This document shows, piece by piece, positions 1 through 64,000 of a stretch of DNA of 64,000 nt. The notes beneath the pieces are model-generated. The model was not told where the DNA came from. It did no database searches and saw only the letters and a program-made list of their open reading frames with translations. Origin of the DNA: Ostrea edulis (lineage: Eukaryota); contig NC_079173.1 in assembly GCF_947568905.1 (NCBI RefSeq), forward strand, positions 7,502,001-7,566,000, in the 5' to 3' direction. How positions within the stretch are numbered: position 1 is the first letter of the stretch; every line of letters begins with the position of its first letter. A program made the position numbers and the translations under genes.

Positions 1-3000
1 GTTTACAAGTGTGGAAGATGTGTGAAAGTGGTCGAGAGCATTTTTGTTTATAAATAAAGATACTATTTTTTTTTATATGTATATGTCGGTAAATGTCTGC
101 TTACAATATCCAAATAGCAATTATGCAATGCTTTATGTTATATATTAGTCTTTTTACTTTAGAAAATGGTTGATTCCATAAAAATTGCTACTGTGAATTG
201 CCAGGGCTTGGCTACATTATCAAAACGTCAAGATGTGTTAAATTTTTATAGATCGAAAGGTTATTCTATAATATGTTTTCAAGATACCCACTTCACTCCT
301 GAAGCAGAACCATATATTGAAGCCATGTGGGGCTATAAATGTTTCTTCAACTCTTATAAATCAAATGCAAGAGGGGTAGCCTTATTTTTTAGCAATAATT
401 TTGAAGTCAATGTACACCAAGAAAAGAGGGACAAAGAGGGAAATTTAATTGCCCTAGACTTAACAATAGAGGATAATAGGGTCACTCTTATTAACATTTA
501 TGGTCCAAACATTGATAGTCCTGAGTTTTATGAATATGTTCGTGAGGTTTTTTTAGAACTGGATAATGAGTACTATATACTTTTAGGAGATTTTAATCTT
601 GCACTAATCTTGATACAAATAACTATACTTCAATAAATAACCCCAAAGCAAGGAAGAAAGTATTAGAGATTATGGATGACTTACAACTTCTAGATTAGTT
701 TAGAATTTTGAATCCTGATAGACGGGTTTATACATGGCATAAAAAGACACCCTTAAAACAGAGTCGTCTAGATTACATTTTAATCTCTGAAAGTTTGTCC
801 AATTCTGTGGAAACATACTTAATTAAACCTGGTTATAGATCAAATCACTTTGTAGTTTTTGTAGAATTAAAATTTAACTCTTTTAAAAGGGGATGCGGAT
901 TTCGGAAATTCAATAATAGTCTTCTTTCAGATAAAGAATATGTACAGAAAGTCAAAGAAACTATTCATAAAGCCTGTAGACAATATAGTAAAAGTGACAC
1001 GGATAACACAAGATCTATTGATGATAGTATACTATTTGAGGTTTTACTTATGGAAATAAGGGGTGTTACTATTTCATACTCTTCCTACAAGAAAAAACAA
1101 AAGGAAAAGCAAGAAATATCTCTACTTGCAGAAATAGGTCACTTAGAAACTGAGGAAAAAATAGACTTGCATCTTATTGAAGAAAAGAGGTTGATTTTAG
1201 AAATCTTCAGAAAATAAAAAATGGAAGGTCATACCATAAGATCTAAAGTTAGATGGATAGAGGAAGGGGGAAAACCCACGAGGTATTTCTGCAATCTGGA
1301 AAAACGCAATTATTTCAATAAAACTATTAAAAAATTAGAAGTTGAAAGAAATGGTATGATCTATGAACAGGCGGATATACTTAATGAAGTTAAATGTTTT
1401 TACCAAATTCTATATACAAATAAAGATTCAGAACTTTTAGATTTAGATCTTAACAAAATTATTCAAAATTGTGTTCCAAAGTAGGACAAAAATATTTCAG
1501 AGTCTTTGGAAAGAACAATATTTGAAAAAGAAGTGTCTGAAGTATTAAAAAATATGAAAAACAATAAATCTCCAGGTAGTGATGGATATAATGTAGAATT
1601 TTTCAAATATTTTGGACATATCTGAAAGAACTCATATCAAAATCTGTTAACTGTATTTTCTCCAAAAAGAGCTTCCCATCTCTCAGCAATTGGGGATTAT
1701 TTCATGTTTGCCTAAAGGTGATAAATCTAGACAATTTTTAAAAAAAAACTGGCGACCTATTACATTGTTAAATGTCTTGTATTAACTTATTTCAGGTTGT
1801 CTTGGTAACAGAATGAAGTCTACTTTAGATCATCTTATTTCAGACACCCAGTCTGGATTTATAAAGGGAAGATACATTGGAGAAAATACCAGATTTATCT
1901 ATGATCTTATGCATTATACAGAAAGTGCAAATATACCAGGACTATTGGTTTTAATTGATTTTGAAAAAGCTTTTGACTCCATTTCATGGTCATTTATATA
2001 TAAAGTATTAAGATATTTAGGTTTTGATGAATACATTATTAAATGGGTGAAGATTCTTAATACAAATTTTAGGGCTGCAGTGTTACAGAGTGGGTGTTTA
2101 TCTACTCAATTCAATATTGAGAGGGGCTGTAGACAAGGCGACCCTGTTGCACCTTATTTGGTCCTCCTTTGTGCAGAAATTCTTGCAATTTTAATTAAAC
2201 AAAATAAGGATATAAAAGGTATTGTGATATGTGATAAGGAACACAAAATAAGTCAATATGCAGATGATACATCACTTGCTCTTGATGGGACACCTAAGTC
2301 ACTTTTTACAGCATTAGATACCTTAGATTTTTTCTCTAAACTTTCTGGTTTAAAGGTAAACAACTCAAAAACTAAAATTGTTTGGGTCAGATCTAAAAAG
2401 TTTTCAAATCAGGTCTTTCATCACACTAGATGGAAACTTGACTGGGGTTCAACAACTTACAATTTATTAGGTATTAACTTTTCAGTAGACTTACAACAAA
2501 TTACAGATTTAAACTACAACATACAGATTTCAAAAATAAAGAGCATGCTACAACATTGGAAAAGGCGAGTTCTAACACCAATTGGTCGGGTTACAGTGGT
2601 TAAAACATTAATTATTCCGAAAATAAACCATTTATTTCTATCACTACCAACACCGAAAAAGGAGATAATTAATTCATTGAGTAAAGATATTTTTGAATTT
2701 ATTTGGAATGGAAAATGTGACAATGTAAAACATTCTATTGTAACTTAAGACCACCATCATGGAGGTCTAAAAATGGTGGACATCAACAATTTTATCATGT
2801 CTTTAAAATGTTCATGGTTGAAAAGGTTATTGATGGGAAATAAATCCTGGGTAGATATTTTTGAAGCAATTAATGGTCATGATTTTGTTCACAAATTACT
2901 TGATTTTGGAGATGCATTTATTTCTGAATGTGTTATTTCAGAAAACAATGTTTTTTGGCAAGATGTTTTTAATTCTATGCTCCATGTAATAAAATCCTTT

Positions 3001-3280
3001 GACAAAACTTTCTACAAGGAATCCTATCCCAGCATTCCTGTGTGGTATAATTCAAATATTAGAGTGGGTATGAAAACACTGTTTATCAAAAGCTGGTATA
3101 AAAAGGTGTAAAACTCATAGACGATTTCCTAGATGACAAAGGGAATCTTTTATCACATAACCTTTTTCAACATAAATTTGATATCCAAGTTTGTATATTA
3201 CAATATAACAGTGTATTGAGTGCAATATCAACTCATCTGAAATTGTTTGAAAACAAAGGTTTATTCAATAGATCTTTTAC

Positions 3281-3546
3281 TAGCTCGAAAATACGGATGT
3301 ATATTAAATTGCTGTTATATAATTTAGAAATTCATTTCAAAATTAAGGATTATCTCCCTCATGCATAGCTCTTATCCTTGGACGAATTTGGCTCCACTTA
3401 TTTGGCACACTGTTATTGGCTATATTTAGCTCTAAAACTTCATAGTTATTTCGGATTTCAAACATTTCGGTTGAGCATCACTGAAGAGACATTATTTGTC
3501 GAAATGCGCATCTGGTGCATCAAAATTGGTACCGTATAAGTTTTAC
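3281..3546 (+). mobile_element. Hammerhead-bearing short non-coding element (retrozyme-like) inserted in the LINE
   Basis: Homologous to 14224-14548, 20554-20842 and 62300-62710. Flanked by a 9-bp direct repeat ATCTTTTAC at 3272-3280 and 3547-3555. Confidence 0.85.
3475..3518 (+). ncRNA. Minimal type I hammerhead ribozyme with intact core; predicted cleavage after C3512
   Basis: gcatca-CTGAAGA-GACA(ttatt)TGTC-GAAA-TGCGCA-TC-tggtgc. Stem I gcatca/tggtgc, stem II GACA/TGTC, palindromic stem III ATGCGCAT, full CUGANGA/GAAA/UH core. Confidence 0.88.
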
Positions 3547-6499
3547 ATCTTTTACACCTTATATTCCATTATATTATAAACCTTTGATTTTGCAAACTAA
3601 ATGTACTAAATCTGTATACAAACAGTTAAATGTAAACCATGATATACCTACTTCTGTTTCAAAGTGGAATTTAGATCTGGTAGCTTATGGAATAGAAATA
3701 TGTGTTAAGGATGCTTTTACTGTATGTTTTAAGACTACCAAAGACTCTACTATCCAATGGTCACAGTATAGATTACTTCATAGAATTCTGCCTGTCAATT
3801 ATTATCATAAAAAAATCAATGTTGTGTCTTTTGATTGTTGTACCTTTTGTAATGATGAAGTTGAGACAATTCAACACGTTTTCATTGACTTTGAAAAAGT
3901 ATCTATATTATGGAGCAATCTGAGCATGCACATTTATAAAACAACTTCCAAAAGAATAGGTTTTAATGTACTTAACATTTTATTAGGTGAACTCCCATTG
4001 TCGAAAGGCAACAGAATTGTAAACTTCCTTATCCTTTATACAAAACAATATATTTTTTCTTGTTTGAAAAAAAAACCAAATTACGAAGATTCTTGGAATT
4101 ATTGTTCTATCTAATTCTATACAACAAATACAAGGTTGAAAAATGTATTGCGTATCAGAATTTAGAAATACAAGAATTTGAAAATACCTGGCATGTATGG
4201 AAAACACTTTTTGACAACATAAAAAAATCATAATTTTGCTATTTCAAGCAATGTTTTTTTCCCTACTTTTGAAACCACATGTACTTTTATCTATTTACTC
4301 GAGCTCTGTATTATTATCATTTTTCTCTTACAATTATATTAAAAATGCAAGCGCTTACCAACAAATGTATGAGTGTGAGTATGAAAGTGTGTGAAAGTGG
4401 TTAGAAAAAAATGGCAAATGTTCTTCTGTCTTATGTCAATATTTGTGAAATAAAAAATTAATAATTAATAAAAAGAAATGTTGTAATTTATCAAATTGGT
4501 TGATATAATTTTCCAAACAGAACAGCGATTCTCAAAAAAAGTTTTCATTAATTTACTTGAAATTTTGTGTAAAAATTCAGTATTTTCGCCAATAATTTAA
4601 AAATTTGATCTCCAGCCCCCACTTTTCTAAGTTTCATTTTAAATTGTAAGACTAGATCTTGAAAACTGTGTAAAATTTTAGAAATTGACATTACTCCTAA
4701 TATATTCTTTTAAACTATCAAATTTGATATCATGAAGTTTTTCGTATATCAAGTGCAAAAAGGTAATTATTTATTATACATTACTAGTATTAATTTTTTT
4801 TTTATCTGTAGTGTTAGAAGACATTATTATGTATCTATTTTAAGTAATGATTGATTTGTGTTGCTTATGTTGTGTTGACACCGTCAGAAATATCAAGTTT
4901 AATTGAATAAATTTTAAGTGCAAAAAGGTCATGTATAGAACACTATGGCTCAATAACAAGCGTTGCGACCCCAATTTTTCTTATTAATTTCCTAATTCCC
5001 CTTCAATGTAGAAATCAAAAATACACTTCCCAAAAATTCACATTACTCCAAATCTCAGGTGCGAACCTCTTTAAAAAAGATCTTAAGATAAAATTTAAGA
5101 CATCTTAACTTAAGATACCACTGAGACCATTTCAATTTACATCCTATATCATATCTAAAAATAGTCCTAAGATATGTTATAAGATTCTTCCTAAGACATC
5201 TTAAGATAGTTCATAAGCATGCCTGCTGGTCCAAAAATCATTGGTCCTTCATCTTGGTGTATCTATATGAAGAAGGGAATCGTAATCCCAGCAGGAGTAA
5301 ATGCACTAATGGTTAAAGATGTTATTTTCTTTGTGTTTGACAAATTGTGTTTTAGTTTTAAAACCCGAGACACTATAATTCAATTTCTAGATTTCTTTCA
5401 TTTCTGGTTAAAATGAAAAATATTCTGACCCAATTAATTGAAAAGGTAGAACTATTTATGTTAACGTTTTGATTAATTCCCTGCATCAAAGAAACCTTTC
5501 CAAGAATGTTTTTTTTTTGCTTGTCAGTTTTTCAAGTCACTGCTTTATTTTCTATTATTATATTTTGCTGAGAAATAGCGCTGCATTAACGAAAATGATA
5601 TAAAATATAAGAAGAAAAAAACAATCAAATGAATGTGATCTGACAATGATGCATTGTGGCTACCTTACGTACAGAATATATTTAATTTGATGAAATTTGA
5701 ATCAGGTCTTATTGTGAGAAAAACAAGCCTGTTCGATTTTTTAAAAAATCAACCAAAACTCGCTTTAAGAACCAAGAGAGCTTTCCCATTACTTTAATTG
5801 TACTTCTAAATTCACCACACATGTATGCCTATCTTTTTCAATGTGTATGATACACTTCTAATAGCGTCTATGGTGGTCGTGATTTGGGCGTTTTATTTGT
5901 CATTAGTGTACCACGAGTGATGCATGTATCAAAAACAGACCCAGAATTCTAGCGGTATAAGTGCTAAAGAATTGTAATGAAGAAGCAATACTTCTCACAG
6001 TCATCTGAGACGTCATAACATTCTCAGACAGAGCCATTCATGCGACTATGATATCGGTCATGTATGTAGAATATAACTTATTTGATGAGAGAGATTGTGA
6101 CAAGACTGCAGAAATAATCCTTCTCTAGAAGATTGGTGATATGACGTAACATAACACACATAGGTAGACATGCACGCACTACCCCGATAAACAAAAACTC
6201 ACCCAGAACACACGATAGAACTAGACGCAACATTGCCGATAGAATGGTAATTCCGTATAGTACAATAATGGGCAATAACTACCATCATGCCTAAAGGTAG
6301 TTTATATTGAAATGTAGAAGTTAAAGGTCAAAATTTACTGAATTGATAACCTACATCTACCGGAGAATCGTGACAATATTTCTAAATTTGACGCATAATG
6401 AAGGATAACTGAATACAATCGCAGTTTATCGTGGGCACCTCTTTCTTCACTTATGACTAGATAAACAAGACACTCATGAAAAGATTAACACAACAAAAC

Positions 6500-7820
6500 A
6501 TCACTAGATTAATATGACAATGATGACTAACAGATCAACACAACACTCATTAACAGATTAATATGGCAATAATGATCAACAGATTAACAGCAATCATTAA
6601 CAGATTACTATGGCAATACTGATTAACAGATTAACAACAATCATTAACAGATTAATATGGCACTAGTGATTAACAGATTAACAGCAATCATTAACAGATT
6701 AGTATGGTAATAATGATCAACAGATTAATAGCGATCATTAACAGATTAATATGGCAATAATGATTAACAGATTAACAGCAATCATTAACAGATTAGTATG
6801 GTAATAATGATCAACAGATTAATAGCGATCATTAACAGATTAATATGGCAATAATGATTAACAGATTAACATGGCAATTATTAACATATTAATATGGCAA
6901 TAAGATTACCAGATTAACATGGCAATCATTAACAGATTAGTATGGCAATGATGATTAACAGATTAACAGCAATCATTAACAGATTAATATGGCAATACTG
7001 ATTAACAGATTAACATAGCAACTCAACTGTATGACAAACGGGATGATTTCAGCTTCTCCATCGTCAACTTCCCACATTTATGTAGCAATATTCCATTATC
7101 ACCTGCATATGGTGTTTATATATCTCAACTGATTCGATGTGCAAGAGCTTGTTCTGGGTATGGTCAGTTTTTAAATCGAGGTGGGCTGCTGACAAACAAG
7201 TTGATGGTACAGGGATTTCAACAGTCTCGATTGAAGTCAGCATTTCGCAAATTCTATGGTCGTTATAACGATCTAGTTCGTCAATGCAACCTCGCATTGG
7301 GTCAAATGCTGTCTGACGTGTTTCATACCGATTGTTAGGCCGTTCTTGGCACACTGATTTTGACTGCGGATAACTCCGTTTACCTGATCAGGATATGGGG
7401 CTCACGGCGGGTGTGACCGGTCAACAGGGGATGCTTACTCCTCCTAGGCACCTGATCCCACCTCTGGTGTGTCCAGGGGTCCGTGTTTGCCCAACTATCT
7501 AATTTGTATTGCTTGTAGGAGTTATGAGATTGATCACTGTTCGTTATCTTCACCTTGCATAGCAATCATTAACAAATTAATATAGCAATGATGATTAACA
7601 GATTAACAGCAATCATTAACAGATTAATATGGCAATAATGATTACATGTACAGTGTACCAGATTAACATGACAACAGTCACTAACAGATTAATATTGCAA
7701 TTATTATGAATATATTAACACAACAATCATTAACATATTAATATAACAAGAATGATTAACAAATTAGCATGACAATAAACATTAACAGATTAATATGGCA
7801 AAAATAATTAACATATTAAC
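6500..7820. repeat. Degenerate AT-rich satellite (gattaatatggcaataatgattaaca / gattaacagcaatcattaaca units, ~21-26 bp), split by a PLE insertion
   Basis: Repeating ttaacagattaa motif at ~6500-7013 and 7561-7820, with a decayed continuation at ~9530-9770. Confidence 0.85.
7022..7557 (+). mobile_element. 5'-truncated Penelope-like retroelement 3' fragment (RT thumb plus 3' UTR)
   Basis: Reads QLYDKRDDFSFSIVNFPHLCSNIPLSPAYGVYISQLIRCARACS...DVFHTDC*, a PLE RT C-terminus. Possible TSD CATAGCAA at 7014-7021 and 7558-7565. Confidence 0.85.
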
Positions 7821-7825
7821 AATAT

Positions 7826-9527
7826 ATAATTATGGGCTGTTTAGCAAGGACACATAACAAGTTATCAGGTCTTAGTAGGGTGATAACTCTACTAAGACCT
7901 GATAATTTGTTATGTCTCCTTGCTAAACAGTCCATAATAGTTCTATCATCCTGAAGAATCTGAACCTTAAAATATACCACTCATTCGTTGACTTGTACCG
8001 TATATATTTATTTTATCTAAACGTCACCAAATTCGTAACAACTTTCTCTGGAGAATAATCTGATAACTTTTCAATACTTTTCGAGAGGTGAAATCAATGT
8101 TACCCTCAGCTGCATGCACTATTTTGTTTTACACTCAACTGAGGTTTGAAAATGTTAAGTGAACGAGATAAAGCTTTCAATCGTGACGTCACAATAGAAT
8201 GACGCAAAAAATAACGTTAAACGTAAACTTTTCGTAAAGTATTCCGAACCAAAAACGTAAACATCAAGTGAAATGAAAAACTACATTAGAATGGGAATAT
8301 TTTTCTTCTCATTTGTTATTGATGACCGTTAATGTTGACTCTGAAGTTATTAATTAACGATCCTGCATATTTTCAATTCTGCCACCACAAGTTATATTCT
8401 AGAGGGAGACAACGCAGTTATCAGCCTGCACGTGAGGGAGAAATCACGAATTGCCCCCCTTCCCGTGACCAGCCCTCGAACAATGAAATTGATTGTATTA
8501 TTCTGAAGGATAATAATATACAATTATGGACTGTTTAGCAGTGATACATCACAAATTATCAGGTCTTAGTAGGGTTATCACGCGAGGGCGCCGGTTTTAT
8601 CAGGTCTTATTAGGGTTATCATCCGAGGGCGCCGATGCACCCGAGGGTGATAACTCTACTAAGACCTGATAATTTGTGATGTTCCCTGCTAAGCACTTCA
8701 TAATAGTTATATTATCCCTAAGAATCTGAACGTTAAAAAAACTATGACATATTTATTGACTTGTACCAAACTTCTTTTTTATTATCTAAAACGTCAACAA
8801 ATTCGTAACAACTTTCTCTGCAGACAAATCTTATAACCTTTCAATAGTTTTCGAGTGGTGAAACCAATGTTACTCTCAACTACATGCACTATTTCGTTTT
8901 ACACTCAATATGTTTGTCATACATTTATTAGATGCAAGGTGAAGATAACGAACAGTGATCAATCTCATAACTCCTACAAGTAATACAAAATAGAGAGTTG
9001 GGAAAACACGGACCCCTGGACACAACAGAGGTGGGATCAGGTGCCTAGGAGGAGTAAGCATCCCCTGTTGACCGGTCACACCCGCCGTGAGCCCTATATC
9101 CTGATCAGGTAAACGGAGTTATCCGCAGTCAAAATCAGTGTGCCAAGAAGGCAAAACACTGATGTTAAAGAAAGTTAAGCGAGAGCAAGTTTTCAATTGT
9201 GACGTCACAGTAGAATGACGCAAAAACAATTCGTCAAACGTAAATATTTCGTAATGTATTTCAAAGCAAAAACGTAAACATCAAGTGAAATTCAAAACTG
9301 CATTCGAATGGGAATAGTTTTCTTCTCAAGTGTTATTTGTGACCTTTACTGTTAGTACTGAAGTTAATGAAGTTATCACTTTCTCCCTTGTGTCATTAAA
9401 ATTTATCTTCTAAAGGGAGACAACACAGTTGTAACCATGCGCGTGAGGGAGACATCACAAATTGTCTCTTTCCACGTGACCAGCCCTCGACCAAGGAAAT
9501 TGATGTATTATTCTGAAGGATAATAAC
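7826..9527. mobile_element. Two head-to-tail copies (~7826-8515, ~8516-9527) of a ~700-bp non-autonomous element that starts with a long palindrome; class uncertain
   Basis: Arms ttatgg.ctgtttagca...ttatcaggtcttagtag / ctactaagacctgataa...gctaaacagtccataa occur at the start of both copies. Internal sequence is shared, and both copies end at ctgaaggataata. Confidence 0.7.
8932..9151 (-). mobile_element. PLE 3' UTR fragment nested in the second palindromic-element copy
   Basis: Reverse complement of 7340-7557. Absent from the paralogous copy at 7826-8515. Confidence 0.85.
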
Positions 9528-10128
9528 AATCATTACCAGATTAATATAGGAATAAAGCTTAGCAGATTAACGCAACAACAATCCAATTATGAACTGATGA
9601 ACATAACAACAAAACATTAACCGATTAACACCACAGCACTCATATACAGATTAAGTTGAAAACAATCAGTAACATATCGACATGATAAGAAACATTTATA
9701 GAATGAAATGACGACAATCATCAATAGATTAAGGTGACAACATTCATCAATAGACTAATGTGACAACATTCATCGGCAGATTGACAAAAAGGTGAAAATA
9801 ACGAACAATTATCATTACTGCTGTAAAGAGTAGAGCAAACGTGGATCCCAGGACACACCAATGTCTAGAGGGAGTTACGTACACCTCTAGATCGGTTAGA
9901 CGTGGTAATCCGTAGTCAAAACCAGTGTGTATAGCACGGCCTAACAATCGGTATGAAACACATCAGACAGCATTCTGTCTGATAACAAATTGTATCAATA
10001 AGTTAGATAGTAATAACGATTATAAAAAATGAAAATGCTGAATCTAAACGAGATTGGTTCAGGGTTCGGTCTTTTTCCTTTTATCTTAATCATACATCAA
10101 ATCATACATAAAAACTTTGACAGAATTC

Positions 10129-10430
10129 CAATGTACAATAACTTCTAAGGGCGGAGCTTAGCTGTACATTAACTAATAGGGGCGGAGTGTAGCTGTAAAA
10201 TAACGTCTAGGGGCGGAGCTTAGCTGTACAATAACTTCTAGAGGCGGAACTTAGCTGTACAATAACTTTTAAGGGCGGGGCTTAGCTGTACAATAACTTC
10301 TAGGGGTGGAGCTTAGCTTTACAATAACTTCTAGGAGCGGGGCGGAGCTTAGTTGTACAATAACTTCTTGAGGCGAAACTTAACTGTACAATAATTTCTA
10401 GGGGCGGAGCTTAGCTGTACAATAACTTCC
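10129..10430. repeat. 31-bp GC-box minisatellite (tagctgtacaataacttctaggggcggagct), about 10 copies
   Basis: Direct reading of tandem units. Confidence 0.9.
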
Positions 10431-10559
10431 ACGGAACCGTACTGCGTCTTCCAAACTATGTACATAGAAAAGCAACATACAGTGGTGAAATAATAAGAAA
10501 TGCAAATATAGATAAATTAAGTATAATTTATGTGTTCATTAACACACATTAATATAAAT

Positions 10560-10704
10560 CAGTGGTGGATTTAGAGTCTCCCTTTCGCCCCAAATTTACA
10601 AAATAAAATAAGTAAAACTCCAGATTTGGCACACATAATGGCTGATTATTTTAACTAATAATTGACCTTCACACCACCGCTTTGGAAATCTCGGATTCGC
10701 CACT
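10560..10704. mobile_element. MITE-like element with CAGTGG(C/T)GGAT terminal inverted repeats
   Basis: cagtggtggatt at the left and ggattcgccactg at the right. Related elements at ~13866-14013, ~22022-22168 and ~30210-30357. Confidence 0.6.
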
Positions 10705-11029
10705 GTAAAAACATGCAATGATTCTTAACTGCAAAAAGCACATGTTGCTTGTACTTAGATACATTCTGCAAAATAGCCATTGTGCCTAATACCTTATCCG
10801 CTTTTTTTCAATATTCATTTTACCATGCATATTTGAGATAATGTAAAGTCACCCAAACTCTAAAAAATCCAATATCAGCGATCTCCATGTCGAATGAAGC
10901 GATTTTTTTTTCTACTTGACTTTTGACAACCCCAGACTTACGATATCATATCGTGTACAATTTTGCAATGATATTATGAGCATTCATGCCACAAGTATGG
11001 GAAACACTTTTACTAATTATTCGTAAAAT

Positions 11030-12010
11030 AAGACATCTCGTTAAATAAGAGATGTAATTTTTACACTAGAGATATATCTCTATTCATTGTAGAGATATCT
11101 CTGGAAGTTAGAGAGAGATATTTTCACACTAGGGTAATATCTTTATAACTAAAAGAGATATCTCTTTAAACAGAGGAGATATCTCTTTAACTAGAAATAT
11201 ATCGCTCTCAAGTAGAGATATATCTCTTTACGCTAGAGATATATATCTTTATGCTAAGGAGATATGCCTTTCCCTTTGAGAGATATCTCTTAAAACTAGA
11301 AAAATACCTCCCAACGATTAAGAGATATATTTCTCTCTAGCGTAAAGAGATATCTCTCTATCAATGTAAAAAGAGATATCTTTTTAACTTAAAGAGACAT
11401 CTCTTTAAATTAAAAAAAGATTTTCCCCGGTGTCCACAATGACTTCTCCCTGTAACATCACCATTAATATGATGTAACACTTTTTTGTAATCAATCAAAA
11501 TACTTCTAGTGCTAAAATGGCGGAATAAGTTGAAAAGGTGGTTGGGGTAACATTATCAAGTTGTCAAAAGGCTAAATCCAGTCTAGCTCACATATTTTAT
11601 CAATTTATTGTCTTTGTTTTGTTACATGTATACATTTCACATTCGGTAAACGCAAAATCTTCGCCCAGGATTGCAGCAACCATGATAAGATGTACTTTAA
11701 CGGGCTTCCAGTTTAGGTAGAATTCTTTAAGTATTCAAACTAATAAAAATATTATAAAGGTATATCTCTTTCTCTATATTTCTAAAAGTAAAAGAAATAT
11801 ATCTCTAAGTGAAAGATATTTCTCTCTAAGTGTAAGATCTATCTCTCTAAGTGTAAGTTATATCTCTAAAAGTAAAAGAGATATCTCTAAATGAAAGATG
11901 TATCTCTTTTTCAGAAAAATATTTCTTAAATTAAAAGATATTTCTCATTTTAAAGAGACATCTCTTTAAAATAAGAGATATCTTTTTAATTTAAAGATAT
12001 AACTTTTCTT
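11030..12010. repeat. Two arrays of the palindromic motif AGAGATA(TA)TCTCT (~11030-11420, ~11750-12010) flanking a unique ~330-bp core
   Basis: Dozens of gagatatctct variants on both sides. The core 11425-11750 lacks them. Confidence 0.7.
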
Positions 12011-12052
12011 CGAATTTTTAATAAAACATGTATATATATTTTACCGAATTGC

Positions 12053-12440
12053 ATTCATGCAAGATGAAGATAACGAACAGTGATCAATCTCATAACTCCT
12101 ACAAGCAATACAAAATAGATAGTTGGGCAAATACGGACCCTGGACACCCAGGTGGGATCAGGTACCTAAGAGGAGTAAACATCCCCTGTCGACCGATCAC
12201 AGCCGCCGTGAGCCCTATATCCTGATCAGGTAAACGGAATTATCCGTAGTCAAAATCAGTGTGCCAAAAACTGGTTAACAATCGATATGAAATACGTCAG
12301 ACAGCATTTGACCCAATGTTAGGTTGTTATGACGAACTAGATCGTTATAACGACCATAGAATTTGCGAAATGCTGACTTCAATCGAGACTGTTGAAACCC
12401 CTGTACCATCAACTTGTTTGTCAGTAGCTTGGTTTACCAT
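12053..12440 (-). mobile_element. PLE 3' fragment
   Basis: Reverse-complement match to 7170-7557. Confidence 0.85.
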
Positions 12441-12484
12441 ACACCTGACATTTACACAAGACTTTCTTTCGTTTATATATAATT

Positions 12485-12646
12485 CATTGTATAGAGGGGT
12501 GTGAGAGTCTCGTTGTATAGAGGGGTGTGAGAGTTTCGTTGTATAGAGGGGTGTGAGAGTCTCGTTGTATAGAGGGGTGTGAGAGTCTCGTTGTATAGAG
12601 GGGTGTGAGAGTCTTGTTGTATAGAGGGGTGTGAGAGTCTCGTTGC
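12485..12646. repeat. 26-bp minisatellite (gttgtatagaggggtgtgagagtctc), about 6 copies
   Basis: Period of 26 read directly (atagagggg at 12491 and 12517). Confidence 0.92.
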
Positions 12647-14223
12647 TGCACGATATGTACACTAAATCCCATACAAACGAAATAAAGTACTGTAATTATA
12701 ACTTGTTGAAACCCTGTTACATCATATTACATAGTTATGGTAGGTTGCTTCGATTTAATCAAAGGTATGAAGGACCTCAAAAGCTCCTGGCTTTGAAATG
12801 GATGAAAGGTGTAATGGAAGACGTATGCTAAACCCTGGAATTATTGATTATTTACCATGATGACTTAAAATTCATTTTACAAACTTGGAATTACATTCAT
12901 TTCTAAAAGTAACAAACTACAAGAACCAAAAAATCTCTGACTTTGTGCTTATTAATGAAATTCAGTCCTTACCCTTAACAAGGGTATCACTAACTGTGTA
13001 CATCTTTCAAGTTATATCTGACCAATATTACATTCTAACTTTTGCAAACCTTGTGTATTTTAAAGCACTTCACTTGTACCTAATTTCTTGTCCTTAAACT
13101 CAAGAAGACCATGACTAATATTACATTCTAAATGTAGACACTTTTGTGTATTTCAAAGTACTATATTTGAAACTATTTTCTAACTGTATAATTTTCACAG
13201 TAAAGTTATAAACAGTACCTACACGTGTAGTTTATCATTTACAAATTCTTTTTTTAAATCCTTCGATTTATATACGACTGTAGAATAGATAATACTAAAA
13301 TGGCTGAATGCGAAAACACAATATTTCATCTATTTTATGTCCATTAGATTCGAAATCAACTAAAACCAAAATCATATAGCAATGTCAGTAAAATAATGGT
13401 TTTATAAATCTTGACAAAGCTTTTGACGGCAAAATGTCATCCTTTTATATTCAAAGAGACACTACAGCCCTTTTTGCGCAAAAATTATGAAATAACACTT
13501 TTTTTTTCGAGCTTCCTCAAATTTTGTTGCAAAGGTGAATGCACGAACTCTGCATTTATAACAATCATCTAAAGTAAAAACTTCTCGTTTTAACACAAAA
13601 ATTAACACTTTTTGGTGTCCTATACAAAAACATATTGAGCATCCTCCCTTTATAAGACATAGACATAAATGGGTAAACAGTGCAGCTTGTCATCAAGTGA
13701 CTAAGTTAGAGAAAGGGTAAAGAACATTGAATATATCCAGAATCTTACAGAATGAGATTCCGCGAAAAAGCAGGTAAAATAAAATGACATACGTGAGCTA
13801 AAACTTATATTGGGATCAGAATTACCATTCGAAAAACCAAGAGCTAGGAGAAGCACACATGTAACTCTGTGGCGGATCAAGGATTTCCGAAGGGAATATG
13901 AAAGTCAAATATTAGCCAAGGTATTTACCCATTTTTGGTGCCATATCTGGAATTTTGCTCACACTTGTGGCGATACAGGGGGGGGGGGGGGGTGTGTGTA
14001 AATTAACCACTGGGACAAGCAAAGAGGCTGGTGTTAGTTTATAACATTGGTAAATACAATCATTTATAATTACCTAGTTGTAAAACACGGATTCATTTCA
14101 TACTTGAAAAGCAAGTGTGGACCCATAAAGGGTAATCAATTTTTTTTAAAAGTCCAACTCAGCATGAAAAAAACAAACCTATGAATTTTGAAGGATCTTC
14201 AAAGCGCAGTTGAAAGCAAAGTA

Positions 14224-14548
14224 TGTATCTTCAGTGAAGCTCAACCGAAATGTTTGAAATCCGAAATAACAATGCAGTTTTAGAGCTATTATAGGCAAAA
14301 ACAGTGTGCCAAAAAAGTGGAGTCAAATTCGTTGAAGGATAAGAGCTATGATCGAGGGAGATAATCCTTAATTTTGAAATGAATTTCTAAATTTTATAAT
14401 AGCAATTAAATATACATCCGAATTTTCAAGCTAGTAACGAAGTACTTATCTACTGGGCTGTAGAGACCCTCGTGGACTAACAGTCCACCAGCAGAGGCCT
14501 CGACCCAGGGGTCATAATGTAAAACTTATACAGTACCAATTTTGATCA
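14224..14548 (-). mobile_element. Retrozyme-like monomer running from just downstream of one hammerhead to the middle of the next
   Basis: The reverse complement starts gatcaaaattggtactgtataagttttacattatgacccctgggtc and ends ttgagcttcactgaagatac, a truncated hammerhead core. Confidence 0.85.
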
Positions 14549-14785
14549 ATCTGTTATGCTACATTATCAGTGCACTGTACATACATGTATTCATTGTATT
14601 AATAAGAAAACGAAAACAGTGATGAGGACTGTGGACTTTATGTAGGATCAGAAATTTTACTTGTATGATGCTACATGTAAGCACTCAAGCTTTCATTTGA
14701 AGAGAAAACATTATGGAGGTTTTATCACAAGTTACAAGACAAATGTTTTGAACAATATTCAAAATTATATATACATGTACATGTA

Positions 14786-16238
14786 CTTAACAGAAAAAGG
14801 TTTAACAATTTCACTGCATTATTTTCAATGCTTTACAATTTTATCTTTTTAATACTCTAACACGCAGTGAAAACAACACATGAGTTATTCTCACAATATG
14901 CGCTACGTTTATGTCATGGATTGGCGTTTTACAATCTCTGCTACACAATTTGTCATGATTGATTGCACGCAATTTCAAAGCAAACATCCACAGGGAAATC
15001 ACTTCGAACGCGCGTACATACAAAAACACCGACAGTTTGCAGAAACTTCAGATGGGAAAACCTCCACAAATCTCTGAAAATGAACGTAAAAGAGCTATGG
15101 GGATGTTTACTTCGGGATGTCGTAAAAAATGTAGCGCGAGAATCTAATATCCATCCTTCGACTATCAGTCGATTTTTGAGTCGTTTTCGAGTAACAGGAC
15201 AAGTCAGCAATCGTCAACACCATGGTCGTCAACGGAAAACAACGGTTCACCAAGACCGCTTTATTGTTACGACGTCGAGAGGTAACCTCTTCATGTCTGC
15301 ACCCAAAGTCACCGAAGAGTTGCGTCGGGCATCTGGAATAATGATAAGTATTCAGAGTGTGAGGAACAGGTTACTAACTGTTCATCTACGCGCTCGGAGA
15401 CCTCTTATTGCGGTCCCTTTGACTCAACGTCACAGCCAAACTCTCGTTGCCTGGGCAACCACGTATCTGTGCTGGACTCGGCGGAAGTAGAATACAGTTT
15501 TGTTTACTGACGAGTTTGGATTTTGCAGATGGACGCGTTCGTGTTTGGAAAGGACGAAATGAGCGGTTTCATCCCAAAACTTGACCGCTATTGTGATGGG
15601 AGTGTCATGATTTGGGGTGGAATCTGTTATTATGTAAAACATACCTCGTCACAGTAAATGGAACTCAGAATTCACAGCATTATTGTAAAGAAATTGTGGT
15701 TTCTGTAGTTACGCCGTTTTGCACCAGGGTCAAACTACCATATTCCAACAGGGTAACGCTCGACCGCACACCGTGCGACACACCTAAGACGTTATACCGC
15801 AGAACAATATCGACGAACAGGAATGGTCCGCAAGGTCACCTGATTTATCACCAATTGAGCATGTGTGGGACACAATTGATCGACGTGTGAGAGAGCGACG
15901 TGACGTCAACAACGTGGCCCATTTGAGTCGTGCGCGTGAACCCAATAACAATACACGAGCTCTGGAACCTCAACAGAAGGTTGAGACGTCGATTTTTGGC
16001 TGTGGTCGCTGCTGATAGAGGCCATACAAAGTATTGAACGGCATGTCAATTTTCATACCCTACCCCTTTCTTTTTATAACATTTGCTCGTATGAAAAATT
16101 GATTTAGAGATTTGTATAGCATTTATTTATCTCTGGTTAATGAATATATTCATAAATACTAAATATGAATTTCTTATAAATGGTAATGTTGATCATATTA
16201 TATTAGATATTACAAGTTGCTAAACTTTTTTTGTTAAG
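14786..16238 (+). mobile_element. Tc1/mariner DNA transposon, full length but decayed
   Basis: ~26-bp TIRs cttaacagaaaaaggtttaacaatt / aagttgctaaactttttttgttaag, with TA at 14784-14785 and 16239-16240. Confidence 0.9.
15052..16037 (+). pseudogene. Tc1-like transposase pseudogene
   Basis: HTH region (IHPSTISRFLSRFRVTG, GRQRKTT), then VLFTDE, SVMIWGGI, QQGNARPH, SPDLSPIEHVWD and terminal GHTKY*. Several stops and frameshifts. Confidence 0.93.
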
Positions 16239-16669
16239 TAAAGATCTAGAGTTATTTTGTGCGGGTGATTTTAGTTTTGCAAGCCTAGTTTATTAAGTAA
16301 CAGGATCACTAGTCGGGGTAAAGTCTCCGCGGAGACCCCCTTGTAATCCTTTTTAATCCTCACCTAAGGGGCCCCCTGGATTGTACACATTGATATATCT
16401 AAAGAAAATTAAATCATATTTAATATGTGACACTGCTTATATATGTATCAATTATCATTACAGTAAATGATGTTGAATAGTACATATTGAGATTGAACAC
16501 GTAGATTTGATTAAGATGTTGATACATTTCTGAGCTTTGATCAGACGAATGAGAATACTTTTGAAATAATTTGAGAACATTGAATTTCATGAGATCAGAT
16601 GCTGTGAGGCATAACAGATGGTCTAGTTTGTCATCACAGTCTGTCATCAGGTCAAATGCTCCCAGTCGT

Positions 16670-16885
16670 GTCTCATAACGATTGTTGGTCAGCCTATTCT
16701 GACAATGGATTATTCCGTTTACTTAGGCCCGATCAAGATGTAGAGCTCACGGAGGGTGTGACCGGTTGACGGAAGATGCTTATTGGTATATCGATCCAGG
16801 AGTTCGTATTTGCCCAACTCTCTATTTTGTATTCTTTATAGAAGTTGTGAGATCGATCATTGTTCGTTATCTTCACCTTTTCATG
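16670..16885 (+). mobile_element. Diverged PLE 3' fragment
   Basis: gagctcacggagggtgtgaccgg...gttatcttcaccttttcat matches the family 3' end. Confidence 0.75.
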
Positions 16886-18130
16886 ATTTTGAATTGTTTT
16901 TGAATTATTTGAGAACATTCTTGAAGTTGTCGAAAATACATATAGAGTTAATTGCTCTATGATGAGACACAATTCTGACATTTTCATCACCGGAAGTAGA
17001 TTTGTTTGGAATTATTTGAAAACATTAAATTCATGGATTGAAATAGAACATAGAATATTGCTTCATAGCTTTTTCATTTGGCTGATACTGATATTTCGCT
17101 TATAGTTTTTTATAATGTTCCTTTCAAATATATTTTTGTTCTGAATGGTATTGCAGGTGCATCGGCAAAGGAGCAACAGGGGCGGCGATCGCCGACCCAT
17201 TAATTTGGGGAAAAAATATATAAAAAAGAAAATCTGTTGAACATTTCTCTCTTTTGTATCGCTTATAGGAGTTATGAGATTGATCACTGTTCGTTATCTT
17301 CACCTTTCATCGGGACCACATCTTCTTGGTAGCAAGGTGATATAGTTACTTACAATCTTATAATTACTATTAAGAATATAAAACTTGCGAGTAGGGTAAA
17401 CATTAACCTCAGCATCAATTAAAAGCGAGATCAAGTGCTTCAGAGGAGTAAATATTTCCTGTTGACCAGTCACACCCGTCGTGGGTCATATATCTTCTTC
17501 AGATAAACAAAATACTATGATAATGCGTAATTTGAAAAACGTTTTTGCAACAAATTGCCAATTAACTGTATGAATATATAGGAATTATGAGATTGATCAG
17601 TATTCGTTATTTTCACCTTTCATGAAAGGCATCATACAGCAGTTGTATGACTTGTTGTACTAAAAAATTACTTCTTTTTTTTCATTCTATAACTAATCAC
17701 ATGGATAGAAAATTGTCAATAAGTAGAATTACTTTGGATTGTAACAGATCTTTCAACGATCATGGAAGTGCAGCTCTTTTATAAGTGATTAGTATTTTTT
17801 CCTTGAAATCTGCATGATCTATTGAAGGCAGACTAAGCAGATATGATTCAGACTTTGTTCATATTAATTTTGTTTTATTCTTAGGAAGCACAAACATACA
17901 ATAGGAATTTGTTATCATGCCTTTGCCTTCCATAAGAACCTTTGGAATTCTGAAATGTACGTGGATAAATTTTATTATCAATTTTTAGAACAATGAAGAA
18001 ATGATACATGATCAACAGTAACTTAAACAGAATTAAGATAAGAAGGAAAGAGAAATTTCAGAACCCCAATTTAACATTTCACATCGACTAACACAAGGTA
18101 CTTGTATATCAACTGAAATGAGCCCTTTAC

Positions 18131-18315
18131 CACGATATCGGATGAGATTCCGAGCTTTCCAATTTGGTTGCAGGACCGCGTGCTTCTGTTCTAACACGAT
18201 CGTTTCCCTGGTGATTATCCCCACCACCATTGTGGTGATGACCGACGCCGTCTCTACTAACGACTTCCTTAACATTAGCAACCAAAAAAACGACAACGAG
18301 GAAAATCAAGAATTT
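18131..18315 (-). CDS. Candidate coding exon of a small secreted His/Gly-rich peptide, copy A
   Basis: Acceptor ccatctccttattcttacag| and donor |gtaaag. 185 bp reading KFLIFLVVVFLVANVKEVVS-RDGVGHHHNGGGDNHQGNDRVRTEARGPATKLESSESHPIS. Downstream acceptor at 17949 and AATAAA at 17874-17879. The ATG exon was not located. Confidence 0.55.
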
Positions 18316-18509
18316 CTGTAAGAATAAGGAGATGGTTAAGGTATAAATTTTACAATGAATAATAAGATAAAGATTGAAGTAATCCGATGCTTTTTGTGTG
18401 ACTATCTGGACGCCTAATTTTCTTCAACTTAATAGTTTCCAGCTGTGCTGTATGGACAATAGTCCTTTTGAATAAAATGTTCAGGATTAAAACATTTCGG
18501 GATTTTAGT

Positions 18510-18780
18510 TTCCATGGGGACCCTGGTGAGAACAGGTTCCCAATACCCCTTTGCTTGTCGTAAGAGGCGACTAAATTTGACGGCCCCCCAATTAAGACCT
18601 CAAAGCCAAGACTTGGGTCACAGCAGGTGTGACACGAGAAAGATCTATCCATGTTCAAAGATCGTAATTCCGAACACGAGTCTAATTTTTCAGCCCTTCA
18701 CCGAAAACGTCTCCAGATGAGTGAAAAATATCTCGAGAGGGAGGGTTAAACAATATAAAATCCATCAATCAAGATTTCAG
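18510..18780 (+). mobile_element. SINE-like repeat (gtcgtaagaggcgactaaa family, atca-type tail); paralogs at ~26650-26945 and ~34960-35225
   Basis: GC-rich ~270-bp block with a ctcgagagggagggttaaac...aatcaatcaa tail. The same tail recurs at ~58855-58945 and ~59380-59445. Confidence 0.65.
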
Positions 18781-19325
18781 ATGGAATACTTAGCAACATA
18801 TGCCTGATAAAAGAAAATGATCACCACAACAAGAACATTTAACTAATTCTTTCCATACAAAAGAAGAAATAAGACTAATTTACTCTATACAAATGGATAT
18901 CAGATTATTGTTCACTAGATACATCCGATGTCCAATGTTTTTAACAGATTGGAATAAATATTAATAGTTGACAATGAAATATAAAACAAAAGGGAATGTC
19001 ACAAACTGGATATTAAATACTATACCTTTTTCTTTTATTTCAATTTGCCTAAAAAAGATAATCATAGCGATATAGCAGAAACTCAAAAGAGTTTCTGTAA
19101 GCTTTTTGGTGTCTTGGATCAACAAATCCGTATACTAGTGTATCACCTCAATCCTTCCTTATATAGCAAATGAAACAACTACGTCATGCGGAGATGTGAT
19201 GTGTGTGGATTTGATTCGATGGTGAGAATGTTCATAAGCGCGCGCATTCAATTTTATAAAAATCTTGCAAATATTGAAAATGTATCAATTCCAGAAATAC
19301 TGTAATTGTCTGTTTTAGTTTTCAC

Positions 19326-19327
<2 letters not shown>

Positions 19328-19367
<40 letters not shown>
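19328..19367. repeat. (GA)n microsatellite
   Basis: Direct reading. A second (GA)n lies at 21533-21568. Confidence 0.97.
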
Positions 19368-19370
<3 letters not shown>

Positions 19371-20553
19371 CAATTAGATTCTCAATTTTTCGATACGAAC
19401 TTCGTTTTCTCGGGACAAGGGAAGATGTTTACATCAGATGGCTAAAGATAAACAACAAACACTAGAACACTAGCAGTAAAACTACACTAAATCTGCAAAC
19501 GTATTTACACTGTAAATCACATCTTTTCTAGGGAGGGGCGAATTGGGAATCGTCCTATTCGTCCAGTGGGCTGAACGACAATGCGCGTAATGATATTCTT
19601 TATTAATTTCAGGTAGAACGAGTTAACTAATTAAGTTAATTAGTGCAAAAGTCAACTCGTATCTGTTGATATTACGATGTTAAATAGTACAAAAGTGTAG
19701 AAGAATGCATTCTAAAGTCATAAAGTAAACCATAGTATAGAGCAGGTTCTTTATTATTGTATCTCTTAATAACATATAGAAAACAATTTAAAAAATATAC
19801 TAAGACATTTTCCTACAAATGTCCAATTTCAACAAAGCCGAGAAATAACAAAACAGTTCTTCACAAATAGATAAACGACACTAAAAGAGGACATAAGTAA
19901 ATTGAAATAGGATATGACTTCATAATTGCAAATGAGAAGCAATGAGTCTCAATATAAATCAAGCAGAATATAAACACTGCGCAAATAAAATAAGTTCTAT
20001 GATAAAAAACTTTATAAAGTTGATGGTTTAATTTTGTTTTCATTACAGCACAATATTTTGCTTATTTACAATCACATTTACACTTTCAAAACATTGATTT
20101 GAGATTTACTACATATATGTGTGTCTGGATTATTTTTCATGAGAAAGAAAAGATGTGATTAAATCTCGGAGAGTAGGCAGAGGGTTAACATTAAAAGGAC
20201 ATGCTAAACTTTTAATTTTGTTTAGCATGAAGGTCCTGGGACTTCCCTTTCCAGAAAGAAAAACCAGTTAGAGATACAACAAATGTTTAGAAAGAGACGT
20301 CGCATTATAAATATTTATATAAATATGGACTTTTTGCACAGTATCACGTCTTAGATTTAATATATGCAAGTATATTAAAATATTGCGTTATCGCATTATC
20401 TATAAACATGACGGAATAAAATGCCTGCATTAGAATGACAATGTTCTCCATCAAGGAAGCAAAATCTGATGTCATATTTATGATGTTCATTATCAAACTG
20501 TACAGTCAACCTGAGATTTCTAGGGTGATAACAATCTGCGGAGTTTCACATAC

Positions 20554-20842
20554 AGCCCAGTAGATAAGTACTTCGTTACTAGCTTGAAAATACGGATGTA
20601 TATTCAATTGCTGTTATAAAATTTAGAAATTCATTCCAAAATTAAGGATTATCTCCCTCATGCATAGCTCTTATCTTGGACGAATTTGGCTCCACTTTTT
20701 TGGCACGCTGTTTTGGGCTATATTTAGCTCCACAACTTCATAGTTATTTCGGATTTCAAACATTTCGGTTGAGCATCACTGAAGAGACATTCTTTGTCGA
20801 AATGCCCATCTGGCACATCAAAATTGGTACCGTATAAGTTTT
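20554..20842 (+). mobile_element. Retrozyme-like insertion present only in unit A; hammerhead at 20773-20816 is degenerate
   Basis: TSD ACATAC at 20548-20553 and 20843-20848. Empty sites in unit B (~28850) and unit C (~37140). Stem III is mutated to ATGCCCAT and the stem I 3' strand to TGGCAC. Confidence 0.88.
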
Positions 20843-21529
20843 ACATACATGTGTCTTTATCATCTGAATCGCATTCTTAAAATTTTCAATACTTATCTAA
20901 CCACCTCCTCTTGTTATAGCTGGACATGCTGTATGATCGTTAAATATGATGAGATTCTAAAAATATCTACACTGTCATTTACATATTATGTTTTCATGAA
21001 CACTATGCAGAAGATACTAAAGTTTATTAGATGTAAATACATGTCTTAAATTATATTGTTTTATAAAAATATCGATGTACATTGTAGCATTATTTCGTCG
21101 ATTATACTGTTATGTTCCGTTGAAGAACTTCCCACTCATATTGAGATGGTCACCACTTGCGGGTGAATTGCCACAGAAAGTCATAGCACACTTCCTCACC
21201 TATTGGCAAACTCGACGATTTAAAGGAAAATCACCGATTTCATATATTAGACTCATATGACATTTAAATGCATTTCCAAGTTTCCTTCCAAGAATAGTGT
21301 CTGTTCAATATCTGAGAAGCATTTGACAGTAAGTACAAACGTAAGCTTGAGACAGTGATTACACTTAGAGAGTGTATGTCCCTTATTGATTTATGGTATG
21401 TAAAAGTATGGATGTGCCATTGCTAGATTAATACTGATTTTACTATGATTGAACTTTCCTTACACAATGCTGAACACAATATGTTCATAAGGATGCCATG
21501 TTTCAGGTATATAATGTGATGGTTTATTT

Positions 21530-21569
<40 letters not shown>

Positions 21570-24519
21570 GGGGTCATGTTTTAAAAAAAACAACTTATAG
21601 AGACACTATAGCTCAATTTCCACATTTTAGTCAAGTGTTTTTGTAAATCATGTGTGGATAAAATAATGGAAATCATATCAATACCGACAATTTGAAACAA
21701 TTTCAATGCATCAATTTCCTCTTAACTGCACTTTGAAGATCATTCGAAAACAATGCTGAGTTGGACTTTAAAATGCTTTTTTACATCACGTGAATTTGAA
21801 TGACAGCAGAGGTGTGTGTAGAAAATAATTTGAATACCCGTTGTGGGGTCCAAACTCAAATTTCAAGTATGAAATTACCCCATGCTCCTTATAAGTAAGT
21901 AATTATAAAGGATGTTTTAACAGAAACCATTATATGTTCGTATTGACCAATGTTTATAAACCAATACGTGACGTGTTGATTATAAAAGTAGCACTTGATT
22001 TTAAAGCAGTGTATTTGTTAGTCCCAGTAGCAGATTAAGAAAGGACCCTCCATTTCATGAATACAAATCGTGATCGAAATTCCAGATATGGCACCCAAAC
22101 TGCTGAGTACCTTGGCTAAAACTTAACTTCCAAATACACCCCTTTCGTAAATCCTTGATCCGTCACTGAGTCCTGCTTGCGGTTCTCCTAGCTCTTGGTT
22201 TTGCAACGTTAATTCTGATACCAGCATAAAATTATATATCACATATGAATTTATCTCATTACATCTTACCGCTTTTTGCAGAATCTCATTCTGTCAAAAT
22301 TCTGGCTCTATCCAGTACCCACCACGGGTTCGCTCACTTGGTCAATGGTCAGCATGCTGCACTGTTTACCGTTTACACCCATATTTATCAAAGGAGGCGC
22401 AATATTGTTTTTTATAGGTCACAAGAAGTATTAATATTTGCGTTAAAACAAGAAGTTTCAACGTGGGATAATTGTTATAATTGCAAAGTTCATGTATTCA
22501 ACTATGCAACAAAATTTAACAAAGCTATGGCAAAATTGTTATTTTATGATTTTTGAGCAATAGGAGCTAACGTTTTCCTTTAAGTATAAATAGATGACAT
22601 TTTGCTGTCAAAATGTTTATAAAGATTTATAAAACCATTTTGTAATGGCAGTTGCTATGTGATTTTGGATATAGTTCATTTCCGATCTAATGGACATAAA
22701 ATAGAGGATATATTGTGTTTTCACATTCAGAGAATTTTGTATAATCTAGTCTACAGTCGTATATAAATCGAAGGATTTAAAACGAATTTGAGTATTTGTA
22801 AATGATAAACTACACTTGTAAGTTCTGTATATAGCTTTACTGTAACGATTCTGGAGTTAGAAATTAGTGTAGTACTTTAACATGCACAATGTTGTCAACA
22901 GTTATAATGTAATATTGGTCAGATATAACTTGAAAGATGTACACCGTTAATGATGCCGTTGTTGAAGATAAAGACTTAATTCTATTATTAACCATTAAGG
23001 GATTTATTGGTTCTTTCAGTTTGTCACTTTTAGAAGTGAATTTAATTCCAAGTTTGTTGAATGAATTTTAAGTCATAATGGTAAATAATCAATAATTCCA
23101 AAGTTTAGACTGCTGCAACGTCTCCTCTAAATCCACCACTGATTTATATTGATGTATGTTAAGGAACCCATACATTATACTTATATTAATATGTGCATTT
23201 CATATGATTTCATCACCGTATACATTTTACAAAGTTTTTGCTTTTTTATGTTCATAGGTTGGAAGCTGTATTAAGGTTTTCGTCTTTTTAAGACATTTGT
23301 TGCATGAATCAGTTTTAACCCATTCATAAATCTGGTAATTACGTTGATATATAATCTGTATTAGTGTATTTCAGTCACGTTCAACTAATTGTAGTTCGGT
23401 TTTACTCAGGGTATCTTATAAAAAGAAATATGTTTTTTCACCATTCTTGGTTTAGTCTCTTCTTGTCACCTCAAAAAAATTATGATATCAAAAATTGATA
23501 AAATTGTCAATTTGAAAAAGAATTCAAAATCAGAAAAGGGAAAACACGATCCCATAAAAATTAGAAGGTGTTTAGGAGCTGAGAAAGAGTGGGAATACCC
23601 TGTTGGACTGTGACACCTGATATGAAACGTATATCTTCATCATGTTAACTTGGCAATCATTACTTAAGAGCAATGTGTAAAAAAGGGTCTAATATAGGTA
23701 TAAAACTTCTGTCAATGAGAGGCTGCATTTGCAAATTAGACCTCATCACAACTTTGGTATATCGAGGATCTGCTTTTTGCCTCTCTTTTATTTTTTTTAT
23801 ACTGTATGAGACTTATGCGATTGATTACTTTTCGCTATCATCATTTGTTGATCGGTGGAACGACAATAGACTTCGGTAATCAATAATGCGTAGAACATAC
23901 CCTCATCGATTGAATCGGTTGAGAGACAAAACAACATACACAAGTAGTAATGCATTTGTTTTCTTTTTTGTTTGTTATTGCAAAATCTTTGCTAAGTTTT
24001 CTAGAGTTCGTACATGTATGAGACTCGAAACATATATCCTTCGAATTTCGATAAGCCTAACTATGAACAAAGTGTCCAGTTATTACTAATTATTAATGAT
24101 GCAGAGTAGTGGTGACAAAGGAAAACCGAAAGGAGTGATACATAGAAGTATTAGAACCTCCCCACTAAACCCCTTTCTCCTCTCTCACCCCCTCCTGTCC
24201 CTACTTCCCCTTATCTCCCCCTCCTTCTCACCCTAGCCGATCCTCATAGATACATGTTCGCATTATTTTATATAGTTATAGCCCTCGATAGTCAATGTTA
24301 TTTGTTTAATAAAGAATTGATCCATTCCATTGTGACAACAATAGCTGTAAGTCAAGTACAACTAATCTTTGATGATGGTTACAACTTTGGGACACCTTAA
24401 TTATGGCTATTTATCATACCAACATCTGTCAAGAAACAGGACATCGATTTAATAAGCTCTTATTTCGTACTATAAGCGACACTCAACTCTGAAGGCCTAG
24501 TAAAAAAGTCATTTACTAT

Positions 24520-24905
24520 TTTGACGTATTGAAATATAGATATATAGACGATGTTTTATTTCTTAAGAAAAATCATTCGCATGCATATGTCGATTCGATA
24601 TTACTTTTTGAACTCGAAATAAAAGAAACCATAGAGTCCTACACATATGCTTCGTACTTAGATATTTTATTACAAAATAAATAGCAACGACAGACTAGCA
24701 CCTCAACTTCATGACAAATGGGATGGTTTCAGTTTCTCAGTCGTCAACTTCAAATATCTATGTAGTTATACTTCATTATTACTTGAATGCCTTGCTTATA
24801 TCTCTCTATCGATTTGATATGCAAGAGCTTGTTCTGTTTCTACATCGAGGCAGGGTAGTGACAAATACATTGGTGTTACAGGGGTTCCAACATTCTGATT
24901 TATAG
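24520..24905 (+). pseudogene. Older PLE RT fragment including the catalytic YIDD motif; paralog at ~32810-33190
   Basis: Reads KYRYIDDVLF...ELEIKETIES...ASYLDILL...QLHDKWDGFSFSVVNF, with frameshifts. Confidence 0.8.
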
Positions 24906-25427
24906 TCACTGCAAATGTCAAAATAAAAACGCTTTCAATCATTCAAAATGAAAGAAAGATCACTCTTATTTTATTAAACAACAAAGGTTGGAATCAAAGA
25001 ACAAAAAAATTGATAACCTGGTTATAGACTTGAAGATAGTGGCTTCTTCGGATCATCTGTCACTAGGTCAAATGGTTGAAAAATAAATGTCCGAGGAACC
25101 GGGTATAGTTCGATCACCTTTACGTCTTGTACGTAGTCAAGAGGACTTCTCCTATCCCAAAAATCTTTCCCGATGAAATTGTATCCTCGCTAAGTCGTGT
25201 GAAACTACTTGATCACAATATAGGGCTCACAGCGGGTGTGACCGATCGAAAGGGACTTCAAGGTACCTGATCTAACGTCTGGTGTGTCCAGTAGCCGTGT
25301 TTGTCCAACTCCCTCTTTTGTATCGCTTATAGGAGTTATGAGATTGGTCACTCTTCTTTATCTTCACCTCTCTTTCCAACCATATCTTCTTGGTCGGAAG
25401 GTGATATGGTTACTTACAATGCAAAGT

Positions 25428-25645
25428 GAAGATAACGAGCAGTGATCAATCTCATAACTCCAATAAGAGATACAGAATAGATAGCTGGGCAAACATGGAC
25501 CCCTGGACACACCAGAGGTGTGATCAGGTGCCTAGGAGGAGTAAGCATCCCCTGTTGACCGGTCACACCCGCCGTGAGCCCTATATCCTGATCAGGTAAA
25601 CGGAGTTATCCGCAGTGAAAATCAGTGTGCAATGAACGGCTTACA
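25428..25645 (-). mobile_element. PLE 3' UTR insertion shared by unit B and unit C (33716-33940), absent from unit A
   Basis: Unit A reads ttacttacaatcttataatt without interruption at ~17347-17366. Confidence 0.85.
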
Positions 25646-26268
25646 ACCTTAAAATTACTATAAAAAATGCAAAACTTGCGAGTAGGTTAAACATGGGCCC
25701 TAGCATAAATTAAAAGCGAGATCAGGTGCCTCGGAGGAGTAAACATTTCCTGTTGTCTAGTCACACCCGTCGTTGGTCATATATCTTCCTCAGATAAACA
25801 AAATACTATAAAAAGCAAATTACTTCGCTACTGATCACATCGATAGAAAGCTGTCAATGAGTACATTTACTTTGGATTGTAACACATGTTTCAACGATCT
25901 TGGAAGTGCAGCTCTTTTATAAAGTATTAATGTCTCTTCCTTGAAATCGGCAAACTTTAAGGAGCGCAGACTAAGCAGAAATGATTCAGACTTTGTTCAT
26001 ATTAATTTTGTTTTATTCCTAGGAAGCACAAACATACAATAGGAATTTGTCATCATGCCTTTGCCTTCCATGAGAACCTTTGGAATTCTGAAATATACAT
26101 GGATCAATTTTATTATCAATATTTAGAACAATGAAGAAATGATACATGATCAACAGTAACTTAAACAGAATTAAGATAAGAAGGAAAGAGAAATTTCCGA
26201 ACCCCAATTTAACATTTCAAATCGCCTAACACAAGGTACATGTATATGAACTGAAATGAGATCTTTAC

Positions 26269-26453
26269 CACGATTAGTGATGAGATTCCGAGCTTTCCAA
26301 TTTGGTTGCGGGACCGCGTGATTCTGCTCCAACACGATCGTTTTCCTGGTGATTCTCCCCACCACCATTGTGGTGATGACCGACGCCGTCTCTACTAACG
26401 ACTTCCTTAACATTAGCAACCAAGAAAACGACAACGAGGAAAATCAAGAATTT
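26269..26453 (-). CDS. Candidate secreted His/Gly-rich peptide exon, copy B
   Basis: Same 185-bp length and splice sites. Reads ...RDGVGHHHNGGGENHQENDRVGAESRGPATKLESSESHH*, with the stop two codons early. Confidence 0.5.
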
Positions 26454-27483
26454 CTGTAAGAATAAGGAGATGGTTAAGCTATAAATTTTACAATGAATAA
26501 TAAGATAAATATTGAAGTAATGCAATGCTTTTCGTGTGACTATCTGGACTCCTAATTTCCTTCAACTTAATAGATTCCCAGCTGTGTTGTATGGACAATA
26601 GTCCTATTGAATAACATTTTCAGGATTAAAACATTTCGGGATTTTAGTTTCCATGGGGACCCTGGTTAGAACTGGTCCTCAGTACCCCCTTGCTTGTCGT
26701 AAGAGGCGACTAAATTCGACGGCCCTTCATATAAGACCTCAAAACCAAGGCTCTTGTCGCAGAAGGTGCGGTATGATAAAGATCTATCCATGTTCAAAGA
26801 CCGTAAGTGCCGAGCATAAGTCAAATTTTTCAGCCATTAACCGAAAACGTCTCCAGATGAGTGAAAATATCTCGAGAGGGAGGGTTAAACAAGTGAAAAT
26901 ATCTCGAGAGGGAGGGTTAAACAAAATAAAATCAATCAATGAAGATTTCAGATGAAATACTTAGCAACATATGCCTGATAAAAGAAATAATCACCACAAG
27001 AACATTTAACTAATTCTTTCCATACAAAAGAGGAAATAGACTAGTTTACTCTATACAAATGGATATCAGATTATTGTCCACTAGATACATATGATGTCCA
27101 GTTTTTTAACCGATTGGAATAAATATTAATCGTTGACAATGCAATATAAAACAAAAGGGAATGTCACAAACTGGATATTAAATACTATATTTTTTTCTTT
27201 TATTTCAATTTGCCTTAAAAAAGATAATCATAGCGATATAGCATAAAATCAAAAGAGTCTTCCCATTTTCTGTAAGCTTTTTGGTGTCTTGGATCAACAA
27301 ATCCGTATACTAGTGTGTTACCCGAATCCTTCCTTATATAGCAAATGAAACAACTACGTCATGTGGAGATGCGATGTGTGTGGATTTGATTCGATGTTGA
27401 GAATAATCATAAGTGCGCGCATTCAATTTTATAAAAATCTATCAAATATTGAAAATGTATCAATACCAGAAATACTATAATTG

Positions 27484-27671
27484 NNNNNNNNNNNNNNNNN
27501 NNNNNNNNNNNNNNNNNNNNNNNNNNNNNNNNNNNNNNNNNNNNNNNNNNNNNNNNNNNNNNNNNNNNNNNNNNNNNNNNNNNNNNNNNNNNNNNNNNNN
27601 NNNNNNNNNNNNNNNNNNNNNNNNNNNNNNNNNNNNNNNNNNNNNNNNNNNNNNNNNNNNNNNNNNNNNNN
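27484..27671. other. Assembly gap (N run); a second gap lies at 35764-35970
   Basis: N characters. Both gaps fall where unit A has its (GA)n tract. Confidence 0.99.
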
Positions 27672-30600
27672 TTCTCAATTTTTCAATACGAACTTCGTTT
27701 TTTCGGGACAAGGGAAGATGTTTACATAACATGGCTGAAGATAAACAAGAAACACTAGCAGTAAAGCTACACCAAATCTGCAAACGTATTTACACTGTAA
27801 GTCACATCTTTTCTAGGGAGCGACGAATTGGGAATCGTCCTATTCGTCCAATGGACTGAACGACAATGTGCGATGTGTTCATGATATTCTTTGTAATTTC
27901 AGGTAGGACGAGTTAACTAATTAAGTTAATTAGTGCAAAAGTCAACATGTATCTGTTGAGATTACGATGCTAAATAGTACAAAAGTGTAGAAAAATGTAC
28001 TCTAAAGTAATAAAGTAAACCATAGTATAAAATAGGTTCTTTATTATTGTATCTCTTAATAACATGTAGAAAACATTTTTTTTAAATCCATCAACTAAGC
28101 TATTTCCCTGCACATGTACAATTTCAACAAAGCCGAGAAATAGGAATACAGTTCTTCACAGGTAGAGGGGCGACACTAAAAGAGGACATAACTAAATTGA
28201 AATAGGATATGACTTCATAACTGCAAATGACAAGCAATGGGTCTCAGTAGAAATCAAGCAGAATATAAACACTGCGCAAACACAATAAGTTCTATGTTTA
28301 AAAACTTTATAAAGTTGATGGTTTAATATTGTTTTCATCATAGCACAATATTTTGCTTGTTTACAATCACATTTACACTTTCAAAACATTGATTTGAGAT
28401 TGACTGCATATATGTGTGTCTGGATTATTTTTCATGAGAAAGAAAAGATGTGATAAAATCTCGGAGAGTAGATAAAGGGCTAACACTAAAAGGACATGCT
28501 TAACTTTTAATTTTGTTTAACATGAAGGTCCTGGGAATTCCCTGTCCACAAAAAAAAAACAGTTAGAGATACAACAAATGTTTAGAAAGAGACGCTGCAT
28601 TATGAATATTTCTAAAAATATGGACTTTTTGCACAGAATCACGTCTTAGATTTAATATAGGCAAGTATATTAAAATATTGTGTTATCGCCTTATCTATAA
28701 ACATGAGGGAATAAAATGCCTGCATTAGAATGACAATGTTCTCCATCAAGGAAGCAAAATCTGATTTCATATTTATGATGTTCATTATCAAACTGTACAG
28801 TCAACCTGAGATTTCTAGAATGATAACAATCTGTGGAGTTTTACATACATGTATCTTTATCACATCTGAATCACATTCATAAAATTTTCATTAATTATCA
28901 GATCACCCCCTCTTGTTATAGCTGGACATGCTGTATGATCGTTAAATATGATGACATTTTAAAAATATCTACACTATCATTTACACATTATGTTTTCATG
29001 AACACTATGGAGAAGATACTTAAGTTTATTAGATGTAATTACATGTCTTAAATTATATTGTTTTATAAAAATATCGATGTACTATGTAGGATTATTTAGT
29101 CGACTATACTTTTATGTCCCGTTTAAGAACTTTCCATTCATATTGAGATGGTCACCACTTGCCGATGAATTGACACAGAAAGTCATAGCGCATTTCCTCA
29201 CCATATGGCAGACTCGACAATTTAAAGGGAAACCACCGATTTCATATATTAGACTCATATGACGTTTAAGTGCATTTCCAAGTTTCCTTCCAAGAATAGT
29301 GTCTGTTCAATATCTGAGAAGCATTTGTCAGTAAGTACAGATGTAAGCTTGAGACAGTGATTGCACTTAGAGAGTGTATGTCCCTTATTGATTTTCTGAT
29401 CACATGATCACAGGGCAAGTTGAAGTATGATTTCATACTTACAAACATTTAGTCGCTGAATGATATTTTCTGTACATTGATTTATATATGCAAGGTATGT
29501 AAAGGTATGGACGTGACATTGCAAAATTAATATTGATTTTACTATGATTGAACTTTCCTTACACAAATCTGAACACAAAATGTGTATATGGATGACAGGT
29601 CTCAGGTATATACATTGTAATGTGGTTGTTTATTTATTTAGAAAGAGAGAGCAAGAGAGAAAAAGAGGGATATATAGTGAGAGAAAGAAAGAGATAAAGA
29701 GACAGACAGAGAGAGAGAGACATATAGAGGGGGTCATTGTTTTTGGGTTGTTTTTTTTAAAAAACACTTATAGAGACAATATAGCTCAATTTCCACATTT
29801 TAGTCAAGTGTTTTTGTAAATCATGTGTGGATAAAATGATAAAAATCATATCAATACTGACAATTTGAAACAACTTCAATGCACAAATTTGCTCTTAACT
29901 GCACTTTGAAGATTATTCGAAAAACAAAGGTTTCTTCTTGCTGAGTTGGATTTTAAAATGCTTATTTACATCACGTGAATTTGAATGACAGGAGAGGTGT
30001 GTATAGAAAATAATTTGAATATCCCTTGTGGGGTCCAAACTCAAATTTCAAGTATGAAATTACCCAATGCTCCTTATAAGTAAGTACTTATAAAAGGATT
30101 TTTCAAAATAAATCCTTATATGTTCGTATTGACCAATGTTTATAAACGAACACGTGACGTGTTAATTAAAAAAGTAGCACTTGATTTTAAAGCAGTGTAT
30201 TCGCTAGTCCCAGTAGCAGATTTAGAAGGGACCCTCCATTTCATGACCACAAATTGTGAGCAAAATTCCAGATATGGCACCCAAAATGCTGAGTACCTTG
30301 GCTAAAACTCAACTTCCACGTACACCCCTTTCGTAAATCCTTAATCCGTCACTGAATCCAGCTTGCCCTTCAACTAGATCTTGGTTTTCCAACGGTAATT
30401 CTGATACCAACATAAAATTATAGCTCACATATGAGTTTTATCTCATTACATCTGACTGCTTTTTGCAGAATCTCATTCTGTCAAAAGTCTGGCTCTATCC
30501 AGTACCCACTACACTTTCTCTCACTCAGTCAATGGCCAGCATGCTGCACTGTTTACCATTTATGCCCATATTTATCAAAGGAGGCCCAATATTGTTTTCT

Positions 30601-33600
30601 ACAGTTCACAAAAAGTATTAATATTTGCATTAAAACAAAAAGTCTCAACTTGGGATAATTGTTATAAATGCAAAGTTCATGTATTCAACTATGCAACACA
30701 ATTTAAGAAAGCTATGACAAATTGTTATTTCATGATTTATGTGTAATAGGAGCTAAAGTTTTTCTTTAAGTACATGTATAAACAAATGACATTTTGCCGT
30801 CAAAATGTTTAAAAAGATTTATAAAACCATTTGTTTAATGACAGTTGCTATGTGATTTTGGATATAGTTGATTTCCAATTAATGGATATAAAATAGAGGA
30901 TATATTGTGTTTTCACATTCAGAGAATTTTGTATAATCTAGTCTACAGTCGTATATAAATCGAAGAATTTAAAACGAATTTGTGTATTTGTAAATGATAA
31001 ACTACACTTGTAAGTTCTGTATATAGCTTTACTGTAACGATTCTGGAGTTAGAAATTAGTGTAGTGCTTTAACATGCACAAGGTTTTCAACAGTTAGAAT
31101 GTAATATTGGTCAGATATAACTTGAAAGATGTACACCGTTAATGATGCCCTTGTTGAGAATAAGGACTCAATTTTATTATTAACCACAAAGTCAGGGGTT
31201 TATTGGTTCTTGCAGTTTGTCACTTTGAGAAGTGAATTTAATTCCAAGTTTTTTTAATGAATTTTAAATCATCATGGTAAATAATCAATAATTCCAAAGT
31301 TTAAACTGCTGCACCACCTCCTCTAAATCCACCACTGATTTATATTGATGTGTGTTAAGGAACCCATACATTATGCTTAGATTCATATGTGCATTTCGTA
31401 TGATTTCATCACCGTATAAAAATTACAAATGTGTTGCTTTTTTATGTACATAGGTTGGAAGTTTTATTAAGGTTCTCGTCTTTTTAAGACATTTGTTGCA
31501 TGAATCAGTTTTAACCCATTCATAAATCTGGTAATGACGTAAATTACGTGGATCTGTAATCTGTATTAGTGTATTTCAGTCACGATCAACTATATGTAGT
31601 TCGGTTTTACTCAGGGTTTTCTTATAAAAATAAATGTTTTTTCACCATTATTGGTTTAGTCTCTTCTTGTCACCTCTAAAAAGTTAAGATAACAAAACTT
31701 GCTAAAATTGTCAATTTTAAAAGGAATACAAATTCAGTAAAGGGAAAACACGATCCCATAAAAATTAGGTGGTCAGGTGTAGGGAAAGAGTGGGCATCCC
31801 CTGTTGGCCTGTGACACCTGATATGAAACGTATATCTTTATCATATTAACTAGGCGATCCTTACCCAAGAGCAATATGTAAAGAAGGGTCTAATGTTGGT
31901 ATAAATTTTTTGTCAATGAGAGGCTACATTTGCAAATTAGACCTCATCACAAGTATGGTAGATAGAGGGTCCGGTTTTTTGTTGTTGTTTTTTTTTTTTT
32001 TTTTTTGCCTTTTTAAAATTTTTTTTTATCCTTGATGAGACTTATGCGATTGATTACTGTTCGTTATCATCATTTGTTTATCGGTATAACGACCATAGAA
32101 TTTGCATACTGCTGATTTTATACAAGAGTGTTGAAACCCCCGTAACATGAATGTATTTCTCAGTAGCCTGTATCAGTTCGGTAATCAATAATGCGTAAAA
32201 CATACCCTCATCGATTGAATCGGTTGATAGACAAAACAACATATACAAGTAGTAATGCATTTGTTTTCTTTTTTGTTTGTTATTGCAAAATCTTTACTAA
32301 GTTTTCTAGAGATCGTATCAGACTCGAAACATATATCCTTCCAATTTCGTTAAGCCTAGCTATGAACAAAGTGTCCAGATATTACTAATTATTAATGATG
32401 CAGAGTAGTGGTGAAAAAGGAAAACCGAACGAAGTATTAGAACCTCCTCACTAAACCTCTTTCTCTTCTCCCACCCCTACTGTCCCTACTTTCCCTTATC
32501 TCCCCTCCTTTTCACCCTAGCTGATCCTCATACATACATTTTCGCATTATTTTATATAGTTATAGCCCTCCATAGTCAATCCTCTTTTCTTTAATCAACA
32601 ATTGTTGCATTCCATTGTGACAACAATAGCTGTAAGTGAAGTACAACTAATCTTTGATGATGCTTACAATTTTGGGACGCCTTAATGATGGCTATTTATC
32701 ATATCAACGTCTGTCAAGAAACAGGACATCGATTTAATAGGCTTTTATTTCGTACTATAAGCGATACTCAACTCTGAAGGCTTAGCAACAAACTCATTTC
32801 CTATTTTGACGTATTTAAATATAGATATATATATGATGTTTTATTTTTTAAGAAAAATCATTTGCATGCATATGTCGATTCGATCTTTCCTTTTGAAATC
32901 GAAATAAAAGAAACGATAAAGTCCTACACATATGCTTCGTAATTAGATATTTTACTACAAAATAAATAGCAACCACAGACTAACACCTCAACTTTATGAC
33001 AAATGGGATGATTTCAGTTTCTTTGTCTTCAACTTCCCATATTTATGTAGTTATGTCTCATTATTGTTTGTATACCTTGCTTATATCTCTCTATAAATTT
33101 GATACGCAAGAACATGTTCTGTTTCTACATCGAGGCAGGCTAGTGACAAACAAATTGATGGTACAGAGTTTCCAACACTCTAATTAATAGTCACTACAAA
33201 TTTCAAAATAAAAACTCTTTCAACCATTTTAAAATGAAAGAAAGATAACTTTTATTTAATTATATGACAAAGGTTGGACTCAACGAACAATAAAATTGAT
33301 AACCTGGTTACAAACTTGGAGAGGGTGGCTTCTTCAGTTCATATGTCACTAGGTCAAATAGTTGAAAAATAAATGGTCGAGGAAGAGGGTATAGTTCGAT
33401 CACCTTTACGTCTTGTACGTAGTCAAGAGGATTTATCATATCCCGAAAATCTTTCCGGACGCAATTGTATCCTCGCTAAGTCGTGTGATATTATTTAATC
33501 ACGATATAGGGCTTACAGCGGGTGTGACCGATCGAAAGAGAATGATTTCTCCTCCTAGGTGCCTGATCCAACCTCTGGTGTGTCCAGGGGACGTGCTTGT

Positions 33601-33610
33601 CAAACTCTCT

Positions 33611-36600
33611 CTTTTGTATCGCTTATAGGAGTTATGAGATTGGTCATTGTTCTTTATCTTCACCTCTCTTTCCAACCATATTTTTTTCGTTGCAAGGTGA
33701 TATGGTTACTTACAATGCAAAGTGAAGATAACGAACAGTGATCAATCTCATAACTCCTATAAGAGATACAAAATAGACAGTTGGGAAAACATGGATCCCT
33801 GGACACACCAGAGGTGGGATCATGTGCCATGGAGGAGTAAGCATCCCCTGTTGACCGGTCACACCCGCCGTGAGCCCTATATCCTGATCAGGGAAACGGA
33901 GTTATCCGCAGTCAAAATCAGTGTGCCAAGAACGGCTTACAATCTTATAATTACTATAAAGAATACGAAACTTGCGAGTAGGGTAAACATTGGTTCTAGC
34001 ATAAATTAAAAGCGATATCAGGTGCCTCGAAGGGGTAAGCATTTTCTGTTTTCTAGTCACACCCGTAGTGGGTCATATATCTTCCTCAAATAAACAAAAT
34101 ACTATAATAAACAAATTACTTCGCTTTTTTTCATTCTATAACTGATCACATGGATAGAAAACTGCCAATAAGTAAATTTATTTTGGATTCTAACACATGT
34201 TTCAACGATCTATGAAGTGCAGCTCTTTTATAAGTTATTAATATCTCTTCCGTGAAATCGGCATGCTTTATTGAGTGCAAACTAAGCAGAAATAATTCAG
34301 ACTTTGTTCATATTAATTTTGTTTTATTCTTAGGAAGCACAAACATACAATAGGAATTTGTCATCATGCCTTTTGCCTTCCATAAGAACCTTTGGAATTC
34401 TGAAATATACATGGATCAATTTTATTATCAATTTTTAGAACAATGAAGACATGATACATGATCAACCGTAATTTAAACAGAATTAAGATAAGAAGGAAAG
34501 AGAAATTTCAAACCGCAATTTAACATTTCACATCGACTAACACAAAGTACATGTATATCAACTGAAATGAGATCTTTACCACGATTGATGATGATATTCC
34601 GAGCTTTCCAATTTGGTTGCAGGACCGCGTGCTTCTGCTCCAACACGATCGTTTCCCTGGTGATTATCCCCACCACCATTGTGGTGATGACCGATGCCGT
34701 CTCTACTAACGACTTCCTTAACATTAGCAACCAAAAAAACGACAACGAGGAAAATCAAGAATTTCTGTAAGAATAAGGAGATGGTTAAGGTATAAAATTT
34801 TACAATGAATGATAAGATAAAGATTGATGTAATGCGATGCTTTTCGTGTAACTATCTGAACTCCTAATTTTCTTCAACTTAATAGTTTCCCAGCTGTGCT
34901 GAATGGACAATAGTGTTTTGAATAACATTTTCAGGATGAAAGTATTTCGGGATGTTAGTTTCCATGGGGACCCGGGTTGGAACAGGTCCTCAATACCCCT
35001 TTGCCTTTCGTAAGAGGCGACTAAATTTGACGGCCCTTCATATAAGACCTCAAAACCAAGGTCCGTGTCAGAGCAGGTGTGGTACGATAAAGATATATCC
35101 ATGTTCAAAGGCCATAAGATCCGACCATCAGTCTAATTTTTCAGCCATTCAACGAAAACGTCTCCAGATGACTGAAAAATATCTCGAGAGGGAGGGTTAA
35201 CAATATAGAATCCATCAATCAAGATTTCAGATGGAATACTTAGCAACATATGCCTGATAAAAGAAAATGATCACCACAACAAGAACATTTAACTAATTTT
35301 TTCCATACAAAAGAGGAAATAAGACTAGTTTACTCTATACAAATGGATATCAGATTATTGTTCACTAGATACAGCTGATGTCCAATGTTTTTAACCGATT
35401 GGAATAAATGTTAATAGTTGAGAATGCAATATAAAACAAAAGGGAATGTCACAAACTGCATATTAAAAACTATACTTTTTTTATTTCAATTTGCCTCAAA
35501 AAAATAATCATAGCGATATAGCAGAAAATCAAATGAGTCTTACAATTTTCTGTAAGCTTTTTGGTGTCTTGGATCAACAAATCCGTATACTAGTGTGTTA
35601 CCAGAATCCTTCCTTATATAGCAAATGTAACAACTACGTCATGCGGAGATGCGATGTGTGTGGATTTGATTTGATGTTGAGAATGTTCATAAGCGCGTGC
35701 ATTCAATATCATAAAATTCTAGCAAATATTGAAAATGTATCAATACCAGAAATACTGTAATTCNNNNNNNNNNNNNNNNNNNNNNNNNNNNNNNNNNNNN
35801 NNNNNNNNNNNNNNNNNNNNNNNNNNNNNNNNNNNNNNNNNNNNNNNNNNNNNNNNNNNNNNNNNNNNNNNNNNNNNNNNNNNNNNNNNNNNNNNNNNNN
35901 NNNNNNNNNNNNNNNNNNNNNNNNNNNNNNNNNNNNNNNNNNNNNNNNNNNNNNNNNNNNNNNNNNNNNNNATACGAACTTCATTTTCTCGGGACAAGGG
36001 AAGATGTTTACATAAGATGGCTAAAGATAAACAAGAAACACTAGCAGTAAAATTACACTAAATCTGCAAACGTATTTACACTGTAAATCACATCTTTTCT
36101 AGGGAGGGGCGAATTGGGAATCGTCCTATTCGTCCAATGGGCTGAACGACAATGTGCGATGTCTTCATGATATTCTTTATTAATTTCAGGTAGGACGAGT
36201 TAACTAATTAAGTTAATTAGTGCAAAAGTCAACATGTATCTGTTGAGATTACGATGTTAAACGGAAATAGTAAAAAAGTGTAGAAGAATGTACTCTAAAG
36301 TCGTAAAGTAAACCATAGTATAAAATAGGTTCTTTATCATTGCATCTCTTAATAACATGTAAAAAATTTTTTAAAAAAAACCATTTACTTAGATATTTTC
36401 CTTCACATGTACAATTTCAACAAAGCCGAGAAATAGGAATACAGTTCTTCACAGGTAGAGAAACGACACTAAAAGAGGATATAACTAACTTGAAATAGGA
36501 TGTGATTTCATAATTGCAAATGACAAGCAATAGGTCTCAATAGAAATCACGCAGAATATACACACTGCGCAAATACAATAAGTTCTATGTTAAAATACTT

Positions 36601-37282
36601 TATAAAGTTGATGGTTTAATTTTGTTTTCATTATAGCACAATATTTTGCTTGTTTACAATCACATTTACACTTTCAAAACATTGATTTGAGATTGACTAC
36701 ATATATGTGTGTCTGGATTATTTTTCATGAGAAAGAAAAGATGTGATAAAATATCGGAGAGTAGACAGAGGGCTAACAATAAAAGGACATGCTAAGATTT
36801 TTATTTTATTTAACATGAAGGTCCTGGGAATTCCCTGTCCAGAAAAAAAAAGACCAGTTAGAGATACAACAAATGTTTAGAAAGAGACGCCGCATTATCA
36901 ATATTTCTAAAGGTATGGACTTTTTGCACAGTATCACGTCTTAGATTTAATATATGCAAGTATATTAAAATATTGTTTTATCGCATTATCTATGAACATG
37001 ACGGAATAGAATGTCTGCATTAGAATGACAATGTTCTCCATCAAGGAAGCAAAATCTGATGTCATATTTATGATGTACATTAGCAAACTGTACAGTCAAC
37101 CTGAGATTTCTAGGATGATAACAATCTGCGGAGTTTCACATACATGTATCTTTATGATATGAATCACATTCTTAAAATATTCATTAATTATCAGTTCACC
37201 CCCTCTTGTTATAGCTGGACATGATGTATAATCGTTAAATATGATGAAATTTTAAACATATCTACACTGCATTTACATATTA
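33611..37282. repeat. Tandem segmental duplication, unit C (partial; ends at a PLE insertion)
   Basis: Colinear with the first ~3.7 kb of units A and B. Contains an N-gap at 35764-35970. Confidence 0.9.
34580..34764 (-). CDS. Candidate secreted His/Gly-rich peptide exon, copy C
   Basis: Same 185-bp length and splice sites. Reads ...RDGIGHHHNGGGDNHQGNDRVGAEARGPATKLESSEYHHQS. Confidence 0.55.
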
Positions 37283-37851
37283 TTGAAATTAGACATTAAC
37301 GGCAAACTGACAACTCAACTGTATGACAAACGGGATGATTTCAGCTTCTCCATCGTCAACTTCCCACATTTTTGTAGCAATATTCCATTATCACCTGCAT
37401 ATGGTGTTTATATATCTCAACTGATTCGATATGCAAGAGCTTGTTCTGGGTATAGTCAGTTTTTAAATCGAGGTAAACTACTGACAAACAAGTTGATGGT
37501 ACAGGGATTTCAACAGTCTCGACTGAAGTCAGCATTTCGCAAATTCTATGGTCGTTATAACGATCTAGTTCGTCAATACGACCTCGCATTGGGTCAAATG
37601 CTGTCTGACGTGTTTCATACCGATTGTTAAGCCGTTCTTGGCACACTAATTTGACTGCGGATAACTCCGTTTACCTGATGAGGATATCGGGCTCACGGCG
37701 GGTTTAACCGTTCAACAGGGGATGCTTACTCCACCTAGGCACCTGATCCCACCTCTGGTGTGTCCAGGGCTCCGTGTTTGCCCAACTATCTATTTTGCAT
37801 TGCTTGTAGGAGTTATGAGATTGATCACTGTTCGTTATCTTCACCTTGCAT
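37283..37851 (+). mobile_element. PLE 3' fragment with an open 115-aa RT-thumb segment
   Basis: LDINGKLTTQLYDKRDDFSFSIVNFPHFCSNIPLSPAYGVYISQLIRYARACS...HTDC* followed by the family 3' UTR. Confidence 0.9.
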
Positions 37852-39537
37852 ACTAATCAAAATAAGGAACAAGCATACATTTTCATGTATTAAAATATGT
37901 TAAGACATGTATATTTTCAAAACGTTATTGAAAAATTACCTGTTTTGTTTTTTCTCCTGCTTGTGCACTGTATGGATGAGTCAGATGAGCAGGATAGATA
38001 TTGGCAAATTCTGCTTTCATCTGAGGAACTCCCTGGATCACTTAAGTAGCAAAGTGGAAGACAAGTTCATCCATCAGAATAGTTTGCTCCTCAATGAATG
38101 GTATGAATGTCTCCAATCTAATGTCAGTTTTCAGTTCATCTCTATTTTCCACACCTCTGTCAGTTGGAATTATCCTATCCACAACCACAACAACATTGAA
38201 CAGGTGTAATGACAAAGTTTTCTGTTGTGATGTCCTGAAAATATAGGAAAGGTATACTGTAACTAAGATATCGACATTGTCAATGAGAGTTACCTTTACT
38301 GAAGTGGTTACATGTGAGAGACCACAGTACATTGACCTTCATTAATGTCACATGTACTGCAGTTATTGTTACGACTGATGAACACATCATGTGACACTAT
38401 AAGTTTAAGTTCCAAAAGAACTGTTTACCTGAAATCTGGGAGAATGTTTTTGTCCCAGTTGTCTCCGACCAACTGATACTTCACATTTCCTCCTTCTGAC
38501 CAATCTTTCTTCAACTGAATAACATCTTCATTCAGTTTGTCAATCCAGGATGCCAACTTGTTGTGCACAGATCCAGGGCTTACACAAAGTCCAATTTTAG
38601 TAAGTCTTTGAATATCTTATATGAAAATGAAATAACTGTGTATTTACAATGGCCAAGTTATTGAAAAAAAAATGCATGAATCGGGTATGATGTTCATCAG
38701 ATCATTATTTCTTTATTGTTTTTTACATGTCTTACCCTTTGAGTGCAGCCACCATGAACAAGCAAAAAAGCAATACAATAGTGCAACCAAGACATTTCTT
38801 GGCTAAGGCCATGACATCCTGTTGCAATTGTGTGCAAGATATTTATAAACTTTTACTCTGATGGTGCCACTGGAACATCACTGACAACTGCACTGATTAC
38901 CCTCAACAGGTTAGGAGCACGCACTTCCAAATCCTTATGAAAGTTGTTCCACGTAAAGGTCATCATACTGTCATGATCCTTCTTCAGTAACAGGGAGCCT
39001 GAATTTCTTTTGCAAATTGCTTTGGTTTCTGCCTGAAAAATTTTGGTAGCTGCCAATAACCACATCATCAGGGTTTGAGGTGGCAAGCACATCAAGCACA
39101 GTTTTTTCAACATTGTCCGACTTGAAAATAGCCTTACACATTTTCTTGCGAGCATCATTCATTACCAGTGCTTTCCGCTTTCCACTTGGATAGGATATAA
39201 ATAGCTATCAAGTTATAAAAGATGTCTGAATAGAAAAACACACACAGCAAACATCTTTGTATATATGTGATACGAAAACACACACAGCAAAAATATTTGT
39301 ACACATGTGATACAAAATACAATAAACCTTATTCAGTTATCAAAATAATATTCAAAAATGAAATGAAAAATACTTTATATGCAATAGCTGTAATGTACAT
39401 TTTATTCATATATAATTACCTCATTCTCATCAGATCTGGCAAGTCAATATGGAGTTGGTTAAAAAGAAATGCACCTGAAATTTAACAGAAAAATTCTTAA
39501 CATGCATGCAAAACAAGAACTTTGAAACAGAAACTGG

Positions 39538-40320
39538 AACAAAAGGCCCATGAGCCACGCACTCACACAATCCATGATGCTTCATCATCATGTATGTACT
39601 CGGAGGTCATTTGGATCATGTGGACGATAAACCATTTTCAAACTCCTTACTCTTAAGTATGTCTTTTACAAATTTAAAATTACTACCTGAATTAATGATT
39701 TAAAATTAATTTTACATTGCACTAATTTTTAAGAACAAAATAGAATTTTTTTCTTGCACAAGGCCAAATAAAACAAGAAATGCTTCAAAAAACATGTATG
39801 TGGTGCAAAAATTGTATTGGGTTATACATATGTGTCATTTAATTGATAGTACATGTAGTGCAAAAACAATTCAAAATAGTGACAAGACAATATCTTCCTA
39901 TGTCCAGGGTGAATTTACCCTTGAGTATGTGACCTAAAAATCTGATAGGGTCATCTACTATTTAGGGTGTACCAATGTAACAAGTTGGGTGTCAAATGAT
40001 TCTTAAAATATAGGAGACAATATATTGCTAAGTTCAGTTAGACACTTGATCTATAACCATATGAACCCAAAATAAATAGGGCTCATCTACTCCTTATGAT
40101 GAACCAGTGTACCAAGTTTGATGTATGTCAAGCAAAGGGTTTTCAAAATATTAAGCACAGTATTTCCAATGTCCAGATTGGATTGACCATATGACCGGAA
40201 AATCTACTCATAATCAACCCACATAAGAAACATCATGAATATTATTTAAATCAAGTGCATGCTGAAAATAATTGAGCAGAACTGTGGTATACTAACCTCT
40301 TGTTTGAAGGGGGGAAGGAC
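39538..40320. mobile_element. Helitron/Helentron-associated (HINE-like) non-autonomous repeat remnant; further piece at ~40440-40600
   Basis: aacaaaaggcccatgagccac-type start and tgacctaaaaat...atagggtcatctact...ccaagtttg core motifs resembling oyster HINE repeats. Confidence 0.5.
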
Positions 40321-41419
40321 AAATGCACTGATTTGTTTGTCATTTTGCTCTCTGTATGTATATACTGTCAGGCAGGGTGATTTCTACCAATTTTGATAGA
40401 TAAGGTATTTGGCCTGTATGTAAAAACTAAACACAGTAAATTATGTTATCCCTATGGTCAACATACATGAGCTTCACTCAATGATGCTTTTTGCCAAGTT
40501 TAGTTGATAACGGTCAAATGGGTAGTAAATGCTAAAAGTTTACTGACAGAGATGGTCAGACAACAAGTGATCAGAAAAACTCACAATTCGAGAGAGCTAT
40601 GAAACAATAAACCAAATAAAACAACAAAGAAACTAAGCAAATGTAATTTACTTTATATATTTATAAGCACTATTAAGCTATTAAAGCAGAACAACTGTAT
40701 GTGACAGCAAATATTTTATTCAAAAATGATATATGGACAAGATAAAATCTGCAGAGGCATGATATCTGAGACTGGTGGAGCAAAACGAGTGCTGATCACA
40801 AAAAGTATTGTACTTTTGTTAATTTTATGGGAAATGGAAGGACTTATGAATTTATTAGCAACTGTGTTTATAAACATATAATTACATACAAACATATATC
40901 TTTGGCAACAAATGAAGTATCATACAAATTTATCTTGTAGAAACATAAAGATTACTCTGATTCTCTCATCATAAAATTATTTTGACTGTTAAAATAGGTC
41001 TATGCCATCTTTCACACTATTGACTTATTTAAATGCCTCAAGTTATTCTCATAAATGTATAATTCATCTTCAAATCATTTCATAAGAAAATTCATCAAAA
41101 ATATTAATAATAAATTGCTGCATTTTTCACACAATAGAGGTTGATACACCTGCAAGTCATACAACTTAATATTTGTTTTATTGGTTTCAACTTATTCAAT
41201 ATGATTAATATATTTTTGATGACATATTGTTTTTAAAACATCAGTCTTATACAATTAAGCTGAAGATAATGCTATATTTTATTCTCATGAAAAAAAAATT
41301 TAAGCTTCAACTTCCAAAAAATAATCAATCTAGGAAACAAATCTTTATTTAAAAATCTTAAAACAACATTGGACTGGAAATCATGTAATAGTTTTGGTCA
41401 TCATCATGTTATATGTAAT

Positions 41420-41550
41420 GTGAAGATAACGAACAGTGATCAATCTCATAACTCCTACAAGCAATACAAAATAGATAGTTGGGCACACACGGACCCCTGG
41501 ACACACTAGAGGTGGGATCAGGTGCCTAGGAGGAGTAAGCATCCCCTGTT
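41420..41550 (-). mobile_element. Short PLE 3' UTR fragment inside intron 1 of the transposase pseudogene
   Basis: gtgaagataacgaacagtgatcaatctc...gcatcccctgtt. Confidence 0.85.
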
Positions 41551-43619
41551 GTTTGTGTTTATGTTTCATATAAGAGTTACATGTACTTTTGCTGAAAATG
41601 GTTGGTCAAAATTAAACTCTGCAGACCTTATGTGTTTCCATGCTGTGCAATATTCACCTACTAGAAATAAATCTTTATCTATCTATCTATCAATGAAGAT
41701 TGTTAAGCCCAATAATATAAGTGTTTCTGCTAGTATCCAAGTCAAAATTCCAATAGGTCTGAAGGAAATACTTATTTTCTCCAAATTGATTTCGAGAGTT
41801 ATGAGTACACAAATTTATATACACTGATTACAGTCCCCATTAAGGTGCAGGTAGGCTATATTAAGCCAACGAATTGAACCTGAAGGATATTTTTTAATTA
41901 TCGTAATCAATCAATATAATGCAAACTTTTAAATTGGCTTTGATGAAATTTATCAAGGTAATTACAAGTAAGGTGAAGATAACGAAGTGTCATCTGCACA
42001 AAAAATATTTCTTCATTTAATCTTCAATGAGAGCAATGTTCTAGGGTGGTTTGGATTAATCTCTAATATTTAACCAAACTTAAAGACTATTGGAGAGAAA
42101 ATAAATAATATAAACAACTTTTCTCTCTCTAATTTTGGTGGCTATTCTAAGAATGTTGTATATGATATATATAGTATGCAATTTCTGAGTTGCCCACAAC
42201 ATATGTCCCTTTGTTGAACTCCTTTCTGTTTTTCTATTCATTCGGTGGGTACAAATGCCTATCACAACAAAAATTGAAAATCATGTGCATCATCTTTCTT
42301 TGATATAAAATATATCACTCGTGCAGAAGAGGAAATAAATGATAATTTCATATTTGATGGCCTAATTGAAAGAAACTATTTTTGAGATGTTCTGTTTAAT
42401 ATACATCAACTGCTGATTATTAAACAAAATTGACACTTTCCTACATTGTCTCCTTAAAACAAATATCTACATAGCAAATCTATAATGTTTGTATACATCT
42501 TGTACCCACCCCAAGCGTTCAACAGAATACTGAACGTACCTGTCATCTATCACAAAAGAGCTGATATCTCGGAAATTGCGTATTACATAGGTACATTGTA
42601 CATTTGTACCTTCATGTTACATATAGCTTATTCAAAAGAACATACAATTAAAACACACACACAAAAAACTTATAACAGTATAACGAAGAACAACATGCTT
42701 TCTATGTATCTATTTACCTCAACTTCTCCTTGCAATAATGGAACTGTGGATTCAAAAGTTTTCCCTAGTGATCTTCTGACAGTGACAGGTTTACTTTCAT
42801 TCTCGGGTGTTGACTGGGCCTCTGGTTTAGCAGCGATTTGGGGTAGATGTGCTAGACCACTCAAGTTGGATAAGTTAGTTAAGTCAGAAAATGGATTCAT
42901 AGTCACTGGCTTAATGTAAGAAATCTTAAAAAGGGGATCCACTGGTTTCTTAGCTGGCTGCGAGACAGTTGGGCTGCGAAGCATTCGTTTGGAAATAATG
43001 GACCATTTCGGTGAGGGAAGAGATATAGAAAAGTTTGTTGCACTGTAGATGTTGTCTTCTTTAAGTTCTCACGTAACTCTGTGGATTCTTTTTCCATTCC
43101 AATTACCTTTGCAGCAGAACGATAGTATTTCTGACAGACCCCACTCTCTGTATCAACTTTTACCTCAAACCCTACCACCTTTTCGATAGTTTCCTTCCGT
43201 TCCTTTGATATTTTGAACTTCCTATCTAGATATTTCATGACTGTTATCGTTCCATCAGCATTCTTTAAATGTTGAACAAACGCAAACCCGCAAATAACAC
43301 AAACATTGCCAAGTACATACGTTTTTTTTGGGTGTCGATGACAATACGTTGGCCGTGGCCATCTTTATTTGTTTACTTTCGATATTCTCGGACTTTTTCA
43401 ACAGCACTTAAATTTTTCAGCGTTCCGAAATTCGCTGCAGCTGGTATAGAGGTGAGATTTGATTGGATGAAACAAAGGTCACCGGGACGTGACCTCTAAG
43501 CGAGTTGATTCAAATCCTTGAGTAGCGACAAATCAAAATAAAGGAGCGGATCGAGGAGCTGATTTTAATCAGATTGTATGTCTACATTACAATAGGACTT
43601 GTGATGTTGTTTTAAGTGT

Positions 43620-43900
43620 AGACTCTAATAGTACTAGTGATGTTGCTTGTGTGTACTCTGCAATAGTACTAGTGACGTTATTTTTTTTGTACACTACAAC
43701 AGTACTAGTGATGTTGTGTTCGTGTGTACACTACAATATTACTAGTGGTGTTGTTTTTGTGTGTACACTACAATAGTACTAGTGGTGTTGTTTTATGTAC
43801 ACACTACACTAGTACTAGTGGTGTTGTTTTTATGTGTACACCACACTAGTACTATTAATATTGTTTTTGTTCATCCACTGCAATAGTACTAATGATGATG
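43620..43900. repeat. ~35-bp minisatellite (agtactagtg(a/g)tgttgtttttgtgtacactacaat), about 8 copies
   Basis: Recurrent AGTACTAGT and GTGTACAC motifs. Confidence 0.85.
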
Positions 43901-44086
43901 ACTTTCTGTGTACGTTGTGATAAACAAAAAGAAACCAATAGGTAAATGTACACTGTGTTTGTCTATTTACATGTACTAAACACAATTAATTGTTTTGTAT
44001 ATATTAACTAAAACGACTGAAGTAGAGTAGATCAGCAAAGTAGAATTGTGATTCTTACAGTAGTATTTTATCTTCACTATATATAG

Positions 44087-44197
44087 TAAGGTCCTACGAA
44101 GTATGCAAAAATGGCGAAACTCTCCAACGTTACGGAAAATATATGAAGTACTGGAAATGTATCTGTCCGAACGGGTGGACGGGAAAATATTGTAATG
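44087..44197 (+). CDS. EGF-like exon, intact, phase 1-1
   Basis: ag|...[36 protein letters not shown]|gtaagt, 111 bp. Confidence 0.7.
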
Positions 44198-44219
44198 GTA
44201 AGTTTACGTTTTCACGTCA

Positions 44220-45084
44220 ATGGCAAAGAATCAAGTATTCTAGTTAATGACAAAGAATCAAGTATTGTAGTTAATGACAAAGAATCAAATATTGTAGTTA
44301 ATAACAAAGAATTAAGTATTGTAGTTAATGACAAAGAATCAAGCATTGTAGTTAATGACAAAGAATTAAGTATTGTAGTTAATGACAAAGAATTAAGTAT
44401 TGTAGTTAATGATAAAGAATTGAGTATTGTAGTTAATGACAAAGAATTGAGTATTGTAGTTAATGACAAAGAATCAAGTATTGTAGTTAATGACAAAGAA
44501 TTGAGTATTGTAGTTAATGACAAAAAATAAAGTACTGTAATTAATGACAAAGAATCAGGTATTGCTGTTAATGACAAAAAATAAAGTATCATAGTTAATG
44601 ACAAAGAATTGAGTATTGTAGTTAATGACAAAGAATTAAGTATTGTGGTTAATGACAAAGAATCAAGTATTGTAGTTAATGACAAAGAATTGAGTATTGT
44701 AGTTAATGACAAAGAATTAGGTATTGTAGTTAATGACAAAGAATTGAGTGTTGTAGTTAATGACAAAGAATTAAGTATTGTAGTTAATGACAAAGAATTA
44801 AGTATTGTAGTTAATGATAAAGAATTGAGTATTGTAGTTAATGATAAAGAATTAAGTATTGTAGTTAATGACAAAGAATTAGGTATTGTAGTTAATGACA
44901 AAGAATTAAGTATTGTAGTTAATGACAAGGAATTAAGTATTGTAGTTAATGACAAAGAATCAAGTATTGTAGTTAATGACAAAGAATCAAGTATTGTAGT
45001 TAATGATAAAAAATTGAGTATTGTAGTTAATGACAAAGAATTAAGTATTGTGGTTAATGACAAAGAATTAAGTATTGTTGTTAA
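44220..45084. repeat. 27-bp minisatellite (aatgacaaagaattaagtattgtagtt), continuing at 51192-51360 after a transposon insertion
   Basis: Period of 27, visible as NDKELSIVV / SLTTILNSL pseudo-ORFs. Confidence 0.97.
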
Positions 45085-48000
45085 GTATGGTTCCACGTAA
45101 AAATCAGGCAAAATTGCATTTTCGTGATAAGTCCATGTTCACGAAATGAACCCAAACTTAGCATACTAACTCACCGTAATATGTTTGGCAAATATACAAA
45201 GTAGTTTTGATTTATTTCTCCTTGTTCCAAAATTATGGACAAATAATTATGAACATGGAGAATTCACGCTTAGTGCAAATCTATACAAAACACTACTTGT
45301 AATCTCTTTGAAATCTAAAAACAGCAAAGCAGGTATGAAAATATATCATTATATAACATTAAACAAATAAAAAAGGCATGCTCTGAAATAAATATTTTTT
45401 TTGAAAGTTTCAATATAACATTTTAAAACCTCTCTAAATGTTTCGATTTTAATGCAATTTCGGTTATCGTTCTTGAATTTAACCTCGATGATCGCTAGAG
45501 GCGCTGCGTTGTCAACACACTAAGTGCGCGGAATATGGCGGATCCAAAACTGAATGCCGTGTAGGACAATATTCCGACAGAGTGTGATCTACCCTCAAGC
45601 CTCATCTAAAGGAAACGAATATATTTACCTTCGGAGAGTGTCGGAAATACATTGATGCATATGCCGTCACTGAAGATAGAACGTGTGTGGAGCAGCCGAC
45701 AACGAAGACCGAGCAACATTTCTTATATGACATGTCACCAAGTCGGCGCATTACGGTAATTTCAAATGGTGTGATTTACATATTTAATAAGTCAAAATTC
45801 GCAATATTTATTATTACTAGCATAAAAATCATAACGAATGTTGTATTATACAATGTAGCATTGTATGAGACGACTGTGTACAGATGACACCCCCTCCCTT
45901 GTTTCAAAAGTCATACTTTCAACAATAACGCTATGATATGTTTTAGGCCTAGGCTAATCGACGGCATGTTTCATTTGTAATTGTCTGCAATAATAGCAGA
46001 CATCTACGTATCCTCCACACAAACGCCTCTTGTCTCAGATAAAAATGTAGATTATGCCTAACTGAGGATCAGTAGGAGTAGGTATCTTTCAAAAGAGTGT
46101 GGTTTTATGTACTACATGTAGATTTCAGTCGAATTTGCATATAAAAATTTAAGACATGATATGACTTTTTGAGATGCAATGTTTAGTTTATAATGTATTC
46201 CATCTCATTTCAAATCACAGATAGTTAAGTGGTAAGGTGTCTGGATTAGCATGCCGGAGGTACCGGGTTCAAATCTCAGTAATGGATTGGATTTTTTTCT
46301 TCAATTTATTTTATATACACATCGTTGTTTTTTCCTTCAATGTATTCTATATAAACACACACAAATTTTTTAAATATTATTTCATATGCACAAAATCATT
46401 TCTTTTAGTGGTCACCATTCAGCTCTTGACAAATCGGAATTCATATTTTAAAAACATATGCATACTATTTGACATATCAAAGAAAATATTTAGGGTCTGT
46501 AGTTTTTTAAAGAATTCCATTTTATTGTAAAACAATTCATAATGTTAATTATAAATCTTCATATCAATCAATAAGTTGAGTCTTCTTGACATTTTTATTA
46601 GATATCTATTATATTGCTATTTAAAGTCTGCCTCAATTTGATATGGTCATGGGGACTGGTCAATGCATGGGTTCTTGAATTTATATTTCTAATAATAATA
46701 TATAAATATAACAAAGATCAAGTCATTTAGCTAATGTATATTTCTTTAAAGTTTTCATACCAGCATCATGGAGTGTCATTACCATCACTACATGCATTGG
46801 AAACCTCTGTGGTAAATACATAACTGTAAATACATGTAGCACATATGTACCAATGAATCTACAGTGTAAATGTTTTATAAACCTCAAACTTGGTAGAGCA
46901 GTATTATATAATAATCCTGATATACAAGCACTATATGACCCCTTCTGATAATGAGGTCAAAGTCAACCAACCCCCAACCCACCATTATAGGAAAATATTG
47001 GTCACTCAGAAACCAGACTCAAAACCTGATACAGCTGTTGCCCTGACTAGTACCTGAACCTACTTGTCACTGATTTAGAATATTTGGAACACCTTCTCAA
47101 TGCCATATACAAGTTTCTTTAAGCATTTCTTGTTTTCAAAAGTTTTATATGCTGTTTTAGTATTTTATTCTTTCTAACTACATGTATAATTTAAATATCA
47201 ATGTGTACTATGACTACTAGGCTCTGAGGTGTGTACTTTATTTTTTAATTGAAAGTTTTATGATATAAAATGTTCAAACATTCTCAAAAACTAGAGAAAT
47301 ATATATTATACATGTATATTGAGGAGAGAAAAATAAGTAAATTCTTGTGTCCTGAAAATCAGTGTCTATCTTATTGTATTGTAGGTGCAAAACCCAAGGA
47401 CATACTTAAAGTGGTAACAGGAGGAAAATCAATCAAACCAAGTGAAAGTACAAGACACTATTACAAAAGGAAAGCAAAGGAGTCCATAAATTCAATGTTG
47501 AACATCAAGACAGTCTAAAATACTGTAAGTTGGTTTAATTCCACGTTGTTAAAATTTCACGATTTGTTACAAGGGTACCAATCGCGATGGTTTTATTTTC
47601 ACGCTATAGGATTATCTACTTTTTAAATTTCGCGCGCTCAGTCTCGGTGATATGTCTACTTTGTCACTGAGATGACCCGCAGTCTGCGACTAGTAGTATC
47701 AACTGCTGAGTAAAATTCACAAGAAACTTACGCTTTGTGTGGTCATTTAATGATTTTATTTTCAAGGTAGTCTTTGGAGAGTTAACATGTCTATTTTAAA
47801 CTGGGTGAAAAACGGAAAGCTTGCGATAAAACCCCCAAATTCTATGTATCAACACGTCCAAAATACAATGCCATGAAAACACATTTAAATCATCTATTTT
47901 GAGCAATTTAATAAATGAATTAAGATCAATTATCTTCTCAATTATCCTTAGGTGCTAAGTAGGCGACAATTAAAGGTGTCGGCGACAAGCGTCAAATAAC

Positions 48001-51000
48001 TGTGGTAATAGCGGCAACGATGCCTGGTATATTGCTCCCTACCCAACTTTTGTATCGGGGTCTCACCGATAAATGTCACCCCTCATACAACTTTCCTAAA
48101 GACTGGGATATATTTCACAGTGAACACCATTGGAACAATGTAGAAATAATACATACACTGTAGATATATTGAGAAGATCACCGTCCCCCATATTGAGCGC
48201 GTGCGAGACGAGTTGGATTTGCTTTTAAGGCAAATCTTTTGATGTTTATATAGCTCACGAAGAAAAAGCCTTACTTACTATGCTGGAGGAAAAGGGAATT
48301 CAAGTGGTGTTCGTCCCCACTGCGTGTACGAACAACCTGCAGCCTCTTGATATTCAGATTAACGGACGATTTAAAACGCGTTTAAATCCGAATTCCAGAC
48401 ATGTTATGCAAATGAAATAAAAACTTCTCTAGAAAAAGGTGTCGACATTGAGGATGTTGAAATCGACTTGCGGTTGTCGAAATAAAACCGACCCACGCTA
48501 AATGGCTTGTGAGAGCCATTGATATACTGGGTCAAGACAAGGAAGTAATAACAAGGGCTTTTGATAAGGCCCGTATATTATTCAATGCAACCTGCAGTGT
48601 AAAAGCAGTTAAGAGTATACAAGTACATGTATACTAAAATGTCATATTGTGTGTATGCATTCATATGTTAAATGATGTAACTATTCAATACTTTTCCCAA
48701 GCTGATCATAGTATCCCGTTCACAAAAATAAAAGTTATCTCTCCTTGTTTTTAATTATAGCCGCATTAAAATATTTTTACTTCATTATTCACTATGGGTT
48801 TAATTTCGCGAAGAAAAGATAAATTGTGAACATAGTGAAATTAAAACCATCGTGATTATTTCCGAATCTACAGTATTGAATCCAAACAAAATATCAAAAC
48901 TTTATGAAGAAATAAATGACAAATTGTCATATAAACATGAAAGCATTCTTATATATGGTGTTTATTCAAATTATTTCAACTGAAATTCCTAATGTACCTA
49001 AATTCGAAAGGGAAACAACTTATGAAAAAATTAAACACCAATGGGTTGAATTGTGTAATGAAGTTGTGTTGACATGCAAAAATACATGTATAATGTGATG
49101 CATCATAGAATAGGTCAAATGGTCTATTTTATGCAAGTTTTGGGCTCTTCACCCACCCCTTTCTGGATGGAGAAGGTAAATACACGAGTCACAACCCCTC
49201 CATTCCCACCCTTATATTTTTTTCTGGATCTGCCTCCGTTTTGTAAATATGTTCGTAACAAATATATTTCTGTGCTCATTTGTTCCTTTATCATGTTTAT
49301 GCCTTGTTTGGGGTTACACTGTTAAAAAAGTATGATTTTGAAATAAAATTTTTAAGCTTCAAAGAACTCTTCTGTGTACATTTTTCAGTATACAGTTTAT
49401 AAAGGATGTAAACTTACAAGTTGCAACTGTTAAGAAATCTTATAGATAATGGAATGTATTGATGAAATAATTAAGAATTCATTTTCAATTCACTTTACAG
49501 ACACTAATATCTACATGGATTATGTAAAACAGTTGTTTTGTCATCTGAAAGCAACCTGTAATCATACTTGGTAAAAGATAGTGCCATAGACATGATAAAT
49601 GAGTCAACTTACATTTTTTCAACTACATTATTGAATTTTAAAACAATCCCATTTCTACATTACATGTATTTTCATGAAATTATATAAAGTCAATATAAAC
49701 TGTCCAAATTTTACAATATTAATGACACAAATGTCTGCAGTTTCTGTTCTTATTTTTATTTTTTCCTGAACAAACATATATATTATACGACTGTAAAAAC
49801 GTACATTTCACTAAAAGTTTTTGTTCCATTCTTACAAAGGATTCATAAGGAAATCAAGTGCTAAAAAGTTTATTTTAAAATTTGAGCCATATCATGTTTC
49901 TAGAATTGTTAGCCAAAGTTTTAAATGTCCAGATGCTTTGTAATAAATGTTTTAAATTTCATATTACACAGAGCAAAAATGAATTCAAAATGATTTTTCA
50001 AATAAAAGATATTTTCAATGAATTATTTAGGGTAAAACACAAAAGTTGATAAATTATGTCTTAATGTTTTATCATAGGATTCCCTTGAACATTGTTCAAT
50101 GTATTTTCAGTTTTGTTTTTCTAAAGATATACGTTTTAAAAGAGCATGGACATTCATTCTCTTTATACTTGGGACTATAATGCCAATCTCTTGTCATTCG
50201 AGCAACCTACAACGTACGTCGTTGACCAGCCTCACAAGAGTTGTTGATAGGTGAATTTCAAAATGAAAAACAATTGCCAACCAAGCATTTTTTCTTTAAT
50301 CTGTTAATTACCCACACACTCACAACTATCCAGCCAAAAATACTTGCAAGTTAAACTCGCCATTCAGTGCAAAATATCCTATAAAGACCGGTCTAATAAG
50401 TTGTTTACAAAAACCTGAGGAAATCTGAAAGAAATGGGTTAATAATAAATGGACTTTCGATCCCGACCCAAAATGCTATGCATCGTTTCTTGCATTTACA
50501 TCTATAGACATATCATTATGGTATGTAAACACATAAAGAAGATCATTTTAGATATTTATAAATATGATAATTACTAGAACATGACAGAAAAGTGTACTTG
50601 TTGAACAGTTTGTAAGTAGAAGAAAACTTAAAAACATGAAAATATATTATTTTCCCGCCATTTTTCACAATCTTCATATAATTTTTTCCGAGTACAGTAA
50701 AAACTTTCAAAAAAAATATTGAGCAAAAATTATTCAATAGCATGTAATTTATCCGTCTAATTATAAAACTTTTTTGAAAGTGTTTGCTGTTTCGAGAAAA
50801 ATGGTCTTAAAGTTGGAATGTTTTTCCGTTAGAAAATCCTTTCGTTAACTACAGCAACGGTTACCATGGTAACACATAACAAATACTCACTATGACAACA
50901 GAAATTCGTAAACAGTAGCCTTCTTCTTCATTTTATATAAGCCATTTGAAAATGTATGATCTTTTCATTTAACAAAACCTTGAAGAAGATATAGCATTTT

Positions 51001-51191
51001 TATGAGTCAATTTTGGTCAAAACATGGGCATTCTATTTTTAGTAACACAGCTCTGTGAAGGTGCGTCATATGAAAAAAATATTATCACCGAATGATTTCC
51101 TATAAACAATGTTAATATATATATAAGTATCGGCTCGATCCCTGACGGTCGACTTATCACCCTCTGCACTGATTTTTACATGGAACCATAC
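45085..51191. mobile_element. 6.1-kb DNA transposon with 23-bp TIRs and TTAA target duplication (Kolobok-like by TSD; no intact transposase seen)
   Basis: TTAA|GTATGGTTCCACGTAAAAATCAG (45085-45107) and CTGATTTTTACATGGAACCATAC|TTAA (51169-51191), with one mismatch. Removing it restores a minisatellite unit. Confidence 0.85.
47523..48873 (+). mobile_element. Decayed pogo-like (DDE_1) transposon nested in the TTAA element
   Basis: ~47930-48570 reads DKRQITVVIAATMPGILLPTQLLYRG..DKCHPSYNFPKDWDIFHSEHHW...FDVYIAH...VFVPTACTNNLQPLDIQINGRFK. Ends are TA|CTGTA...TACAG|TA with a degenerate TIR. Confidence 0.8.
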
Positions 51192-51757
51192 TTAATGACA
51201 AAGAATTGAGTATTGTAGTTAATGACAAAGAATTAAGGATTGTGGTTAATGACAAAGAATTAAGTATTGTTGTTAATGACAAAGAATTGAGTAGTGTAGT
51301 TAATGACAAAGAATTAAGGATTGTGGTTAATGACAAAGAATTAAATACTGTCATTAACGATTTATTTCTAGATAATTTTGTATACGTAGCGAAGCTTTGA
51401 ATAAGTATAACTATCATAAGGAAATATGTACGCCTTTGTAGTATGATTCCGATTGTGAAAATTACCAAATAAGCCATACCCCACGTAGAATGACACTGGT
51501 AGCTCATTCTTATCCCTTCTTGTATTTGGAAGATAAATCGGAGTCGCCACATTATAATATCAAAATCTCTTAGAAAAGACATGCTTTATAAGAACTCCTT
51601 AAACTTCCAGTTGATTGTCACTGATCGTCATGCAGGTAACAGAGAAGCATTACAATGTAACATTGTCTTCTTTTGTAAAAGGTCTGAAAATTAAACAGTT
51701 ACATGCACAAAAAATGTAACCGCAAAATAGTATTAAATATATTTCATTCTACTCCAG

Positions 51758-51877
51758 TTAAAGCCTGCGACAACAGCAACGTATGCAAAAATGGCGGAAC
51801 TCTGCAACGTTATGGAAGATATAGGATGTATTAGAAATGTATCTGTCCTGACGGGTGGACGGGAAAATATTGTAATT
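51758..51877 (+). pseudogene. EGF pseudo-exon with nonsense mutation (TGG>TAG at 51832-51834)
   Basis: cag|..[38 protein letters not shown]|gtaagt, 120 bp. Confidence 0.8.
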
Positions 51878-51897
51878 GTAAGTTTATGTTTTCACGT

Positions 51898-52565
51898 TAA
51901 TGGCAAAGAATCAAGTATTGTAGTTAATGACAAAGAATTAAGTATTGTAGTTAATGACAAAGAATTGAGTATTGTAGTTAATGTCAAGGAAACAAGTATT
52001 GTAATTAATGATAAAGAATTAAGTATTGTAGTTAATGACAAAGAATTAAGTATTGTAGTTAATGACAAAGAATTAAGTACTGTAGTTAACGACAAAGAAT
52101 CAAGTATTATAGTTATTTGCAACGAATAAGTATCATAGTTAATGACAAAGAATCAAGTGTTGTAGTTAATGATAAAGAATCAAGTATTATAGCTAATGAT
52201 AAATTAGTTAATGACAAATAATTAAGTATTGTAGTTAATGACAAAGAATTGAGTATTTTAGTTTATGACAACGAATTAAGTATTGTAGTTAATGACAAAG
52301 AATTAAGTATTGTAGTTAATGACAAAGAATTATGTATTGTAGTTAATGACAAAGAATTGAGTATTGTAGTTAATGACAAAGAATTGAGTATTGTAGTTAA
52401 TGATAAAGAATTAAGTATTGTAGTTAATGACAAAGAATTAAGTATTGTAGTTAATGACAAAGAATTAAGTATTGTAGTTAATGACAAAGAATTAAGTATT
52501 GTAGTTAATGACAAAGAATTAAGTATTGTAGTTAATGACAAAGAATTAAGTATTGTAGTTAATGA
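51898..52565. repeat. 27-bp minisatellite array; further arrays at ~53345-53480 and ~54113-54280
   Basis: Same unit as 44220-45084. Confidence 0.95.
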
Positions 52566-52713
52566 CTATGCTGTTTGGAAAACAGCTAGCATAACCAAGT
52601 ACACAACATTTGACTTACTCCTTTATTGTAAGCTGTGGGTATGTGTGTGTAGGCGTGTGGTAAAGTGCTGAAACAAGTACAAATAACACATAAATATGAC
52701 ATGAAAGATAATA

Positions 52714-52715
<2 letters not shown>

Positions 52716-52754
<39 letters not shown>
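52716..52754. repeat. (TA)n microsatellite
   Basis: Direct reading. Confidence 0.97.
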
Positions 52755-52755
<1 letters not shown>

Positions 52756-53976
52756 CACAAACATAGATACCTGCAAACATATATAATCAACACAAGAAAA
52801 ATACTTGTAATGATATGACATGACAACATACCAAAAAATATGCACCCAGTCTGAAAACTGTAACCTGACAGAAATTAACGTGTCGGGTCTAAATAGGATA
52901 ATAAACCAAACTAGAAATGTAGAATTTACAATTTAACTTTAGAGTTATGTATTAAAGTTAACCAAATAATAAAGTTATACAAAAATAGAGTAAACCATGT
53001 TTTGATTTCTAAAATGGATAACACGAGAAAACATGGCGACTTACAACATTGTACAATCTAGATTATAAATGCTTGGGTGCATGAAATATAGCTTATAAAC
53101 ATGGCATAACTTAAATATCACATAGATAGAATATCCAATATATTATGTAAATACATAATAATACTTACAATTTGAGGGGACAGGGATGGAAACATGAGAA
53201 AGTCTACTGGCGTTTGTAGCATGCGATGGGGCACCGCGAGCTGTAAACATGACTTAAAAATGAAGAGTTCTGCAAAGGAGAGAGAACTCTGAATTATCAA
53301 AATGAAAATAACAAGGGCAAAGAAAGATAACTCTAGGTTCCATCACAATGACAAAGAATTAAGTATTGTAGTTAATGACAAAGAATTAAGTATTGTAGTT
53401 AATGACAAAGAATTAAGTATTGTAGTTAATGACAAAGAATCAAGTATTGTAGTTAATGACAAAGAATTAAGTATTGTAGTTAATGGAACAAAATCAGGTA
53501 TTGTATTTAATGGCAAGGGACTACTTAGTAATTTTTTGTTACTCGTTTCAGAAGTATGTATGACAAAAATTAGAATCACGATTTATTTCTAGATAATTTT
53601 GTATATGTAGCGAAGCTATGGATAAGTATAACTATCATAAGGAAATATGTACATGTGTAGTATGATTGCGATTGTGAAAATGACCAAATAAGCCATACTC
53701 CACGTAGGATGACACTGGTAGCTCATTCTTATCCCTTCTTGTATTTGGAAGATAAGTCGGAGTCGCCACATTATAATATCAAAATCTCTTAGAAAAGACA
53801 TGCTTTATAAGAACTCCTTAAACTTCCAGTTGATTGTCACTGATCGTCATGCAGGTAACAGAGAAGCATTACAATGTAACATTGTCTTCTTTTGTAAAAG
53901 GTCTGAAAATTAAACAGTTACATGCACAAAAAATGTAACCGCAAAATAGTGCTGGATATATGTCATTCTTCCCCAG

Positions 53977-54095
53977 TTAAAGCCTGCGACAACAGCAATG
54001 TATGCAAAAATGGCGGAACTCTGCAACGTTATGGAAGATATAGGATGTATTGGAAATGTATCTGTTCTGACAGGTGGACGGAAAATATTGTAATG
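53977..54095 (+). pseudogene. EGF pseudo-exon with 1-bp deletion (119 bp)
   Basis: tggacgGAAAA replaces tggacgGGAAAA. Splice sites are intact but the frame is broken. Confidence 0.8.
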
Positions 54096-54773
54096 GTAAG
54101 TTTATGTTTACACTTTAATGACAAAGAATTAATTATCATTGTTAATGACAAAGAATCAAGTATTGTAGTTAATGACAAAGAATTAAGTATTGTAGTTAAT
54201 GACAAAGAATTAAGTATTGTAGTTAATGACAAAGAATCAAGTATTGTAGTTAATGACAAAGAATTAAGTATTGTAGTTAATGGTACAAAATCAGGTATGG
54301 TATTTAATGGCAAGGGAATAGTTTGTAATTTTTTGCTACTCGTTTCAGAAGTATGTATGACAAAAATTAGAATAACGATTTATTTCTAGATAATTTTGTA
54401 TACGTAGCGAAGCTATGGATACGTATAACTATCATAAGGAAATATGTACATGTGTAGTATGATTCCGATTGTGAAAATTACCAAATAAGCCATACTCCAC
54501 GTAGAATGACATTGGTAGCTCATTCTTATTCCTTCTTGTATTTGGAAGATAACTCGGAGTCGCCACATTATAATATCAAAATCTCTTAGAAAAGACATGC
54601 TTTATAAGAACTCCTTAAACTTCCAGTTGATTGTCACTGATCGTCATGCAGGTAACAGAGAAGCATTACAATGTAACATTGTCTTCTTTTGTAAAAGGTC
54701 TGAAAATTAAACAGTTACATGCACAAAAAATGTAACCGCAAAATAGTGCTGGATATATGTCATTCTTCCCCAG

Positions 54774-54892
54774 TTAAAGCCTGCGACAACAGCAATGTAT
54801 GCAAAAATGGCGGAACTCTGCAACGTTATGGAAGATATAGGATGTATTGGAAATGTATCTGTCCTGACGGGTGGACGGAAAATATTGTAATG
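54774..54892 (+). pseudogene. EGF pseudo-exon with the same 1-bp deletion (119 bp)
   Basis: Near-identical to 53977-54095, offset 797 bp. Confidence 0.8.
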
Positions 54893-54909
54893 GTAAGTTT
54901 ATGTTTACA

Positions 54910-57535
54910 CTTTAATGACAAAGAATTAATTATCATTGTTAATGACAAAGAATCAAGTATTGTAGTTAATGACAAAGAATCAAGTATTGTAGTTAATTGC
55001 AAAGAATCAAGTATTGTAGTTAATGACAAAGAATTAAATATTGTAGTTAATGACAAAGAATTGAGTATTGTAGTTAATGTCAAGGAAACAAGTATTGTAG
55101 TTAATGACAAAGAATCAAGCATTGTAGTTACTGACAAACAATTAAGTATTGTAGTTAATGACAAAGAATCAGGTATTGTAGTTAATGACAAAGAATCAAG
55201 CATTGTAGTTACTGACAAACAATTAAGTGTTGTAGTTAATGACAAAGTATTAAGTGTTGTAGTTAATGACAAAGAATTAAGTATTGTAGTTAATGACAAA
55301 GAATTAAGTATTGTAGTTAATGACAAAGAATCAAGTGTTGTAGTTAATGACAAAGAATTAAGTATTGTAATTAATGACAAAGAATTAAGTATTGTAGTTA
55401 ATGACAAAGAATTAAGTATTGTAGTTAATGACAAAGAATTAAGTACTGTAGTTACTGAGAAAAAATCAATTATTGTAGTTAATGAGAAAGAATCATGTAT
55501 TGTAGTTAATGAGAAAGAATCAAGTATTGTAGTTAATGACAAAGAATTAAGTATTGTAGTTAATGACAAAGAATCAGGTATTGTAGTTAATGACAAAGAA
55601 TCAAGCATTGTAGTTACTGACAAACAATTAAGTGTTGTAGTTAATGACAAAGAATTAAGTATTGTAGTTAATGACAAAGAATTAAGTATTGTAGTTAATG
55701 ACAAAGAATCAAGTATTGTAGTTAATGACAAAGAATTAAGTATTGTAGTTAATGTCAAAGAATTAAGTATTGTAGTTAATGACAAAGAATTGAGTATTGT
55801 AGTTAATGCCAAAGAATCAAGTATTGTAGTTAATGACAAAGAATTAAATATTGTAGTTAATGACAAAGAATTGAGTATTGTAGTTAATGTCAAGGAAACA
55901 AGTATTGTAGTTAATGACAAAGAATCAAGCATTGTAGTTACTGACAAACAATTAAGTATTGTAGTTAATGACAAAGAATCAGGTATTGTAGTTGATGACA
56001 AAGAATCAAGCATTGTAGTTACTGACAAACAAGTAAGTGTTGTAGTTAATGACAAAGAATTAAGTGTTGTAGTTAATGACAAAGAATTAAGTGTTGTAGT
56101 TAATGACAAAGAATTAGGTATTGTAGTTAATGACAAAGAATCAAGTATTGTAGTTAATGACAAAGAATCAAGTGTTGTAGTTAATGACAAAGAATTAAGT
56201 ATTGTAATTAATGACAAAGAATTAGGTATTGTAGTTAATGACAAAGAATTAAGTATTGTAGTTAATGACAAAGAATTAAGTACTGTAGTTACTGACAAAA
56301 AATCAATTATTGTAGTTAATGAGAAAGAATGATGTATTGTAGTTAATGAGAAAGAATCAAGTATTGTAGTTAATGACAAGGAATTAAGTATTGTAGTTAA
56401 TGACAAAGAATCATGTATTGTAGTTAATGACAAAGAATCAAGCATTGTAGTTACTGACAAACAATTAAGTGTTGTAGTTAATGACAAAGAATTAAGTATT
56501 GTAGTTAATGACAAAGAATTAAGTATTGTAGTTAATGACAAAGAATCAAGTATTGTAGTTAATGACAAAGAATTAAGTATTGTAGTTAATGTCAAAGAAT
56601 TAAGTATTGTAGTTAATGACAAAGAATTGAGTATTGTAGTTAATGCCAAAGAATCAAGTATTGTAGTTAATGACAAAGAATTAAATATTGTAGTTAATGA
56701 CAAAGAATTGAGTATTGTAGTTAATGTCAAGGAAACAAGTATTGTAGTTAATGACAAAGAATCAAGCATTGTAGTTACTGACAAACAATTAAGTATTGTA
56801 GTTAATGACAAAGAATCAGGTATTGTAGTTGATGACAAAGAATCAAGCATTGTAGTTACTGACAAACAATTAAGTGTTGTAGTTAATGACAAAGAATTAA
56901 GTGTTGTAGTTAATGACAAAGAATTAAGTGTTGTAGTTAATGACAAAGAATTAGGTATTGTAGTTAATGACAAAGAATCAAGTATTGTAGTTAATGACAA
57001 AGAATCAAGTGTTGTAGTTAATGACAAAGAATTAAGTATTGTAATTAATGACAAAGAATTAGGTATTGTAGTTAATGACAAAGAATTAAGTATTGTAGTT
57101 AATGACAAAGAATTAAGTACTGTAGTTACTGACAAAAAATCAATTATTGTAGTTAATGAGAAAGAATGATGTATTGTAGTTAATGAGAAAGAATCAAGTA
57201 TTGTAGTTAATGACAAGGAATTAAGTATTGTAGTTAATGACAAAGAATCATGTATTGTAGTTAATGACAAAGAATCAAGCATTGTAGTTACTGACAAACA
57301 ATTAAGTGTTGTAGTTAATGACAAAGAATTAAGTATTGTAGTTAATGACAAAGAATTAAGTATTGTAGTTAATGACAAAGAATCAAGTATTGTAGTTAAT
57401 GACAAAGAATTAAGTATTGTAGTTAATGTCAAAGAATTAAGTATTGTAGTTAATGACAAAGAATTGAGTATTGTAGTTAATGCCAAAGAATCAAGTATTG
57501 TAGTTAATGACAAAGAATTAAGCATTGTAGTTAAT
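54910..57535. repeat. Large 27-bp minisatellite array with ~810-837-bp higher-order repeat
   Basis: The diagnostic variant tagttaatgtcaaggaaaca occurs at 55071, 55881 and 56718. Confidence 0.95.
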
Positions 57536-58038
57536 GGTACAAAATCAGGTATGGTATTTAATGGCAAGGGACTAGTTTGTAATTTTTTGTTACTCGTTTC
57601 AGAAGTATGTATGACAAAAATTAGAATAACGATTTATTTCTAGATAATTTTGTATACGTAGCGAAGCTATGGATAAGTATAACTATCATAAGGAAATATG
57701 TACATGTGTAGTATGATTCCGATTGTGAAAATTACCAAATAAGCCATACCCCACGTAGAATGACACTGGTAGCTCATTCTTATCCCTTCTTGTATTTGGA
57801 AGATAAGTCGGAATCGCCACATTATAATATCAAAATCTCTTAGAAAAGACATGCTTTATAAAAACTCCTTAAACTTCCAGTTGATTGTCACTGATCGTCA
57901 TGCAGGTAACAGAGTAGCCTTACAATTTAACATTGTCTTCTTTTGTAAAAGGTCTAAAAATTAAACGGTTACATACACACAAAAATTTTTTGAAGAGAAA
58001 CCGCAAAATAGTGCTAGATATATTTAATTCTTTTTCAG

Positions 58039-58140
58039 TTAAAGCCTGCAACAACAGCAAAGTATGCGAAAATGGCGGAACCTATACTTCCGCCGGAAAG
58101 TGCATTTGCACAGAGAGCTGGACTGGCAAAAATTGTGATG
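58039..58140 (+). CDS. EGF-like exon, intact, phase 1-1
   Basis: tttttcag|..KACNNSKVCENGGTYTSAGKCICTESWTGKNCD|gtaaag, 102 bp. Confidence 0.8.
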
Positions 58141-58444
58141 GTAAAGTTCTGTGATGTTCTAATCATTTTAATAAATGTAAATAAGAAACACAACACGTGA
58201 ATGATGAGCAACATGTCGAAGATGATCGTTACAGATGGAATGGTGTAAGAGACGTACAATTTAAATTTGCATGAACTTAGTCTGTTATCGCTATTATTAT
58301 TAAGATTATCATTTATTTTCTCTACTTTGTACGTTTTATGCGTCCCATTTCAATCATTTTCCAAGAAGATTGAAATGGATAAATTGATTCAGTGTATAAT
58401 TGTACTAACAAGGCCTGTGGGCCTCTTGTTGTTTTTATTTCCAG

Positions 58445-58528
58445 TCATTATGTGCAAAAATAACGGGACTATCACAAACAATGGGACGTGTGACTGTCAG
58501 GAAGGCTGGACTGGCGACACCTGTAATG
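58445..58528 (+). CDS. EGF-like exon, intact, phase 1-1
   Basis: ttttatttccag|..IMCKNNGTITNNGTCDCQEGWTGDTCN|gtaaag, 84 bp. The following intron start duplicates the one after 58140. Confidence 0.8.
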
Positions 58529-59811
58529 GTAAAGATCTGTGATGTTCTAATCATATTGATCAATGTAAATAAGAAAAACAACACGTGATTGATGAGCAAC
58601 ATGTCGAAGATAATCGTTACAGAAGAAAGAGTGTAAGTTATGTGCAATTCAATTTATAAAATGATTCCTTATTTGCGTGGGCTCAGACTTTCTGTGGAAG
58701 CCCTATTCTGCATTCGGCAAACATCAGAGGTTAGATGGAATCGCCCGAGGTGATCAACACTGCCTTATTCTGGTCAGCCTGTGTGTGCGTGTAACCATCA
58801 ACAGTTGTCTGGATTCCCAAATTGTATTGTCAATCCAGGCAGCCGTTTTAATATTCAAAATTCTCGAGAGGGACGTTTAAAAATATACAATCAACCAATC
58901 ATCAAAATTTACAATTCTCGAGAGGGACGTTTAAATATATACAGTCCATCAAATTCTAAACGTGAAACAGGTTATCAGTGGATGAGTGATGAGTGTACCT
59001 TTGTTAAACTCCCGACATTAGAAGTCAACACAACGGGACTTCCTGATATCATATCACATCTATTCATGGATATGATTTCAGTTTCGTTGGGGTTTTAAAA
59101 TCGTGTAAAAGGGATATCCCCTAAAATGAAGACCTCAAGACATCTATTGATTTCACACTTTCATAACACTTAGGCGTAAAAGTAAATTTCTAAAACTTAG
59201 CAATGTCCAGAGTTTACATGAAGAAACAAATTTTTCAACAACAGCAATAAATACACCAAGATTTCTGTCCCTTTCCCTACCTTTTGCTATATACCAATTG
59301 TAGACCAAACATATTACAGTAAAAGTAATTATGAATTCACGAATATTCTTTTCCTCTTCCAACCAGTTTATTCACCGATAATAATGACGTCTCCATATAC
59401 GTGAAAGATTCTAGAGCGAGCGGAACGTTAAACTATATCCAACCAACCAGGCCTACCAGATTATTACACACCAAATATCGTTTAACCGTTTTAAGTGGGA
59501 CACAAATTTGGCGGATTTGTGTTTATAGGGTATACCATTAATTTTGGTGAACCTCTTTTTATTTATCTATATAATACATGTATATGTATACTAGTATAGT
59601 TACATTTACATATTCTTATTGTGGTGAATGTTTGCGAATCGCCAGGATAAATCAAAATTATATACCCGCCAAAATTCCAGCTGTATGGTATTTGTCATAT
59701 TACTATATACAGTCTGAAATTCAATGGACTGACCACAGTTGTTCGTTGTAACCGATGTTGAACTATATAAATATATTATAGGGGAATTAATTTATTCCAG
59801 TATAATATATA

Positions 59812-60145
59812 CCGGTCCTAATAGCTTAGTGTTAGAACGTTCACTTCGTAACAGGGATGTCGTGAGTTCAATCCCCGCTCGTGCCATGGCTGTGTCAAAA
59901 CCTTGGGCGTAACCATATATAATGATTCTCCTTCGCCAAACGTTCGGCATTTTAAAATGAAAATCATATATATGATCTTTAAAATGGAGGTTCCGTGTCG
60001 CGTAAGGCGTTGGCAATTAAAAACATCCCTTACTACTAAGGCCCTGAGCGTTAAGGATACATCTAAATATGTGGTGCTTCACTTACCACTGGACACGTTT
60101 CAATGTGTGTGAAACATTCTTGACGGGACATAAAATAAACTAACA
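59812..60145 (+). mobile_element. tRNA-derived SINE
   Basis: A-box-like tagcttagtgttaga and B-box-like gagttcaatccc, central ccgtgtcgc..ggcgttggca segment and ttcttgacgggacataaaataaac tail. Confidence 0.7.
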
Positions 60146-60669
60146 ATGTGATACATAGTTCAATATAAGTGACTTCAATATGTCATTTTCAGTTTCCTCT
60201 TAATGTGCCTGTTTCCCGTGTCTACATGGAGCGACTTGTTTCTCTACACCGGCCCCTTTCTACTGTCAATGTTCCCCAGATTTTACAGGGGAAATGTGTC
60301 AAAGTAAGTAATTGTTTCTATCTTAATTTACACACATGAAGGTAGTACCACTCACTTGTAAAATCAGTTTTCACTAAGAAAAGTGAAGATCACTAACTGT
60401 GATCAATCTCAAAACTGGACCCCTGGAAATATCTGGATCAGGTGCCTAGGAGGAGTAAGCATCCCCTGTCGACCGGTCACAACCACCGTTAGCCCTATAT
60501 ATCTACTTTATTCCATTAACTTTATAAATGAAATACCCTTAATGCGAATAACCAATGATGTTTTGGACAAACACATATAATCATTGGCATATGTTTAGCA
60601 TATTCTAAAAATTAAAGGGTTAGATTGTAGGGTATACTATATATATCCTGAAAACATGCGAAATGGATG

Positions 60670-60950
60670 GTGAAGATAACGAACAGCGGTCATCTCACAA
60701 CTCCTATAAGCAATACAAAATAGAGGGTTAGGCAAACACAGACCCCTGCAATGGACACACCAGAGTTGGAATCAAGTGCCTAGGAGGAGTAAACATCCTC
60801 TGTCGATCGGTCACACCCGCCGTGAGCCCTATATCTATAGGAGGAGTAAACATCCTCTGTCGACCGGTCACACCCGCCGTGAGCCCTATATCTATAGGAG
60901 GAGTAAACATCCTCTGTCGACCGGTCACACCCGCCGTGAGCCCTATGTCT
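60670..60950 (-). mobile_element. PLE 3' UTR fragment with an internal 57-bp triplication; other fragments at ~60380-60500, 61137-61263 (+) and ~61530-61620
   Basis: aggaggagtaaacatcctctgtcga.cggtcacacccgccgtgagccctat occurs three times. Confidence 0.8.
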
Positions 60951-61886
60951 TGATAAAGTTGAGTTGTTGTTGACGGATTATATCAACTGCTTTGAATACA
61001 CGTTCCACGAAAACTACACATTATAGGCAGAAGCTGAACTTCTCTAGCTGTGCATCACTATGTTTGTGTACATGGATGCCATCTCGATTGATTTATATTC
61101 ATCAAACGATTAAAATCTATGGAAAAACAAATATATGCTTACTCCTCCTAGGCATCTGATCCCACCTATGGTGTGTCCAGGGGTCCATGTTTGCCCAACT
61201 ATCTATTTTGTATTGCTTGTAGGAGTTATGAGATTGATCACTGTTCGTTATCTTCACCTTGCATTCTTCAGTCATTTATGAATTTCTTTTCCTCAATCTC
61301 GAAACATTGTTTGAAATATAAAAGCCTCGGCTAATGCCCCATCTATTATATTTTAATACTGCATTAATTTGCTCAACCTCGGGTTTTATCCTGCAAAAAA
61401 CACGAGCTTTATTTCTTAATCAAACGTCGATGAGTAAAACGCGCCCTTTTATTATATATATCTGACCTGTAAGTCTGAAATAGCAGAAATGTACCAAGTA
61501 ATATACCTGTATGAAATGACAACGACATCCCCTGTCGAGAAGGAGTAAACATCCCCAGTTGAACGGTCAGAGTCACGTGAACCTCATATCTCGATCAGGT
61601 AGACAGAGTAAATATATACTTTGTTTAATTGATCAGTGTCTCGTTGATATAGAAAACAAACACTTTAGTGGTCTGATTTGTAGATCAAGGAGGAACTTTG
61701 TTAATATATTTGTATTATTCGAAAAATCTGAAAGGCGAATAATTGTAAAATATGTATATATCCTAACAATGACATAACATTTGTATCTCATTTCAGCTCC
61801 AATAGAGAGAGACAGATAAAAGAAGAGCATATCTAACGAAATAAAACAATATGTTTTCAGTTGTTGACTTTTTTTAATACTTACAA

Positions 61887-62205
61887 TGCAAGGTGAAGAT
61901 AACGAACAGTGATCAATCTCATAACTCCTACAAGCAATACAAAATAGATAGTTGGGCAAACACGGACCCCTGGACACACCATAGGTGGGATCAGGTGCCT
62001 AGGAGCAGTAAGCATCCCCTGTTGTCCGGTCACACCCGCCGTGAGCCCTATATCCTGATCAGGTAAACGGAGTTATCCGCAGTCAAAATCAGTGTGCCAA
62101 GAACGGCTTAACAATCGGTATGAAACACGTCAGACAGCATTTGACCCAATGCGAGGTTGTATTGACGAACTAGATCGTTATAACGACCATAGAATTTGCG
62201 AATTT
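61887..62205 (-). mobile_element. PLE 3' fragment; another degenerate piece at ~63430-63770
   Basis: Near-identical reverse complement of 7245-7557. Confidence 0.88.
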
Positions 62206-62299
62206 ACGATAATGTGGAATCGTATACTGCTATCACGGTTTAATAACTCGATGACAGCTTGATCAAAACACACGATGTAAAATCTATATATCATGTCAT

Positions 62300-62710
62300 C
62301 TGAAGAGACATTATTTGTCGAAATGCGGATCTGGTGCATCAAAATTGGTACCGTATAAGTTTTACATTATGACCCCTGGGTCGAGGCCTCTGCTGGTGGA
62401 CTGTTAGTCCCCGAGGGTCTTTACAGCCCAGTAACTATGTACTTCATTACTAGCTTGAAAATACGGATGTATATTTAATTGCTGTGATAAAATTTAGAAA
62501 TTCATTTCAAAATTAAGGATTATCTCTCCCATGCCTAGCTCTAATCCTAATTTGACTCCAGTCTTTGGCACTCTGTTTTTCCTTTTAGTTCTTATTTCGG
62601 ATTTCCAAACTTTCGGCTTCAGCATCACTGAAGAGACATTATTTGTTGAAATGCGCATCTGGTTCATCAAAATTGGTACCGTGTAAGTTTTACAAATGCG
62701 CATCTGGTGC
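62300..62710 (+). mobile_element. Retrozyme-like monomer bracketed by two hammerhead cores 328 nt apart (CTGAAGA at 62300 and 62628), plus a third hammerhead 3' half at 62694-62710
   Basis: First core has stem III ATGCGGAT and lacks the 5' stem I strand. Second core has a G-U at the base of stem II and TGGTTC in stem I. Confidence 0.85.
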
Positions 62711-63807
62711 TACATGCCAAAGATGTGTTTGTCATATCTGGCTGATTTCCTAGTTTGACTTTAACAGTGCACATCTCGGATATTCATATCTATTGTGGGT
62801 ACCTGTAAAATGCGAAACGAAATCGAAACAAAATCTGCCGAAACGAAACATACCGAAACGAAACAGATTGTAGAAGCAAACTGTGTAATCATGATAATAT
62901 AAAAAAGGGTATCTCAGGTCCCTGTGAAAGCTACCACATACACTGTACATGTATAAATGGAATTTGATTCCCTGTTGATGTGGTCTTTCGGGTTGACTGA
63001 TACATTTTAAGCGGTCCATCGGTTAGCATCAAACATTGTTTGAAGAAGCTGGTGTCGAAGAAGGTTGAAAGCAGAATGACGTTTAATCGTTTAATCTCTT
63101 ATTATATTTCTATCTGTGAGTACTATCAATAATCGAAAAAAATTAAATAGTATACCATGTTATATGAATCCAATTCGGTAATACATATACATGTATACAT
63201 GTATTATTAAAAAGTATTATTGATATGCAGTATTTCTGACAATAACTCTATATATTTGTTGCAAAAACGGAGAATGAAAACGGAACGGAAAACGAAAAAT
63301 ATTTGATGCAAAGATATCAGGAGGAGGTCAGCAACCGAAAGGCCTATGAACAAGGGAAGCAGAAATTACAAAGAGAACAGGAAGACATATATGTATTCAG
63401 AATTCACATATATACATATATAGACTATAGACTGTTGAAACCCCTGTAACATCAAATTATTTGTCAATAGCTTGCCTCCATTTAGAAATTGATGATACGC
63501 AGAACAAGCTCGTATATATAAAATTGGTTGAGAGACATAAACACCATATGCAGGGTGACTTCCGCTTCTCCAACGCCATATTCCTGTAGCAACAATCAAT
63601 TATCAACTGATTCGATACACGAGAGATTGTTCTGTGCATGATCAATTTTAAATCGATGCAGACTACTGAAAGGTGAAGACAATGAACAGTGATTAATCTC
63701 ATAACTCCTTCAAAAATACAAAATAGAGAGTTGGGCAAACATTGGCCACTGAATATACTAGAGGTACGGTAACTCATATAATTTTATATTTCTTTACTTA
63801 TATAGAG

Positions 63808-64000
63808 CGTTCGTTTCGTAACCAGGAGGTCGTGAGTTCGAGCCCCGTTCGTGCCATGACCGCGTCAAACCTAAGACGTTAAACTAAACATATAGAAGTG
63901 AAAATCACGGATCTTTCGGATATGACCATAAAAATGAAGGTCCCGTGTCGCGGCAGGCGTTGGCACGATAACGAACCCTCGCTGCTACGGCCCTGAATGC
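63808..64000 (+). mobile_element. tRNA-derived SINE (runs off the window end)
   Basis: B-box gagttcgagccc. Homologous to 59812-60145. Confidence 0.7.

What the first reader, a model, noticed from the sequence alone, without database searches (positions are those of the whole stretch)
17874..34764. Tandemly triplicated candidate gene for an unrecognised secreted His/Gly-rich peptide
Seen: all three units keep a 185-bp minus-strand exon with a strong acceptor and a GTAAAG donor. It reads a hydrophobic signal-like stretch (KFLIFLVVVFLVANVKEVVS) followed by ~40 polar residues starting RDG(V/I)GHHHNGGG. Splicing to the next acceptor (17949 in unit A) makes TG|A, a stop across the junction, followed by AATAAA. 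That model tolerates the early stop in B and the 1-bp insertion in C's last exon. Inference: a lineage-specific small secreted peptide family (metal-binding, immune, mucus or shell-matrix roles are all speculative). I recognise no homolog, the ATG exon is unlocated (weak candidates near 29202-29204 and 19731), and substitutions among copies are mostly non-synonymous.
Basis: partly seen in the sequence, partly recalled or inferred. Interest (0 to 1): 0.72.

Follow-up and report, generated by a model that had tools for sequence, protein, structure and literature searches.

The report
Disabled triplicate of orphan peptide gene
The three repeated units each carry a copy of a real but undescribed, oyster-restricted gene for a ~60-residue secreted peptide, yet all three copies here have lost their start codon or first splice site. 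They are probably dead copies; intact relatives lie elsewhere in the genome.

Summary
Three ~8.3-kb tandem units each carry the 185-nt minus-strand exon. Neither assembly gap touches an exon; both replace a (GA)n microsatellite 144 nt upstream of a TATA box.

Four more copies lie elsewhere in the genome: D (same chromosome, 10.7 Mb away), E and F (another chromosome), and G (a third). Comparing all seven revealed the missing first exon. It has a conserved ATGACGTAGTTG element, a TATA box and about 65 nt of leader, and it ends exactly in ATG|GTAAG. The precursor therefore starts M-K/R followed by a hydrophobic core.

The family looks real:
- Only this reading frame is open in all seven copies.
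- Indels are in frame.
- In the E/F pair, exon 2 differs at 1 of 182 sites against 70 of 593 in introns (p = 8e-8).

In the window, however, copy A has a 9-bp deletion of ATG plus donor, B has donor GT>GG, and C has ATG>ATT. Their exon 2 evolves at nearly the intron rate. B's "early stop" is the ancestral TAA, so no stop needs to form across a splice junction. The His run is specific to the A-D subfamily.

No homologue or annotation was found among 1.84 billion protein representatives. Function is unknown; the products are predicted to be acidic and disordered.

The parts
17658..25829 (.). Tandem unit A (about 8.2 kb). It carries a private ~290-nt mobile-element insertion at 20555-20846.
   Evidence: Self-BLAST; repeats.
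25830..34104 (.). Tandem unit B (about 8.3 kb).
34105..37283 (.). Tandem unit C, truncated at 37283 by a dispersed repeat (37311-37859 matches 7019-7568).
19157..19187 (-). Copy A core promoter: ATGACGTAGTTG element (19176-19187) and TATA box TATATAAGG (19157-19165).
   Evidence: Conserved in all copies on three chromosomes.
19089..19101 (-). Copy A, end of exon 1. A 9-bp deletion removes the ATG and the GTAAG donor.
   Evidence: Alignment with B, C, D, D2, D4, E and F.
18131..18315 (-). Copy A exon 2 (185 nt): the rest of the signal peptide plus the polar peptide. If unspliced, the frame ends at TAA 18127-18129.
17874..17949 (-). Copy A putative exon 3 (3' UTR only), running to AATAAA at 17874-17879. 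The putative 3' intron is 17950-18130.
   Evidence: Donor, acceptor and AATAAA are conserved in all seven copies. Splicing is not shown.
27332..27362 (-). Copy B core promoter: ATGACGTAGTTG at 27351-27362 and TATA at 27332-27340.
27262..27266 (-). Copy B: ATG (27264-27266) is kept, but the donor dinucleotide reads GG (27262-27263) instead of GT.
26269..26453 (-). Copy B exon 2, with the ancestral TAA stop at 26274-26276.
26012..26087 (-). Copy B putative exon 3, to AATAAA at 26012-26017.
35612..35642 (-). Copy C core promoter: ATGACGTAGTTG at 35631-35642 and TATA at 35612-35620.
35542..35546 (-). Copy C: the start codon is mutated to ATT (35544-35546). The donor GT (35542-35543) is intact.
34580..34764 (-). 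Copy C exon 2. If unspliced, the frame ends at TAA 34576-34578.
34323..34399 (-). Copy C putative exon 3, to AATAAA at 34323-34328. It has a 1-nt insertion relative to A and B.
27484..27671 (.). Assembly gap in unit B, at the position of the (GA)n microsatellite, 144 nt upstream of the TATA box and outside all exons.
35764..35971 (.). Assembly gap in unit C at the same microsatellite position.

Best explanation
The 8.3-kb unit carries one small RNA polymerase II gene of a taxon-restricted family with seven exon-2 loci on three chromosomes of this genome.

Architecture (shown by comparing the copies):
- an ATGACGTAGTTG element and a TATA box;
- about 65 nt of leader;
- exon 1 ending exactly in the ATG, followed by GTAAG;
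- intron 1 of 0.44-2.2 kb;
- exon 2 of 182-185 nt, which holds all the rest of the coding sequence;
- a TAA stop, then a conserved TCGTG|GTAAA;
- a probable 166-328-nt intron in the 3' UTR;
- a short last exon with AATAAA.

Inferred product: a 59-63-residue precursor. It has M-K/R, a 14-residue hydrophobic core, and small residues at -3/-1 (VVS|, VTG|, VDG|). Signal peptidase would cleave it in the ER to release a ~38-42-residue, cysteine-free, disordered, acidic Gly/Asn/Asp(/His)-rich peptide. This peptide most likely acts outside the cell by binding cations or surfaces. Possible settings are shell matrix, mucus or immunity; these are speculative.

The three copies in the window are probably non-functional as coding genes. 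Each has a different private lesion in the five bases ATG+GT that end exon 1, and their exon 2 drifts at close to the intron rate. Intact members are D (C10:18.27 Mb), E and F (C5:76.95-76.96 Mb) and G (C6:9.96 Mb).
For: - Copies and coordinates.
- Exon 1 and the promoter were found by footprinting. They are conserved across three subfamilies, while intron 1 is at the level of shuffled controls.
- Frame 0 is the only frame open in all seven copies, and the indels are multiples of three.
- E versus F: exon 2 differs at 1/182 sites, exon 1 at 1/74, introns at 70/593. Fisher p = 8e-8.
- The stop codon plus donor motif is conserved in B, E, F and G.
- Lesions are private to A, B and C, while D, D2 and D4 are intact.
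- Each copy has about 44 private events per 1406 aligned nt. That gives P of about 0.14-0.15 per copy for a hit in ATGGT.
- Among A/B/C, exon 2 diverges 4.3-5.9% against 7.8-8.2% for introns, which is not significant. dN/dS among A-C is 0.46-3.2.
- The AlphaFold model shows a helix at residues 2-22 and the rest at pLDDT about 50.
- The h-region has mean hydropathy of about 3, there is no Cys, and net charge at pH 7.5 is -1.4 to -5.5.
Against: - There is no transcript evidence of any kind.
- No annotated or transcript-derived protein of the family exists in the protein collections. The only hits are unspliced genomic contigs.
- dN/dS between subfamilies is high, at 0.5-0.9.
- Exon identity in E/F could reflect local gene conversion rather than selection.
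- Three independent hits on the same 5 nt are unlikely under pure drift (about 0.003, a post hoc estimate). This hints that something other than simple decay is going on.
- The lesions could not be checked in other individuals.
- Signal-peptide cleavage was judged by eye. No SignalP was available.
Confidence: 0.6

Rival explanations
1. One reading: the three window copies are working genes for a secreted His/Gly-rich peptide. They would use another, undetected 5' exon, a near-cognate start (AUU in copy C sits in a good context, A at -3 and G at +4), or an intact ATG that the assembly misreports.
For: - TATA box, exon-2 acceptor, exon-2 open frame, downstream donor and acceptor, and AATAAA are all intact in A, B and C.
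- Exon 2 is slightly less diverged than the introns.
- Three hits confined to ATG+GT are unexpected for random decay.
Against: - Three different lesions remove the only conserved start or donor.
- There is no in-frame ATG in exon 2 or in its upstream in-frame extension.
- In A, the nearest downstream ATG with a GT donor is out of phase (my reading).
- Exon 2 versus intron divergence is not significant among A/B/C, unlike E/F.
Confidence: 0.2
2. The family is transcribed but non-coding (a spliced lncRNA), and the open frame is incidental.
For: - No protein of the family is annotated anywhere.
- dN/dS is high.
- The product is predicted to be disordered and low in complexity.
- The signal-coding part is conserved even at synonymous sites.
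Against: - One frame stays open through about 58 codons in three subfamilies that are only 32-46% identical in protein. Indels are in frame and the stop position is conserved.
- Exon 1 ends exactly in ATG, in phase with exon 2, in every intact copy.
- The N-terminus has the canonical layout of a signal peptide.
Confidence: 0.12
3. This is a chance ORF inside repeated or mobile DNA, and there is no gene at all.
For: The units are full of transposon fragments, and the window copies show no clear excess of exon conservation.
Against: - Only the promoter/exon 1, exon 2 and the 3' part are alignable between chromosomes. The rest of the unit is not.
- There are just seven copies, not a dispersed repeat.
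- E/F exon constraint has p = 8e-8.
Confidence: 0.05

Closest known systems
Taxon-restricted bivalve secreted-peptide gene families with a conserved signal and a fast-evolving mature part, such as mussel myticalins, mytilins and myticins and oyster defensins or proline-rich peptides (from my own knowledge, not tested here)
   Same: - A small precursor with a signal-peptide region that is better conserved than the mature part, even at synonymous sites.
- Tandem and segmental duplication with pseudogenised copies.
- Divergent alleles: a G allele carries four charge-changing replacements.
   Different: The known families are cationic and/or cysteine-rich. This family is acidic and has no cysteine. 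There is no sequence similarity.
Frog skin active peptide precursors (Pfam PF03032, FSAP_sig_propep)
   Same: A short precursor with a conserved signal followed by an acidic stretch. It was the only named small-peptide cluster among the weak language-model look-alikes (score 0.76).
   Different: There is no Pfam match and no dibasic processing site in any member. The Atlas score is below the level that means anything. The resemblance is in layout only.
His/Gly-rich antimicrobial peptides such as shepherins, histatins, clavanins and alloferon (my own knowledge)
   Same: The A-D subfamily has a GHHHNGGG stretch and a C-terminal HH.
   Different: The predicted peptides are net negative. The His run is absent from E, F and G. 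No homology was found.
Acidic, intrinsically disordered molluscan shell-matrix proteins, Asp- or Gly-rich (my own knowledge)
   Same: Secreted, acidic, Asp/Asn/Gly-rich and predicted disordered.
   Different: The product is much smaller (about 40 residues) and has no repeats. There is no evidence of mantle expression or of presence in shell.
Unprocessed (duplicated) pseudogenes
   Same: Copies A-C keep their introns and promoter, carry disabling lesions, and evolve at near-neutral rates.
   Different: All three lesions fall in the same five bases, while every other signal stays intact.

Membership tests
Classical secretory precursor (cleavable N-terminal signal peptide) | Met followed by a basic n-region and a 7-15-residue hydrophobic h-region | tested here: met
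   M|K or M|R is followed by 14 hydrophobic residues with mean Kyte-Doolittle hydropathy of 2.9-3.1. The AlphaFold model shows a helix at residues 2-22. The Met comes from the inferred exon 1.
Classical secretory precursor (cleavable N-terminal signal peptide) | A c-region with small residues at -3/-1 and a predicted cleavage site | tested here: inconclusive
   VVS|R, VTG|D and VDG|Q fall in the same alignment column. They were judged by the -3/-1 rule only; no SignalP was available.
Classical secretory precursor (cleavable N-terminal signal peptide) | The protein is actually secreted | not testable with these tools
   This needs expression or peptidomics.
His/Gly-rich antimicrobial peptides | Net positive charge of the mature peptide | tested here: not met
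   Charge at pH 7.5 is -1.4 to -5.5.
His/Gly-rich antimicrobial peptides | His richness kept across the family | tested here: not met
   There are 5-6 His in A-D but only 1 in E, F and G.
Frog skin active peptide precursors (PF03032) | Match to the Pfam model | tested here: not met
   No Pfam families matched any of the seven members at E <= 10.
Cysteine-rich bivalve defence peptides (defensins, mytilins, myticins, big defensins) | A conserved cysteine array | tested here: not met
   No cysteine after the signal in any member, and no Pfam hit.
Duplicated (unprocessed) pseudogene, applied to copies A, B and C | A disabling lesion relative to intact paralogues | tested here: met
   A has a 9-bp deletion of ATG plus donor, B has donor GT>GG, and C has ATG>ATT. 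D, D2, D4, E, F and G are intact.
Duplicated (unprocessed) pseudogene, applied to copies A, B and C | Relaxed constraint on the coding sequence | tested here: met
   Among A/B/C, exon 2 diverges 4.3-5.9% against 7.8-8.2% for introns (p = 0.09-0.45). In E/F the figures are 0.5% against 11.8%. The power is low because the exon is only 185 nt.
Duplicated (unprocessed) pseudogene, applied to copies A, B and C | No translated product | not testable with these tools

The most novel reading that the evidence does not exclude
The three tandem copies were not lost by drift. Each was silenced independently at the same five bases (ATG plus the GT donor), while the promoter, open frame, splice sites and poly(A) signal stayed intact. 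That would mean repeated selection against translating this secreted peptide from the array. Examples are a costly or pathogen-exploited product, or the copies being kept as regulatory RNAs or as a reservoir for gene conversion with the intact copy D.
Probability: 0.12. Interest if true: 0.55.

Novelty: new member of a known kind. Interest (0 to 1): 0.3.

Why it matters
If confirmed, this adds an unannotated, species- or genus-restricted family of small acidic secreted peptides to the oyster gene set. Such genes are routinely missed by annotation pipelines and often turn out to act in immunity, mucus or shell formation. The practical lesson for this window is narrower. The eye-catching triplication is most likely three dead copies, so work on function should target the intact paralogues D, E, F and G. 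The coincidence of three different knock-outs at the same start/donor site is a small evolutionary curiosity, and population data could test it.

Tried and rejected
- **Joined spliced model.** Exons were searched by reference only.
- **Homology searches**, all without a relative:
  - Word searches with A, G and E found nothing beyond the genome's own unspliced contigs.
  - The profile search of 1.84 billion representatives found only P0001 and P0002. These are exon 2 of G and E on genomic contigs.
  - Pfam found nothing.
  - PDB sequences found nothing.
  - The ESM Atlas gave no score above 0.78.
  - A literature search for His/Gly-rich oyster peptides found nothing relevant.
  - A literature search for the run accessions found no paper.
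Rejected in favour of the conserved exon 1.
- **Alternative frame.** An 87-90-aa ORF in frame +1 over exon 2 is rejected because that frame has stops in every copy.
- **Stop/donor motif search.** This gave one extra hit, on C7, which has no upstream homology and is at the chance level.
- **Rfam.** No family hit at the gathering threshold in 16000-38500.
Full report
**Observation**

The region is a tandem array of an ~8.2-8.3-kb unit. Unit A runs from about 17658 to 25829, B from 25830 to 34104, and C from 34105 to 37283. C is cut short by a dispersed repeat. The units are 89-92% identical.

Each has a TTACAG acceptor and a GTAAAG donor. Each encodes a hydrophobic stretch followed by a polar His/Gly-rich stretch.

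**The gaps, tested first**

The gaps at 27484-27671 and 35764-35971 both replace the stretch that in unit A is 19309-19378, which includes a (GA)20 microsatellite. Sequence on both sides is collinear with A and with an outside copy. The gaps lie 144 nt upstream of what turned out to be the TATA boxes of copies B and C. They are outside all exons, so no reading frame crosses them. I did not fill them.

**More copies elsewhere**

A DNA search and then a profile search of the window's own genome found further exon-2 copies:
- D lies on the same chromosome, 10.7 Mb away, and is 94% identical.
- E and F lie head to head on another chromosome and are about 70% identical in DNA and 46% in protein.
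- G lies on a third chromosome, is 32% identical in protein, and matched the profile at E = 9e-4.
- A 49-nt fragment also turned up.

The genome is 895 Mb in 52 contigs. Earlier notes of this scan call it the European flat oyster; I did not test that.

**Finding the first exon**

Between the A-D group and E/F, only three blocks of the unit align: about 165 nt lying 0.4-0.8 kb upstream of exon 2, exon 2 itself, and the ~400 nt after it.

The upstream block contains a conserved ATGACGTAGTTG element and a TATA box (GCTATATAAGG). About 65 nt further on it reads ...CAGAAAATG|GTAAGA. G has the same arrangement 2.2 kb upstream of its exon 2.

Exon 1 therefore ends exactly with the ATG. Exon 2 starts in phase 0 with K or R, so the precursor begins M-K/R followed by 14 hydrophobic residues. 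Across subfamilies the promoter, leader, exon 2 and last exon are conserved well above shuffled controls. Intron 1 is at control level.

Gene dimensions:

| Part | Length |
|---|---|
| Intron 1 | 441-2241 nt |
| Exon 2 | 182-185 nt |
| Second intron-like interval | 166-328 nt |
| Last exon, up to AATAAA | 58-71 nt |

**Is it coding?**

- Frame 0 is the only frame open in all seven copies. The other frames have 1-7 stops.
- The length differences between subfamilies are in-frame.
- The young E/F pair differs at 1 of 182 sites in exon 2 and 1 of 74 in exon 1, against 70 of 593 in the introns. Fisher p = 8e-8. This shows purifying selection, or less likely very local gene conversion, on exactly the two exons that matter.
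- dN/dS between subfamilies is 0.5-0.9. The signal-coding part is conserved even at synonymous sites, as is usual for fast-evolving secreted peptides.

**The stop codon**

B, E, F and G share a TAA at the same position. It is followed by a conserved TCGTG|GTAAA. A, C and D have lost that TAA and run two or three codons further to TGG-TAA or TAG.

B's 'early stop' is therefore the ancestral stop.

The conserved donor, a conserved acceptor (slightly shifted in G) and a conserved AATAAA make a short intron in the 3' UTR plausible. I put that at roughly 60%, and nothing here proves it. In D this interval holds a 135-nt insertion.

**The window copies are disabled**

In the five bases ATG+GT that end exon 1:
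- A has a 9-bp deletion that removes both.
- B keeps the ATG but reads GG for the donor.
- C reads ATT for the ATG.

Each change is private to its copy. D and two further exon-1 copies near it (D2, D4) are intact there, as are E, F and G. There is no other in-frame ATG in exon 2 or in its upstream extension.

Among A, B and C, exon 2 diverges by 4.3-5.9% against 7.8-8.2% for the introns. This is not significant. dN/dS among them scatters around 1.

All other signals are intact in A-C: the TATA box, both acceptors, the second donor, the open frame and AATAAA. With about 44 private events per 1406 aligned nt, a hit in ATGGT has P of about 0.14-0.15 per copy. The chance of a hit in all three is therefore about 0.003 (a post hoc estimate). 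I cannot explain this pattern, and I list it as the novel case.

**Product**

The precursors are 59-63 residues long. By eye they have a basic n-region, a hydrophobic core and small residues at -3/-1 in the same alignment column (VVS|R, VTG|D, VDG|Q). The AlphaFold model gives a helix at residues 2-22 and pLDDT of about 50 for the rest.

The predicted peptides are 38-42 residues long and cysteine-free, with 7-9 Gly. Net charge at pH 7.5 is -1.4 to -5.5. The His cluster exists only in A-D; E, F and G are Asp/Asn/Gly-rich. There are no dibasic processing sites.

My best guess at a mechanism is a secreted, disordered acidic peptide that binds cations or mineral or microbial surfaces. This is inference from composition only.

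**Relatives and annotation**

No relative was found in any of these searches:
- Pfam;
- PDB sequences;
- word searches with A, G and E;
- the ESM Atlas, where no score exceeded 0.78.

A profile search of 1.84 billion representatives returned only two proteins. They are exon 2 of G and of E, as called on short contigs. Those contigs are collinear with the genome, introns included, and 98-99.6% identical to it. They are therefore genomic reads of the same species, not transcripts.

No annotated or transcript-derived protein of the family is on record. One divergent G allele differs at four exon-2 sites, all amino-acid and charge-changing.

**What is missing**

**Verdict**

The exon is real and belongs to an undescribed orphan secreted-peptide gene family. 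The triplicated copies in this window are most likely start-less pseudogenes. The His/Gly character and the junction stop are not features of the family. I rate this of modest interest.

Noticed in passing
window 20555-20846: A ~290-nt element is present only in unit A. It is absent at the matching point of B (near 28849) and C (near 37144). It is 94% identical to 3277-3548, with further copies at 14217-14462 and 62422-62694. It was therefore inserted after the units duplicated. Other notes call this element a hammerhead-bearing mobile RNA element. Rfam at the gathering threshold gave no hit in 16000-38500.
   Followed up: partly
G000:C10:18260000-18297400 (L009, L011, L044, L035-L039): There is a second, inverted and rearranged array of the same unit 10.7 Mb away. 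It holds the intact copy D and a 49-nt exon-2 fragment on the opposite strand. It also holds three more promoter/exon-1 copies. Two of them (18279239-424 on the + strand and 18286966-7151 on the - strand) are 100% identical, face each other across 7.4 kb of unrelated DNA, and lack exon 2.
   Followed up: partly
L045, L046 versus L020 (G000:C6:9959451-9959635): A divergent allele of paralogue G was seen in two other individuals. It differs at four exon-2 sites, all non-synonymous and charge-changing (Q>R, N>K, Q>R, N>D), at the start of the predicted mature peptide. One of the two carries a further R>M.
   Followed up: partly
window 166-4114 and 14963-15490: A LINE-type retrotransposon remnant with an endonuclease ORF (PF03372) and a reverse-transcriptase ORF (PF00078), and a Tc1/mariner-type transposase N-terminus (PF01498) just upstream of the array.
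   Followed up: partly
window 37283-37860, 7019-7568, 12057-12430, 61870-62202: A dispersed repeat, 90-96% identical between copies, truncates unit C. Fragments of it also lie inside each unit, at 25419-25646 and 33715-33944. Its 115-aa ORF has no Pfam match.
   Followed up: no
window 19176-19187, 27351-27362, 35631-35642, and the same element in D, F and G: A conserved ATGACGTAGTTG element, with a CRE/ATF-like TGACGTA core, sits about 20 nt upstream of the TATA box in members on three chromosomes. In E it is mutated to AACATAGTTG. It is a candidate bZIP-factor site that controls the family.
   Followed up: no
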